A stretch of 63,320 nt of DNA, the filler included, from Syncephalis fuscata S228 (lineage: Eukaryota > Fungi > Zoopagomycota), in the NCBI GenBank assembly GCA_025786725.1. It is 4 parts of 4 records of this genome, joined end to end, with 100 filler letters (N's around TTAATTAATTAA, not from the genome) between each part and the next. Parts side by side here need not be neighbours in the genome. Positions count along the whole stretch, not along the records: positions 1 to 31,464 come from JAHLTZ010000086.1; 3 more parts are not named here. One strand, written 5' to 3'. The translations under genes and the position numbers were made by a program. A model generated the notes under the pieces. The model ran no database searches and was not told the DNA's origin. It worked only from the letters and a program-made list of their open reading frames with translations. Of this stretch, positions 1 to 63,320 are shown piece after piece. Each line of letters starts with the position of its first letter. Within the stretch, counting starts at the first letter, position 1.

Positions 1-584
1 ATTGCACTTTTAGTACGGCCACTGAATAACATTTCAGTACCATACAGTGCGATCTACTACTGTCGCTACTGTATATGCTATTACCAGCACGATCTATAGT
101 GGCATCTATAGCAAATCAAGGCATACAGTAGCTTTGGCAGCATATGGTCGCTACATTCGTCGTACTGGCAGTTGTGCATATACAATAGCGTAATCTGCAA
201 TGATCCATAGCATAAACAAAGTATACAACGAGACTTCACAGCATATGCTCAAAATAACATAAAACAAGCAGGAATGCACTTACCATGTCAATAAAGCTGC
301 CAAAAGCAACGATCAGAGCAAGGAAAGTGATTTGCAAAAAAAGGTCAGATACAAAAGAGCAATGCAAGTACATAGTGTAAATAGTGTTTGTACATAACTA
401 GTAGTCAGTCAACTACTGACACTATTTAGATGATATATATGGAGTGTACAAGTATATGCAATGGATATATGCTATCAAGTGTGAAGAAAGAGAAAGGAAA
501 TGTGATGACGTAGATTGTGAGCTGTGAGTCTGTCAGTCAATATTTATAAACAGCCGAGTTTAATTCATTAATAAATGGAGTGTA

Positions 585-860
585 AATAATAAAAGTCAAT
601 CTACCCAACATGTCGATACATCATAGAACAGATTAATAGTAAATGAACAAATGCATTGAGAATAAAAGTTATTTGACACCAAAACTACTCATTATTATAG
701 AACATATACTCAGTATATTAAAAGATCAATTAAATATAATAAAAGTCATTTACACCCAAAAACACTCATTATCATAGAAGGTGTTTGTCAGTATAATAGC
801 GAATGCATTAAAGAATAAAAGTTAATTAATACTAAAAGTCAGTGTAGTACAATACATATC
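585..860. repeat. degenerate ~75-bp tandem repeat (about 4 units)
   Basis: 'taaaagt(c/t)a' recurs at 590, 663, 740, 816; shared 'actcattat(t/c)atagaa' and 'tcagtata' in the middle units. Confidence 0.5.
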
Positions 861-1026
861 AACGGTTACTACATTATAAAGATGAACAATGGCTTACATA
901 TTAAATAGAATAAAAATAATAGTATTTATTTATAATATATAAGTAATTAATGTACATACAAGATGAGACAACTATGCAGTATGATTAGTATTGTGATTTG
1001 TATAATTGTTAGTAAGTACTTACCTT

Positions 1027-3400
1027 TTATTTAGCATTCTTTTTGCTAAAACGGACCTTGCGAGGTGGCAGACTCCCTTTGTTTTTGACGCACAATGTCT
1101 TGTATTTGGAATAACGGATGCGTTTTGGACTGCGGGTTGGAGGACTAGGTGCTATATGCCGCCGTGTTCCTGTTACCCGTGGTGGCGATACACGTGCTGG
1201 TGCTGGTGCAACAGCTACTGCTGGCGTGACCGGTGGAGCTGTTACCGGTGTAGTAGCTGTTGCTGTTGGTGGTGGAGCTGTTACTGGTGTAGTAGCTGTT
1301 GGTGGTGGTGGCTGTAATGCTGGTGGTGGAGGTGGAGGTGGAGGCGGTGGTGCTGGTGCTGATCCATTGTTGAACCAAGAACAGTTCAATGCCTGGGCGA
1401 CGGTATACCGTGTGGTACTATCTAGATCTAGTAATCCTTCCATCAATTGAATGGCTGCAGTGTATTAGTTAATGTTAATAAAAAATATATAACTTACCTT
1501 GATTACTTAACCCGTTGATTCTTCCCCGGCCAAATGTGGGCGGATTCTGTAGTATACGCCTCATATACATAGATTGGGTCTTTACTATGCTATATGGGCA
1601 GCGTCCTAATTAACAGTATTAAACAGTTAGTATTTGCTTTTGTTTTTGTTTGCACTTACCCAGTAACATCGTATGGAGCGTTGCTCCCAAGCCCCACATA
1701 TCGGCGGGCTTTCCATACCCCTTAGCATTCAACAATGCTGAAGGTAGCCGATCTTTGGCCCCAGGCATGCTTTTGATGATATCCTCCATATTCTCCCGCC
1801 TATTAGTTCCCAAAAGCACCTCAGGTGCCATGTAGGCAACTGTGCCGCAAAAAGTGGTCACAGTTAGTGAAGGAGGGAGAATGCATGCCATCCCAAAGTC
1901 TGTAAATACGACTCTGGGACCCCCCTGGCCACCAAACAACAGCATGTTGTCGGGCTATTTAAATGTTAGCAATAATTACAAATATTTAATAAATACTTAC
2001 TTTGATATCTAAATAACAATAGTAATAATAGTAATAATAGTAATAATAGTGATTAGTGATTATATTAATTAATAGGTTAATGTATTTACCACGATGAATG
2101 ATATTCATGCTATGAAGGTGCTAATAAAATGTTAGTATTTTAATTAATGTTTTATACTAGTACTTACTTGAATACCTTCAAGCAGCTGTTTAAAGATATA
2201 TTTTGCTTCCATCTCTGGAAGTGGGGCTTTTGAGACGATGTGATTAATTAGATCACCGCCTGTTGCGTACTCAAGAGACAAGTACGTGTTCAGGGCGGTG
2301 ACCGTACCATCTAAAAAGCCTATTACGCCAGGGTGGTTACCCACCGCACGTAATGTGGCGACTTCATTATTGAAGCTTTTAAGGCCGCTTCCTTTTGATG
2401 ATACTTTGACCGCAACACGTTCGCCTGTGCTGCGGTCAAATCCCATGTAGACTTGGCCAAAAGCGCCCCTAATATAAATAATTAGTAGCTAATTAGTTAG
2501 TTTAATTTATTACTTACTCTCCAATGGGCTTATCAACAAGCATGAACTTCTGGTTGATTTTCTATAACATTAATAAAATAATATTAGCAATATTTAAATA
2601 TAATTGTAAACTTACCTTTTCGTATTCTTTGCTGTCTTCTATTTTTACAGGCTTATAATGTTTAATGATGTATATATTAAACGTTACTGCCACGCATAAT
2701 TAGAAATAATCATAAATAATCACTTGTCACTTACTATTGTGGCCAGGTATTGTGACAACACAATCACCAGCAACTCTTCTTGACTCACTGGCACTCAATT
2801 CAATATTATTGACTAAAATAATTGTTAGTGAAATAATTACTATTACTTGTTTAAACTAACCCATTAAAACATCTAGTTCAATGTTCTAAATCACTAATTA
2901 GTATTAATAATGTTAAATGCCCATTTACTTACTTTGAATGTAATAAAACCATTCGACTATAATAATTCATAATTAGTACCCATTTATCAATGCAAAATAT
3001 TATACTTACTACTAAAAATTTGAAGCATTGATCTGGCAAAGATGCATTATTCAGGCGGACGTTGCTGTTTAAATGTGTATGATATTAGCTTATTATTTAT
3101 GTATTGTTTTAAATAATTACCAGCCTTGATCGGACCCAACAGTATAACTCCTATTTCTTATCAACAGAATTTCTAAATAAACACTAGTTAGATATATTTA
3201 TACTTAGTATTGTTTAACTTACTTCTAGATCCTGCTTCATGGATTCTAGCCCATGCAATGGTGTTAGCACGCATGGGCATAGACAGAGTGTTCCAGATTT
3301 CTGGAACGTTATAAAACATCAAATCCTCATCACTTAGAAGATTTAATGGCTGTTGAACAGCAACAGCAGCTGGGGCGGTTGGGGCGGAAGTAGAAGACAT
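1027..3400 (-). CDS. FHA-domain + Ser/Thr protein kinase (Chk2/Rad53/Mek1-like), many introns, Pro-rich tail
   Basis: Spliced reading gives IGEGAFGQVY, VAVK, HRDIKPDN, DFG, GTVAYMAPE, ADMWGLG. N-terminal exons read YTVGSDQGC..VNN.EL..GD.V.I (FHA-like). Canonical gtaagt/ag introns. Confidence 0.85.
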
Positions 3401-3534
3401 TTTTATAAAATATAAAATAAAAATGAGTAAATGGGTAAATTTCAAGTTGAAAGTTATAAACTGGAAGTAGAGCTGTAGAAAAAGTAAGGTAAACAATTAT
3501 GTATTGCTCTTTCGTTTATTTAAATATTTACAGC

Positions 3535-4060
3535 ATTATAGTAGCAATTAATGTTGAAGCCAATGCCGCAATTGCAATCAGTATTCTAAGAATCATCAGA
3601 ATGCAAATCAGCGTGGAAGGCAATACAGCAATGCCAACTGATATTCTAAAAAGGTATAATACCAATCAGTATTCTAGGAAATATTGTAATGCCAACTAGC
3701 ATTGGATGCAATGTCACAACACCAACCATTATTCTAGGAAGCATTGCAATGCAAATCAGTATTGAAGACAAAGCTACAGTGCCAACCAGTATTTTAAAAA
3801 AAGCACAATGTAAATCAGTATGGAAGGCAACATCACAATGTAATTTTTTATTCTAAAAATATTACAATGTCAATCAGTACTGGATGCAATGTTAGAATGC
3901 CAACCAGTGCTGAAGACGATGTTATGTTGCCAATCAATATAGAAAGCATTGCCACAATGTAAATCATTATTGACTGCAATGCTACAATGCCAACCAGTAT
4001 TCTAAGAAATAGTACAATGCCAACCAGTATAGAAGGTGATACAAGAATAACAATGTAGGC
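3535..4060. repeat. degenerate ~30-bp tandem array upstream of the kinase
   Basis: Core 'atgc(c/a)a(a)(c/t)cagta(t/c)t' recurs about every 30 nt, roughly 17 units. Confidence 0.65.
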
Positions 4061-5230
4061 AAACAATGCTTTTAAAAGACACAAAAAGCCCATGTGGATA
4101 AATGGTTTATTTTTAGTGTAGCAAACAGGCAAATTACTAGCCAACAATCAAAGCGCCAACCGCAGCAAATAAAGAAACAGCTACAAATAAACCATTGATG
4201 CCATTGAATGCTACAACACAAAGAAAAGACTAACAGCGTGCTGCAGACTTTATAGTGACAGTGAAATAAGGGCATTGTTTTGCATGATGCATAGTAGCAT
4301 CAAAGTATTGTTCTTAAATGGTGCAGAATGGCATCAGATTATTGGTTCCAGGCGATGCAAGTGGCAGCAAACTATTGTTCTTGAATACCATTTTGCGTCA
4401 TCATATTGATACAATATTGCAAATAATGGCAATGACAGCAGAACATTGTTCCTAGATAACACAAAATGGCATATCATTGATACAGTCATCCAAATACACA
4501 GTTTATTTGTTTAAAAATAGAACATTCGGAGCAATGCTTTGTCTTATTCAAAATATGGCATTCTATGGCCATAAGCTGAACTAGAAACTATACCAGGAAC
4601 TGGGTAATTAGCTTTTATCGCCTTTGTATGCTGTAGGCTAAACGAAGTCTATCTAGAAGAACGGCCATACATATAATAATTAACACTTGTAAACATATTT
4701 TAGCAAGCTAAAAAGAATATGTTTTTATTTATCAACATCTTAAACCATCTTATACACCAGTTCAAGTAGTTATGTACAAATAGATTGGTAAAATAAATAG
4801 TAAAATAAATAAATATAACATTTTTGCAAACATTAACCATTTAGTATGATTTAATGGCCAAATGACTACATCTAATAACATTTGTTTTATTAAACATAAA
4901 AATGGGTGGTAAATGATGTCAGTCATCAAATACTCATCATCGTAGATCAATTATCCAGTATGCATATATCTTCTATCCATTTATATCATTTCCATTGTAT
5001 ATCCATACAACTATATACTATTCTATGATATACAGACAATATATATTTGTTATATATATTAAATCGTTTTATTGCTTAATAAATAATATAGCTTCAATGT
5101 TGCTATTTATACTTTCTCATTGTATATTTATGATATTCTATAACTGTATAATACATTAGATATGCGCTAGCTAAAACTGCTGTTCATTTGACACTATTTT
5201 GTTATTTATAAATATCAACTCATTTATTTT

Positions 5231-6284
5231 ATTAAATCACTAGCAATACAGTTGCGATGTTGTTATTCATTCACATGCTTATCATTCTGCTATAGAATAG
5301 ACATAAACTGTTAATAAAATATTTATTGCTACCTGTATTTATAATTGACATGGAAGCACACTTCAGTATAACTGGATGGACAATCGAGTCAACCGACTGG
5401 TGCAGATATGATTGTTTTGTGGACAAGTGTAGAATAAAAAAGGGACTATCATCTGATCTAGTGGTGAAATGGCATCCGTGCACCAAAATGGTCCAGCCAG
5501 GCGCAATACACCAATAAACAGTCGCCATGTACTCTACCAATATTGTCCATTCTAATTGGTGGATATATTTTGGAATAAGCTTATAAGGCTGTGCTGAGCG
5601 TACTTTTGCTCATTACTTCGCTTTCTCTTGTTTCTAGTTGTTAATATGCTGTAAACTGCTTGTTAATGGAAGCATCTGTTCTAGTAGCTATATCCAGTGG
5701 TGAGTGGTCTCCTTGTTGGTTGATCACGATATACTGCGTTATGCATTTGAGCTGTGTTGAATGTAGAATACAGTAGTGCAGACTACTGTGCTATACTAGC
5801 TCAGCAACTATATGGTTGCCTGTACTAGGCAGCTGTATACTGGCATAGTGCGGAGATATGTGGGATAACAGGGTGTGCAGTACTGTGTTTAGCAAGTCAG
5901 TATTGCTGTGCACTCCCCTCATGTTGATGCGGCGACCCGTATGGGTGGTCATATGTTAGTGCTCACTTGTATTGAACGTGCACTGGAGGTGTGTTTGATA
6001 GCCTTCAACTTGCTGAATACTATCATCGCACACTAGACTGGTGTGATATGTGGCTTATTCGTACTGAATACCATGCATTACACTGTTTACTTGTGGGTGT
6101 TGTTAAACGATTGTAATAGAACACTAGTCGCCATACCATTTTAGTTTTCAACTGCCGTGCTAGATACTCTATACAACACTGACATAAACAAGGACTAACG
6201 ACCGAAAACAAATGGCATCTCTACTACTAATAATGTCTTAGCGTAGACTGGTTACTATATTACAATCATTTAATGACATATCAG
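5231..6284 (+). pseudogene. degenerate 28S (LSU) rRNA domains IV-VI segment
   Basis: In canonical order: attaaa.ca.tagca..ttgcgatg (H65-66), gtc..gac..gtgca (H71), gtgaaa, actcta..attgt..gaataag, catctgtt 5673, gggataacagg 5862 (PTC), tgctcac 5960 (A-loop-like), gaacgtg 5974, gaggtgtgttt 5986, tacaatc 6261. Confidence 0.65.
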
Positions 6285-6540
6285 TATATGGTGATGTGCT
6301 GTTTAGTTGTAATATGTTGTGGTGCTCATGTGTTCAGCTCTAGACATCAACTACAAATGGGTGAATCCATAGTTTGGTGCAGCTTATTGCTACGCTTGAA
6401 TTACCATGGCATCTTGTAACATTTATTGAACAGCATCGCCATCAAGATAGCAGCTAATATAGAGCTGTACGCATCCGACAAATATTACTTACGCCCAAGT
6501 CGTAGTAGTGTCGGTACTCCAGGTGGACGTATAGTTGCTG
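6285..6540 (+). pseudogene. degenerate 18S rRNA 5' end fused to 18S 3' end (middle deleted)
   Basis: tatatggtgat ~UAUCUGGUUGAU; agttgtaatatgttgt ~AGUAGUCAUAUGCUUGU; aactacaaatgg ~AACUGCGAAUGG; ctacgcttgaattaccatgg ~CUACUUGGAUAACCGUGG; agctaata; then cgccc-aagtcgta and tccaggtggac ~UCCGUAGGUGAAC. Confidence 0.6.
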
Positions 6541-6561
6541 TATTAGCTGCTATCTTGTTTA

Positions 6562-6730
6562 ACAACTTTTAACAACATTTCTAGTTTATTTGTATAGCAG
6601 ATAACAACAATACACAAACAACTACACTCGTGTACACTATAAACTATACGCAAGGAACAATCAACTAGATGTAGGTGCTTATTACTACTAAACAATACTA
6701 ACGCACTTTTATTATAGCTATTCAAGCATT
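6562..6730 (+). pseudogene. degenerate 5.8S rRNA segment
   Basis: acaacttttaacaac (6562-6576) matches the 5.8S 5' start as recalled for zygomycetes; aacgcac 6700-6706 ~GAACGCAC at the expected distance. Confidence 0.6.
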
Positions 6731-6734
6731 GGTG

Positions 6735-7260
6735 CCGGATCAACAAGTATATCTGAACTGCATTTGTTATCGGACACAAATATTTTGCATGCAACTTACA
6801 ATACCAACTATAGAATTCGTTGGCACAAGCATTGACAACAATACTGTATACTGTCGTTGGTACTATTGTTTGGACCGGATTCTAAATGGGACATATACTT
6901 ATCTGGTTTATATTACCCAACACTAACTGGCATTGCTATTGCGCATCTGCTAAATGCTTTGGTTTGATTGAAGTGGTGGTAATAAAGAGGGAGGTGGTGG
7001 GCATTACACATATATTACATTGAAATGGTAGATTTAATAAAGAAGCGCATGAGGTGTTTGCTGAATCGACATAACACTGTGACTCCATTACTAGTTTGTC
7101 TAATGTTGTGCTTATTATGTTTAATAAAACTATAATACTGGTACATGTATTCAATTAAAGTCACTGATACTTGAATGGCTAGATTACAAGTAGCTACATT
7201 CAATACTGCATCTACGCCAACTATTTTAATAATAGTGCCAATGATTTATTTATTGCTGTG
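6735..7260 (+). pseudogene. degenerate 28S rRNA 5' segment (domain I into D2)
   Basis: ctgaactgcat..cgga ~CUGAACUUAAGCAU..GCGGA (6753-6774); ttgtttgg 6866; tctaaatggg 6881; tgaaatggtaga..gaagcgc ~UGAAAUUGUUGAAAGGGAAGCGC (7021-7048). Confidence 0.6.
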
Positions 7261-7272
7261 TTATTTATTGCC

Positions 7273-8131
7273 ATTTAACATGATCCAGTGGTCAAATGGC
7301 TGCATTTAATAGCATCTAATCTATTGAACATGATGATGGGTGGTGAGTGACATCAATCATCAAATACTTATCGTTGTAGATTCATTATCCAGTATGCATA
7401 TATTTAGTACACATATACTTTATTCACCTATATCATTCTATTTTATTCTATAATGATATATATCATTTTATAACATACTAGACACATTCTATTGTTTATA
7501 TGTTTCAATATACTTTATTCACACCACTCATTATGCTATACACACTATAGCTTTGACATCGTTTTATATGCTTTCTCACCGTACATTTACCATTTTATAT
7601 ACTATTCTATACTCGCCTAGTCTTCCTTTATCCAGAACTGCTTTTATGTTTGTTCTAGCTTTATTATTAATAAATCTTGACTAATTCTGCTCATTGGTCA
7701 TGCATATATTTTCAACAACTTTGACACTACTAATCGTCACTTTAGTTTGGATATTCATTATACAACTTTATTGATTTATTACACAAGAGCTACGAACCGA
7801 CTAAAGTCGCTGTCCGTCTGGTTCTAGCTGTATTATTGATAAAGCTTAGTTCATTTACTCGTTAGTCTATATATACTTGAGATTTATAGCAAATGGGCTG
7901 TCTACTATGTGATATAATGATATATAGTAGTGTGGAATAAAATGGGAATGATATAGGTGAATAAAGTATATGTGTACTGAATATATGCATACTGGATAAT
8001 GAATCTACAACGATGAGTATTTGATGATTAATGCCATTCACCACTCATCATTATGTTCAATAGATTAAATGTCCACTTCAATTATGCAAATATTATATAT
8101 GTAGTCATTTGACCACCAGATCACATCAAAT
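7273..8131. mobile_element. non-autonomous TIR element (MITE-like), ~860 bp with ~150-200 bp imperfect TIRs
   Basis: Left arm ...tcaaatggctgcattt...atcaaatact...ttatccagtatgcatata mirrored by ...tatatgcatactggataatg...gagtatttgat...gtagtcatttgacc; many related copies in the window. Confidence 0.75.
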
Positions 8132-8484
8132 CTTCAATAAGCTGTCTATTGATCTTTCATATCATTCGGTCTCATATTCAATAATGTTACGTGGTGTAGC
8201 TGTCATCGCAACAAACAACATTATTTACCTATCTGCTACAGGTAGCGCAAATGTAATAATCGTATAGCAGATAAGTAATTCTTATGGGCAAATACATAAG
8301 ACGGCTATAGCAAGTATGATATGACTTATTAGTTGCTACAGCATAGCTGTATTTACATAATAATACATCATTTTTGAGACAATGTTACGCATCATAGAAT
8401 GATCTTTATAAAAACGGCAATTTATATGTAACATAGCCTTTGTAACACAGGTTTATAAAATTTATTCCATTCAAGTCTGATATA

Positions 8485-9892
8485 TTAGTTCACGCTTGGC
8501 GTAGCTGTATGTTTATCAATCCATTCAACAATTGTTTTAAAGAAATCCTCCTTTTCAAGTTCGTTGTGTACTATGCAAATAAGTTAGATTAATACACACA
8601 CGCCATTATCAATATGCAAATGCTATCATACCTTCATGGCGGTTTTCTTCTAATAAAAGCAGTGTTTTATCCAAGTCCTCTGGCAGCTTATTAAAGAATT
8701 CCTGACTCGAATCCGGACTGAACAGCATCAGCAGTGTTAGATGACGGATTATATTAATAGACATTATCGTGCGACATACCATGTAATCTCGTCATGAGTG
8801 CCGTGAACTAGGAGCAATGGTGTTTTAAAAGTTGCATATCTCTTATTGAGCAAAGCATCGCCATTCTCCAACACATCTTTGACTATATCATACAATGTAA
8901 TGAGTACCATCAATAAATAGATGTCTATTAACTTACGAGTGCGCAATGTTGAATGGCTAATGTTATATTCACTAGCCTTGTAAGCAGTAACCACTTCAGA
9001 ATCGCGAGTTAGGTTGTTATGATCTAGCAGCGGTAAAAGAAACACCTCAATAAGTATTGTGTGGATCAGATATTGCAAAGCATTTTACCAAAGCCCGGAT
9101 CCATGTGAAAAGTCGGCATAATCTTTGCCAATAAAGATGCAGTTGTGCGTAGAAAAGTGCCGGGGCGTACCCTCTTGCCCGTTTGAATGGCAGGACCTAG
9201 GCCACATGGCTTTAGTTTTGATGCATTGTGCATCAATTAATATCACTCACCCGTGCTAATGATACCATCGATGGGGTCCTTTTCAGCGCGAAGTGCGCCA
9301 TAATTAAGCACAATCATACCACCCATTGAATGGCCATACTAATTCAATAATAACGGCAAATTAATCAAATGTGGGCCCATTGTCTAATAATAGATTTACC
9401 AAAAAGTGTGGCACGCCTTTGATACGCGCTCGCTTGTTTGCGGCTTCTACATCATCGAGTACCTTCTTGAATCCTTCAGTGTGTCCCAAAATACCATTTC
9501 GAAGACCGGTTTTGCCATATCCACGCTGGTCATAACCATGCGACTGAATGCCAGCCTGTGCTAGTACTCGCATAATTTGATCGTATCGGTCAATATGCTC
9601 ACCAAGACCGTGAATAAATGTCACAGTTGCCTTGGCCGATTCATTTTTGGGCTATTCAAAACATACTAAAATAAGCCGACACATATTGTTGCAGACCAGC
9701 AAAGCTTACCGCGTAAGTAACCGTGTAAAACTGGTGTCTGTCATGCTCTATCCAAGCCTCAGTACGGAGAATCTCATCGTCTTCCAAATTAACTTTGGTA
9801 TTCTCAACAGTCGTATTTTGAGTGTCTGTTTCAAGGACGGCTTCTACCAGGAGTTTCTCTCTGGCAGTAGCAGGAGTAGCAGTGTCAGTCAT
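8485..9892 (-). CDS. monoglyceride lipase / lysophospholipase (alpha/beta hydrolase, Yju3-like), spliced
   Basis: HGLGEH, DQRGYG, GHSMGG nucleophile elbow, LLVHGTHD, C-terminal HE.HNE. Confidence 0.85.
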
Positions 9893-10415
9893 GGTGGATT
9901 GAGTAAATGGTAGGTAATAATGTGTGGGCAAGAGAATAGCAAGAATGGTCAAACGGCAAATAGATACATTAATTCCGTAGGCCTTTCACCGCCATTCCTG
10001 ATACAGATACCAATTAACCAATTAACCAACCATCTGTTTAGCCGCATCTCGGCCAACGTGGGCTGGCAGATAAGTCCTTATTTGGTAGCTGAATAATAGG
10101 TGCTATAATGCTTATAACCATTATTGTTACCATGTAGTCGAATATCGGCCACATGCAGCTACAAGGGTCAATAAACGCGGATCACAGCAACCTGTTTGTT
10201 TCGTAAATCTCGTACATGTGGAGTATGGAATAAACCCGTCCATTCTCAATATAAACAGCTGATACATTCATGTAGTATTCATCAGTTAATTCCCTATCGT
10301 CGCATTGTCATATAGCACTTTGTTAACAAAGTATTGATTACTTTGATTGAAAAGAGCATATCATAAATTTTCACGTCTTTTATTCCGCAATATTGTAACT
10401 ATTACTCTGCAAATC

Positions 10416-11371
10416 ATGCATCTGGATGAGCATTTAGCAGACTATAGTGCCATTGAGCTTCTTCAAGAAGCTCATAATGTAAAAGAGTTACAGGCCCGAT
10501 TCGTCAGTATACGAGGCCAGACAGCCATTTCCACAGCTTTATTATGTATATTTTTACGTAATACTTACTATGCTTTGTGCGTTATCTTTCGGCGTCCTGA
10601 CCGACTTGCTTCTTGGTGCTGTCTATTTATGTGTATGACTGGCACTTTAGTCCTGGCAATCACCTTGCTAGGATATAACTTGACAGGCGAGATTTCATGT
10701 CGAGAATCAACATGGATGCAAGCTATTGGCGATGTTATCTTTAACACAGTCATCAATATTATAATGCTTGAACGCGCATATCTTGCTTACCGTCGCAACA
10801 AGTGGATGTTAGTGTTTGGCATTCCTATTCTGATTATTCCACCTGCTTTATATCTTTATGTTTTTTCGAGCGATGTTGTAGCACATTTTGACACTGAATA
10901 CGCATGTCATACAACCTATCCTAAATATATCCCCTATGTCCACGCCCTTTTAGACTTACCGGCGTGCATTGTCTTTTCTGTTGCATTTTTCATCGTAGTC
11001 TATCGCCAATATAGCTTGGTTGGACATCAGTGTTGGCAAAAGCTAGCACGCGACGGTATTATCGCTATGCTTGCCATTATTTTTGCCGACATTTTCTGCT
11101 TGATTGGCAATTTGGCATTTCCCGTTTATTTAATGAATGATATTATTTTTCTGCTTGACTGGTAAGTTTAGTATGAATACAATGAATTAGCAAGCTAACA
11201 CTGTTATTTAGGGGAGGCCTTTCAACCTTGATAGTCAAGCATGCACATGATTCAGTATTTAAACACAAATATTCCATGGACACAAAAACCCATCCCATAG
11301 CTAAAACAACACAATTTGTTCAAACAAGTATTACGGCTAGTGAATTCACGAGAATAACATTGGATTATTGA
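10416..11371 (+). CDS. multi-pass (7TM/GPCR-like) membrane protein
   Basis: About 7 hydrophobic segments, ERAY motif, one intron 11162-11211, stop at 11369-11371. Confidence 0.7.
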
Positions 11372-11811
11372 TATATTTCAATGAATTATTTATCACTTAA
11401 ATAGACTATTTCAAACGTATTTATATCCAGGAATAATAAAATTTTGCATAGCGATTATTGTTCATATTTGTAATATAGCCAATTATCTGCAACTACAATA
11501 AAACATCATATAAAACATTGTTATCAATCATACTCAATACACCAAATTTTCGGTAATCATCATAAATGTAAAACAATTTTAATAGAGGCATCAATATGAT
11601 TACAAGCATTATCACTTGGTAGTGTTTGCTTTTATTTAGATATTGTCAATGCTTATAACCAGTAATAATTAACACTAATGAAATAATAATAACTTTTCGA
11701 CCACATGTTCTAAATAGTGTTTTAAAAAGCAGAAGTAACAGCCAACATTGTTACACTTTCTATCGCATGACCATCCCTTTACGTTAAACAGCTATACTGT
11801 GTAGAGTTAGC

Positions 11812-12976
11812 ATGAGTACAAACCTTGACGATTTTCCTAGCTTTTGCTTTGGAGCAGGTGTATTTAGTGGAGCCTACAATTCAATTACTGAAACCAATGC
11901 TTATGCTGCTATTGAACAAGCACTAGAACGAGGCATGTTGACCGTTTGAATCTATTACAGCCGCTAACTCGCTAATGATGAACACTAGGTGTGCGTATGT
12001 TTGATACAGCACCTTATTATGGACGCAGTGAAATAATACTTGGCAAGGCACTACAACGAGTAGTAAAGCGTTTTCCACGCGATCAATATCTTATTTCTAC
12101 CAAGATAGGGCGATATGGACCAAAACGTGCCGATTTCGACTATTCAGCCTCTCGAGTACGGCAAAGCATCAAAGAAAGCTGTGATAGACTAGGTGTTGAC
12201 AAACTAGACATTGTATTCTGTCACGATGTTGAGTTTGTTTCAGAGGCTCAGGTATTGGATGAAGCATTACCAGCATTGTTTGAACTAAAGGTAAATAGTA
12301 TCGATAGTTTAATTGATGGCACTTGTAATAGTAACTGATTGGTTGTAGGAACAAGGCTTAATCGGTCGTGTAGGCATTAGCGGTATGCTATAGACTATAA
12401 TTATATACTTGTACTTATTTGTTTATAGGCTATCCACTGGATGTTTTGTTGAGTATTGCAGAGAAACAAGCTGCACGTAACCAGCCACTTGACATCTTAC
12501 TTAGCTATTGCCATTATACGCTGCAAAGTACGCTGTTGAAAGAGTATAGTCCTCGATTTAGAGCCACTGGCATATCTCGAATTATAAATGCATCTCCACT
12601 ATCAATGGGTCTATTTCGTGATGCAGATCCACCAGAATGGCATCCAGCTAGCCAGGAACTTCGACAAACCGCCCGACACTGTGCAGCATTGTGTCATGAA
12701 CAAGGGTGTTCAATCGCAGATATTGCCCTTTATTTTTCAATGCAGTTTACTGGTGCTGATACTATCATTGTAGGTTGTTCTACACCAGAGGAACTTGACT
12801 GTGCATTGGATCGTTTCATGGAAATTCATGGCCCAAATCAATCTGCAATACACTCTTTTGGCACAAATAATAATGGATACGATAAGGCGCACTATACGTC
12901 ATGTCTAAAGCAAATCCAGCTTTTATTGGCACCTTATCATAATGTTTCATGGGCATCTCCTCCTCCTGATGCTTAA
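11812..12976 (+). CDS. aldo-keto reductase (L-galactose / D-arabinose 1-dehydrogenase-like), spliced
   Basis: FDTAPYYGRSE, STKIGRYG, DIVFCHDVEF, NASPLSMG, PEWHPA; first intron is GC-AG (11933-11988). Confidence 0.88.
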
Positions 12977-13153
12977 TTATATAAAATGCTCATTTTAACA
13001 TAAATACCAATCATTGTCATCAGTGTCATATTTTATATTCATTAGAACACAATTGCCAACAATAAACACCATAATCTATCACAGCATATTATTTAATTAT
13101 TATCAGGCAGTATAGCATTATAAAATGTTTGTTCATCCATCTTATTCGTTTAT

Positions 13154-13736
13154 TTATTTCTTAATAGTTACATGATTGGGCGTTGTTGATACTTTGGATG
13201 GTTTGGTTGGTATAGTATGCTTTTCAGGGCTCTCTTGACCTTTATTAGAGCAAGTAGAAGTATCATCGCCAAATATACGTCGGCGAGCAGCCTCATAGCT
13301 CTTTTGTCGTTCATCGATAGACGGCGACGCTGCTGCTTGTTTGTTTGCTCTTTTGTCTATCGTTTCTTTGGGTCGTTGAAGAATCTTTCGCTAAATATCT
13401 AATGGTTATTCATAATAACATAGTAATTATTCCGCTATCTACTTGCCTCTGGCACATATTGAGTACGGTCAGGATTATTATGCACAACTATTACATGTTC
13501 ACCGCGATTTCTATTTGTCATTATTAGTATAAATTGTAAATACAATACGTCTACTTACGCCTCTTCCCATAGTTGTTGATTCCTGGCATGTTCGGTCGAT
13601 AAGCCTTGAATAGGCAAAGGCTCCAACTAGACTATCGATCAGTATGCATTGCACAGTAGAATTGCCTACTTACTCCGGCGTCTTCGGCCGCCTCCCAATC
13701 ATCGTAACAGTCATCTTGGTTGTTAATGCTACTCAT
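13154..13736 (-). CDS. small SUZ-domain protein (SZRD1-like), 4 exons
   Basis: Spliced reading DDWEAAEDAG..QQLWEEAN..RKILQRP..ERQKSYEAARRRIFG; one GC-AG intron (13391-13446). Confidence 0.7.
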
Positions 13737-13879
13737 TGATAAATAGTGTGGATATGGCTAATGAAATGTTGAATTGGCAAGGCCTTGTTTCACCAATAAT
13801 TCAAAGACAGTTGATCAATTAAAATTAGTTACTATTATTATTAAATACTGTAACATCATAAGTAAACGGGTGAGTTGTG

Positions 13880-16735
13880 TTAAATTTGTTAATAATGAAG
13901 TTAGAACAAACATAAAAGCAGTTCTGGATAAAGGAAGACTAGGCGAGTATAGAATAGTATATAAAATGGTAAATGTACGGTGAGAAAGCATATAAAACGA
14001 TGTCAAAGCTATAGTGTGTATAGCATAATAAGTGGAGTGAATAAAGTATATTGAAACATATAAACAATAGAATGTGTCTAGTATGTTATAAAATGGTATA
14101 TATCATTATAGAATAAAATAGAATGATATAGGTGAATAAAGTATATGTGTACTGAATATATGCATACTGGATAATGAATCTACAACGATGAGTATTTGAT
14201 GATTGATGTTACTCACTATCAACTAGCATGTTCAATAGATTAGATGCTATTAAATGTAGCCATTTGACCACCGGATCATGTTAAATGGCAATAAATAAAA
14301 CAGCAATAAATAAATCATTGGCACTATTATTAAAATAGTTGGCGTAGATGCAGTATTGAATGTAGCTACTTGTAATCTAGCCATTCAAGTATCAGTGACT
14401 TTAATTGAATACATGTACCAGTATTTTAGTTTTAATAAACATAATAAGCACAACATTAGACAAACTAGTAATGGAGTCACAGTGTTATGTTGATTCAGCA
14501 AACACCTCATGCGCTTCTTTATTAAATCTACCATTTCAATGTAATATATGTGTAATGCCCACCACCTCCCTCTTTATTACCACCACTTCAATCAAACCAA
14601 AGCATTTAGCAGATGCGCAATAGCAATGCCAGTTAGTGTTGGGTAATATAAACCAGATAAGTATATGTCCCATTTAGAATCCAGCCCAAACAATAGTACC
14701 AACGACAGTATACAGTATTGTTGTCGATGCTTGTGCCAACGAATTCTATAGTTGGTATTGTAAGTTGCATGCAAAATATTTGTGTCCGATAACAAATGCA
14801 GTTCAGATATACTTGTTGATCCGGCACCAATGGTTGAATAGCTATAATAAAAGTGCGTTAGTATTGTTTAGTAGTAATAAGCACCTACATCTAGTTGATT
14901 GTTCCTTGCGTATAGTTTATAGTGTACACGAGTGTAGTTGTTTGTGTATTGTTGTTATTTGTTATACAAATAAACTAGAAATGTTGTTAAAAGTTGTTAA
15001 ACAAGATAGCAGCTAATATAGCAACTATACGTCCACCTGGAGTACCGGCAATACTACGACTTGGGCGTAAGTAACATTTGTCGGATGCGTACAGCTCTAT
15101 ATTAGCTGCTATCTTGATGGCAATGCTGTTCAATAAATGTTACAAAATGCCATGGCAATTCAAGCGTAGCAATAAGCTGCACCAAACTATGGATTCACCC
15201 ATTTGTAGTTGATGTCTAGAGCTGAACACATGAACACCACAACATATTACAACTAAACAGCACATAGCCATATACTGATATGTCATTAAATGATTGTAGA
15301 ATAACTGCTAGCTTTCTCTACAATACAATCGATAGTAGAGCTACAATTCTATTTCAGTCGCCATTGCAGAGGACCTTCGGTCAGTCAAATTAATTTTCGT
15401 GTAACGCAGTCGAAAATCAAACAGTATGGTAGCTAGTGTTATTACAATCGTTTAACAACACCCACAAGTAAACAGTGTAATGCATGGTATTCAGTACGAA
15501 TAAGCCATATATCACACCAGTCCAGTGTGCAATGATAGTATCAGCAAGTTGAAGGCTATCAAACACACCTCCAGTGCACGTTCAATACAAGTGAGCACTA
15601 ACATATGACCACCCATACGGGTCGCCGCATCAACATGAGGGGAGTGCCAGCAATACTGACTTGCTAAACACAGTACTGCACACCCTGTTATCCCACATAT
15701 CTCCGCACTATGCTAGTATATAGCCGCCTAGTGCAGGCAACCATATAGTTGCTGAGCTAGTATAACACAATAGTCTGCACTATTGTACTCTACATTCAAC
15801 ACAGCTCAAATGCATAACGCAGTATATCGTGATCAACCAACAAGGAGGTCACACACCACTAGATATAGCTACTAGAACATATGCTTTCAGCAACAAGCGG
15901 TTTACAGCATATTAACAACTAGAAACAAGAGAAAGCGAAGTAATGAGCAAAAGTACGCTCAGCACAGCCTTATAAGCTTATTCCAAAATATATCCACCAA
16001 TTAGAATGGACAATATTGGTAGAGTACATGGCGACTGTTTATTGGTGTATTGCGCCTGGCTGGACCATTTTGGTGCACGGATGCCATTTCACCACTAGAT
16101 CAGATGATAGTCCCTTTTTTATTCTACACTTGTCCACAAAACAATCATATCTGCACCAGTCGGTTGACTCGATTGTCCATCCAGCTATACTGAAGTGTGC
16201 TTCCATGTCAATTATAAATACAGGTAGCAATAAATATTTTATTAGCAGTTTATGTCTATTCTATAGCAGAATGATAAGCATGTGAATGAATAACAACATC
16301 GCAACTGTATTGCTAGTGATTTAATAAAATAAATGAGTTGATATTTATAAATAACAAAATAGTGTCAAATGAACAGCAGTTTTAGCTAGCGCATATCTAA
16401 TGTATTATACAGTTATAGAATATCATAAATATACAATGAGAAAGTATAAATAGCAACATTGAAGCTATATTATTTATTAAGCAATAAAACGATTTAATAT
16501 ATATAACAATATATATTGTCTGTATACCATAGAATAGTATATAGTTGTATGGATATACAATGGAAATGATATAAATGGATGGAGGATATATGCATACTGG
16601 ATAATTGATCTACGATGATGAGTATTATGGACCCTGGCATGATTTACCACCCATTTTCATATTCAATAAAACAAATGTTATTAGATGTAGTCATTTGGCC
16701 ATTAAATCATACTAAATCATTTGTGTTTATTTATA
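13880..16735 (-). mobile_element. composite repeat copy B (inverted; distal MITE truncated)
   Basis: Reverse complement of 20765-23938, nearly identical but lacking the SINE. Confidence 0.85.
14300..16318 (-). ncRNA. rRNA-derived structured element, copy B
   Basis: Reverse-complement copy of 21522-23540. Confidence 0.7.
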
Positions 16736-16804
16736 AAAGAAAGCCAAGATTAACTACAACGATTACTATTTCTTAATTTCTGTCGCGTCAATTATTAATG
16801 GTAT

Positions 16805-19121
16805 TTAATCACGTAACAATGATTGCACTACATGTGGCACATTCATGCCTTTAAGATCGGTGTAAGTTTGACCAGTGCCAACAAATAGAATAGGCTGACC
16901 AGTAATAAATGTCATTGACAATGCAGCGCCAACCTAATAGCAATAACAATAGCGTGTTAGTCAGAACAAATAGTCAATATTAAATAGCTAGAGCATTAAT
17001 GTAAAGCATACCTTATCATCTATAGTATCAAATTTTGTTAATATAATACCATCAATTTGACGCGGATGCTGTAGTCCAGAGAAGTCTTTTAATGCTTGAT
17101 TGAATTTAGTTAATTGATCGACAGCCTCATTACCCACTAATGCTTCTCCTACAAATATAATCTTGTCAGGATTATTGACACTGACAAGCTATAGGCCATG
17201 ATTAGTAAACACTACACCAACAAATATGATTAAATAAGCTACCTTGGACAAGGATCGCATTAATGGTTCATTATCTTGCATACGTCCTGCTGTATCCACC
17301 AAAACTACATCGAATTTATTGGCCTTGGCTATTATACATTACATTAATAATTGTGTTTTAGTCGGTACTAATCTATTGATAAATTAAAACTTACCATAAC
17401 TAATGGCATCTTTGGCAATACCTGCCGCATCTTTACCATAGCCACGTTCATACAATTCAATACGGGCCGTCTTTTCAAGTGCACACAAATTACGTGCATG
17501 TACACGCAGCTGTTCTACTGCACCTGATCTAAATGTATCACACGCAGCAATAAGCACGCTAAGCTTATTTTGAAGTAGCCAGAAGCATGTTTTTGACAAA
17601 TTGGTCGATTTACCAACGCCGTTGACACCGACAAACACCATTGTGTAAGGGCGATGCTCATCACGAGCGGCAAATACATCACGTAGTACATCGAGTGAAG
17701 TACGTGGTGTAAGAATACGAGTTACTGCCGTCTCCATTTGTCGCTTCACTTCTGCCTTTACACCTTTACATCACCAAACAATATTAGTTGTCAGGTAGAC
17801 CATTGAGCCATAAACCTACTCTTGAATGTACCAAGTCGACGACCTACAATACCGCTAGAAATAGATTCACACAAATGGTCAGCAATATGAGCTGCAACAT
17901 TCTTATTAACTAAATGCTCTTTCATTGCTCTCATCACTGGTGCCAAATCCGATTCAGTCACCGCCGCTTGACCAGTAATACGTTGGAAGAATGACATCAT
18001 ACCACTTGGTCCAGCTTCATTATGGCCGTCGTCATCATCATCATCCTCTTCGTCGTCGGAATTGCCCATAGTACGAACATTGTATATGCCACCCGATATT
18101 TGTTCGCCCAATGCTGATCGATCAATCTATCGAAATACATCAATATTATTGGCAACATTACCATTTATTGCACTTACCAATCGCTCTGCATCAATCGTAT
18201 TATTTGCCGTAAGATCACTTTGACCGCTAAAATCAAGTGTTTTTGCTTGTTCTTCATTATACGTGTCATCCCATACTCGTGGCTTACGTGCTGAGTTCTT
18301 TGATTCTCTATCGTCGCTCGTTATAAACAAATATAGCCAGTAAATATTGATTAGCTTACTTTTTGGGTTTATCCTTATTACCACGTCTTCCTTTGCCATG
18401 TCTCTGTACTCTTGGTGAATCCACACCGACTTGTTCGTCCTCATCGTCATTAGTTTCAGATGCATGGCTGGATGCACTTGTATTGACCTTTTTGCCTACA
18501 CCATTTAATAAACAATTGAATATTCTATTAAAGCCTAATTACCTTTACCACGGGATGCTTCCAATGTATTCTGATACTTTTTAGTTTCCTCAAATCGACG
18601 CGGTGCTTTGGTGGCACGAGACTAGTGATAATAAACATCAGTGTCACAGTACTATGGGTTTATATACTTACTGAATACTCTCGTTCCTCTAGTTTCCGCG
18701 TAATATTGTTATATTTAATATCGAATTTGGCAAACTGATCTTGTGGCAGTACGATGGTTAAGCAGCTAACCAAAATGTCGGAAAACATGTCGGTGAATGC
18801 CCGTCGTACGCCAAGTAACAAATCTTCTACATAGGCTAACTGTAGAATCTTTTGGTAAACTGCCTGATAACACTAGTAGTTAGACCAACTGTATAGATAT
18901 AGGTATATACAGGTTCAACCTACTACAAAGACAAGATTCAGTTCATTGGCCAACGTCCACTGTACGGTATAAGAGCCACTTTCAAAAGCCCGTTGTCCTG
19001 TACGCTCCTCCACTAATACTTCGCGTACCAGATCATCTACTGGATTGCTTTGTAGCGGTGAGAAGGAACTCGACCACAGAACTATACCGCCTCGAGTGAA
19101 GATTGTGAAATGATCCAGCAT
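16805..19121 (-). CDS. SRP101: signal recognition particle receptor alpha subunit, spliced
   Basis: [16 protein letters not shown] longin start; [45 protein letters not shown]. Confidence 0.93.
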
Positions 19122-19271
19122 GTTTGAATAGATGCAAGTAAAAGGTACGTAAGAATAGTAATATTAGTAAACGAAAAGCGATAACAGTCAATGATAACCA
19201 ATAAACACCAGTTTCAAAAAGTCAATGATAATCAACAATAAAGGTCTGATGGTAATTAGGTGATTAATTGT

Positions 19272-19568
19272 CTAATAATGATTATAATAATGTGAAGAAA
19301 TAGAAGTATTTATTTTTTTTGAAGCTGTCGTCGATGCTGATGGCACTAGCTTATCTGCAATCGTTGAACTAGTTGTGCTTGCCTTATTGGCAGTGTTAGA
19401 AGCCTCTTTAGCTGTATCTTGGTCGACGGCCTGTTTGACACACTCTTTAACTTGCTTAGTTGCATCAGATTGGTTATTGTTTGCAGTAGTAGGCATTGGC
19501 GGTGGCTGGTCATGGAAAGGTGGCTGTTGCGCCATCTCTTTACGCAATGCATCGATATTCAGTGGCAT
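19272..19568 (-). CDS. small hypothetical low-complexity protein
   Basis: ATG-initiated ORF (MPLNIDALRKEM...) with protein-like composition; no recognisable domain. Confidence 0.35.
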   Translation of the reverse strand: MPLNIDALRKEMAQQPPFHDQPPPMPTTANNNQSDATKQVKECVKQAVDQDTAKEASNTANKASTTSSTIADKLVPSASTTASKKINTSISSHYYNHY

Positions 19569-20042
19569 ATTGAACGAATAAAACAGTAAAGTATACAAGA
19601 TGAATCAAGTGATAATTGCGTGAAAATTAGCTTTATTGCGTTTTATAAATGAATTGCTTCACAACAGTAGATTGAATTAAAATTACGTCATTACTGTTTC
19701 AGTTTGGTTTATATATAATTATATTGCTCTATTTGTTTGACTGTAATATGTCACTCAATATTGATGACCTGCGTAAGTTGTGTAACAAAATGTAATATTA
19801 AAAGATGGCATTCAAAATGTAAAACAAAAAGGAACAAAGGGGTAGGACGAAAACAGCAATAACAAGAAATGATGCTTAAAGGCAGTAGAAAAAAAAGGGT
19901 ATATTTATGATGACAGATATAAACCACATGATGCAATGATCTCGCACACTGCCTGCTTTTACGTATAAATAGAGTCATATTGCACCCAGCATTTGAAATA
20001 AAAATAAGTCCTTTCTATTATTTGAATTTGTTTTATCAGAAA

Positions 20043-20553
20043 TTGTGTGCGCTATCCCGACCCCTGATAACAATGACACCACAGTTGGTGAAGAGTCCGG
20101 GCATGTAGCCATCCTTTACCATTGTCATTGATTATTCGATTTTGCGCTAGCTAATGTCCTGGCCTAAGCCAGTTGGTAAACTTGGTCGTTGGTCCTTAAA
20201 GTTACAAGAATACCGACTCACGATGGAACATCGTCGCGGCATTGGAAATGATAACGCTGCACCATTGCTGTGTTATGTGTAACAAACAGTTTATTTGATG
20301 ACAGGAAAAGGCGTAAATTAAACGTTTTTCATATTAATACCGCACTCGTTATTATATACAATTGGCATAACAAGCACCGTCACATATGAGCTGATTGGAT
20401 TAATTGAGCAAGACAAAATTGAAAAGTGATGTATATATTTAAATTGCAACACCATTGTTAATGGACGGTGGAGAAAGAATGGGAGCATGCCCAGGTCCTC
20501 CACCAATTGTTGTGTCTTTATTATTGGGGAGGGGGTCAGGATAATACTCACAA
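20043..20553. mobile_element. ~510-bp element with ~90-bp imperfect terminal inverted repeats
   Basis: 20043-20131 aligns to the reverse complement of 20458-20553 (tatcc.gacccct, gacac.aca.ttggtg, gggcatg). Confidence 0.6.
20112..20267 (+). pseudogene. Ty3/Gypsy RNase H C-terminal fragment
   Basis: Translates SFTIVIDYSILR*LMSWPKPVGKLGRWSLKLQEYRLTMEHRRGIGNDNAAPL, matching the Gypsy pattern F.I.TDH..L.WL..RW...LQEY...HR.G..N..AD.L. Confidence 0.8.
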
Positions 20554-20828
20554 GTACTGATATACATTAATAAAACAAATTTAAATAATGAATACAGTAT
20601 ATCTTTATTTATGCATAAAACACGGCAGTGTGTAGCGTTATTGCACCACGCGGTTCATATTTTTCGCCACAGATATCAATATATTATAATTACAATTAAT
20701 TATTTAAAGATGCAATACAGAGTTGACATATTGTGTGTCATTTAATATTATTATAAATTTTGTCTATAAATAAACACAAATGATTTAGTATGATTTAATG
20801 GCCAAATGACTACATCTAATAACATTTG

Positions 20829-21148
20829 GATTTGGATTTTATTAGCTTAAGTGAGACAACGGTCCGTAGGACCTAACCGCGCATTTGCAGCATTTGTCTG
20901 CCACCCCTAGGAGAATAGACGGTTCATTTCGAACCTATCCGCGCGCAACGCAGAACCTGCCATCTACAACTGAAACCGTTGGTGGCTCTCCTCACGTGTT
21001 GGAATATCGACCATTTCTTCTACGTCGACCATTTCTTCTACGGAAGGATCCCATCACGCATTTCCTGAAAACAAGATTCGAACTAGGCGAACCAACATTT
21101 TCCTACTTTAGGGAAGACGCGTTGACCGTTTAGGCCACCACGCCTCCC
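20829..21148 (-). mobile_element. full-length tRNA-derived SINE (~320 bp)
   Basis: 20-bp TSD actacatctaataacatttg (20809-20828/21149-21168); box A TGGCCTAAACGG (21126-21137) and box B GTTCGAATC (21075-21083) on the minus strand; 3' stem-loop GGTCC-TAC-GGACC; (AAATCC)n tail. Confidence 0.88.
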
Positions 21149-21521
21149 ACTACATCTAATAACATTTGTTTTATTGAATATGAAAATGGGTGGTAAATCA
21201 TGCCAGGGTCCATAATACTCATCATCGTAGATCAATTATCCAGTATGCATATATCCTCCATCCATTTATATCATTTCCATTGTATATCCATACAACTATA
21301 TACTATTCTATGGTATACAGACAATATATATTGTTATATATATTAAATCGTTTTATTGCTTAATAAATAATATAGCTTCAATGTTGCTATTTATACTTTC
21401 TCATTGTATATTTATGATATTCTATAACTGTATAATACATTAGATATGCGCTAGCTAAAACTGCTGTTCATTTGACACTATTTTGTTATTTATAAATATC
21501 AACTCATTTATTTTATTAAAT

Positions 21522-23540
21522 CACTAGCAATACAGTTGCGATGTTGTTATTCATTCACATGCTTATCATTCTGCTATAGAATAGACATAAACTGCTAATA
21601 AAATATTTATTGCTACCTGTATTTATAATTGACATGGAAGCACACTTCAGTATAGCTGGATGGACAATCGAGTCAACCGACTGGTGCAGATATGATTGTT
21701 TTGTGGACAAGTGTAGAATAAAAAAGGGACTATCATCTGATCTAGTGGTGAAATGGCATCCGTGCACCAAAATGGTCCAGCCAGGCGCAATACACCAATA
21801 AACAGTCGCCATGTACTCTACCAATATTGTCCATTCTAATTGGTGGATATATTTTGGAATAAGCTTATAAGGCTGTGCTGAGCGTACTTTTGCTCATTAC
21901 TTCGCTTTCTCTTGTTTCTAGTTGTTAATATGCTGTAAACCGCTTGTTGCTGAAAGCATATGTTCTAGTAGCTATATCTAGTGGTGTGTGACCTCCTTGT
22001 TGGTTGATCACGATATACTGCGTTATGCATTTGAGCTGTGTTGAATGTAGAGTACAATAGTGCAGACTATTGTGTTATACTAGCTCAGCAACTATATGGT
22101 TGCCTGCACTAGGCGGCTATATACTAGCATAGTGCGGAGATATGTGGGATAACAGGGTGTGCAGTACTGTGTTTAGCAAGTCAGTATTGCTGGCACTCCC
22201 CTCATGTTGATGCGGCGACCCGTATGGGTGGTCATATGTTAGTGCTCACTTGTATTGAACGTGCACTGGAGGTGTGTTTGATAGCCTTCAACTTGCTGAT
22301 ACTATCATTGCACACTGGACTGGTGTGATATATGGCTTATTCGTACTGAATACCATGCATTACACTGTTTACTTGTGGGTGTTGTTAAACGATTGTAATA
22401 ACACTAGCTACCATACTGTTTGATTTTCGACTGCGTTACACGAAAATTAATTTGACTGACCGAAGGTCCTCTGCAATGGCGACTGAAATAGAATTGTAGC
22501 TCTACTATCGATTGTATTGTAGAGAAAGCTAGCAGTTATTCTACAATCATTTAATGACATATCAGTATATGGCTATGTGCTGTTTAGTTGTAATATGTTG
22601 TGGTGTTCATGTGTTCAGCTCTAGACATCAACTACAAATGGGTGAATCCATAGTTTGGTGCAGCTTATTGCTACGCTTGAATTGCCATGGCATTTTGTAA
22701 CATTTATTGAACAGCATTGCCATCAAGATAGCAGCTAATATAGAGCTGTACGCATCCGACAAATGTTACTTACGCCCAAGTCGTAGTATTGCCGGTACTC
22801 CAGGTGGACGTATAGTTGCTATATTAGCTGCTATCTTGTTTAACAACTTTTAACAACATTTCTAGTTTATTTGTATAACAAATAACAACAATACACAAAC
22901 AACTACACTCGTGTACACTATAAACTATACGCAAGGAACAATCAACTAGATGTAGGTGCTTATTACTACTAAACAATACTAACGCACTTTTATTATAGCT
23001 ATTCAACCATTGGTGCCGGATCAACAAGTATATCTGAACTGCATTTGTTATCGGGCACAAATATTTTGCATGCAACTTACAATACCAACTATAGAATTCG
23101 TTGGCACAAGCATCGACAACAATACTGTATACTGTCGTTGGTACTATTGTTTGGGCTGGATTCTAAATGGGACATATACTTATCTGGTTTATATTACCCA
23201 ACACTAACTGGCATTGCTATTGCGCATCTGCTAAATGCTTTGGTTTGATTGAAGTGGTGGTAATAAAGAGGGAGGTGGTGGGCATTACACATATATTACA
23301 TTGAAATGGTAGATTTAATAAAGAAGCGCATGAGGTGTTTGCTGAATCAACATAACACTGTGACTCCATTACTAGTTTGTCTAATGTTGTGCTTATTATG
23401 TTTATTAAAACTAAAATACTGGTACATGTATTCAATTAAAGTCACTGATACTTGAATGGCTAGATTACAAGTAGCTACATTCAATACTGCATCTACGCCA
23501 ACTATTTTAATAATAGTGCCAATGATTTATTTATTGCTGT
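21522..23540 (+). ncRNA. rRNA-derived structured element, copy C
   Basis: As copy A; also agctaccatactgtttgattttcgactg (22406-22433) ~28S AGCUACCAUCUGUGGGAUUAUGACUG and gtattgtag..tagcagttattctacaatc ~28S 3' end. Confidence 0.7.
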
Positions 23541-24514
23541 TTTATTTATTGCCATTTAACATGATCCAGTGGTCAAATGGCTGCATTTAATAGCATCTAA
23601 TCTATTGAACATGCTAGTTGATGGTGAGTGACATCAATCATCAAATACTCATCGTTGTAGATTCATTATCCAGTATGCATATATTCAGTATACATATACT
23701 TTATTCACCTATATCATTCTATTTTATTCTATAATGATATATATCATTTTATAACATACTAGACACATTCTATTGTTTATATGTTTCAATATACTTTATT
23801 CACACCACTCATTATGCTATACACACTATAGCTTTGACATCGTTTTATATGCTTTCTCACCGTACATTTACCATTTTATATACTATTCTATACTCGCCTA
23901 GTCTTCCTTTATCCAGAACTGCTTTTATGTTTGTTCTAGCTTTATTATTAATAAATCTTGACTAATTCTGCTCATTGGTCATGCATATATTTTCAACAAC
24001 TTTGACACTACTAATCGTCACTTTAGTTTGGATATTCATTATACAACTTTATTGATTTATTACACAAGAGCTACGAACCGCCTAAAGTCGCTGTCCGTCT
24101 GGTTCTAGCTGTATTATTGATAAAGCTCAGTTCATTTACTCGTTAGTCTATATATACTTGAGATTTATAGCAAATGGGCTGTTTACTATGTGATATAATG
24201 ATATATAGTAGTGTGGGATATAATGAGAATGATATAGACGAATAGAAGATATATGTGTATTGAATATATGCATACTGGATAATAATCTATGATGATGAGT
24301 ATTTGATGATTGATGTCACTCACCACCCATCATCATGTTCAATATATTGAATATTATTAAATGTAGCCATTCAATCCTCATATCATACTAAATGTTAATT
24401 ATATAATATGCTATATGTCATGTAACATTATTATACACTTTTTATGAACAATTTATTAGCATTTTCTATTTAACTTAATATTTAATTCATATTAATTATT
24501 ATCGGTTACAAGCA

Positions 24515-25192
24515 TTATGGTGATGAAGAACGAGAACGGCGACGTGATCTGGAATGGCGTTGAGGCGATCGACTACGTCTACGGTCTTTCTTATCGCGCC
24601 TAGAGCGTTGACTGGAACGACGAGAAGATTTACGATATTCATCATCGCTATAATCATAGTAATTTATATCAATAATGTTATTAATTATTAAATAATATTT
24701 ACCTTGAAGTATCATCATCACTGCTGCTGCTACTGCTACTGCCACTAGAGTATTTTTTGCCTTTACCATGGCGTTTACGACGTGCTCGACGTCGCCTTCT
24801 ATCTTCCTCGCTATCAGTTGATTCAGACGAAGAAGAGGAGGATGAAGATGAAGATGAAGGACTACGCCGTCTTCGTCGCTTATGCCCCACTGTCTTCTTC
24901 TTTTTCTCAGAACGTTCCTCTTTTTCTTTCTGTGCTTTCTCTATTGCAGCCAATGCTTCAGCCGTTTTCTTTTGCAATGCCGTCTGCTTCTTGGGTGGTT
25001 CTATTTTAAGGAAATTGCGGCACTCAAGCGTGAGATGACCTACTGTAGTCTACCAGTTATATCTTTAGCTTTAAACGTCCGTTTTGAACACTTACAACCT
25101 CCACATTTCTTGCAGGCGCCCGTTTTAATGGATGAGCCGGCATCGGGATTGATGAGACGTTCAAACGCATCAATACCTCGCTGTTGGTCCAT
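24515..25192 (-). CDS. SREK1IP1-like zinc-knuckle, K/R/S-rich splicing-associated protein
   Basis: GACKKCGG|.GHLTLECRNF CCHC knuckle across an intron; RS-rich tail. Confidence 0.8.
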
Positions 25193-25454
25193 GATTACAA
25201 TGAATTGCTAAAAAGATGTAAAAATGAATATAATAGAATCGTTAATAATATTCTATAAAACATTAATTATGATAAAACTGTTAATATTTCAATGAGTACA
25301 AAATATTAAGCTAATTTCAATATTTACAATTAACTAATGATTTATTAATATTATTACTTAAATGAATAGTGCGAGTGTAGTTATATCAAAGTTAACCGAC
25401 ATTTGTTACCGCGTATTAACTAAATTTTATACCAATAAATAGATGGCTGTTTAT

Positions 25455-26693
25455 CTAATAACATTGACTTTTGTCGTTTAGTACTTCTTTGCTTCGTTCG
25501 TAGACAGGGAAGAATATACTACAGATGCAAAACCACCATACACTCCGTGGTATAGCACCTGCAAAAAAGGCTTGGCTTAGCGTAAATGCGCCTGGACGTG
25601 GCTGAGCACGTGCCTCAGCTATAATATTACGCGCGGCTCCTAGAACAGTAAGCAATTGTTTAGCCGATGGTTCGGCACCATTTGTTGCCAAACTACTGCG
25701 AGTCATTACCATGACTCGCGTCTTAATAACATCAAACGGTGTAGTAAGAAATCCAGCCATAGCACCGCTTACTCCACCAAATAGCGTACTAGCCATTGTG
25801 GGCACGCCACTTGCATCGCCATCCTTGTGCTGTTGTCCGCCAAGAGGACGCCAGCCACGCTGATGTGCAAGTTTAAAGTTTTCGTAAGTAGTAAATAGGA
25901 TAACCATGAATGGTACATCGCGTAGTGTGGTGGACCAAAAACCGCGGAATAAACCGCCAACACCCTCTGCTTTAAGCACTTGCTCAATGACTTCACGCGA
26001 CGATGAAGCTGTGCCTGCCTGCAAGCGCGTCGTTACTACTTCACGTGGTACTTTAGCAACGCTAGATGCAAGATCGCCAATGGTGGCGGCCATTGCTGAA
26101 GCCGGTACTTGTGATAGTTGTGGCATCCAATCTGGTACGGGTTTACTATGCGGCGATGTCGGCGGAAGGTGCATCAGATAGCCTTTGGCAAGTTCATAAG
26201 TTGCTAAACGCAACGCTCCCTATTGAATACAAATGCGAATGTAAATACTACAGTCTAATAGCACTTATTTCACTTACCTGCGGTGCTGCTCCACTTACAC
26301 TTGCGACAAATCCTTTACTTAGCACCGAAAACATCTCCTTGGTAAAAAGTCCTTTTATCGGCTGTGGTGTCGCCGATGTTACAACTGCCGCTTGTATTCG
26401 TGTTTTGAATGTATCCAATGGATGCATGATGGCATAAGCTAGCGCCAATGCAATACCACCAGATGCAAAATTGTCTAACCATCGTATCGGCCAGTTGGTC
26501 AGCTATTGTGGCTACTTGTTTAATATACTAAGCAAAACTACCTACTTCTATACAATTGTGGTCGTGTAAGACCATTTGGTAAACCGCTAGACATCACTTG
26601 TTCTAGTTGAGGTTTAAATGACACGATAGCATCTTTAGTTTTCACAGCTGACGGTACTGACTGCGACGGCAATACCAAAGGCGTAGAAGCCAT
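25455..26693 (-). CDS. mitochondrial carrier protein (S-adenosylmethionine carrier-like)
   Basis: Three carrier signatures HPLDTFKTR, VPREVVTTR, TPFDVIKTR; RDVPF. Confidence 0.85.
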
Positions 26694-27075
26694 ACTTTAA
26701 AATATATAAAAGAGGAATTCAAACTATGTAATAAAACGAGCTGCAAATGGTTTTGTTTTTTAACAAACAAAAGCGATGATCAATCGCTGTTACCATCTTA
26801 ACTTGTTATTACCATATTTAGAACAATAAATTATTTGGTTCCCACATTAAGAATCATAGCTGTATATATTTGCCATATTCCAGGCGTTTTTTACTTGTGC
26901 AAAATGTGGTTATACAACTAATTAATTTTTATTATCAATAAAAAATATCCAAGACCTTCTTACATCATTACACACATTATATTTTATAGCTGCATCACAG
27001 TTAATTGCAATTATTATGCTTGTTATTGTAACGATTGTTACTAGGTAGCACTTATTATGGTTTTATTACAATTGT

Positions 27076-27185
27076 ATCTACAATGATGAGTATTTGATGC
27101 CTGATGTCATTCACCACCCACCATTATGTTCAATAGGTTGGATGTTATTAAATACTAGCCATTTGATCACCAAAGTGTATTAAAT
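27076..27185 (-). repeat. solo MITE arm
   Basis: atctacaatgatgagtatttgat...caccacccaccattatgttcaata...agccatttga, same family as 7273-8131. Confidence 0.75.
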
Positions 27186-27308
27186 TATTATTATTGTTAT
27201 TTACTTGTAAAAGACAAGATTAAATATTACTGTCTAAATAAAACAATAAAATCAGTTTAATTCGTTTATTGGTCTAAATTTAGTTATTACATGGTAACAG
27301 ATATTGTG

Positions 27309-28733
27309 TTAGTATACATTCTTTTGTTGATGCTTTAGTTTTGCCGTGTTCATGTATTGCAGTCGATCCTTTAGTCTTTGCAGTAAAGGAATAATATACT
27401 CTGGCCGCGGTATATATTTATAATGTATTGCGCGTCGCAACACACTATAAAACCGTGGCTTGTCGCCAATGGCCGAAAATTCTTCCATTAATCGCCCATA
27501 GGTACGAGCAGGTAAATTTGGTAGCTGCGAACTAATTCGATCGGCCAGCACTAGATCGATGGATATAATACGACGAATAACTGCATCGGCTGCATAAGGT
27601 AGACAAGGAACAAGTCTTTTGTTCATCTGATTTAACACGTGGCATAGCGAAGTAAGACTACCACAAGCTGCATGTCCAACTACAAGAGCTGCCCAAGCTT
27701 CTGGCGGCCAGTCTATGCCAGCCTTGCGCATACGACCCAGTATGTGCTCTGTCGCTTGAAGCCACGTAGTCTGAGATGGGTCATAGGTATATTCTGGAAT
27801 ATATTTGCGCGCCTTTCTCCGTTTTCGCTCATAGTTAGTTATAGGGGTCAGATCATACTGCGTCAATTTGTTGCTTTGTAAATAATCTTCAATATCAAGC
27901 CAGTCCGATGTACGAGTGGCCATTCTTAGCATGACTGTAAATCCAAGAGCATCAGGGCAAAGACCAATGGCATATATTCTTGCCCATAGATTGCATACTG
28001 TGGACCAGTCTTTTGAGTAGCATGCTTTCCACATCACTAACTGATAGTCTGAAATATTAGGAGGCAATCCACATAAATGCATATCCTCTAAGATCGATAG
28101 CGTATTAGCAACAGAAATGTCAGCACTAGTCGAAAACAAACGAAATAAATAGCGAAAGTCTCGCCTACGTAGCTGGGCCTGTAGCTGGTTTGGCCGCAAT
28201 AATCGATAAGTATCAAATATACGCTTAGGCTCTTCGCTACGAGCAATAAGCGTGTAAAATTTGGTCAATAGTTGTAAAGACGAGTTTGGTATTTCGTAGT
28301 CTGTTTCTATAGCCGAAGCCAATTTAGCTAGTACCAATGGCGGCTGTCCACTACAGGTAGCAGCTACTGGTTGTTTACAGCTTAATTTCTTATAGGTCAC
28401 TGCACGCTTGGACCAGTCTCGGCAAAGTATATAGTCATACATACAGCGGTTATTAGAATAATTAGCCTCCACGGATACGTATTGCTTTCTTGGCCGTGCC
28501 ATATTCACAGCTTTCACTTTACATCGGTCAATTTCTAAATTTCCATTAATTGGCTTATTTTGAAAATTGGTCGTTAAATTATTGTTGGATACTGCTATCG
28601 GCTGATCAGTTACTATTAATGAACTAATTGTCCGTCGACTACAGATCTGCCGGCTACTGCCAATCGCTTGTCGTAAATAGCGTAAAGTTGCGTTGGATGG
28701 TACAAATACGCAGTGAATCCCTTGTGGCCGCAT
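27309..28733 (-). CDS. PPR-like helical repeat protein, probably mitochondrial
   Basis: 474-aa ORF with PPR-like motifs (LEDMHLCGLPPNISDYQLVM, GLCPDALGFTVML, MRKAGIDWPPEAWAALV); start uncertain. Confidence 0.65.
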   Translation of the reverse strand: MRPQGIHCVFVPSNATLRYLRQAIGSSRQICSRRTISSLIVTDQPIAVSNNNLTTNFQNKPINGNLEIDRCKVKAVNMARPRKQYVSVEANYSNNRCMYDYILCRDWSKRAVTYKKLSCKQPVAATCSGQPPLVLAKLASAIETDYEIPNSSLQLLTKFYTLIARSEEPKRIFDTYRLLRPNQLQAQLRRRDFRYLFRLFSTSADISVANTLSILEDMHLCGLPPNISDYQLVMWKACYSKDWSTVCNLWARIYAIGLCPDALGFTVMLRMATRTSDWLDIEDYLQSNKLTQYDLTPITNYERKRRKARKYIPEYTYDPSQTTWLQATEHILGRMRKAGIDWPPEAWAALVVGHAACGSLTSLCHVLNQMNKRLVPCLPYAADAVIRRIISIDLVLADRISSQLPNLPARTYGRLMEEFSAIGDKPRFYSVLRRAIHYKYIPRPEYIIPLLQRLKDRLQYMNTAKLKHQQKNVY

Positions 28734-29346
28734 TAGCTAATAGTCCAAGCGCAGCAAGGATGCAGCGACAATTAAACAACAGCCGTTTTGGTATTCGGCT
28801 CATAAACAACGAGAATCGTAGCAATGTTTGTATAGGCTAGCCGATTAGAATAAATACCACTTTACAGAACAGAATCACCTGCCAAAGTAAAGATCTATAC
28901 CTACGCAATCTTTCAATGGCACCGTCAAAGGTGATTCAATAAAAATGTAAAACACACAAATCGATTAAACACTTGTAGTTAAATATCTATTTGTTAGTTG
29001 CGCCCAATCAACGTTTATTAATCCAATTGATTCGCAGCTAAAACATAATGCTTTGTGATTAAAAACGGCGCTATTTTAAGCTGCGACTGCTCTACGCTTT
29101 CTTCTTTGCAGTTTATACACCACCACCATCATCCTTATTAAATAACTTTTTTTTCGCACCCACCCTTTCCTTATTCATTAGAATCGTGCCTGTACCATCA
29201 TTATTGGCAAATAACAATCTTGAATGTATATAATTGCTATTGCTATTGCTATTGTGGCCGGTAAAATTGGATTGGTCATAGTCCTGCTGTAAACGATCGG
29301 TTAGCATTGACGCCTTTGACCTCAGCAACCAGTTCCAATTCCACAT

Positions 29347-29437
29347 ACGCGTCTTTTGACAGTTGTCACGTGACATTCCCGTGATTTCACACGTATTTCC
29401 GCGTTAAAAGCGCGCTAAATACGCGCAGATCACGTGA
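29347..29437. promoter_or_regulatory. cluster of E-box (CACGTG) and CGCG/MCB-like motifs in a divergent promoter
   Basis: acgcgt 29347, perfect palindrome tgtcacgtgaca 29364-29375, agcgcgct 29409, tcacgtga 29430, in otherwise CpG-poor DNA. Confidence 0.5.
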
Positions 29438-29801
29438 CTTTTGATTAGTTTCCACCTTCCCTTTCTTCTTGTTCTGGAATGCACTTCCTTTTCATTATTA
29501 CTCTGCGCACAAGCCATTTCAATCGACAAACGCTGCTTACTTCTTTCACTTCTTGCTAGCCTTCTTCTTAAACGCCTGTCTTAAATTTGTTGCCAGGCTT
29601 TTTTAGCATTTGTTGTTGTAGAACAATACTCAGTGCTATTCATACTAGACTATAGCCATTGAATAGTCGAGTATAGACTCTTTAACGAACGACCTATTTC
29701 TTCTCCAAGTACTGTCCTTTTGTGCAGTCTTATTCGTAACTTGCTATATCATTAGCAGCACTAGCTTCATTGTTGGCAGTTGGCGACTTTGTATTGCCAA
29801 C

Positions 29802-30790
29802 ATGGACCGACTTTCATATCGTGCTAGTGCATCGTCTTCCTATGACAGACAGCACTATGCATACAGTGCTGGTAGTAGTACTCAGCACGTTTTTGATCGT
29901 GTAATAGCACATACACCAACTGTGGACAGTCTATTACGTAATCAGATGATTGTAGATGAGTATGACTTGTATGGAGAGCATCCTTCGCTACTGTCCTCGG
30001 AACTTACCGATGATGATGATCACTATATTAGCGACGAGGCCGAGGAGGAGGCTAATAAAGAAAACATTGAGCCTGCAAAGGCTACGCCTTCACAAGCTGC
30101 GCCTCCTACTAGACTGCCACGGCTATCGGATGTACCAGAACTAATGGCAATGTATCGACGTACCAACCGAGCTCATAGTACCCGAGTACCATCTAGTACA
30201 CGGCCTGCAACTCGTCGAGTAGTACCAGCACGTCCACAGCCTGCAACTCGTCGACAAGAATCAACGCGTCCACAGCCTGCAACTCGGCAGGTAGAACCGG
30301 CACATCCACAACCAGTAATCCGTCGACAAGAACCAATCATTATGGAGGACGATATTTTACACAAGTATCACCATCTTTATATGCGGAAACTCCTCCTACA
30401 ACTCCATGCCAACAGTCACATGCTGTTGCTATGCATATTCCACCTGTAACTTGTCCGGTGTACGATCATCCATCACAACACCAGTCAACATCGACCAGTT
30501 CCTCGTCCATGAATGTTGACGACGAAAGTTGCAGTGACGAATGTTACGACATTGACTACGATGCCGATGTATCTTGGAATAGCAGTGGCGGCGTTATAGA
30601 TCAACGCCACTTGCAATACAATTTCAACCGCAGGATTGAAGCAGATTTATTCGACACTATTTCTGATACAGAAAATAATGAACCGTCACGGTCCAATAAG
30701 CGTCGCCGCACTCACGACCACAATGGGTCACGAAGTCAAGTGGCAACTCGACGAAATCACGTCGAGTTCCAATTGCTTAAGTTGGTATAA
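29802..30790 (+). CDS. disordered hypothetical protein with 12-aa repeats; apparent frameshift near 30355
   Basis: EEEANKENIEP, repeated RPQPATRR; protein-like continuation (QVSPSLYAETPP...) lies in another frame. Confidence 0.5.
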
Positions 30791-31464
30791 TCACAATACC
30801 ACATCACCAACGGTGCTGATCTGTTTTATAATCACTGTTTGCATATTGTTACACTTTTTATTTGCTTGTTTTTTTATTTGACGTTTAAAATGTACAAAAA
30901 AATACATTCTGACGTTTATTCACTGTTTATAATCTTTTTTAATTTTTTTTCATTGCTACAACAGTATGTACTTAAATGGTGATTAGCTTTTCTTTTCCAT
31001 TTCTATTGCATCTTATCAACATGGCATCGTTGTTTGCTTTAAATAAATAGTTTATATCGGTGATTATAGTTGCAAATATGCAGTGTTTTAATTATTGTCT
31101 AGCTATTTTGGTATATTAATATAACTTATAATATAATGAACTCGATTTGGTTTTATTTTACGTTAACTCCCACATTTGAGTCAAAGCAAAATTTGTTTCA
31201 ATAGAAGTCATACTGTTATGCACAACAAGCATAGGTATAATGTTCATTACTACTTTGCAATTCACAGGGCCTATCATTTTTGCTGTTGGCTATGCGTAGA
31301 AAGATTGATCGAATATTAATAGAAGCCTTATGGCTGCAATTCCATGGCATTCCGCATTTGCTGTTGTTATATCTACGTACAGTGTGGATTATTGCATCTG
31401 AGTGGTCTTTTTTATTTTCTAATATTCTAATATTGCATTTTGAGCATATTTGCGATGTAAAATC

Positions 31465-31564
31465 NNNNNNNNNNNNNNNNNNNNNNNNNNNNNNNNNNNN
31501 NNNNNNNNTTAATTAATTAANNNNNNNNNNNNNNNNNNNNNNNNNNNNNNNNNNNNNNNNNNNN
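31465..31564. other. artificial contig linker/gap
   Basis: N44-TTAATTAATTAA-N44 (stops in six frames). Confidence 0.95.
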
Positions 31565-32699
31565 GTTCGGATTCCCGCTTGAAATGAAGCAGGTCGAGCA
31601 GGACATTACAGCATATGACAATGGCGTAGCTATGGCCACAATGAAAGTACCAATGGGCAAAGCATCAGGCACATCGGCATCAGGAAAGATTGTTACAGCC
31701 ATCGACAATATACCAATGAATGTGATACCGAGTCAACATGCACAATTCAGCAAATTCGTTAGCGATTTAACGCTGGGCAGTGGCAAGTCAATGACCATGC
31801 GTGGTACCGTGTCGTCAGTCGCAAGCACGGCTATTGGTGACGTGCGCATTGATGGAATTAAACTAGATCAAAGCGTGTCCATGCAAGGCTTACAGGGACT
31901 AGCTACTGCTCCTCTTGTTTCTAGCGATGTGCAAGTTAGAGGTGGAACAGCCGATGCTATGGAAATTGCTCTCACCTGTACCATGACCAATCCATCCAAC
32001 ATTGCTATGGCCATTGGCGATGTAACTTTCCAAGTCTTTTCTGAAGGTCAAGACGTGGGACGTGCGCTTATTCGTAATATGAAATTGAAGCCAGGCAGCA
32101 ATAGTGTTCCAAGTGTATTCTACTTTTCTCCCAAAACTCCTGCCGCACAAGCTGCAGGCAAGAAAATGCTTGAAAACTTTATGAGCGGTGTTGATCATCA
32201 AATTGGTATTGCTGGTTTCCAAGGCTCTACACCTGTTGCTTCACTGCTACAAGGGTTGTCCCAGCTCAAGTTCACCACTAGCGTGCCAGCCGTTCACGAT
32301 AAGATGCTTCGTGGCTCCCAGTACACACTCAATCTCTTGACCGTTCCGTTCACTCGCAAAACTAAGGCTCGCGTTCAAATTTATAATCCACTTGATGCAC
32401 CAGTCACTGTCACAAGAATGAAGGGCACTATGGTGACTAAAGGAACTACCATTGGTACCATCGACCAGACCTTTGGCAATGGCCAATTGGTATTACCACC
32501 AAAGGGTACCATTTGGACACCAGTTATTGATATGCATATTGCGCTTAGTCTTGGTGCTATTAAGGTTGTGCTTTCTTCACCCAATGGTGCCATGATCGTT
32601 GACGTTGACTCTTCTATGGATGCATTTGTTGGTGGATATCCCATCAGTCTCAATTACCGTCAGGGTGGTCTCAACGTTGAGAAGGTCAAAACTCTTTAA
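31565..32699 (+). CDS. DUF3712 (Tag1-like) protein, 5'-truncated by the gap
   Basis: Paralog of 34052-36513; repeated NPS..MAIGDVTF / YNPLD motifs. Confidence 0.75.
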
Positions 32700-34051
32700 T
32701 CAAGCCAGCCGATTAGCAATTGTGATTAAATCTATTTGCTGTTTTATTTAATATTTTGTTCCGTGGATTTGTTAATTAATGGTTTTTACTTGTAGTCCAT
32801 ATATTTGCTTAAATAAACGCAAAGTATGCAACTCAGTTAGTTGTTATTTGGTATAAATATTTAACTATTAGATATGTTACATTGAATTTATTGCACTGAT
32901 TAGCTTATCCAATCAAACTACCAACTACTTTAATGTTTATTAAACGCGTTAATGTACTACTAATAAGCATCATTATTTTTACACTTTATTATTTAAAGAA
33001 TTTACAAATTTTCGTATGTGGCTAGAAGTAGTAAACATTTGCAAAAGCTGTTATATTTAATACATTTATATTTGCAACTACTATTGATATTAATATTTCT
33101 ATGGTTGTTGCATATTTAATTTATATTAAATTACTAATTTTACTATAGTATATTAGCAAATAATCTTGGAAATCCATTCAATTTGATTTCTGTTTGTCAA
33201 TTGTTTGAGCTGTTTAAATAAAATCAAGCCAGAAATATTTAATATAATTATTTATTTTACTCAGGACAACAATTAGAACTCGTAATTATTATATCAATAA
33301 AAAACAAGCTTAAAATATACGGTAAAGGCAGTATATAAAATGCAGAGAATGTAGTGCAGAAAGTAAAGTAACGGCTCTATCTTGAACAAGTTTGCAATAT
33401 CGACCGAATGCCTAGGTATTATTCTCCAGAGTTGTACTCGCCTATGCCGAACGAATCAAGTGCGTTACACGGTATGCGGACTGTGATTCTAACCTGATGG
33501 TTTGCCTGTGTAGCCATATGCTTTGTTGTGATACGTCCACCGTCTGCATGCTCACATGTGGTTCAAGAGCTTAGTTGTAAATGGAATTTTTTGCTTCATT
33601 TCTCATTACCTTCTATTGCTATTCACCTAATATATACTGCTTATACTATCTATTATAATTATACTATAAATATTTTGTTTATTTGTTAAATATCTGGAGG
33701 GCTGCTGTAGATAATTCTTATTACTAGCCAAGTGTAAGTTAATACAATAGTATAGTTGCAGACTTGGTATCGGAATCACACGTTGTATTTGCAACTGCAG
33801 CTTGTAAATATTATTTAGTAAAAAACCATTACCGAATCATTATGTTTAAAGCTACTTGAGTTTACACTATGCAACGTATAATTACATATATGGCTAATCT
33901 AACATTTATTATTGCTGTTGTTTTTAGAAAACAAAATTAATAATTTTAAAGCAATCGATTATAGTACACAATACATATAATTTAGATTAAAAGACCAGCT
34001 TTATAACATCTGTATCTTTAAATATAACACATTGATTCTATTAATTACACA

Positions 34052-36513
34052 ATGTCAAATAAGATTGATTCAGCTGAAGATCAGCATGGCTTTGTTGAGG
34101 TTCAGCCAGCATATGTGGGCAACGGGAGCAATGTTCAGTTTGATTTAAGTGGATACGAACACGAGACATCGTCACCAGTTGCACCAGCATTTAATTATGC
34201 GCCCAGTCATCATACAATTGATCTTAATGATCAACCACAAGAAATCAAAGCGCCAACAAGCTCGACGCCGTTTTTTAAAAACCGCCGTCGAATGTGCCTA
34301 TGCATTTGCTGTCTACTTATACTAATTATTCTTGCTATCCTTATTCCGGTTGTCATTTTTGTTGTTGTTCCAGCAATTGCACAATCCAGCGTCAATGGCT
34401 CCAAGATGACAATTACTTCGGTCGATATTGGAAGTCCCCGAGAAGATTCGTTTACCATGAAAATGGCCGGTACTGTGACAGATACTGGACCTTTTGATGC
34501 GCAAATTGAGTTGAAAGACAAAGTGAAAATGTATTACAACGATGAAGAACTTGGACAAATGACCATGGATCCAATTAATGCAAAAGCCGGTGTAGGTGCT
34601 ACCATAGACGCTGCACCTACATTCGAAGTAACCAACAAAGATGCCTTTGGTCGCTTTTCTAAAGTTATGATGGGTGAGAAAAGTTTTACATGGGTCATGA
34701 AAGGAACCGCTCGTGTACGTGCAATGGGTTTGCTTACCATTGACAACATTAAGCTAGAAAAGGAGCTGACATTTGCTGGTATGTACAGCGACATTAAATA
34801 CAAATTGAATTACACTTACACTGCGCTGCTATAGGTATGCAAAACTTTTTGAATGTTAAGATCAAGTCATTTGATTTACCATCAAATCATCCACTTGGTG
34901 GCATTACAATGAACGTCGAGTCATCAATGGAAAATCCATCGATATTTGGCATGGAATTAGGCCATTTAACATTCGATATATTTTACAAAGATGTACAGAT
35001 TGTCACAGCTAACGCTACCGGGATCAATCTTGTGCCGGGTGTAAATGGACTTGAAATGAAAGGCCGTATGATTCCACAATCACGCAGTGAAGATCTTGCT
35101 GTGGTCGGTAAAATGTTTAGCGACTACATGAATGGCCGATCGTCGGACATGAAGGTTGTTGGTGTTTCAGTACGCCCAACACCCGACAGCAAGCCGATTT
35201 CATGGCTACAGGCTGGCTTTAATGGACTGACGCTTAACGTGAAGCTGGACAGCAAAGAAGATGGCCGACTAATCCAAAGTCTTGATCTTGGTCCGCTTGA
35301 AATGAACTTTTCACCATCGACGGCATGGTCGCCTGTTACGTCGGCACCGAATGTCGTAGCCGGATTTAAGATGCCGTTCGGATTCCCGCTTGAAATGAAG
35401 CAGGTCGAGCAGGACATTACAGCATATGACAATGGCGTAGCTATGGCCACAATGAAAGTACCAATGGGCAAAGCATCAGGCACATCGGCATCAGGAAAGA
35501 TTGTTACAGCCATCGACAATATACCAATGAATGTGATACCGAGTCAACATGCACAATTCAGCAAATTCGTTAGCGATTTAACGCTGGGCAGTGGCAAGTC
35601 AATGACCATGCGTGGTACCGTGTCGTCAGTCGCAAGCACGGCTATTGGTGACGTGCGCATTGATGGAATCAAATTGAATCAGAAAGTAACTATTGAAGGC
35701 TTACAAGGATTAACCACTGCTCCTGTTATAGTAAGTAATGTTCAACTTGTCGGCGGTACACCAGAGGCATTAGAAATTCACATGACCTGTACCATGACCA
35801 ACCCTTCCGACTTGACTTTATTAGTTGCTGCTGAGTTAGCTCTTAAAATTTCTGCTGATAATGAAGATGTTGGCAAAGCAATCATTAAGACTATGCAATT
35901 AAAACCGGGCGTCAACAATATTGACGCAATATTTTATTTTTCGCCACAAACTGAAGCAGCGCACCAAGTAGGCCGACGCATTTTAGAAGGATTTATCAGC
36001 GGCACCGACTTTAGAGCCGGTATTGCAGGATATGATGAATCCACCTCGATTGGCTCGCTTTTAAAGGGATTTTCGCAACTAAGATTTGTCTCAAGTGTGC
36101 CATCTAATCATGAGCCACTTGCGCGTGGCGGTAAATACGTGCTTAATCTTCTTTCAGTTGCTTTGTCAAGCCGAACCCAAGCAAAGATTACTCTTTATAA
36201 TCCTTTTGATACCGCCATGGTTATCACGACGCTTAAAACGCCCGTAATTTGTAAAGGAATGACTTTGGGAACTGTCGAGGCCCACTTTCCTGGAGAAGGC
36301 TTTGTTTTGGCACCAAAGACCACAACCGAGTCGCCAGTATTGCAGCTAGTAATTACTATCAGCTTAGGCGTGCTTACTAGTGTCCTTACCGCGCCAAATG
36401 GTCTATTGATTGCCGATATCGATGGTGTTATAAATGCAAATGTTGGTGGATACCCGCTTGAATTAAGCTACAAGCAGAGTGGGATACGAATGGAACGTGT
36501 TGGCTCCCTTTAA
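34052..36513 (+). CDS. single-TM DUF3712 (Tag1-like) protein, one intron 34779-34834
   Basis: N-terminal TM (CLCICCLLILIILAILIPVVIFVVVPAIAQ), GPFDAQI, FDLPSNHPLGGI, NPS. Confidence 0.8.
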
Positions 36514-37007
36514 CTCATACTATAGCTACATAAGCAGCGCGAATACCCTGTAAAGACCATTAATTATTGTTATATTCAATAAAGACTCGGACAGCGCTTT
36601 AACAAAAATTGAACCAAATAGTTAATACAATGATTGTATTATATCGCTTAAGCAATTTTATATTTATTTAAATAACAATAATATAATTTAAAATTATTTA
36701 TTCTATATATATATATATATCAAGTTGCAATGTAATTATTACTATAGTTATAAATCATTGTAAACTAGGCACTCGATTCGATATTAGATTGTTCATTTAT
36801 TATTTGTATTGTAAATATAGCTTAAGTTAATAAATAATATAAAGTAAAATTACCATTAACAATAAAAGTGTGCGCTAACATCTGTTTACAAGCAAAGTAA
36901 TACCGTCATTACCATTATATGGCCAGTATAAGCAGTACAGTATGCAATTAACAGTCTTTTTTTAATAAAATATGAAGCAAAGTGCTGAAGTAATAATGAT
37001 AAACAGC

Positions 37008-38119
37008 ATAGTATGATTTGGTGGTCAAATGACTATTTTTAATAACATTTGCGTAATTGAACTACACATTCGAATTCGGATTTATTAGCTTGAATGAGAC
37101 AACGGCCCGTAGGACCTAACCGCGCATTTGCAGCATTTGCCTGCCACCCCTGAACTACACATCCAATCTACTGAACATGGGAACAAGTGGTGAGTGACAT
37201 CAATCATCAAATACTCATCATTATAGATTTATTATACAGTATGCATATATCATCACAGTATGTGTTATTACTATATATACCCGTCACCTTGCTTGATTAA
37301 CATTAAAAGCATAACTAATTGGCATGGCTTAATTTATTTATAAATAATTTCAATAAAACAGAACTCCGTTCATATTCATATTATTTGTTTTACCAATATA
37401 ACTCAGTGAACAAACTAAGTGCAATATGTTAATTTTATTAATAAAAGAGTTGGAACCATACCGACAACGGCTATAGACAGCGTATAGCCAATATATAATA
37501 AAATAATAAACATTATAATGGATACACAATGTTGAACGAGATTAGCAATGTTTAAGTTATTGAGCATATATGCATGAACAAGATGACCAACATTAGTTGA
37601 ACTTTTTTAATAATAAAGCTAAAATAAAAATAAATGTATTTTTGATACAGAAAGACTATGCAAGTATAGAATGATATATAAATGATAAATGTACGGTAAG
37701 AAAGCGTATAAAACGATGTTAAAGTTATAGTGCATATAACGTAATGAGGGAAATGAATGAAGTTTATTAGAACGTATAAACAATAGAATGTATCTAATAT
37801 GGAATAGAATAGTATATAATACTGTGAAATAGGATGAGGATGATATATGTAAATAGAGTATATATGTGTGCTGAATATATGCATACTGGATAATGAATCT
37901 ATGCTGATGGGTATTTTGGACCCTGATGTGAATTACGCTAGTTTCATGTTCAATAGATTGGATGTTATTAAAAATAGTTATTTGTTCACAAAAAACAAGG
38001 TGTGATGATGTAATGATTAAATAAAACTTACCACTTGTCCATGTTCAATAGATTGAATGTACAGTTCAATTACGCAAATGTTGTCAAGTTTAGCCATTTA
38101 ACTTCTAAATTATATTAAA
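37008..38119. mobile_element. MITE family copy with duplicated right arm
   Basis: Left arm tagtatgatttggtggtcaaatgact...; inverted arms near 37550-37985 and 38030-38119. Confidence 0.7.
37070..37150 (-). mobile_element. 5'-truncated copy of the SINE
   Basis: Matches the 3' ~80 nt of the full SINE (about 20829-20908); 12-bp TSD tgaactacacat (37058-37069/37151-37162). Confidence 0.85.
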
Positions 38120-38356
38120 GGTTAATAAATTGTTTATTAATTTATTATTTTTAAAATAAATAGTGTAGTTAGTTATATTTAATTAATAGTTGCAAAAAGC
38201 TGTTTAATTAATAAAGAGATACCTATTTATTTATTATAATAATTTTGTTAAATCAATCGCTAATGACACATTTAGTTTATAGTCATAGAATAGATAGCAA
38301 TATAAATGATAATGTATAAAAAATACTTGTGCAAAAAGGAATGTCTACAATTATTA

Positions 38357-41300
38357 TTATTCTTCCTCTTCCTCCTCTTCTATCATCATGGCAAGTGCGG
38401 GTGCGGCCTTGGGTCGCATAGTAGAGCGGGTGGCAGAAGACGTAGGTCTAAATCGCCTCCATTGCCACCATCTACTGAACCGCCACCACCCTCTTCGTCT
38501 GCTTCTTGGATATCATTTGCTGCCTCCTCAGACGCCGACACTGAACGAACAACATTAACAGGTTGCGTCGAGTCACCATAGTGGTTGTTGAAAACGGATG
38601 TTGTAAAGAGCGAGTTGGTGAGCCAGCTAGTTTCCACGATGGTAGTGGCACTGTAGCTATGGCTATGGGCGATGTTATAGATTCAGGTAAACCAGTAGAT
38701 ACTACCGTTGGTGATTCAATAGAGTGTTCGGTGCCATTGACACCATCAATAGACGGCGCTGTCATATTCATAGCCTCTCCACGGCCAGATGTCAACGACG
38801 AAGTAGCGCCATTAGCATCATCAATAGACGGTGTTGTCATATTCATTGATTCGCCATGCCAGCTACTAATGGCGATGCAATACCATTACCTGTTGCACCT
38901 GATGTTATTTTAGTACTACTTCGTTTAGTACTACGTTCACTTTCACTTCTGGTTAATCCCGTAGCTGCTCCTACACCTTTAATACCCTTTGGCATCATTG
39001 GCAAGGGTAGTCGCTGGCAGCTTGTGCACGGCGGTGTTCTTCAGCAACACCTCTTAAATCGCCAATACTTCGTGATCGTGATCTTTAGCAATATTATGAC
39101 ATTTTGACCACTACTGCTATAGTCTTTTGAAGAGTGTCGTACATGAATTGACGGGACGCCAGACGGTTTTAATGGGCCACCGTTAAGCGATGGCATTGGC
39201 GGGGCACCTTGAGCCATTTCACGTGCTCGTTGAGTTAAAGTTGGGTCCGACGACCATTGTTGCCATCGGTGACGTTCAGGACTTCTTTCTTTACTGCTAC
39301 TACCTGTGCCACGACGTCTTAGATCGCGGAAAGCGTACTTAACCGGTTAGGTGAACGAGATCTGCGTTCTTTTTCTCGTAAGTAGTTGGAGCGTCTGCTC
39401 CATCATTGGATGCTGCACCATTACCGTTACCACCACCACCATTTGATGCTGTCATCTGACCATTACCAGCCGTTGCAACAGCCATAGCACTATTATTTAT
39501 GCTGACTATGGCTGTGCTGATTATTGGTAGACGATGAAGACGAAGAGGTAAATGATAGCCAAGGAAGTGACATCTTCCGTAAAGCATTATCCATACCATG
39601 AAGTGGTTGTGGTGGCGGTGACATAGACATAGGTGTGCTTTCTATGGTTGATAAATCCTCCGGATTGGATTTATTAAATCGTGTTATAAGTGGCTGATTG
39701 GCAAGCTGATCATCATGTCTTGATGTGCTACGTAATTGTGGTGCTGTTTTTACACTACTTGCAGCAATAGACAATGCACTATTGCGCCTTCGAAGTCGAG
39801 TGCCCAAAATGTAGTAGAGTGCTGTCAGTGCATCACATGCATCTCGTCGCACCGATCTTTCCATAGCCTTTGTGTTAATACCAACACGGCTTAGCATAGC
39901 CATCAGCTCGCCTTCTTCTAGGCTGTCTGTCGATGAACGAGCACTATTGCTATTGGCGTTAGACGCATTTAACGCCACATTCAAGTGATCTGATTGTATA
40001 AGAGGAGCACTGCCTTTACGCGGTGGCGTGGATCTTATATGTGGCATGGATTGGGCAAATGATTGCACCAATGACATAGGACTGCTACTTAATTGATCCA
40101 ATGATCGTCCACCACTACCGCTTCCATAGCCATTAGCATATGGTGAAGGCGATTGAGGTGGCGGTGATTTTGGTAATGATTCTGGCTTTGTTTCATCATC
40201 AGCCTCTGATGTTGCTGCACGAAATAGCCATGGATGCACCAAAATACGATCTATATCAACACGATCCTTGGCGCGTACTTGTAGCATTGCCTTGATTAGA
40301 TTTGCCGCTTCTATATTATATACAATAAATAGTATCAATTTAGTTTAAATTAATCGTTATTTACATATAAATAACTGACCTGGATCTATTTCATTAGGAA
40401 TTGTATATTCGCCAAGTACAATTTTTCTATTGGTTTGCACGGGATCGTCTTCGTCAAATGGCAACCGTCCACATAATAATGTATATAGAATTACGCCCAG
40501 CGACCAAATATCTGCCTCTATATATCATTAACATAATTATTACCATGTTATTAATGTCGACAAAACTGTATATTATAACTACTTACCTGGACCACTATAA
40601 CGTTGTCCACTAATCATTTCTGGTGCAGCATAAGCCATAGATCCACAATACGATTCAAGCATGCGCCTTTGATCAAATTCACGTGTAAAACCAAAGTCAA
40701 TCAATTTAACATCTAGTTGGTCGTCTAATAATATATTTTCTAATTTAAGATCTCTATATAATTACATTAATTATATAGTCAGTATATTCTAGCAACTACT
40801 TACCGATGAACAAGATTACGACGATGCAGATAGGCTACCGCATCTGCCGTTTGACGAAACCATTTACGCGTATCTCCCAAAGTAGGACGGCCTACTTTAT
40901 TCACCCATAAGAGCAAATCACCACGTGATGCATATTCCATGGCCAAATATATTTTAGTTTCAGTTGTTAACAGTTCGTAAAGTCGTACGATATGCGGATG
41001 ATTAAGCCGGCGCCAGTGTTCAACTTCGCGCACCACAGCATGAGCATGCGTTTTGTCGATTACCTTCAATGCCACCTAAACAGTAAACACATACAAATAC
41101 ACACATACACAAATAATTATACCCATACAAGGCCATTTAGTGTTGATTCTTATAATTTAACTTATACCATTTACCTGATGTCCAGTCAGCGCATGAAGTG
41201 CCAATTTAATTTTGCCAAATGATCCTATTATACAACAGATATTAATAAACACGTCTATCGAATTCTACTACATCAATTATATTATTACCTTGGCCAATGG

Positions 41301-41507
41301 TTTTGTCTAGCATGTACGTGCCAACACATTTGGGTGTCTTGGAGACCAGCTCCTGGTAGAGCTCCTACACAGCGATATTACAAAATAAATGGGCCATTGG
41401 TTTAATTACTAGTACCAAGATCAAAGTGCCAATTGGTATATACATACCTGTACACGTTGTAAATCTTGACGCTGCTGCGTTCCTTTTTTTCTTTGTAAAA
41501 TATTCAT
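38357..41507 (-). CDS. CAMK-group Ser/Thr kinase (MARK/AMPK-related) with long disordered tail; tail frameshifted
   Basis: IGQGSFGKIKLA, ALK, HRDLKLEN, DFGF, CGSMAYAAPE, DIWSLG; tail ends MIEEEEEE*. Confidence 0.82.
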
Positions 41508-42758
41508 AGCTTCGGCTGCTATTGTACGCGAGTTTATAGCATAAAGGCCAGTAATAACACGACAGACGAAAGGTAAGAAAAGGCGATATAGAGATAAGAA
41601 GGTGAAGAATAAGAGTAGAGATGATACAACAATGCTGCAAGTAACGACTATAGTTTGCGCTGTCCTTTCGACTAAGCTGGTTAGAATGCAAAATGATTGT
41701 AGTTGTAGTAATAGAACGAGTTTTACCAACACAAACTGGCACCAAGTCAAGGCGGTGATAGCAATGCAAGAAGCACTACACGTGGAAAGCTGTTCGGTGG
41801 TTGTGGATGTGCTTTAGGTGAGTGTGAGTGACCGAGCGAACAAATGGGTAATGGGTGTCCCCAAGCAGGATATCGTATAGTTCAGTGTGAATACTGTTTC
41901 ACGCTTCGGTGTTCTACATACATGTATAACGCCGACACGCATCAATATCGGCCGACGACCTTATATATCTACCAGCAGCGACAAGGCCAAGCACAAGCCA
42001 GTTCACAAAGAAGAGCGTATAATCCGGTTTAAATGCGGCTTTTTATCTTTACTATGTACCGCAAGCAAATACTGGATTTTTTTATCTACAGCCAAGAAGC
42101 AAGCAAAAATGCGCAGCACGCAAATAAAAATAGCATACAAATAAATGAAAACGATGGTGCTTGGCAAGTAAACCAACAACAATGAAAACGACTTGCAAAT
42201 GAAGAAACGAAAGATGACTACAAGTGCTGCAATGTCAAAGGCGACAGCTCTGTTAATACCATGAACAAATCGATCAACAGCGGAGAACAAATTAAAATAA
42301 CTAATAAAAATGATCAATAGACTGTTGGGCCTGACCCATATCAATATTAAGCAATACGAATAAAATGGTTAAATTTTACTTTGACTCCCTGTCCTTAAAC
42401 TGGGATAAAAAGATCAATAACTTGAATGTAAGCCGTCGATCATTTTTTACTACTGAGGAGTGTGATTTGTCGATGTAATGTTATGCCAACTTTATTTGAA
42501 TAATCCAATAGCAAGTAGCAGATGATTCAAGTATTGTAGGCTGGCGTAATTACAATTGGTTAGATTTTATTTTCCCACATTGAGTTTCTAAAGTAAATTC
42601 GTTCCAATTGAAATCATGTCGTCGTTATACGCAACATAGTTATATTACTTTTTATTAAAACGCTGTTAATAAATTGATTTAAATAAATAACGTAAAATAC
42701 TATTTGATTTCTTTGGAACATTTGAGGCTGACTATTGTCGTTGTTGGCCATGTGTAGG

Positions 42759-42858
42759 NNNNNNNNNNNNNNNNNNNNNNNNNNNNNNNNNNNNNNNNNN
42801 NNTTAATTAATTAANNNNNNNNNNNNNNNNNNNNNNNNNNNNNNNNNNNNNNNNNNNN
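42759..42858. other. artificial contig linker/gap
   Basis: N44-TTAATTAATTAA-N44. Confidence 0.95.
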
Positions 42859-43579
42859 ATATTTTATAACAATAGATTGCGTTGTAACAATGCATAAACA
42901 TAAATTTAGAAAATCATGTCTATTATTGCTGCTTTGCATAACTTTCAGCTTGCATTACAGCCAGTAACATGGCATCAACGACAAAGAGTTGAAAGCCGTT
43001 TTAAATGTCTATTGTGCTGTATGTAAGGGGGAGTGAATAAAGCCTTAAAATGGCGCATCAGCATTTGCAAGTACAATCAGCATGACTATTGTTTCATATA
43101 TAATGATGCATTCCTATATTAACTTTTTGTGTCAATCTACTCATTTACACCAAATCACTTGAGCCACATATGTTGAATATTGGTAAAGCAATCTTATTTA
43201 CATTAAAATACACAGCAATATGTGAAATAGCACAATTTATATAGTGACGATGTAATAAAATACTCAAACAGTCGGTTGACTAGATTTCCTTTGTAACAAC
43301 AACAATGGAGTAACGTGTGGCTTTGTTTTTCACAAAATGAAACACACAATTTTGAGGTCTCGGTTCATTTCTTTAATACCCATAAATAATTTATGTTTTC
43401 ATTTTAATAAATTCAGTATAAATAGTGCAACATTTAGTTCATAAAAAACAAATCTTCACTACACTCAATAGCTCAACAGCGCTCACTCTCTTACGCAAAC
43501 TTTTAGATTTCAACGACAAGGCTGGTCCTTTAACTACGCAACTTTTAAACCCATTAAAACAACAAATTTGATTTTTAAA

Positions 43580-44401
43580 ATGACTCGTTTTACATCCGCT
43601 ATTGGTATGACTTTCTGCGCCGCCGCCGTCATTGCGCTCTCTGCTATCTCAGGCACATCGGCTCACGGCTACATGACTAAGCCATTACCCCGTGGTATTC
43701 AAAAAGCATCGTTTTTAGTTGATGATCTTAAGAGCCCCAATTTTAAAGGTGTTTGCCGCGGTGAACCCGCTGGTACAGTCACCACAGTAGGCCGTAGAGT
43801 TAAACTTGAATTTGAAATCACGGCTGAACACATTGGCAAGTGCGAAGTATACATTCTTAACCCAGATTTTAGTAATCCACGCCTGATCGCTTCAAAGGAC
43901 GGATGTGCCAAGACAAAACCTGCGGCACCATGGACAATTAACATTCCATCTGACATTACTGGCCGCAAAATCATTCGCTGGATGTGGCACGCCTCCCATC
44001 GCGTCACCGAAATTGAAGAATATGAACAGTGCGCTGATGTCATAATTAATCCTGGCAAAAAACGTGTTAGACGCGACAATGAAGATAAAATCGTGGAGGA
44101 CATCGATGTGGAGGAAATTGATGTGGAGGAAGCCTCTGCACCAGACGCACCAGTCACCCCAGCTACCCCAGCTACATCAGTTGCTCCAATTGTTCCAGCT
44201 ACCCCAGCTACTCCAGTTGCTTCAGTTACTTCAGCTGCTCCAGTTGCTTCAATTTCTAGCGCTAGTGGATCATGTACTCCTGGACAATTTAAATGTGATG
44301 GCAGCAAATTCGGTCAATGCAATCATGGATCGTTTGTCTGGATGGCCTGTGGCCCTGGTACTGCCTGTAAGTCCAACGGCAGCTCTGTTTACTGTGGATA
44401 A
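43580..44401 (+). CDS. secreted LPMO-like protein with C-terminal CBM19-type chitin-binding module
   Basis: Signal peptide then HGY (His1), second His AEHIG, W.W.A.H..EEYEQC, Pro/Ala linker, CDGSKFGQCNHG..W..C..GTAC. Confidence 0.8.
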   Translation: MTRFTSAIGMTFCAAAVIALSAISGTSAHGYMTKPLPRGIQKASFLVDDLKSPNFKGVCRGEPAGTVTTVGRRVKLEFEITAEHIGKCEVYILNPDFSNPRLIASKDGCAKTKPAAPWTINIPSDITGRKIIRWMWHASHRVTEIEEYEQCADVIINPGKKRVRRDNEDKIVEDIDVEEIDVEEASAPDAPVTPATPATSVAPIVPATPATPVASVTSAAPVASISSASGSCTPGQFKCDGSKFGQCNHGSFVWMACGPGTACKSNGSSVYCG

Positions 44402-45673
44402 ATGCTTACTCAATGACTAATGACACCTTACGCTCTTAACCTCATGACTTGAATGCAATAAACTGTAACGATTTTATTTTAAACTAAATCTTATAATTAC
44501 TAAATTTATCTGCTTAAAAAGGATCATATTAATTTATTGTTTTACACTTCAATAATTATTTTAGATAATTAACGTGCTTTTATAGAAATAGATTGTAGTT
44601 TAGAAATAATAATGCATTGTTTTATATTGCAATTATCACAATTATTATATTATTATAATATAGAATCTTAAATATTAAACAACCAGTAGAAATTAGCATT
44701 TTAGGCTTGCTAGAGCAAACTTATGTAGCTATAGATTTGGTTAATTGTTTACTTTAGATGTGGCCAACTATGTATGTATTTATAAATAAAATTCATACCT
44801 AGCTAACGATTCTGTAATATCATGTTGACTATATATATGGCACCACAGCTATAAATAACTCATATGTCGTTATATAGATATACTGTGATGTAGCAATAAT
44901 GATCGAATGTTCTATACTGCAATCATTACTGTAAATGGTCAATATATTTTTATAACATTAGATTGCGTTGTAACAATGCATAAACATAAATTTAGAAAAT
45001 CATGTCTATTATTGCTGCTTTGCATAACTTTCAGCTTGCATTACAGCCAGTAACATGGCATCAACGACAAAGAGTTGAAAGCCGTTTTAAATGTCTATTG
45101 TGCTGTATGTAAGGGGGAGTGAATAAAGCCTTAAAATGGCGCATCAGCATTTGCAAGTACAATCAGCATGACTATTGTTTCATATATAATGATGCATTCC
45201 TATATTAACTTTTTGTGTCAATCTACTCATTTACACCAAATCACTTGAGCCACATATGTTGAATATTGGTAAAGCAATCTTATTTACATTAAAATACACA
45301 GCAATATGTGAAATAGCACAATTTATATAGTGACGATGTAATAAAATACTCAAACAGTCAGTTGACTAGATTTCCTTTGCAACAACAACAATGGAGTGGC
45401 AAATGGCTTTGTTTTTCACAAAATGAAACACACAATTTAAGCATTTTAGAACATTTTTTAAATATTATACACAATATGTAACACTACTTTAAAATAATTC
45501 AGTATAAATAGTGCAACATTTAGTTCATAAAAAATAAATCTTCACTACACTCAACAGCTCAACAGCGCTTTCTCACTCTCTTACGCAACTTTTAGATTCC
45601 AACAACAAGGCCGGTCCTTTAACTACGCAACTTTCAATCCACCAAAACAACGACTTAGATTTTGATTTTTAAA

Positions 45674-46402
45674 ATGACTCGCTTTACATCTGCTATTGGT
45701 ATGACTTTCTGTGCCGCCGCCGTCATTGCGCTCTCTGCTATCTCAGGCGCATCGGCCCATGGCTACTTGAACAGCCCACCACCTCGTGGTATTCAAAAAG
45801 CATCGTTTTTAATTGATGATCTTAAGAGCCCCAACTTTAAAGGCGTTTGCCGCGGTGAACCCGCTGGCACAGTCACCGCAGTAGGCCACACAGTTACGCT
45901 TGGCTTCGACATCACGGCTAAACATATTGGCATGTGCGAAGTGTACATTCTCGATGAGAACCTTGGCAATGCCCGCAAGATTGATTCCAAGGATGGTTGT
46001 GCCGCTCCAGGCAAGGCTGGTCCATGGACAATCAACATTCCATCTGATATTACCGGCCGCAAGGTCATTCGCTGGATGTGGCATGCCGCTCATCAAGTCA
46101 CCGTTATTGAAGAATATGAACAGTGTGTTGATGTCATAATTGGAGGCGGTGGCGGCAATGCTGCCAGTCCCAAGAGTGACTCTCCAGCACCTGCTTTGCC
46201 TGCTCCAGCTGCCCCATCTGCTCCAGTTGTTCCAGCTGCTCCTGCCACTCCAGCTCCTAGCGCTGGTGGATCATGCAGTCCTGGACAATTTAAATGTGAT
46301 GGCAACAAATTTGGTCAATGCAATTTTGGTTCATTTATCTGGATGGCATGTGGAACTGGTACTACCTGCAAAAGCAGCGGTAACTCTGTGCATTGTGGAT
46401 AA
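45674..46402 (+). CDS. tandem paralog: secreted LPMO-like + CBM19-type protein
   Basis: Same architecture (HGYL, AKHIG, EEYEQC). Confidence 0.8.
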   Translation: MTRFTSAIGMTFCAAAVIALSAISGASAHGYLNSPPPRGIQKASFLIDDLKSPNFKGVCRGEPAGTVTAVGHTVTLGFDITAKHIGMCEVYILDENLGNARKIDSKDGCAAPGKAGPWTINIPSDITGRKVIRWMWHAAHQVTVIEEYEQCVDVIIGGGGGNAASPKSDSPAPALPAPAAPSAPVVPAAPATPAPSAGGSCSPGQFKCDGNKFGQCNFGSFIWMACGTGTTCKSSGNSVHCG

Positions 46403-46768
46403 ATAACTATATAGTGACTAACGACACCTTACGCTCTTAACCTCATGACTTGAATACGATAAACTGTAACGATTCCATTTTAAATAAATCACGCAATTAC
46501 TGACTTTACTTAGTCAAAAACATACACATTTATTTAATGCACTATACTACAAATGTAACTGTAAACAAGTAGCATATTTTATAACAATAGATTGCGTTGT
46601 AATGATATTAATTTATTGTTTTATAGTGCAATTATTTCTATAAATAATTAATACACTTTCATCAAAATAAATCGTGTTGTAACCATGTCCAAAATATAAT
46701 TTTAGAAAAAAAAGAAAAATATTTTCATTACCACAGATTTGTATAACTTTTCCATCTTGCTAAACAAC

Positions 46769-49175
46769 ATGACGCCAACTACAACGAATTCACTAGAGGC
46801 AAAGCTGATTGATGAGAAGGAGACGTTTGCATCTTATCCGCTTGATTCGCGTTTATTACGTGCCTTGGCCAAACTAGGCTATGAGCATCCTACGCTAGTG
46901 CAAGCCAAAGCAATTCCACTTGCTCTGACTGGAAAAGATTTGCTAGCACGCGCACGTACGGGCAGTGGTAAAACGCTAGCCTACTTATTGCCTACTTGCC
47001 ATAAGATCTTGCAAGTCAAATCGGTAAGTACTGTTTGATGTATAAATTCTACTTATACTAATGCGCTTTATGGCCAATAGGAATTAACTGCCAGCGATGA
47101 ATCTCTGCAAGTAACACGGGCTCTAATACTAGTACCTACACGTGAACTGGCAGAACAAGTGACAAGCCAGCTAGGCCGACTTTTAATGTACTGTTCAAAG
47201 CAGGTCCGTGTCGTCAATCTTGCTGGGCAGACTTCAGTTGAGGTTCAACGGTAAATTTTATTAAACGAATAACTAAATAGCACATATTTCTAATTCGATC
47301 ATAAAACCAACCAACTAGATCCATGCTAGCCGAAAATCCTGATATTATTGTAGCTACACCTAGTCGAGTTCTACCCCATCTTAGAAATAAGGTAGCTTAA
47401 ACATTTGCAATTATTATGACAGTAGTTAACTATATCATTAAATTTAGCGTCTTATTCTTTCAGAAACTTTGGAGACTTTAGTAATTGACGAAGCCGATTT
47501 AGTATTGTCATTTGGATATGAAGAGGATGTGCGAGCCATTGTTGGCATGCTACCCAAAATATTCCAATCATTTCTTATGTCTGCTACACTAACACGTGAA
47601 TTAGACCAGTTGAAACAATTAGTTCTACACAATCCAGTAAGTAATTTGATACTTTAATAGTGCGATGTAATAAGTATATAATTAGGCCATTCTTAAATTG
47701 GAAGAGAGTGAAGAAGATCAATTGGATTTACTTACACAATACAGTGTGTCGTAAGTGTTTTTTTTGTTATTTTAACATTATAATCTAATTACACTAAACA
47801 ATGCTACAGATGTAGTGAAGCGGAAAAGTTTCTTCTTATATATGTTATTCTCAAACTACGCCTGATCAAGGGCAAAATTATACTGTTTGTCAATGAAATT
47901 GATCGATGCTATCGATTGAAGCTGTATTTAGAACAGTTTTCCATTAAAACTTGTGTGCTTAATTCAGAACTGCCGTTAAATTCACGGTACGACCAATTAT
48001 TGAATAGCACGGCTGTTTATTTAACTACTATTTAGATATCATATTGTAGAAGAATTCAATAAAGGTGTATATGATTATATCATTGCTACTGACGAGGCAA
48101 GTCTTCAAGGTGAACAGGACTCGGATGAAGAGCAAGGTTAGTTGATATGTGGCTGTATATTAATGATGTCAATAACAGTAATACCATTTTATTTAATTAA
48201 GATCAAGATTCAGATGTTGAAATGGCGGACCAATCAACTGTGCAACCTACAAAGAAGCGCAAACGTGCACAGCGTAAAGATAAAGAATACGGTGTCACAC
48301 GCGGTGTTGATTTTGTAGAGGTGGCCGCAGTATTCAACGTCGACTTTCCTGGCAGTGCTCGTGCCTACACACATCGTATCGGCCGTACGGCGCGTGCCGG
48401 TAAAGCAGGCGTCAGTCTGTCGTTTGTCGTTCCCAAAGACGCCGAAGTTAAAGAAGAGCTTATTCCAAAACGTTCTGGAAAGGTTGACGATGAGGCAATA
48501 TTTGCTAAAGTCAAGGCAAAGCAAAGCGGTAAGTATAGCCGTCAATGAATGCATATATGCAGTATAAATTTATTGACAATCACCTATGTAGCTCGCGGTG
48601 CAGAGATTAAGCCATATAACTTTGATATGAAGCAAGTAAACGGATTCCGTTATCGAATGGAGGATGCTTTACGTGCAGTTACCAAAATGTCTGTGCGAGA
48701 AGCACGTATCAAAGAACTAAAGGCTGAAATTATCCATTCTGAAAAATTAAAGGTAACTAGCAGCATATAGCATGGCACATTTTGCGTAAATGACAGCACT
48801 AACACATACGATGAGTTAGGCTCATTTTGAAGATAAACCAAAGGATCTTGAATTTCTGCGCCATGATCGTACATTACATCCAGCACGTGTACAGCCACAT
48901 ATGAAAAACGTTCCCAAATACTTATTACCCAAGATTAAGGATACGGCCAGTGGTGACGTGCTAGCCAATGCTGACACTAAAGGGCTGCATGATAAGCCGC
49001 AGTTCTCATCGAATCGACGTGGTCGCGGTGGTGGTCGTGGCGGTCGAGGCGGTCGCGGTGGCCAAGGCAATAAGGTTAGTCTAATTAAGTAGTGACACTC
49101 AATCGTGTATATATTTACCACAATATTGTATAGAAACGTAAAAACGATCCTTTAAAAAGCTTCAAGTACAAGTAA
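46769..49175 (+). CDS. DBP9: DEAD-box RNA helicase Dbp9/DDX56, many introns
   Basis: [60 protein letters not shown]. Confidence 0.93.
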
Positions 49176-49298
49176 ACACGAGATTTGATTTAAATATTAA
49201 TAAGCATTAGTTATGGTCCAATGTTATAATGACAATAAACAAAATAGTAGTAATATGATTTACATTTAATAAATGACTGTGAGCTTTAATAATAATAA

Positions 49299-50883
49299 TT
49301 AATAACGCGGTCGTTTAATCGCTTTTAACTTAATGATTGGCTCATCGTTGGATATTGTTTTGTATTTGGACCACATTGTTTTGTTTTTTACCATCGCCGG
49401 CACAATATCGAGTCGATCAAATCGTCGACGAATTTCTTGATCAAATTGAGTTAGACGGGGACCTGAAAACAATTTGCGCTGTAGTTTATAATTTTTTAAA
49501 AAAGCAGATCGAAAGCCATTCGGTGCCTCACTACTGTCATCTTTACGCGGAAAGAACCGACGACACCATTCACTCCACGATAAATTGCTTGTTGTGTAAT
49601 GAAGTGGACCAATCGACTGTTCGATGTCACCCAGTGTCCATTGCCGTAATCGTCTATCAGTTGGATAAGGTTGTCGACGAAATGCACTAGGCACTGTTGT
49701 CCAAAATAGTTTAAATAGTTCTTCAAAGATAGTATCTACGGCCACAATCACTGCCCCATCAATATGTTTATTGGCATTCGTTTTCTGCACTGTTAATTAA
49801 TCATGGTTAATTATAAATGCTATCGTATCCATGTGTCTTACTTTGCGGTGATATAATTAACATCGTTGTATCTGGAATGGGTACAGTATTGGACAAGTTT
49901 GAGATATTTACTGTGGATAAAGTGCGTTCACCTAAAGTACTATAGATAATTCAATTTCTTAATAATAAACTTTAATATATGTATATATGTATATACCTTT
50001 CCTTTAACGTATTTCTAAATGGCTGTGACCTATTAGATAGTGCATTCTGTATATCTTTCGTGTGTATCTTAGTATTATTGGCATTTTTACTAATAGTTGG
50101 ATGTACGTCATTTGATCGAGTAGTATTAGTATTTGTTATCAGTGAATTGGTATGCGCATTAGTAGTTGTATCTTGATTCAGTGCTTTAGTATCAAGTCCA
50201 AGTGTTACAAGTGGAGTGGAGGGCCGAGTAGCCGATTGACGTTTCGTATCCGTAGTGATTAATGGCTGATTTAATACAGATGTGACAGCCAATGCCCGTA
50301 ACATATCAGCCACACCGAGTGCTGTATTAGTTGCAGTGGCAAGTTGTATAGCATCGGTGATTCCGATAATTGCTGTTGACACGGCTGTTGCTGCAGCTAT
50401 ATTCATATTTAGCAACACCTTTTCCGTACCTTTTTCTTGTTGTTTATTTGCCATATGGATGACATCAGCTGCGGTTATCGCAGCTTTCTTTACAGCATCG
50501 GCTACTTGGGCAAATGTTGCGGCCATTCTCGTGGCCTGTTGTACTGCTGTCGAAAAAGCATTAATTGTTTTGTCGATCGACGCGGCATCAAGTCGTGCTG
50601 CAATTGCTGAAGAGAGCTCTAATTTAGACTGTTTTGAAGATACTGGACGTGTTGGTGTGGGTACAGTGTCGAGCAGTTGCGCTTTAGCACTATCAAACTT
50701 GTCAAAAAATAGCTTAGGTGAGGATAAAGCGTTATCGGTTAGCCAGCTTGCTGCTGCTGTGTCTTCCAAAATACGCGTACTATAATGAGAATGCTGTCCC
50801 ACTACTAAAGTATTACTGGCTATTGGACTTTCTAAGCCATTTGTACTATTGCTTGCTTGAGATGGTTTAGCTAATGATTCCAT
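49299..50883 (-). CDS. hypothetical protein, spliced
   Basis: Two long ORFs (Ala/Thr-rich; W-rich C-terminal) linked by short introns. Confidence 0.55.
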
Positions 50884-51462
50884 TAGTATGCACTGACTAA
50901 GGTTATAAAGAAGAAGCAAGAATGTTTTTTGTAAGTTTTATTTAATTTATTAATTTGTTAATTGATTTGTTAATTAATCCATTAGATAGTTAATTAATTT
51001 GTTAATTAATCAATTATTCGTATTTTATAATCTACTGATTGCCATGTGGCGCAGATTTCAAAACAAAAAATACTTGGCGGCTTTCCCTCTTTTCTCCTCC
51101 TCTCGCTCCATATTACTGCAGGCCTACGCACAGATACACTCACTACCGCCGCGACAATTATTACTACTACTTCTGCTACTTCTACTACTATTACTATTAC
51201 TACAGCAGTTGCTATTACTTTATTGTTGCAACTTTGGTAGTAGTAAAAGACCATTTTACTGGTTTAAAGTGAACACCATTTATTTTACATTCCGTTTCAC
51301 CTTATTCATCGTTTTTCATTGATAAAAAGCCTGTTGTGAGAGTAAGCATTCATAACGCCACTTTACCTAAACAACCAAAAAGCCATTGCGCGGCTACTAG
51401 CCACATCTACGACGCGTCCTTAGATACCCTGCTTATATACAGCATAAATACACTATTTACTC

Positions 51463-52366
51463 ATGGAATACGTTTATCGGTTAAAGCGTGTCTGTATCAC
51501 TATTCTTTGTTGTGGACAGGCGGGCACCGACACTACTACAGTAAGTGAAATGACCTTCCATACAATGCTTTAAGCTTAAACGTAGCACAATAGCCAGATG
51601 AGCAATGCGGTCTACTTGAACAAGGACAGCAGCACCCGCACCAGCATCAACATGGCTATGATAGCCTTGGTTTGTAAGTGCTGTTTGATGCTGTAACCGT
51701 GCTCTGTATTTATAGTAAATGTTATAGGAACGGCATGAATGCCAACTATCCTTCTCAGCAGGCATCGGCCAGAAGAATCAAGCTATGGAGCAGGAAACGC
51801 TACGTAGAATTGTTGAACGCACAGCCGAGTAAGTAGTAGAATAGTGGCTATTTGTTTTACTGAATCCAATCCATTAATTAATCATGGTATGTTTACTGTG
51901 TTGTATAATAGAAACTTAATCGATGTAACAGGCGCAGGAATGGAGCGATTACAACAAGCGGATCTAGCCGAACGTACCGATGAATATCAGTAAGTTAAAT
52001 AACCACCCATCCAATTAGTAGTCTATTTAATATAACGTGTTTATTAGAGGTGTGGTGGGTCGAATGGGCGAATTAGATGAGGCCAGTCAACGTTTAATGG
52101 CCCTTCCCTTACCAGGATCTATGGCTATTAATGACATCTTTAATGATTCTACACCTGCCATTACTTCCACACATACTACCAAGGTAGGATAGATGCTTAT
52201 AGAGAGATGCATGGTGGTTCATGGATATTAATAGCCAACCAACCAATCTGTATCTTTATTTAGATGCAACAATGGTCTGAAACAAGTAGAAGAAGTAATA
52301 AATAATACACAAGTAAACTACATAGGCGAGATGGTTGTATCGTTGACTTGGACCATTACCGAATAG
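51463..52366 (+). CDS. LAMTOR1/Ego1(Meh1)-like protein, spliced, with apparent indels
   Basis: N-terminal ILCCG, EQCGLL dileucine-like, EQETLRRIVERTAENLIDV signature. Confidence 0.65.
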
Positions 52367-53992
52367 ATGACTAGTCTTAAAGTCTAGGCCTTTATATTGA
52401 AATATATGATCTGTTTCCTTTCTATTTAATAGGAACACGCTATTATTATTTAATACTATTATAGTTATCTATAGTTTATACATTCTAAAATATACAATTT
52501 ATTTACATTTTATGGCCTTGGCTATTGAGATACACAGATAGTAAAAGATCTACTAGAGATTTGCATTTCTATAGGTCTATTTACATATTACATAGATACA
52601 TAGATACATATCAATGACAGTTTACAGCAAACGTAGTTTATAGATACTAACTAATAAATACACTCATATACACCTACCTACATATCTGTATGCATTCAAT
52701 GTGTCATAACAGCTCTTATTCAGTGTTACAGTATTTATTCCATGGTAATTCACATGTATTCGGTGTTTTATTCTGTTTTTAGTCTATTCATTGTATTTAT
52801 CCCTTATGGGTAAACAGAAAAAGAAAACCTCTGGCTATCATCTATATTTGGATGCTAAGTCTCGCCTGTACAAACTTGACTTTGCCTAGACCGGGCTATC
52901 TCCACTAAGAATACTAATACCGTTACAGGTGGTTGGTTGACTCGAACAGGTAAACCTTTTTCTTTCTCTATTTCACGATTTTACTGAGCTCTGACAAGCA
53001 ACAGCAGCAGCAGCAGCAGTAGTATAGTAGTAGTAATAGGAGTGTACACACGCCAGGAGGATTCGGCCTCGTTTTATAACAACGACAACGACAGCGGTGA
53101 TAGCTTTGTTGTTGTTTCTGCTCTCTCTCTCTTTCTTTTCTTTAAGACACCTTTTCGCACCACTCAATACACTCCTTTTATTGTTTTACGCTCAAGCTGT
53201 TCCTTGCTTTGCGACGAATTTACAAGACGTAGAATAAACCACACCACCTCAAGTAAGCTGGCAATTGGTAATAATAGTGGTAGTGGGTGAGATGGCCTAA
53301 GATCGCTCTTTATTTGTATGCAAAGAGATAGTAGGCGACCAACGGCGTTAACTATACTGCTTGGTCAGCGTATTGGTGTCACAGCCTCGATGTTTATGCT
53401 TATTGTGGCATGTAAAAGAAACGAGTCTTGCTAAAGCACTGTTCTACCGTAATGGAAACAGCGTCTCAGTATAACTAGTCTGTATGGCCTATCATTGATA
53501 GGTGTATCAGGTTAATAATAACAACAATAAGGTGGTTAATGTGGTTGATGTGGTTAACATAATCAATCACTGTAAATGGTCGATATGCCTGTATGCCAAG
53601 TAAAATAGAGGCCACTTTTCTAAGGCATAGCTCATCATCTTTCCTTGTGTCTAACACTATTTTTCTTTTATTTGTCCTTCTATAGGCCTGCTGTTTTACT
53701 AGCAACCATATTCTTCGTAGCCTTTACTCTTGCTCTATCTTGCTCATAGTCTATACGGGCAATTACATACGAATTGACAGTCATCTATAGCTATCATAGC
53801 GATAGCGATAGCAATAAACACCACACCACACCACCACCACCACCACTTAACAGGTTTATTACTTGACCACTATCCTGTGGTAATCACAGGTTAACGGGAA
53901 AGCCGGCTCTTAAACCCGTTGACTTTTCAATTCTCAATCCAGTGATAGTAATAACTATAGTATTGCACTGTAGTTAGTACAATAATATCACT

Positions 53993-55417
53993 ATGGACAA
54001 AGTAAGTAGACTAATGCCCATATTGGATATTTATACTAATAGTTATTTAATCGATATTAATGTTGTCTAGTTTGCCCGTTCAACTAATTCACGTGCCACA
54101 TTGGCACTGATCACATTTCAAGCAGTGGCAGTCATTGTTTGTGAATGTATATTCTTTCACTTTCTAAGCAGTGGTGCAAGCAATTACAAAGAAGATAAAG
54201 GAAAGGGACTGCCTACTTATTTTGCTATCTTTTTAGCTGCACAAATATTTCAACTAGTTTTAGTCGCTGATGCGGTAAGTGGATAGATAAATACACAGTA
54301 TATTGAATATGTATTACCATTTGATATAGATCCGTATGCAAAATACTATTCAAATTATTGGATCTTTTGCATTTAATATATGCTTATTCACTTACTCAAT
54401 ACTTCAATACTTTCAAATCGATTCGGTGTTGAATGAAATTTCCAGTAGTACGGACAATGAGAAATTGTGGAAATTGTGTCAGTCATTGTTGATCCCGGTA
54501 ATTTTGGTGACGGCCATATGCCAAATAATCTATGGATGGTTGGCATTTAGACTGTATCAAGAATTTGGTTGGACTATTTACAAAAATATTGGTGCTGATT
54601 TACAAAAACGACGTACGTATATATGTATATATATATTATAGACTATATTATAGACTATTAAATAGTAATAACTAATCTATTTACTATTTATATAGGCATG
54701 TACCGTGACTATCACATTTGTATAATGGTCCTTAAATTGGATTTCTTCTTCTTTATGGGATTTGGTATTCAACTACTTGTTTTAGCCATTGACAGTCAAG
54801 TCTATGAATATGTTCTTACGATTGCTGCACTGCCTATATCGCTACTGGCTATTATGATGGCCAACTACGCACTGAAACGAGAGAAGAAAAAGACAATGAG
54901 GGTGTATTTGTATGTTTGCTAGCAGCCAGTGCCTATTTCATTGCCAAAATCTATATTATCTGGAAGCCAAGTAATAAAGCCAAGTATGAGCTAATTAAAA
55001 AGTACTTGACATCATTTGGTAAGTTATATATTATACGATAAATACACTAGTTAACAAAACAAACAAACAAACAAACAAATAAACAAAACAGCGGTATTAG
55101 CACTATTAGCCGTAGTAGCCACGATTGCCATTAGCATTCGTTGTTATAAAAACTTTGGTCGTGGTCTAAGACCTTACTGTAAGTGGCCCTATTACTAATC
55201 CATTACATAATAATTAACTAAATAATAACGCTATAATAACGCTATAATAATAGTAATGCGAGAAAGTAACAATATTGAAATGATGCAACCGGGAAGAACA
55301 CGTATAGTCCTTGAAGAAGAAGACGATGATGATTATGAACTGGACGGTACACACTCTCCTAACAGTACACGTCCATTTGCATCACGACCAGCCAATGTGC
55401 TTAGTATGCAATTATAG
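53993..55417 (+). CDS. UPF0658-type multi-pass Golgi membrane protein, spliced
   Basis: LPTYFAIFLAAQIFQL..DA..NTIQIIG, LYQEFGWTIYKNIGAD, LKLDFFFF, NFGRGL. Confidence 0.8.
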
Positions 55418-56706
55418 AAACAAAAAAGGATAGTAATAAATGAAGATAATAGTAAATGGTTATCATTGTGCCATTACTATTGTCATCATTTCAATCTTAT
55501 AAATTTAATTTCAGATATCCTTTTATTATTATTCCAACCGATATGGTTACATTCTGTTGCGTATGCCTTTTTGTTATCTCTTTTCCGTTTGATTCTATGC
55601 ATTTGTTGTCAAGCCTATATCTTGGGTTTATGACGCTAATTTTGATTCTACTCTTTTTCTTTGTGACCAGTAAAAATTTGATTACTGAATAATAAATAAA
55701 ATTGCTTAATGGCTATTTAAATAAAGCGTTTAAGTAGTATAGCTATATGAATGATGCTGATTAATAAGTCAATGGGTTACACATTTCATTTAAAGCATTT
55801 TGTAATATACATTATAATATATAATATATATTATATAATATATATTACATGTATAGATAATATACCAATTATTTCTAGTTTTATTTATTGATTTACCTAA
55901 ATGATATCGCTAGTTTAAGTGTAAGTGTGTGTGTGTATGTGTGTGTATGTATGTATAAGACCTCCCTTTGACTTTAAACTATTATTTCTACTACGACTTT
56001 TACACTTGTATCGCCATTACCTGGGAACGACACGCCTTTTGTTCCTATCTACCAAAGAGTTTATTCAAGCTGTCATTGTTTCTCTTTGCTTTCACTGTAT
56101 ACACTGGAGTGATAACACTGTTTATACATTGCTTGGTTCATCTATGCTACGCTTTAGTTGAATCATCCCTTGGTAATAATAAGGCAAGTACACTATACTA
56201 TATATATATAGTTGGTATAATCCTTTTAGTTTGTTGAACGACCAACTACAACCCAACCCACCTAGTATTGCAGTCAACATCGCTTACTGATTAATAACAC
56301 TTGTCCTGCACTGATCGCGTATCTATTATCTATTTTTATCTTTTAATTTCTCTGTCTCTGTGTATGGGCAGTGATTATTTACCTATTGAACCTTCGTAAC
56401 CGGTCACCGGTATTTCGTTTATATGCTAACTATTACTGTGCCTGACGTCAGTCTATGGATGACTGTTGCTACATGGATGAGTCACATTGTGGGTTGTTTT
56501 CTTTACAGTGGCATATACGCTTATTTGCTCGTTTGTTTGTTCACTAGGTGACTAAGCTACGCTATGCTTTCTTGACCACCACTCTTTATTGTATACACAG
56601 CGACCGTATCGATTATTTCGTCTCTACTATTAGCGTTTATTGACTAGTAGTATTACTGCACTGCATTAACTTTTACCGCAGCTTCTTTTGTAGTAGTCTA
56701 TTCGCT

Positions 56707-58028
56707 TTGTTGTACCATTATTGCGTTCACTTTTCATTCGCAGTCATTGACCTGCCAGTCATTCTATTGTGTTCGTATTTGACATTTACTTTATTGTATT
56801 TATATGCGGCGTTCTTATTCTTTGAAAGTAACGGCGACGGTGACGATGACAGTCATTATCGGCGTGATCCAGCAAGCTTTAATGTAGAAAGTGACCATAG
56901 TGGTCCAATTTACGATGGATATATGCCACATAGTAATATGCTTTTCTCCTCGCATTCATGGCTATCTCGTAATGTATTGGATGAAATACGGCCACCTCGT
57001 CTAGAGTTGGGAGATTTAAACGATTCTGAATCTTTACTAACATCCATGGCAGCATATATCCAATCCCCTACTACTACTACTACTACCGACGCATCTGAAG
57101 ACAATCCCGAGAATTATCCAGTTATAAATAGTGATAGTAGCGAACAATCAGCATTGGCGAGTGATCGATTTGTTCGTGTAAATCCCTCAATAAATAACAG
57201 CAGCAATAGTTATTGGCGTCGTCAAAGTGGTCATCGCTTAGAAGTCACTATGTCTTCGTCGACACCTTCTACTTCTACTTCTACGTCACCACCACAGCCA
57301 CCTTCATCTTTAAGCAATTATTCAGCGAATACACTATGGCCTGGTCTATTATCTCCTGATGCATCTATTCATTCGAAATCCACAGGCCCGTGAACAAACA
57401 TTGGCCGGCGGAAGCGGTATTGAATATAACAGTCCAATATCGATGGCATCAGCTGGATTAACCAGTTTAGTAGCACCAGATACTAAAATACGTAAAGTAA
57501 GCACTTGTATTTGTGCTATGTACTTAATTGTATCTAATGAATGGATTTAGACGACTGCACCATCGTTTGTTCCTGATTATTTACTTGATACTGGCTATGC
57601 AGCGCTTGTAGCTACTAAGCAACAGCAACAGCAACAGCAACAGCAGAAATCCTCACCGTCTTCACAACTCTCTTTTGGTGCATCCTTCGGTGGATCTATA
57701 GGCAGAGGTATTCCTGGTCACTTTGATACCTCTAGTAATACGGGTCGTACATTGCCTAGTCTATCGAATTCATTAAATGATAGTAATAACAGTAATAACA
57801 GGCGCGATTCATTAAGACCACCCACTATATGGAACAGTAATGATCGATGTCCTTTATTGGATGTTTCGCGTGATGGATTAAGCGTAACTTATATTGGTAA
57901 GTTATTATATATATATATATATCTACGCTGAATAGTAAATATTAATGAGTAGTTAGGTTCTGGCAAGTCAGATAATGATGCGGCAGCGTTACGTGCAAAT
58001 CGCCCAATGCCTGTACAAAGCAGGTATT
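56707..58028 (+). CDS. RanBP9/10 (Gid1-like) SPRY protein, truncated by the gap; start uncertain
   Basis: PTIWNSNDRC..LDVSRDGLSVTY.G.GKSDNDAAALRANRPMP. Confidence 0.7.
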
Positions 58029-58128
58029 NNNNNNNNNNNNNNNNNNNNNNNNNNNNNNNNNNNNNNNNNNNNTTAATTAATTAANNNNNNNNNNNNNNNN
58101 NNNNNNNNNNNNNNNNNNNNNNNNNNNN
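58029..58128. other. artificial contig linker/gap
   Basis: N44-TTAATTAATTAA-N44. Confidence 0.95.
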
Positions 58129-58542
58129 TGGTGGTGGCAGAACGGTGGACTGGTGGTGGCAGAACGGTGAAATGGTGGTGGCAAACGGTGAAATGGTGGT
58201 GGCAGAACGGTGTGGTGGTGGCAGAACGGTGGACTGATGGTGGCAGAACGGTGGACTGGTGGTGGCAGAACGGTGGACTGGTGGTGGCAGAACGGTGGAC
58301 TGGTGGTGGCAGAACGCTAAATGGTGGTGGCAGAACGCTAAATGGTGGTGGCAGAACGGTGAAATGGTGGTGGCAGAACGGTGAAATGGTGATGTGGGCA
58401 GAACGGTGAAATGGTGGTGGCAGAACGGTGAAATGGTGGTGGCAGACGGTGAAGTGGTGGCAGAGCAGCGGTATTCCACCATCTCACCGTTTTGCCAGTC
58501 CACCGTCCTGCCACTACCATTCTGCCATTCCGCCATTCTGCC
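58129..58542. repeat. 22-bp tandem minisatellite followed by inverted degenerate copies
   Basis: (tggtggtggcagaacggtg[gac/aaa])n to about 58465, then ccaccatctcaccgttttgcca...ccattctgcc. Confidence 0.9.
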
Positions 58543-59239
58543 TTGACAGTCTCTGACTATCGACTATCAGTCTACATTTAAAGCATTTGCCGTTTCTTTG
58601 AAGCTACAGGTAAGCATTGTTATGTTTTATTAAATATGTATTATTGTGCGGACAAAGACGGTGTAGCACAAATAGCCATGTACGCTTTTATAATCGGCTG
58701 TTTACTATGGTAAGACAACTGGCGCTGCTATGTAATAAATACTTGCTTATTTTTACTTCAAACTACTTACCATTTAATCAACTGTTATTTTTACATAGAT
58801 ATTTAGGTATGAAGTGTTAGTGTTGCTGTTTGCATTCATGCACTGTGTTTTGTTTTCAAATAATACTAGCTTTTAAAAAGATCACAAGCCTTCTTCCTTG
58901 CCGTGTTATAATATGGAATAATATAGATTCAAATGAATGGTCAAATAAAGTGTAAAATAATGGCAATAAAGGTATAGTATGCGTATTGCACAAGCAATCA
59001 AGTAAAATATACAAACAATACGGCGAGTAACAAATAAACGAGTTTTATCAATAAGACATGATGAGTATAGTTTAGAATAGAATCAATGGATAAAATAATA
59101 GTGAAGATATACATAGACGATTAAGTAAATACAATAAATTGAACCTATAGCAATAAAGCTAGCGGCAATAAAATACCTGCTGTAAATGGGTTGTGCTTAT
59201 TATATGATCGATCGATATATGACTTAATAAATACAGAAT

Positions 59240-59395
59240 AGTAATGATATGGGTGGATAGAAGGCATATGCATACTAAATACTAAATCTATAATGACGAG
59301 TATTTTAATGGTTAATGCCATCCACCACACAGTTTCATGCTCAATAGATTGGATGTTGTTAAATTTAGCCATTTATCTTTCAAATCATACTAGAT
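59240..59395 (-). repeat. solo MITE arm
   Basis: catatgcatact...gagtatttt...caatagattggatgtt...agccattt...atcatactag. Confidence 0.7.
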
Positions 59396-59650
59396 CATCA
59401 GCAAATTGTATAACAATGCTAAACGGAAATACAGCACAGCACACATATTAGTGCAATAACATTAATAGAAATAAACTACAAACAAGTTAAGTAATTAGAT
59501 GTCATATTTATCATTAATATAAAGTATAAAAATAATTAATAGAAACTATAGATTATTATTAATTAATTACAATAAAGAATATTAAGTTAAATCATTATTA
59601 ATTAATAAAACAATCCATTTATTTAATATATAAAGGTTACAAACACTTTG

Positions 59651-62294
59651 TTAGCTATTGCCTCCGCCACCACAGCCTCCTCCGCCACCGCAGCCACCAT
59701 TACCTCCACCGCAAGCAGAAACAGAAGTGCCACAAGCACTGGCATAGTTATCATGGCAATGATGGCGATTATCTACAGTGCCACCTATATAGCCATCACC
59801 ATACGAGTGATCCCGATGACTTTCAAATGTTGTATAAACACTAGAACTCCAGCCATCACTAAACGAATTAGTCATATTACTTTCACCAGAAAACTGAACT
59901 GATCCATCGGTGCGATCAAGCATACTTGGAGCAAAACTAGGACCAGAAGCACAAGCAATCATCATTGTACCACAAGCCGTACTATATCAATATACATAGT
60001 ATTAGTATGTATCTCTTCATTAAGAATATACATTTTACTTACCGATCTCGTTCTGCTTGATAAGCATGACTTTGTTGATTAGATCTACTGCTAGACTGGT
60101 GATTATTACTATGGTTATTACCATTACTATTACCATTGCTATTACTGCTGTTGTTGTTATTGTTGTTATGCTGATTATTGCTATTTTGACAAGTAGAATC
60201 ATGATGATGATGATTACAGTTAAAATCATGACTTGTTTGAATATTGCCATCATTAGGCGTATTGTCATCAAAGTCAATGTCATTACCATCATCACCACCG
60301 CCACCATCACCATCAACCTTATTTTTATCCTTATTTTTCTTCTTGTTTTGATTCCAACCATTAGCACCAACGCCATAATGAACAAGACAGGCACCAATCA
60401 TACTATTGGCCTGAGTCTTTTGTAGTTGTTTTCTTTTGTACAAGTAATATGGCAGTCCAATAGGACCTGTATACAACACTTTAGATAGATTGGAGCGTTT
60501 TACTGCACTTTCAGATGAATACGGTTCTATCAATTCAAGCACTAACATTAGCTTTACTGTTGTCCAACTATAATATATTCTAATTACCATGAAATTGTTT
60601 ATACCAATAATCGGCCGTATTTGAATAAGATGTATCAAGCTTTTTTTCTGATATCGTATCATCATGATTCACTACTCTCCCTACTAATGTAGACGTGTAA
60701 TTCTACATTTAAATGTCAATTCATTACATATAATAATAATAATAATAACAATAATACTAGTAAATAGCTTACATGATATTTTTTAGGATGCAATTGATGT
60801 GTGTGCCAGGCCAGATCAATATCTACATAAAATAGCATATTAGTAATACATGTTACACATTATCATTTATAGTACTTGCCTAGCGTCGGCACTAAGAATG
60901 CTTTTTTTTCAGCAGCCATCAAGGCAATAAACTTGCCATAACGATCAACGCCTTTGGCTAGTACCTGAGGCTGCTGCCAATGCAAACAATTTACAATACG
61001 ACGTGTAAAACGTCGTGAACGCCGTACTGCATTAATCAAATCCAGCGAACACGGTGTACAGCTATGACATAACACCGTTAGCCAACTAGTCCAGCTACCC
61101 TATATCATGTCATCCATCCATCCGTTCGCTTACCTATTACGATATGCTGATGGAATAAGACGCAGTGTAGGCTGTCTAATCCTTACTAAATGAGTACGTT
61201 CTTTTGTTTGACGGGCCTGATTAATACGTTCATCAATCATCTTCCACGTTAATGGTTCGCTCTTTTTTGTTTCACACAATTTAGGCACGGCCGATCTAAG
61301 ATACTGTATATCTAATTTGGCCGCTTTAATATCCGGTAGACCCGTGGTATGATCCAACCATGTGCCTCTAATAAACATATTAATATTGATGACTGTATAT
61401 ACTCAATTTAATCAATTTACCGAAGCAGTAGCGACTGATTCCGTCCGAATGCATTAAATGCATCTTCAAATAACTTGGCCGATAGCGTATCCGGTGACAG
61501 TGGCACATTACATAGTGGACAGTCAAATGGTGTGGCGTGAATACGCATACTATGATATGTTTCTAGTTGCGTTTAACCAATTGCTCAATACTGATCTATA
61601 CCAATTCAACTTACCACATTTAACGGCAATAATAGATGAACAGAATGGACAAGTCATTGAAAATGGCGATTTACTGGTAAGATTAGGCGTGTATGACAGT
61701 CCCGTCAACTGCTCCCATTCTAATTGAGATCGTGAATCCACATGGAATTTGCCATCAGCATCTTTCTCCGTCTATGTCATGTCAGCTGCCTATTCTATGC
61801 CGCACTATTACTTTCTACAACACTTACCAACTGTTTTAATGGAATATTATAGGCAAGCATATGATCTCCAAATAAACGTATCATGTCCTCCATATATCGA
61901 AGCGGCGATAGCATATGTGTACACCATAACATGGCGACATCTAATAAATGACAGTGTAAGTAGTCGTCTATCTTCGATGAGTATGAATATTTGTTTAATT
62001 TACCAATAGGCGGGACTGGTATAGCATCGGGACGGCGTTTCTGTAAATAGGCTAGCCAGTGAAGATATCGCTGTTCTGCTCGCAGCAATACAATATTGTC
62101 ATCGGCATCATTCTCTAACTCCAATTCGTTGAAGCGCTGCAGTAGAATAATATGGGCATTTACTAATAGTTGAACCACTCTGTGTGTCAATAGGGTGGCT
62201 TCATGGCATTCTTCTACTTACAAGTTTCCACATTCACTATAGTGTCGACCGATGTTGTTAGAGCCACTTTAGACTCGGTTGCTACTTGACTCAT
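59651..62294 (-). CDS. glycine-rich domain-containing protein (GRDP/DUF1399-like), spliced
   Basis: RAEQRY..W, PP.DVAMLW.THMLSPLRY, RYGKF, LVPTLDIDLAWHTHQL, C-terminal ACGGG..CGGGG. Confidence 0.85.
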
Positions 62295-63320
62295 AATAGG
62301 CAATAGTACAAGGTTTGCGGAATCGATTAAAGATGCGAATTAGTGAGTTAATAAATGAGCGATTAAATAGGAAAAAGTCGGCAAATGCCATGCGAATGGG
62401 TGAGGCATGTGCTATTGTTAGCATGGCAGTGTGTAGCAACACCAGCGACAGTATCTGCTCCTTAATAGGATCGCCGTTGTTGTTGTTATATGATCATCGC
62501 TACCCTTTTGTTAGTATTTGTAGATTATATAAGTGATTTTCTATAAACATTTTACATCTTAACGTTAAGTAATAATTACCAAAGAGATTTGTTATGTTAT
62601 GATAGGATCATCACTTATGATATGGCCCAATATGGATATAATTAGATATTTTATAATTTATATTTATGCTTTACACTTATCAATACTGGTTAAAACAAAA
62701 ATAGCTTATTGATACTCAAAATATAATAATAAGCTAGAATTACAAAACTTGTTCTTTTAATTCGCATCCATATCTGTGTTAATATACACGAGGTAAATTG
62801 ACCATACGATATGGCTATTAGGGACAGCGTATATGATCACGCTGCTATTCTCTCCTTAGAACAGGTCAGCCTTGTATTATTGGTATCAGCATTAGGAGTG
62901 CGTACTTCCAATAGTCAATTGTGTAACACGGCATTATAATGCAGTGGTAACTGAGCATCTATTAACTATTGTACCTATCTATGAATATCATGCTGACTTG
63001 TAAGTATGCATGACAACGATGTTACACCACTATAAATAAACTATGCATGAAAATACCTTTTTATAGCAACAAATGGCAGTGATGTGCACAACAAATCTAC
63101 CAGTAAACATTCGTAATAATTTGATCTCCAATTGATACAGATTAAACAATTTAATAGCAATGCGTTATGCATTTGAATGAAACAATGTTTAAAATGGCAC
63201 AACAGTAGAGTTAATATTATCATCTCATAGCGACAAGCTATTGCATATTGATTAGTGAACATTTGAATAAAAATAATAAACTTTGCCAAGATTTTTTACT
63301 TGTTTAAAGGGCCCCGTTAA

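Follow-up and report, generated by a model that had tools for sequence, protein, structure and literature searches.

A candidate family of large structured non-coding RNA genes dispersed through the genome of Syncephalis fuscata

Described systems and the position of the Syncephalis fuscata locus

GOLLD, ROOL and OLE are large, structured non-coding RNAs of bacteria and phages that carry neither introns nor RNA polymerase II signals, form multi-domain folds supported by covariation, and can be very abundant. We know of no biochemical role assigned to them from sequence. Fungal telomerase RNA is a structured polymerase II transcript of 1–2 kb, single-copy and rare, whose 3' end is sometimes made by the spliceosome. 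Among mobile elements, the internal domain of LARDs has reportedly a conserved RNA structure. To our knowledge, few eukaryotic RNAs longer than 1 kb have covariation support once rRNA, telomerase RNA and the RNAs of viruses or retroelements are set aside.

The window analyzed here is a stretch of 63,320 nt of Syncephalis fuscata DNA. Its interval 5238-7260 is probably internal to copy A, which belongs to an S. fuscata family of at least 65 genes, each encoding a plus-strand non-coding RNA of about 1.4 kb. The family shares with GOLLD, ROOL and OLE a large multi-domain fold supported by covariation, but it is eukaryotic, comprises at least 65 copies, carries introns together with polymerase II signals, and has no Rfam match. 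Fungal telomerase RNA is of the same size class, and the two also share polymerase II anatomy and a 3'-proximal intron; the S. fuscata family differs in its copy number (again at least 65), its very high contig depth and the lack of a match to telomerase RNA models. As in rDNA and the polymerase II snRNA families, there are many copies for an abundant structured RNA, and these appear homogenized, as seen in mosaic copies; unlike those families, its members are dispersed and have neither sequence nor model similarity to rRNA or snRNAs, and a 1.4-kb RNA with spliceosomal introns and AATAAA further distinguishes them from snRNA genes.

The comparison with LARDs and other non-coding, non-autonomous LTR elements rests on shared multiplicity, kilobase size, lack of coding sequence and flanking direct repeats. 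The S. fuscata unit departs from them in several ways: its flanking repeats share 71% identity and are members of another family (1,213 first-look candidates), by inspection it has no primer-binding site or purine tract, its RNA begins at a CCAAT/TATA region of its own about 560 nt inward of the left repeat, and older copies lack the repeats. A literature search returned nothing on this S. fuscata RNA element.

Comparison with ribosomal RNA

A preliminary description had interpreted 5238-7260 as a miniaturized derivative of the rRNA operon, circularly permuted in the order 28S-3' > 18S > 5.8S > 28S-5'. The short motifs on which this was based are where they were said to be (12 of the 12 checked, as well as a motif near 22406 in copy C). 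Five also appear in the LSU 3' region of the organism's own rDNA, in matching order and at similar spacing. This order is not telling, however, because shuffled sequence gives such chains equally. Searches with Rfam 15 recovered, as a positive control, true rDNA at 1789, 3173 and 124 bits, delineating the rDNA unit of S. fuscata (coordinates within locus L013):

1201-3179: SSU rRNA
3466-3618: 5.8S rRNA
3968-7705: LSU rRNA

The same Rfam release returned neither an rRNA nor any other family at gathering score in 1-31464, and no rRNA family (RF01960, RF02543, RF00002) at E ≤ 10 in 4500-8000, where the best matches were chance-level (E ≥ 2.9). Four diverged copies (cores L016-L019) were likewise devoid of matches at E ≤ 1. 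When 5238-7260 was searched against this rDNA unit by blastn (word size 7), the best alignment scored 25.6 bits, compared with a mean of 25.7 for dinucleotide shuffles, 28 of 60 of which did equally well or better. Local alignment of the claimed segments with the claimed rRNA parts yielded z = 0.17, 0.15, 1.49 and 0.41, and 7-mers shared with the rDNA formed colinear chains of up to 22, versus 21.8 ± 1.6 in shuffles, a length that 20 of 40 shuffles reached. Resemblance to the organism's own rDNA is hence at chance level, with no colinear similarity above shuffles, and the segment alignments and 7-mer chains do not support the proposed permutation. The locus moreover carries a polymerase II-type promoter, spliceosomal introns and AATAAA. 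We consider a ribosomal derivation extremely improbable, and short-motif resemblance to rRNA a poor guide. The preliminary description nonetheless holds in its depiction of a multicopy, expressed, structured and non-coding element, its ribosomal and permuted character being what falls away. None of the tools used turned up a known relative of the RNA.

Gene anatomy, transcription and predicted fold

Positions 5433-7020 of the window constitute a self-contained plus-strand gene, with the following features:

5433-5619, plus strand: conserved upstream (promoter) region, with CCAAT at 5511 and 5537, inverted ATTGG at 5555 and a TATA-like TATAAG at 5582
5620-7010, plus strand: copy A transcription unit, about 1.4 kb before splicing; ends approximate (start about 5620, end about 6920 to 7020)
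5673-6043, plus strand: 5' structured domain, a predicted nested multi-branch fold with closing helix 5673-5685/6032-6043
6097-6279, plus strand: variable domain, a predicted conserved three-part basal stem around about 125 nt of hypervariable sequence, constant in length and architecture
6446-6554, plus strand: predicted long branched hairpin (alignment A1)
6576-6996, plus strand: 3' domain with predicted long-range helices, e.g. 6731-6738/6927-6934 and 6867-6873/6916-6922
6671-6717, plus strand: intron 1, 47 nt, GTAGGT...TACTAAC branch site...TAG
6747-6813, plus strand: intron 2, 67 nt, GTATAT...ATAG, in the young subfamily only
6981-7041, plus strand: two AATAAA signals (6981 and 7036), where RNA depth collapses

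Alignment shows that blocks of the promoter region are kept in copies just 70–80% identical, and homology in the diverged copies begins at 5433 or further upstream. The 5' site, branch site and 3' AG of intron 1 are kept in most diverged copies, which lack the 3' AG of intron 2 and have AATAAA at the equivalent position too. Judged from sequence, the CCAAT/TATA-type region, the one family-wide spliceosomal intron and AATAAA are the marks of a putative RNA polymerase II gene.

Transcription was assessed with two public runs, X2, which is RNA-like (its RNA label is a guess), and X1, which is DNA. X2 was read as contigs (n = 1323), making its depth semi-quantitative and its information on ends, strand and level relative to other genes indirect. 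On this semi-quantitative scale, summed contig depth in X2 ranges from 2x10^4 to 3.8x10^5 in the bins of 5510-7019, versus about 10 at 5208-5509 and 369 at 7020-7170, outside the unit; the DNA run is flat over the transcribed unit (depth 10–58). The joint of intron 1 (6670->6718) is found in five X2 contigs with a depth of 25,079 and that of intron 2 (6746->6814) in three, both with GT..AG ends; GT..AG joints accompanied by a TACTAAC branch site are confined to X2 and missing from X1. At intron 1 the spliced joint accounts for about 7% of the summed depth, and no circular (back-joined) form of the RNA was seen in X2. Because of the GT..AG joints, the transcript can be assigned to the plus strand, as had been anticipated for copy A. 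In this one RNA-like run, the ~1.4-kb RNA is spliced and far over-represented relative to its flanks, and it is apparently very abundant.

An mRNA-like layout (promoter, introns, poly(A) signal), along with small ORFs of 36–65 aa in copy A, might indicate a decayed protein-coding family (pseudogenes) or a short-peptide mRNA. Against this, the genomic sequence of the copy A region contains no ORF of 100 aa or more, and no ORF is common to the copies in position and frame when genomic sequence is read with splice joints unjoined. Substitutions are spread evenly across the three codon phases without codon periodicity, copies differ by 1-nt, frameshifting indels, and it is base pairing, not frame, that tracks conservation. 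A coding gene was rejected on the lack of a conserved ORF, the lack of periodicity and the frameshifting indels, and we deem such an origin very improbable.

Across four segments, the pairing in question comprises about 218 predicted base pairs; these are paired in 93–98% of cells versus 25–61% in slid controls, among copies 70–99% identical. Structure prediction and pair counting drew on one set of alignments, which favors the structures over the slid controls, and the sequences are related, so that shuffles overstate the significance of covariation. For the 5' domain (alignment A2), 129 pairs in 20 helices are paired in 98.3% of cells versus 26–48% slid, double changes affect 20 pairs versus 8.7 ± 2.1 in shuffles (0/500), and the MFE z-score is -3.0 on the plus strand and -1.26 on the minus strand. 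The 23 basal pairs of the variable domain (alignment A4) are paired in 93.4% of cells versus 28–56% slid, with double changes in 14 pairs versus 8.9 in shuffles (1/500) and 39 pair types versus 32.3 (0/500). Corresponding values for the 31 pairs of the hairpin (A1) are 96.0% versus 25–54%, with double changes in 13 pairs versus 6.2 (1/500), and for the 35 pairs of the 3' domain (alignment A3) 93.5% versus 32–61%, with double changes in 16 pairs versus 10.6 (1/500) and in 94 cells versus 33.4 (0/500). Further pair types, one of two robust measures, were not raised in A2 (199/500) or A3 (499/500).

Substitution patterns are strand-specific: 98.3% of cells pair on the plus strand versus 79.3% when read as minus, and G-U pairs, which make up 19.8% of cells, show an excess that fits the plus strand only. 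One-sided changes kept the pair 360 times and broke it 46 times. Within the 95–99% subfamily alone, variation is lower in paired columns, where 21 of 25 derived alleles keep the pair versus 15.4 ± 1.6 expected (0/500). The variable domain lies between two conserved domains, and its interiors, folded singly (n = 23), mostly form an outer stem with a long hairpin and a second hairpin. The roughly 218 predicted pairs in four domains are thus kept through compensatory and G-U-tolerant substitutions, on the plus strand only. Compensatory and G-U pair retention, strand asymmetry and expression in the RNA-like run identify a structured ncRNA, and covariation above shuffles in the predicted pairs upholds the earlier claim of structural conservation across copies. 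The absence of a conserved ORF and of an Rfam family does the same for the claim of a novel ncRNA, its supposed rRNA derivation excepted.

Long imperfect hairpins, such as 6446-6554 and the hairpin of the variable domain, could also serve as Dicer substrates in a precursor cut to small RNAs, for endogenous silencing or for delivery to the host fungus. Weak, sub-threshold Rfam matches to miRNA precursors on 6441-6559 and the abundance of the RNA (in the RNA-like run) in an obligate mycoparasite are in keeping with such a role. A mature small RNA would need one constant arm, however, and the stems vary with compensation; conservation also extends beyond hairpins to the multi-branch fold and long-range helices. 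We view a small-RNA precursor as improbable, and one of miRNA type as unlikely.

Copies, spread and possible product

The copies, flanking repeats and neighboring gene relevant to the spread of the family are located in the window as follows:

4828-7675, plus strand: copy A; homology with copy C continues to 8070
13884-16728, minus strand: copy B, 95% identical to A
21149-24352, plus strand: copy C, 95% identical to A over 4865-8070; left repeat split, first piece at 20772-20828
4838-5055, plus strand: repeat R to the left of copy A, a high-copy dispersed repeat outside the RNA
7272-7501, plus strand, and 7899-8128, minus strand: two R repeats to the right of copy A, inverted to each other
1027-2470, minus strand: protein-kinase paralog, divergent, upstream of copy A, with Pfam Pkinase on 2144-2446 and 1619-1945

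The three copies previously reported are therefore real, with B on the minus strand. Identity between A and C is 94.7% across the transcript; B and C flank a host gene in inverted orientation to each other and show 12 mismatches in 2,808 nt. The multicopy claim is confirmed genome-wide: covariance model R1, derived from hairpin alignment A1 (6446-6554), detects 65 full-length copies in the 29-Mb genome, a count resting on a model of one hairpin and not of the whole RNA. DNA searches yield 60 matches to the family, including at least 11 near-full copies at 95–100% identity. Copies of the young subfamily are 95–99% identical to one another, while the cores of diverged copies are 70–80% identical in DNA. 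Partial copies are also present, and several copies (L024-L026, L034) are mosaic, switching subfamily at the variable domain (6097-6279). Every copy compared comes from the one S. fuscata genome, where the family is dispersed over many contigs, not in tandem, in AT-rich and repeat-rich surroundings. As to the organism, an H+-ATPase encoded on one contig matches at 100% identity the NCBI protein assigned to Syncephalis fuscata.

Many copies lie near contig ends. A subtelomeric location was rejected, as no telomere repeats were found in the window or in any family locus retrieved. Relatives were sought with exact-match pattern scans, which would miss diverged ones: a two-block conserved pattern, which matches 31 family loci, and a second conserved block gave 0 matches in JGI metagenome contigs and 0 in viral contigs; the two-block pattern on its own gave 0 in the prokaryote genomes scanned.

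Young copies are bounded by R, in plus orientation at 4838 and inverted ending near 8128, where several independent copies end. Set against a non-autonomous terminal-inverted-repeat DNA transposon with a captured gene, this frame has inverted R copies at its two ends, but a third R copy lies inside the young unit at 7272 and R is ubiquitous. The R query has 1,213 first-look candidates genome-wide, and DNA depth in X1 rises to 1236 at 7322-7472 versus about 15 on the core. Elsewhere in the genome R is part of long terminal inverted repeats of 0.3–1.5 kb. Older copies lack the R frame and have a kinase neighbor in common; kinase paralogs, only 45–50% identical in protein beside cores 70–80% identical in DNA, adjoin the core in L015, L016, L017, L019 and L020, and diverged copies adjoin host genes such as those for H+-ATPase, subtilase, carboxypeptidase and kinases.

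At least 65 dispersed copies with a young 95–99% subfamily, their AT-rich, repeat-rich setting, the R frame of young copies with its recurrent end point, the partial and mosaic copies, and the B/C pair around a host gene would all fit a non-autonomous mobile element. In such an element the RNA, or the ~3.3-kb R-bounded unit, would promote its own spread via proteins of autonomous elements, and the fold would be kept by selection for mobilization and not for a cellular job. We treat this origin as a serious rival, albeit a less likely one. RNA retroposition is unlikely because promoter and downstream DNA are copied, introns retained and poly(A) tails missing, so that copy borders differ from transcript borders. 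A retroposed (SINE-like) copy was rejected on the copied promoter, the presence of intron 1 in genomic copies and the absence of an A-run at the 3' border. The flanking direct repeats (4838-5055 and 7271-7501) are 71% identical versus 95–99% between whole copies, and high RNA depth is limited to 5510-7019, inside both repeats, which rules against an LTR element, LARD or TRIM. Inspection for a primer-binding site and polypurine tract found 5056-5090 to be AT-rich with no adjoining TGG-type site, and 7235-7271 to be T-rich. The transcript start lies about 560 nt inward of the left repeat. Near the diverged copies examined, neither a reverse transcriptase nor an integrase ORF was found, and a reading of the core as the LTR of a larger element is not supported. 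Unit ends are approximate and no target-site duplication was established; for copy C319, whose flanks were examined (one unique, the other itself a repeat), no empty allele was found. The older copies, with their shared kinase neighbor and no R, look like products of segmental duplication, and pair-preserving substitutions are seen even among young copies.

In our best reading, these genes for a large structured ncRNA form a new family that spreads by DNA-level duplication, with gene conversion or recombination presumably keeping the copies alike. Spread at the DNA level is suggested because the untranscribed promoter and post-poly(A) sequence are homologous among copies (from at least 190 nt upstream of the transcript start to past 7060), introns are kept and copies are mosaic. 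The young subfamily would travel as a ~3.3-kb unit bounded by R. The product would act as a folded RNA, most likely as the core of an abundant ribonucleoprotein, and the many gene copies may supply a high dosage of it.

More speculatively, and with little probability in our estimation, the product could be a eukaryotic ribonucleoprotein RNA of a kind not known before, in which a scaffold and a hypervariable Y-shaped module of constant length give the copies different specificities. A conserved two-domain scaffold would then hold a module diversified among copies by recombination, directed for instance at host-fungus targets in mycoparasitism, as an exported RNA effector or guide, and the neighboring fast-evolving kinase paralogs could be functional partners. 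Complementarity of the variable domain to the neighboring kinase gene was rejected, the four gene pairs compared showing only chance matches of 8–16 nt.

The significance of the family lies in its combination of at least 65 copies, polymerase II anatomy with introns and dominant depth at the locus in one RNA-like data set. If its role is cellular, an obligate mycoparasite from an early-diverging fungal lineage would harbor an abundant ribonucleoprotein not known before; if selfish, the family would be an undescribed type of mobile element dependent on a large folded RNA. Either way, the S. fuscata RNA offers a concrete target for probing, pull-down and localization.

Copies in the genome and the proposed ribosomal origin

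Sequence comparison confirmed the three copies noted in the preliminary description:

4828-7675, + strand: copy A, with homology to copy C extending to 8070
13884-16728, − strand: copy B
21149-24352, + strand: copy C

Copies B and C lie in opposite orientation and differ at 12 of 2808 nt. This inverted pair spans 13884-23956, with 2.8 kb arms (99.6% identical) flanking a 4.5-kb segment. Within that segment, pieces at 17384-18477 on the − strand make up a gene resembling SRP receptor alpha, with Pfam domains SRP54, SRP54_N and SRP-alpha_N. Searching the genome (29.4 Mb, 371 contigs) with the 2.2-kb interior of copy A returned 60 matches, including at least 11 near-full copies at 95-100% identity and many relatives at 69-85% identity, with a common core equivalent to window ~5433-6888. 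A covariance model of a single hairpin (R1) identified 65 full-length copies. Contig C224 (L002) matches the window's contig at 98% identity, including all three copies, identically spaced, and adds two further ones. An allelic haplotig or a large duplication of recent date could explain this, which bears on copy counts, and a few of the family's copies may therefore be allelic or assembly duplicates. One subfamily (L021, L023, L031-L033, L035, L036) carries a ~113-nt insertion between window 5866 and 5877 that resembles two extra copies of the adjoining hairpin module (5871-5915). Loose ends that start with this insertion occur in the RNA-like run and the DNA run alike, indicating that the subfamily is also present in both.

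The element had been described as derived from rRNA. The short rRNA-like motifs behind that claim do occur in the sequence, the 12 checked and the copy C motif each in its place, but the likeness itself is due to chance. Rfam yielded zero matches at gathering score in window 1-31464, and zero rRNA families at E≤10 in window 4500-8000; four diverged copies likewise gave none at E≤1. The organism's own rDNA was located at locus L013 (SSU 1201-3179, 5.8S 3466-3618, LSU 3968-7705); its SSU rRNA, at 1979 nt versus a 1831-position model, has ~150 nt extra. Comparison of 5238-7260 with this rDNA by word-7 blastn gave a top score of 25.6 bits, versus a mean of 25.7 for 60 dinucleotide shuffles, and local alignment of each claimed piece with its claimed rRNA part gave z values of 0.17, 0.15, 1.49 and 0.41. 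The longest shared colinear 7-mer chain was 22, versus 21.8 ± 1.6 in shuffles. Five motifs reappear in the same order in the organism's LSU 3' region, an order that carries no signal because shuffled sequence gives the same in the chain test. With Rfam, blastn, local alignment and 7-mer chain all at chance level, we give almost no weight to an rRNA fossil.

Anatomy, transcription and folding

Copy A displays the following gene features:

5511 and 5537, + strand: two CCAAT boxes
5555: inverted ATTGG
5582, + strand: TATAAG
6670->6718, + strand: intron 1 joint (47 nt, GTAGGT ... TACTAAC ... TAG), a GT..AG joint in 5 X2 contigs
6746->6814, + strand: intron 2 joint (67 nt), a GT..AG joint in 3 X2 contigs
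6981 and 7036, + strand: AATAAA

The CCAAT, ATTGG and TATAAG boxes, all upstream of 5620, are kept in copies only 70-80% identical. Run X2, one of the public runs containing this sequence, carries the same organism label and an "RNA?" mark that is a guess; 1323 of its contigs mapped on window 4000-8500. Summed X2 contig depth ranges from 2×10^4 to 3.8×10^5 in bins 5510-7019, versus about 10-12 at 5208-5509 and 369 at 7020-7170, values that are semi-quantitative, with approximate transcript ends, since the data are contigs and not reads. The DNA run X1 has flat depth over the core (10-58) and peaks (1236) only on the flanking high-copy repeat. Both GT..AG joints were seen only in X2; at intron 1, only ~7% of the summed X2 depth comes from spliced contigs. 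The splice and branch sites of intron 1 are conserved family-wide; intron 2 is confined to the young subfamily. The AATAAA signals lie at the X2 depth collapse and have an equivalent in diverged copies. Copy A is thus a gene with polymerase II anatomy and + strand transcription, and X2 behaves like RNA.

The family does not code for protein, as read on genomic, unspliced sequence: no ORF of at least 100 aa occurs in the unit, and copy A's short ORFs, of 36-65 aa, share neither place nor frame with other copies. There is no codon periodicity, with substitutions even over the three phases in 14 diverged copies, and close copies show single-base indels within the transcript. That this polymerase II gene is a coding gene in decay is very improbable.

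The + strand of 5600-6130 has a folding energy of -176.8 kcal/mol (z = -3.0), versus -121.4 kcal/mol (z = -1.26) for the − strand. Pairs were obtained by consensus folding of non-identical copies and then counted explicitly, with slid pairing and shuffles as controls; the structures derive from the same alignments used for the counts, and the sequences are related.

Conserved pairing in four RNA segments (cells paired; pairs with double changes)
5' domain (alignment A2): 129 pairs in 20 helices, long-range included (e.g. 5673-5685 / 6032-6043); 98.3%, slid 26-48%; 20 versus 8.7 ± 2.1 in shuffles (0/500)
Base of variable domain (A4): 23 pairs; 93.4%, slid 28-56%; 14 versus 8.9 (1/500), and pair types 39 versus 32.3 (0/500)
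Hairpin 6446-6554 (A1): 31 pairs; 96.0%, slid 25-54%; 13 versus 6.2 (1/500)
3' domain (A3): 35 pairs; 93.5%, slid 32-61%; 16 versus 10.6 (1/500)

The "further pair types" measure was not raised for A2 or A3. In A2, G-U makes up 19.8% of cells and only 79.3% would pair if read on the − strand, which places the constraint on a + strand RNA and not on a DNA palindrome. One-sided changes in A2 kept the pair 360 times and broke it 46 times. When only the young 95-99% subfamily is considered, the pair survives in 21 of 25 derived alleles at paired A2 columns (expected 15.4 ± 1.6; 0/500), and paired columns are less variable than unpaired ones. Segment 6097-6279 is constant in length (about 156-162 nt) and its interior is unalignable between subfamilies; folded singly, most of 23 copies adopt a shape with an outer stem and two hairpins, one of them long. 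The copy A transcript is, on this folding model, a large folded RNA. Of the preliminary interpretation, a novel, multicopy, structured non-coding RNA on the + strand thus stands; the rRNA derivation falls, and no circular form was seen in X2. Such a folded transcript might instead be a small-RNA precursor, which we consider unlikely.

Origin and spread of the copies

Homology between copies covers the untranscribed promoter and sequence past the poly(A) signals, and genomic copies keep their introns and have no A-tail, indicating that copies were made from DNA, not from RNA. Several copies are mosaics: identity to copy A changes from 80% to 97% along L024-L026 and from 96% to 69% along L034, the change of subfamily falling in the variable domain. 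This pattern points to recombination or gene conversion. The RNA gene lies beside a fast-diverging kinase family at six loci, represented in the window by:

1027-2470, − strand: protein-kinase paralog

The paralog is divergent and 1.3-3 kb upstream in the window and at L015, L016, L019 and L020, and downstream instead at L017. No test tied kinase and RNA gene together functionally; in four gene pairs, complementarity between the variable domain and the adjacent kinase gene amounted to chance matches of 8-16 nt. Neighbouring kinases are 45-50% identical (protein), versus 70-80% for the RNA cores (DNA). An old kinase-plus-RNA segment would have been duplicated repeatedly, the RNA gene changing more slowly or being homogenised. 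Between kinase gene and copy A lies a degenerate 30-bp tandem array (3546-4070; at least 11 units, 60-75% alike), part of which (from 4008) is common to the copy on C113 (L005). Three 36-bp tandem repeats also occur at 30185-30328, within an ORF (29802-30449) without Pfam match.

The young subfamily sits in a ~3.3-kb frame of a separate high-copy repeat, R (4838-5055, +; 7272-7501, +; 7899-8128, −), for which the genome holds 1213 first-look candidates. R also occurs at 24180-24399 and 27070-27190 and at other loci (L041-L046). Elsewhere it lies within terminal inverted repeats 0.3-1.5 kb long; those on C339 (1479 bp, 100% identity), C157 (741 bp) and C168 (854 bp) enclose 5-13 kb with internal tandem arrays and no long ORF. 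R is possibly a member of a foldback-like or decayed family of DNA elements, and the RNA gene may be carried by an R-type element. With respect to a terminal-inverted-repeat transposon, the young unit is bounded by R on the + strand at 4838 and by inverted R ending near 8128, but a third R copy lies inside at 7272 and R is ubiquitous. At the resolution reached for the ends no target-site duplication emerged, and the flanks of the C319 copy, one unique and one itself repetitive, revealed no empty site. The main rival reading draws on this frame: a mobile element that spreads by means of its folded RNA or repeat frame. It is a real but lesser possibility.

Relation to known RNAs and probable role

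A P-type H+-ATPase on another contig is 100% identical to H(+)-ATPase [Syncephalis fuscata] at NCBI, with other Zoopagales as next-closest relatives, identifying the genome source as a haustorial mycoparasite of Zoopagomycota. Run X6, labelled with a different organism, contains a 245-nt contig identical to window 6015-6259, and soil metagenome run X7 five 151-nt contigs 90-99% alike (window 5535-7403); these samples thus seem to contain S. fuscata or a near relative.

The fungal search covered this one genome, where a two-block pattern matches 31 examined loci of the family; exact-pattern scans gave 0 matches to the two conserved blocks in metagenome and viral contigs, and 0 to the two-block pattern in prokaryote contigs. 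Zero Rfam families match, literature searches found no published description, and tests of membership fail for rRNA, LTR derivatives, retroposed RNA and coding genes. Like LARDs, the family is multicopy, non-coding and structured; its elaborate fold recalls the large bacterial RNAs of obscure function, and its many gene copies with apparent abundance recall rDNA and snRNA families, but it is a member of none.

Although the anatomy of this gene family is much firmer than its role, we favour, with some confidence, a gene family whose product, an abundant and folded non-coding RNA, functions as RNA, probably as a ribonucleoprotein core, and whose many homogenised copies would supply dosage. The family is unusual enough to merit experiments.

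What the first reader, a model, noticed from the sequence alone, without database searches (positions are those of the whole stretch)
5360..6610. Copy-to-copy substitutions mostly preserve a new, non-ribosomal fold on one strand
Seen, A versus C: G5773-C5786 becomes A22057-T22070 in the stem tacagtagt/actactgtg. The adjacent A-C mismatch becomes G-U. Several G-U/A-U swaps occur (ctgtat/ctatat, tggcatagt/tagcatagt, gcagataa/acaaataa, and ctgtatt/ctatatt in the 20-bp stem 6443-6462/6538-6557). A few changes break pairs. The long stems (6288-6307/6425-6442; 6443-6557) join segments that do not pair in ribosomes. Inference: selection acts on single-stranded RNA structure in the + orientation, so the element has been refolded rather than decaying.
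Basis: seen in the sequence. Interest (0 to 1): 0.8.

Follow-up and report, generated by a model that had tools for sequence, protein, structure and literature searches.

The report
Multicopy folded fungal RNA, hypervariable cassette
A fungus that parasitises other fungi (Syncephalis fuscata) carries about 60 copies of an undescribed, spliced non-coding RNA gene whose fold is kept by selection while one 70-letter segment changes unusually fast, and two thirds of the copies sit head-to-head with a gene of one expanded protein-kinase family.

Summary
The listed A-versus-C changes are real. Across 35 distinct copies, a fold predicted from one copy is kept in distant copies by compensatory changes (38 versus 19±3 and 27.5±3 in shuffles), and changes giving A·C mismatches on + are depleted while G·U-giving ones mostly are not. 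No single pair passes a strict all-pairs test. The ribosomal origin is not supported: no match to Rfam or to the genome's own rRNA. The element is one of about 59 copies of a gene with CCAAT/TATA boxes, an ~1.07-kb folded first exon, a GT-AG intron spliced in one public run, and no conserved reading frame. The genome is Syncephalis fuscata. New features: an invariant loop-loop complement (5892-5897/6008-6013); a hypervariable, length-constrained ~70-nt cassette (6142-6209) on a covarying stem, changing far faster than introns; and head-to-head linkage of 38/59 copies to a lineage-specific Rad53/Chk2-like kinase gene. Best reading: a structured lncRNA scaffold presenting a diversifying specificity segment, probably in conflict with host or virus. 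The target and mechanism are inferred, not shown. Evidence comes from one genome and one run.

The parts
1027..3400 (-). Multi-exon Ser/Thr kinase gene (Rad53/Chk2-like, probable degenerate FHA region), divergent from the RNA gene; G-loop, VAVK, HRD-IKPDN, DFG and APE motifs read intact across exons
   Evidence: Sequence read exon by exon; family search; relatives P0003/P0004 are Pkinase, best PDB match Rad53; FHA-clan hit only weak, E=0.058
3532..4070 (.). Degenerate 30-nt tandem repeat between kinase and RNA gene of copy A
4828..5032 (+). Left TIR-like end of the abundant MITE-like family; left border of the unit shared with copies B and C
5433..5600 (+). Conserved Pol II-type promoter: CCAAT 5511-5515 and 5537-5541, reverse CCAAT 5555-5559, TATAA 5582-5586
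   Evidence: Seen in sequence, conserved in the alignment; promoter function inferred
5605..6670 (+). Exon 1 of copy A: conserved multi-domain RNA fold; start inferred near 5610-5625
5892..5897 (+). Hairpin loop GCAAGU, invariant in 35/35 copies; complementary to 6008-6013 (candidate kissing loop)
   Evidence: invariant, so no covariation support
6008..6013 (+). Hairpin loop ACUUGC, invariant in 35/35; partner of 5892-5897
6097..6279 (+). Long covarying stem with side hairpin (6097-6141/6210-6279) that carries the hypervariable cassette
   Evidence: 12 of 19 pairs of the middle helix show double changes
6142..6209 (+). Hypervariable cassette, 62-74 nt, 33 distinct sequences in 42 copies, 17 mutually unalignable types, no fold better than shuffles
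   Evidence: no match outside the family for two cassettes tested
6288..6557 (+). Two long imperfect stem domains (6288-6442 and 6443-6557) with many compensatory changes
6671..6717 (+). Intron 1, 47 nt, GT..branch point..AG; GT in 34/35, AG in 31/35, branch point in 29/35 copies
   Evidence: joint 6670 to 6718 in run X1
6747..6813 (+). Intron 2, 67 nt, minor joint; acceptor AG in only 16/35 copies
6718..7035 (+). 3' exon(s): unstructured, no conserved open frame; transcript end about 6950-7035
7265..8072 (.). MITE-like element of about 800 bp with inverted ends of 170-200 bp
13884..16728 (-). Copy B of the TIR-bounded unit (RNA gene without kinase)
21149..24352 (+). Copy C of the TIR-bounded unit (RNA gene without kinase), 99.6% identical to B over 2.8 kb

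Best explanation
A Syncephalis-specific family of about 59 RNA polymerase II lncRNA genes. Shown: multicopy; conserved promoter-like boxes; transcribed and spliced from the + strand in one run; fold kept by strand-specific purifying selection with compensatory change; no conserved reading frame; a ~70-nt cassette that diversifies much faster than introns; spread as DNA segments, mostly head-to-head with one kinase subfamily and in one subfamily between MITE-like ends. Inferred: the conserved 5' domain (pentaloop hairpins, loop-loop contact) folds into a compact core that binds the fungus's own proteins or other copies of the RNA, and the long stem holds out the cassette as an exchangeable specificity element (base-pairing guide or protein decoy) under diversifying selection, most plausibly in conflict with the host fungus or a virus. 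The kinase linkage is read as an ancestral divergent gene pair, probably co-expressed; direct RNA-kinase binding is possible but untested. Probability that it is a functional structured ncRNA family about 0.8; that the cassette is a selected specificity element about 0.45.
For: 59 motif-defined copies; held-out covariation; strand-specific depletion of A·C-giving changes; consensus energy -325 versus -200; run X1 contigs lie over 5596-~7035 with summed depth 3e4-3.7e5 versus 0-12 in unique flanks, with GT-AG joints; intron signals conserved and no codon periodicity; cassette divergence 0.15-0.68 in pairs whose intron and 5' core differ by 0-0.04, e.g. L020/L021 0.38, L043/L044 0.42, L042/L045 0.68, probable alleles L001/L002 0.15; invariant loop-loop complement, none like it in 20 shuffles; 38/59 copies head-to-head with a kinase exon within 5 kb, and 35 of the 38 best-scoring kinase loci are linked.
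Against: One genome and one run, whose RNA status is a tool guess and whose contig depths cannot rank genes. No single pair significant in the all-pairs test. Copies are mosaic, so events are not fully independent. No target found for the cassette; host genomes could not be searched. Kinase exons are 98-100% identical between modules whose cassettes differ by 17-42%, which argues against lock-and-key pairing of cassette and kinase. 21 copies lack a head-to-head kinase. Some cassette change could be gene conversion in an unconstrained linker.
Confidence: 0.5

Rival explanations
1. Hairpin precursor family for small RNAs (pri-miRNA/milRNA-like). The long imperfect stems of the 3' half are Dicer substrates that yield varying 21-25-nt RNAs, possibly delivered to the host through the haustorium.
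For: Stems 6097-6279, 6288-6442 and 6443-6557 are long, change sequence quickly and keep pairing; capped/spliced Pol II anatomy fits pri-miRNAs (own knowledge); only weak miRNA-like Rfam scores.
Against: The best-conserved part is the branched 5' domain with invariant loops and a loop-loop complement, which Dicer precursors do not need; long contigs cover the whole transcript; the fastest-changing part is the unpaired cassette, not a stem arm.
Confidence: 0.18
2. Self-assembling ornate RNA in the manner of bacterial ROOL/GOLLD: the core forms an RNA-only oligomer through kissing loops and the cassette is an unconstrained linker that varies by drift and gene conversion.
For: Size, many helices, invariant complementary loops; ROOL and GOLLD each have a variable, disordered linker inside a conserved cage (PMC12286853).
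Against: No Rfam match to these families; spliced eukaryotic Pol II gene; cassette length is held at 62-74 nt and it changes faster than introns, more than loss of constraint alone gives.
Confidence: 0.15
3. Non-autonomous mobile element whose RNA fold serves its own retrotransposition (SINE, LARD or retrozyme-like).
For: High copy number, MITE-like ends around the A/B/C subfamily, abundant RNA.
Against: Copies retain the intron, the upstream promoter and often 1.4-2.4 kb of upstream DNA with an intron-rich kinase gene; no LTR, poly(A) tail, ribozyme hit or clear target-site duplication.
Confidence: 0.08
4. mRNA, or relic of one, with a long structured 5' UTR controlling a small hydrophobic peptide in the 3' exon.
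For: One 3' frame reads as a hydrophobic stretch of 55-85 residues in several copies.
Against: The frame has stops or frameshifts in most copies, no third-position excess, no Pfam or Atlas recognition (1213), no intact donor gene in the genome; UG-rich RNA gives hydrophobic translations by composition.
Confidence: 0.06
5. Refolded rRNA-derived sequence.
For: A few short words resemble LSU rRNA by eye.
Against: Searches are all negative.
Confidence: 0.03

Closest known systems
ROOL, GOLLD and OLE ornate bacterial RNAs (PMC12286853)
   Same: Large, many-helix ncRNA with conserved loop-loop contacts; ROOL and GOLLD have a variable linker within a conserved fold
   Different: No sequence or covariance-model match; eukaryotic, spliced, Pol II-type promoter, about 59 paralogues in one genome, kinase-linked; oligomerisation untested
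Multicopy lineage-specific ncRNA families of microbial eukaryotes, e.g. Plasmodium RUF6, Dictyostelium class I RNAs (own knowledge)
   Same: Dispersed multicopy family; RUF6 lies beside an expanded gene family
   Different: Those are 40-140 nt and unspliced; this is about 1.3 kb, spliced, with a hypervariable cassette
Kinase-regulating RNAs, 7SK/P-TEFb and adenovirus VA RNA/PKR; type III toxin-antitoxin RNAs (own knowledge)
   Same: Abundant structured RNA associated with a kinase or conflict protein
   Different: Association here is genomic linkage only; cassette and kinase do not co-diversify; no Rfam match
Pack-MULE/Pack-TIR gene capture (PMC8277862, abstract only)
   Same: Copies A, B and C lie between long TIR-like ends of an abundant family
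   Different: Explains the spread of one subfamily only; no TSD found; most copies travel with the kinase instead
Eukaryotic LSU/SSU rRNA
   Same: Nothing measurable
   Different: No homology by covariance model, profile HMM or local alignment

Membership tests
rRNA-derived element | Detectable homology to LSU or SSU rRNA | tested here: not met
Any Rfam 15 family (ROOL, GOLLD, OLE, SRP, RNase MRP, telomerase, group I/II intron, ribozymes) | Covariance-model score at gathering threshold | tested here: not met
   best E 2.6; none at E<=1 in six divergent copies
Structured lncRNA under selection | Compensatory and strand-specific substitution in aggregate | tested here: met
Structured lncRNA under selection | Individually significant covarying pairs (R-scape style) | tested here: not met
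   home-made test, few independent lineages, mosaic copies
Structured lncRNA under selection | Transcribed and spliced, no conserved ORF | tested here: met
   one run, contigs only
Retrotransposon/SINE/retrozyme | Intronless copies, LTR or poly(A) with TSD, ribozyme | tested here: not met
Pack-MULE (A/B/C subfamily only) | Long TIRs at both ends plus 9-11-bp TSD | tested here: inconclusive
   TIR-like ends present; no clear TSD
pri-miRNA/milRNA precursor | Dicer-dependent 21-25-nt products from the stems | not testable with these tools
   No small-RNA run available
Guide RNA | Variable segment complementary to a target | tested here: inconclusive
   No match in own genome for two cassettes, none above chance in held loci or own rRNA; host genomes not searchable
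Type III-like protein/RNA pair | RNA variable part co-diversifies with the linked protein | tested here: not met
   (four pairs, partial kinase exons only)
ROOL/GOLLD-like RNA cage | Homo-oligomer held by intermolecular kissing loops | not testable with these tools
   Only a candidate loop pair

The most novel reading that the evidence does not exclude
A eukaryotic family of long, ornately folded effector RNAs in a haustorial mycoparasite, each presenting a different ~70-nt specificity cassette on a conserved ribonucleoprotein scaffold, co-inherited with a dedicated checkpoint-type kinase family and used against host or viral targets: an RNA counterpart of hypervariable effector protein families.
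Probability: 0.25. Interest if true: 0.95.

Novelty: categorically new. Interest (0 to 1): 0.76.

Why it matters
Long eukaryotic ncRNAs with evolutionary support for an extended fold are rare and disputed (own knowledge). Here some 59 paralogues in one genome give an internal comparative set that supports a 1-kb fold. The mix of conserved scaffold, fast-changing fixed-length cassette and tight linkage to an expanded kinase family matched no family in Rfam and no paper in the searches run. It points to an RNA-based specificity system in fungus-fungus parasitism, and offers direct tests: probing, small-RNA sequencing, host-target search and kinase pull-down.

Tried and rejected
rRNA origin. Rfam at gathering and E-value level. 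All-pairs G-test with tree-based null: top scores were phylogenetic or alignment effects, no predicted pair significant. G·U versus A·C asymmetry against unpaired sites of the fold was not significant (p 0.17-0.5), a control biased by few unpaired G; the promoter/intron/3' exon control was used instead. Single-copy strand z-scores were inconsistent. Coding potential of exon 1 and the 3' exon. Cassette targets in own genome. Homologues elsewhere: 72 metagenome and 1 viral pattern hits, none confirmed by the profile HMM; one of these records is labelled human-gut metagenome, a microbial assembly, not taken for human DNA. Run X2 holds one 245-nt contig identical to copy A at depth 2, probably carry-over, not a second species. 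Kinase N-terminal region found only in S. fuscata proteins. The kinase was searched exon by exon; the joined model was left out.

Full report
Setting. The window is contig C357 of a 29.36-Mb, 371-contig intron-rich genome. A paralogue of ORF 10347-11165 and two relatives of the window's kinase are named Syncephalis fuscata, and the two kinases lie on contigs of 187,396 and 448,744 bases, the lengths of C304 and C146 here. The genome is therefore S. fuscata, a haustorial parasite of other zygomycete fungi (lifestyle from own knowledge). The window holds three copies of the element: A (+, about 4830-8070), B (-, 13884-16728) and C (+, 21149-24352). B and C are 99.6% identical.

Observation. On A's own fold, 10 of 14 substituted pairs outside 6115-6265 stay paired in a C-type copy and 4 break. 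Two sequences prove little, so I collected the family. A conserved 17-mer finds 59 loci at 0-1 mismatch. 42 copies were held in full, 66-99% identical to A, and 35 remained after removing near-duplicates. The consensus fold gives -324.8 on + and -200.2 on -; the tool's default run gives 192 pairs, 52 with a double change. To avoid circularity I took pairs from one copy only (probability >0.8) and scored them in distant copies. From A: 38 Watson-Crick-to-Watson-Crick double changes against 19.0±3.3 when partners are shuffled within pair type and 27.5±2.8 within helix (p<=0.001). From L020: 30 against 16.9 and 20.2. From L037: 29 against 22.2 and 25.1 (p 0.026, 0.067). The strand is fixed by asymmetry. 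At paired sites G>A (12/73) and T>C (12/86), which give A·C on +, are far below the rate in promoter, intron and 3' exon (67/99, 71/157). A>G is unchanged (40/86 versus 72/152) and C>T is only mildly lower (32/73 versus 62/91). The result repeats with two other reference copies. Negative results: my R-scape-like all-pairs test found no predicted pair significant; single-copy z-scores are below shuffles on both strands and do not always favour +; copies are mosaics, so counts are not fully independent.

Not ribosomal. Rfam gives nothing. The genome's own LSU and SSU were fetched. Neither blastn, nhmmer, a 35-copy profile HMM nor local alignment against shuffles links them to the element.

A gene. 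Upstream of the fold lie CCAAT boxes (5511, 5537, reverse 5555) and TATAA (5582), conserved across copies. In run X1 (RNA by the tool's guess, 2017) contigs cover 5596 to about 7035 with summed depth 3e4-3.7e5, against 0-12 in unique flanks, and show GT..AG joints 6670/6718 and 6746/6814. Splice joints and empty flanks indicate RNA from the + strand. Contig depths cannot rank genes, and reads from all copies are pooled, so 'abundant' is likely, not measured. Intron 1 signals are kept in most copies (GT 34, branch point 29, AG 31 of 35), ORFs differ from copy to copy, and there is no codon periodicity. A hydrophobic-looking 3' frame is broken in most copies and unrecognised by Pfam or the Atlas. 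The 3' part does not fold better than shuffles (z +0.4).

Anatomy of the RNA. A basal stem (5629-5644/6559-6574) closes three domains. The 5' domain is the best conserved; it has several hairpins with GURAU-like pentaloops (seen in the alignment) and two loops, GCAAGU (5892-5897) and ACUUGC (6008-6013), that are complementary and invariant in 35/35 copies. No such pair arose in 20 shuffles, but invariance gives no covariation proof. One subfamily has a 112-nt insertion at 5881 that duplicates hairpins. A long covarying stem (6097-6141/6210-6279) carries a cassette at 6142-6209. It is 62-74 nt long, has 33 distinct sequences in 42 copies, falls into 17 types with no mutual BLAST match, and has no fold beyond shuffles (mean z -0.4). 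It differs by 0.38 between L020 and L021, 0.42 between L043 and L044, 0.68 between L042 and L045 and 0.15 between the probable alleles L001 and L002, where intron and 5' core differ by 0-0.04. A few pairs share the cassette while differing elsewhere (L001/L005, L004/L013), which shows exchange of segments between copies. Two cassettes searched against the genome match only family members.

Genomic partner. Upstream of A, on the other strand, is an intact-looking multi-exon Ser/Thr kinase gene (1027-3400), searched exon by exon; the joined model was left out. Its family has about 80 loci. Annotated members match Pkinase, with Rad53 as best solved structure and only a weak FHA-clan hit for the N-terminal part; that part has no relatives outside S. 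fuscata in two searches. 38 of 59 RNA loci lie head-to-head within 5 kb of a kinase exon, and 35 of the 38 best-scoring kinase loci have an RNA gene. Shared upstream DNA extends 1.4-2.4 kb. Copies thus spread as DNA segments with introns and promoter. The A/B/C subfamily also moved without the kinase, between long TIR-like ends of an abundant MITE-like family; no clear target-site duplication was found. Kinase exons are 98-100% identical between modules whose cassettes differ by 17-42%, so the cassette is not a key cut for its neighbouring kinase. Linkage may reflect a shared divergent promoter and co-duplication rather than physical partnership.

How it most likely works. Shown: expression, splicing, selection on the + strand fold, cassette hypervariability, kinase linkage. 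Inferred: a conserved core forms a compact ribonucleoprotein or oligomer and displays the cassette as a specificity element under diversifying selection, in conflict with host or virus; a tombus-like virus is reported from this species (PMC7482067). I put 0.5 on this, 0.18 on a small-RNA precursor, 0.15 on a self-assembling RNA with a free linker as in ROOL and GOLLD (PMC12286853), 0.08 on a selfish retroelement, 0.06 on a small-peptide mRNA and 0.03 on rRNA origin.

Novelty. No Rfam family, no confirmed homologue in metagenome or viral collections and no paper in the searches run describes it. These searches do not cover other Zoopagales genomes or subscription journals, so absence is provisional. 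Limits: one genome, one run, no sister species, no target, 17 copies unread. Interest 0.76.

Noticed in passing
window 1-31464 versus G000:C224:~24000-55000: C357 looks like an alternative haplotype of part of C224 (copies A, B and C have counterparts in the same order and orientation); the C224 counterpart of the window's kinase has stops in the exon searched.
   Followed up: partly
window 13884-16691 and 21149-23956: 2.8-kb inverted duplication, 99.6% identical, flanking an SRP receptor alpha gene; similar inverted pairs occur at C35:269-277 kb (two RNA genes facing each other around a kinase) and C157:27.9-37.2 kb (two kinases with MITE-like elements).
   Followed up: no
window 7265-8072 and partial ends at 4828-5032, 24180-24402, 27070-27195: Abundant MITE-like family with 170-200-bp inverted ends (the 3.4-kb query holding it drew 1063 first-look candidates); its ends show some coverage in run X1.
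   Followed up: partly
window 20828-21149: 321-nt insertion inside the left TIR-like end of copy C; its end sequence recurs beside a MITE copy in L053, suggesting a nested element.
   Followed up: no
window 3532-4070: Degenerate 30-nt tandem repeat (about 17 units) between kinase start and RNA promoter of copy A; no open frame of 80 aa on the + strand.
   Followed up: no
window 10347-11165 (+): 272-aa hydrophobic multi-pass ORF whose only other relative found is a S. fuscata hypothetical protein (31% identity).
   Followed up: partly
G000 kinase family, about 80 loci: Lineage-specific expansion of Rad53/Chk2-like kinases with variable proline- or alanine-rich tails; several copies are broken (C113:287.5 kb, C116:3 kb, C224:26.2 kb).
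   Followed up: partly
L017, L026, L038, L041-L048 at the position of window 5881: 112-nt insertion made of duplicated hairpins, showing modular growth of the 5' domain.
   Followed up: partly
G000:C127:5488, C2:305623, C46:60760: Three loci match the 3' exon but were not found by the core motif: truncated or more divergent members.
   Followed up: no
window 5605-5612 and 5715-5721: Further conserved complements among unpaired segments: the 5' end with loop 5891-5896, and 5715-5721 with 6659-6665 just before the splice donor; possible alternative folds.
   Followed up: no
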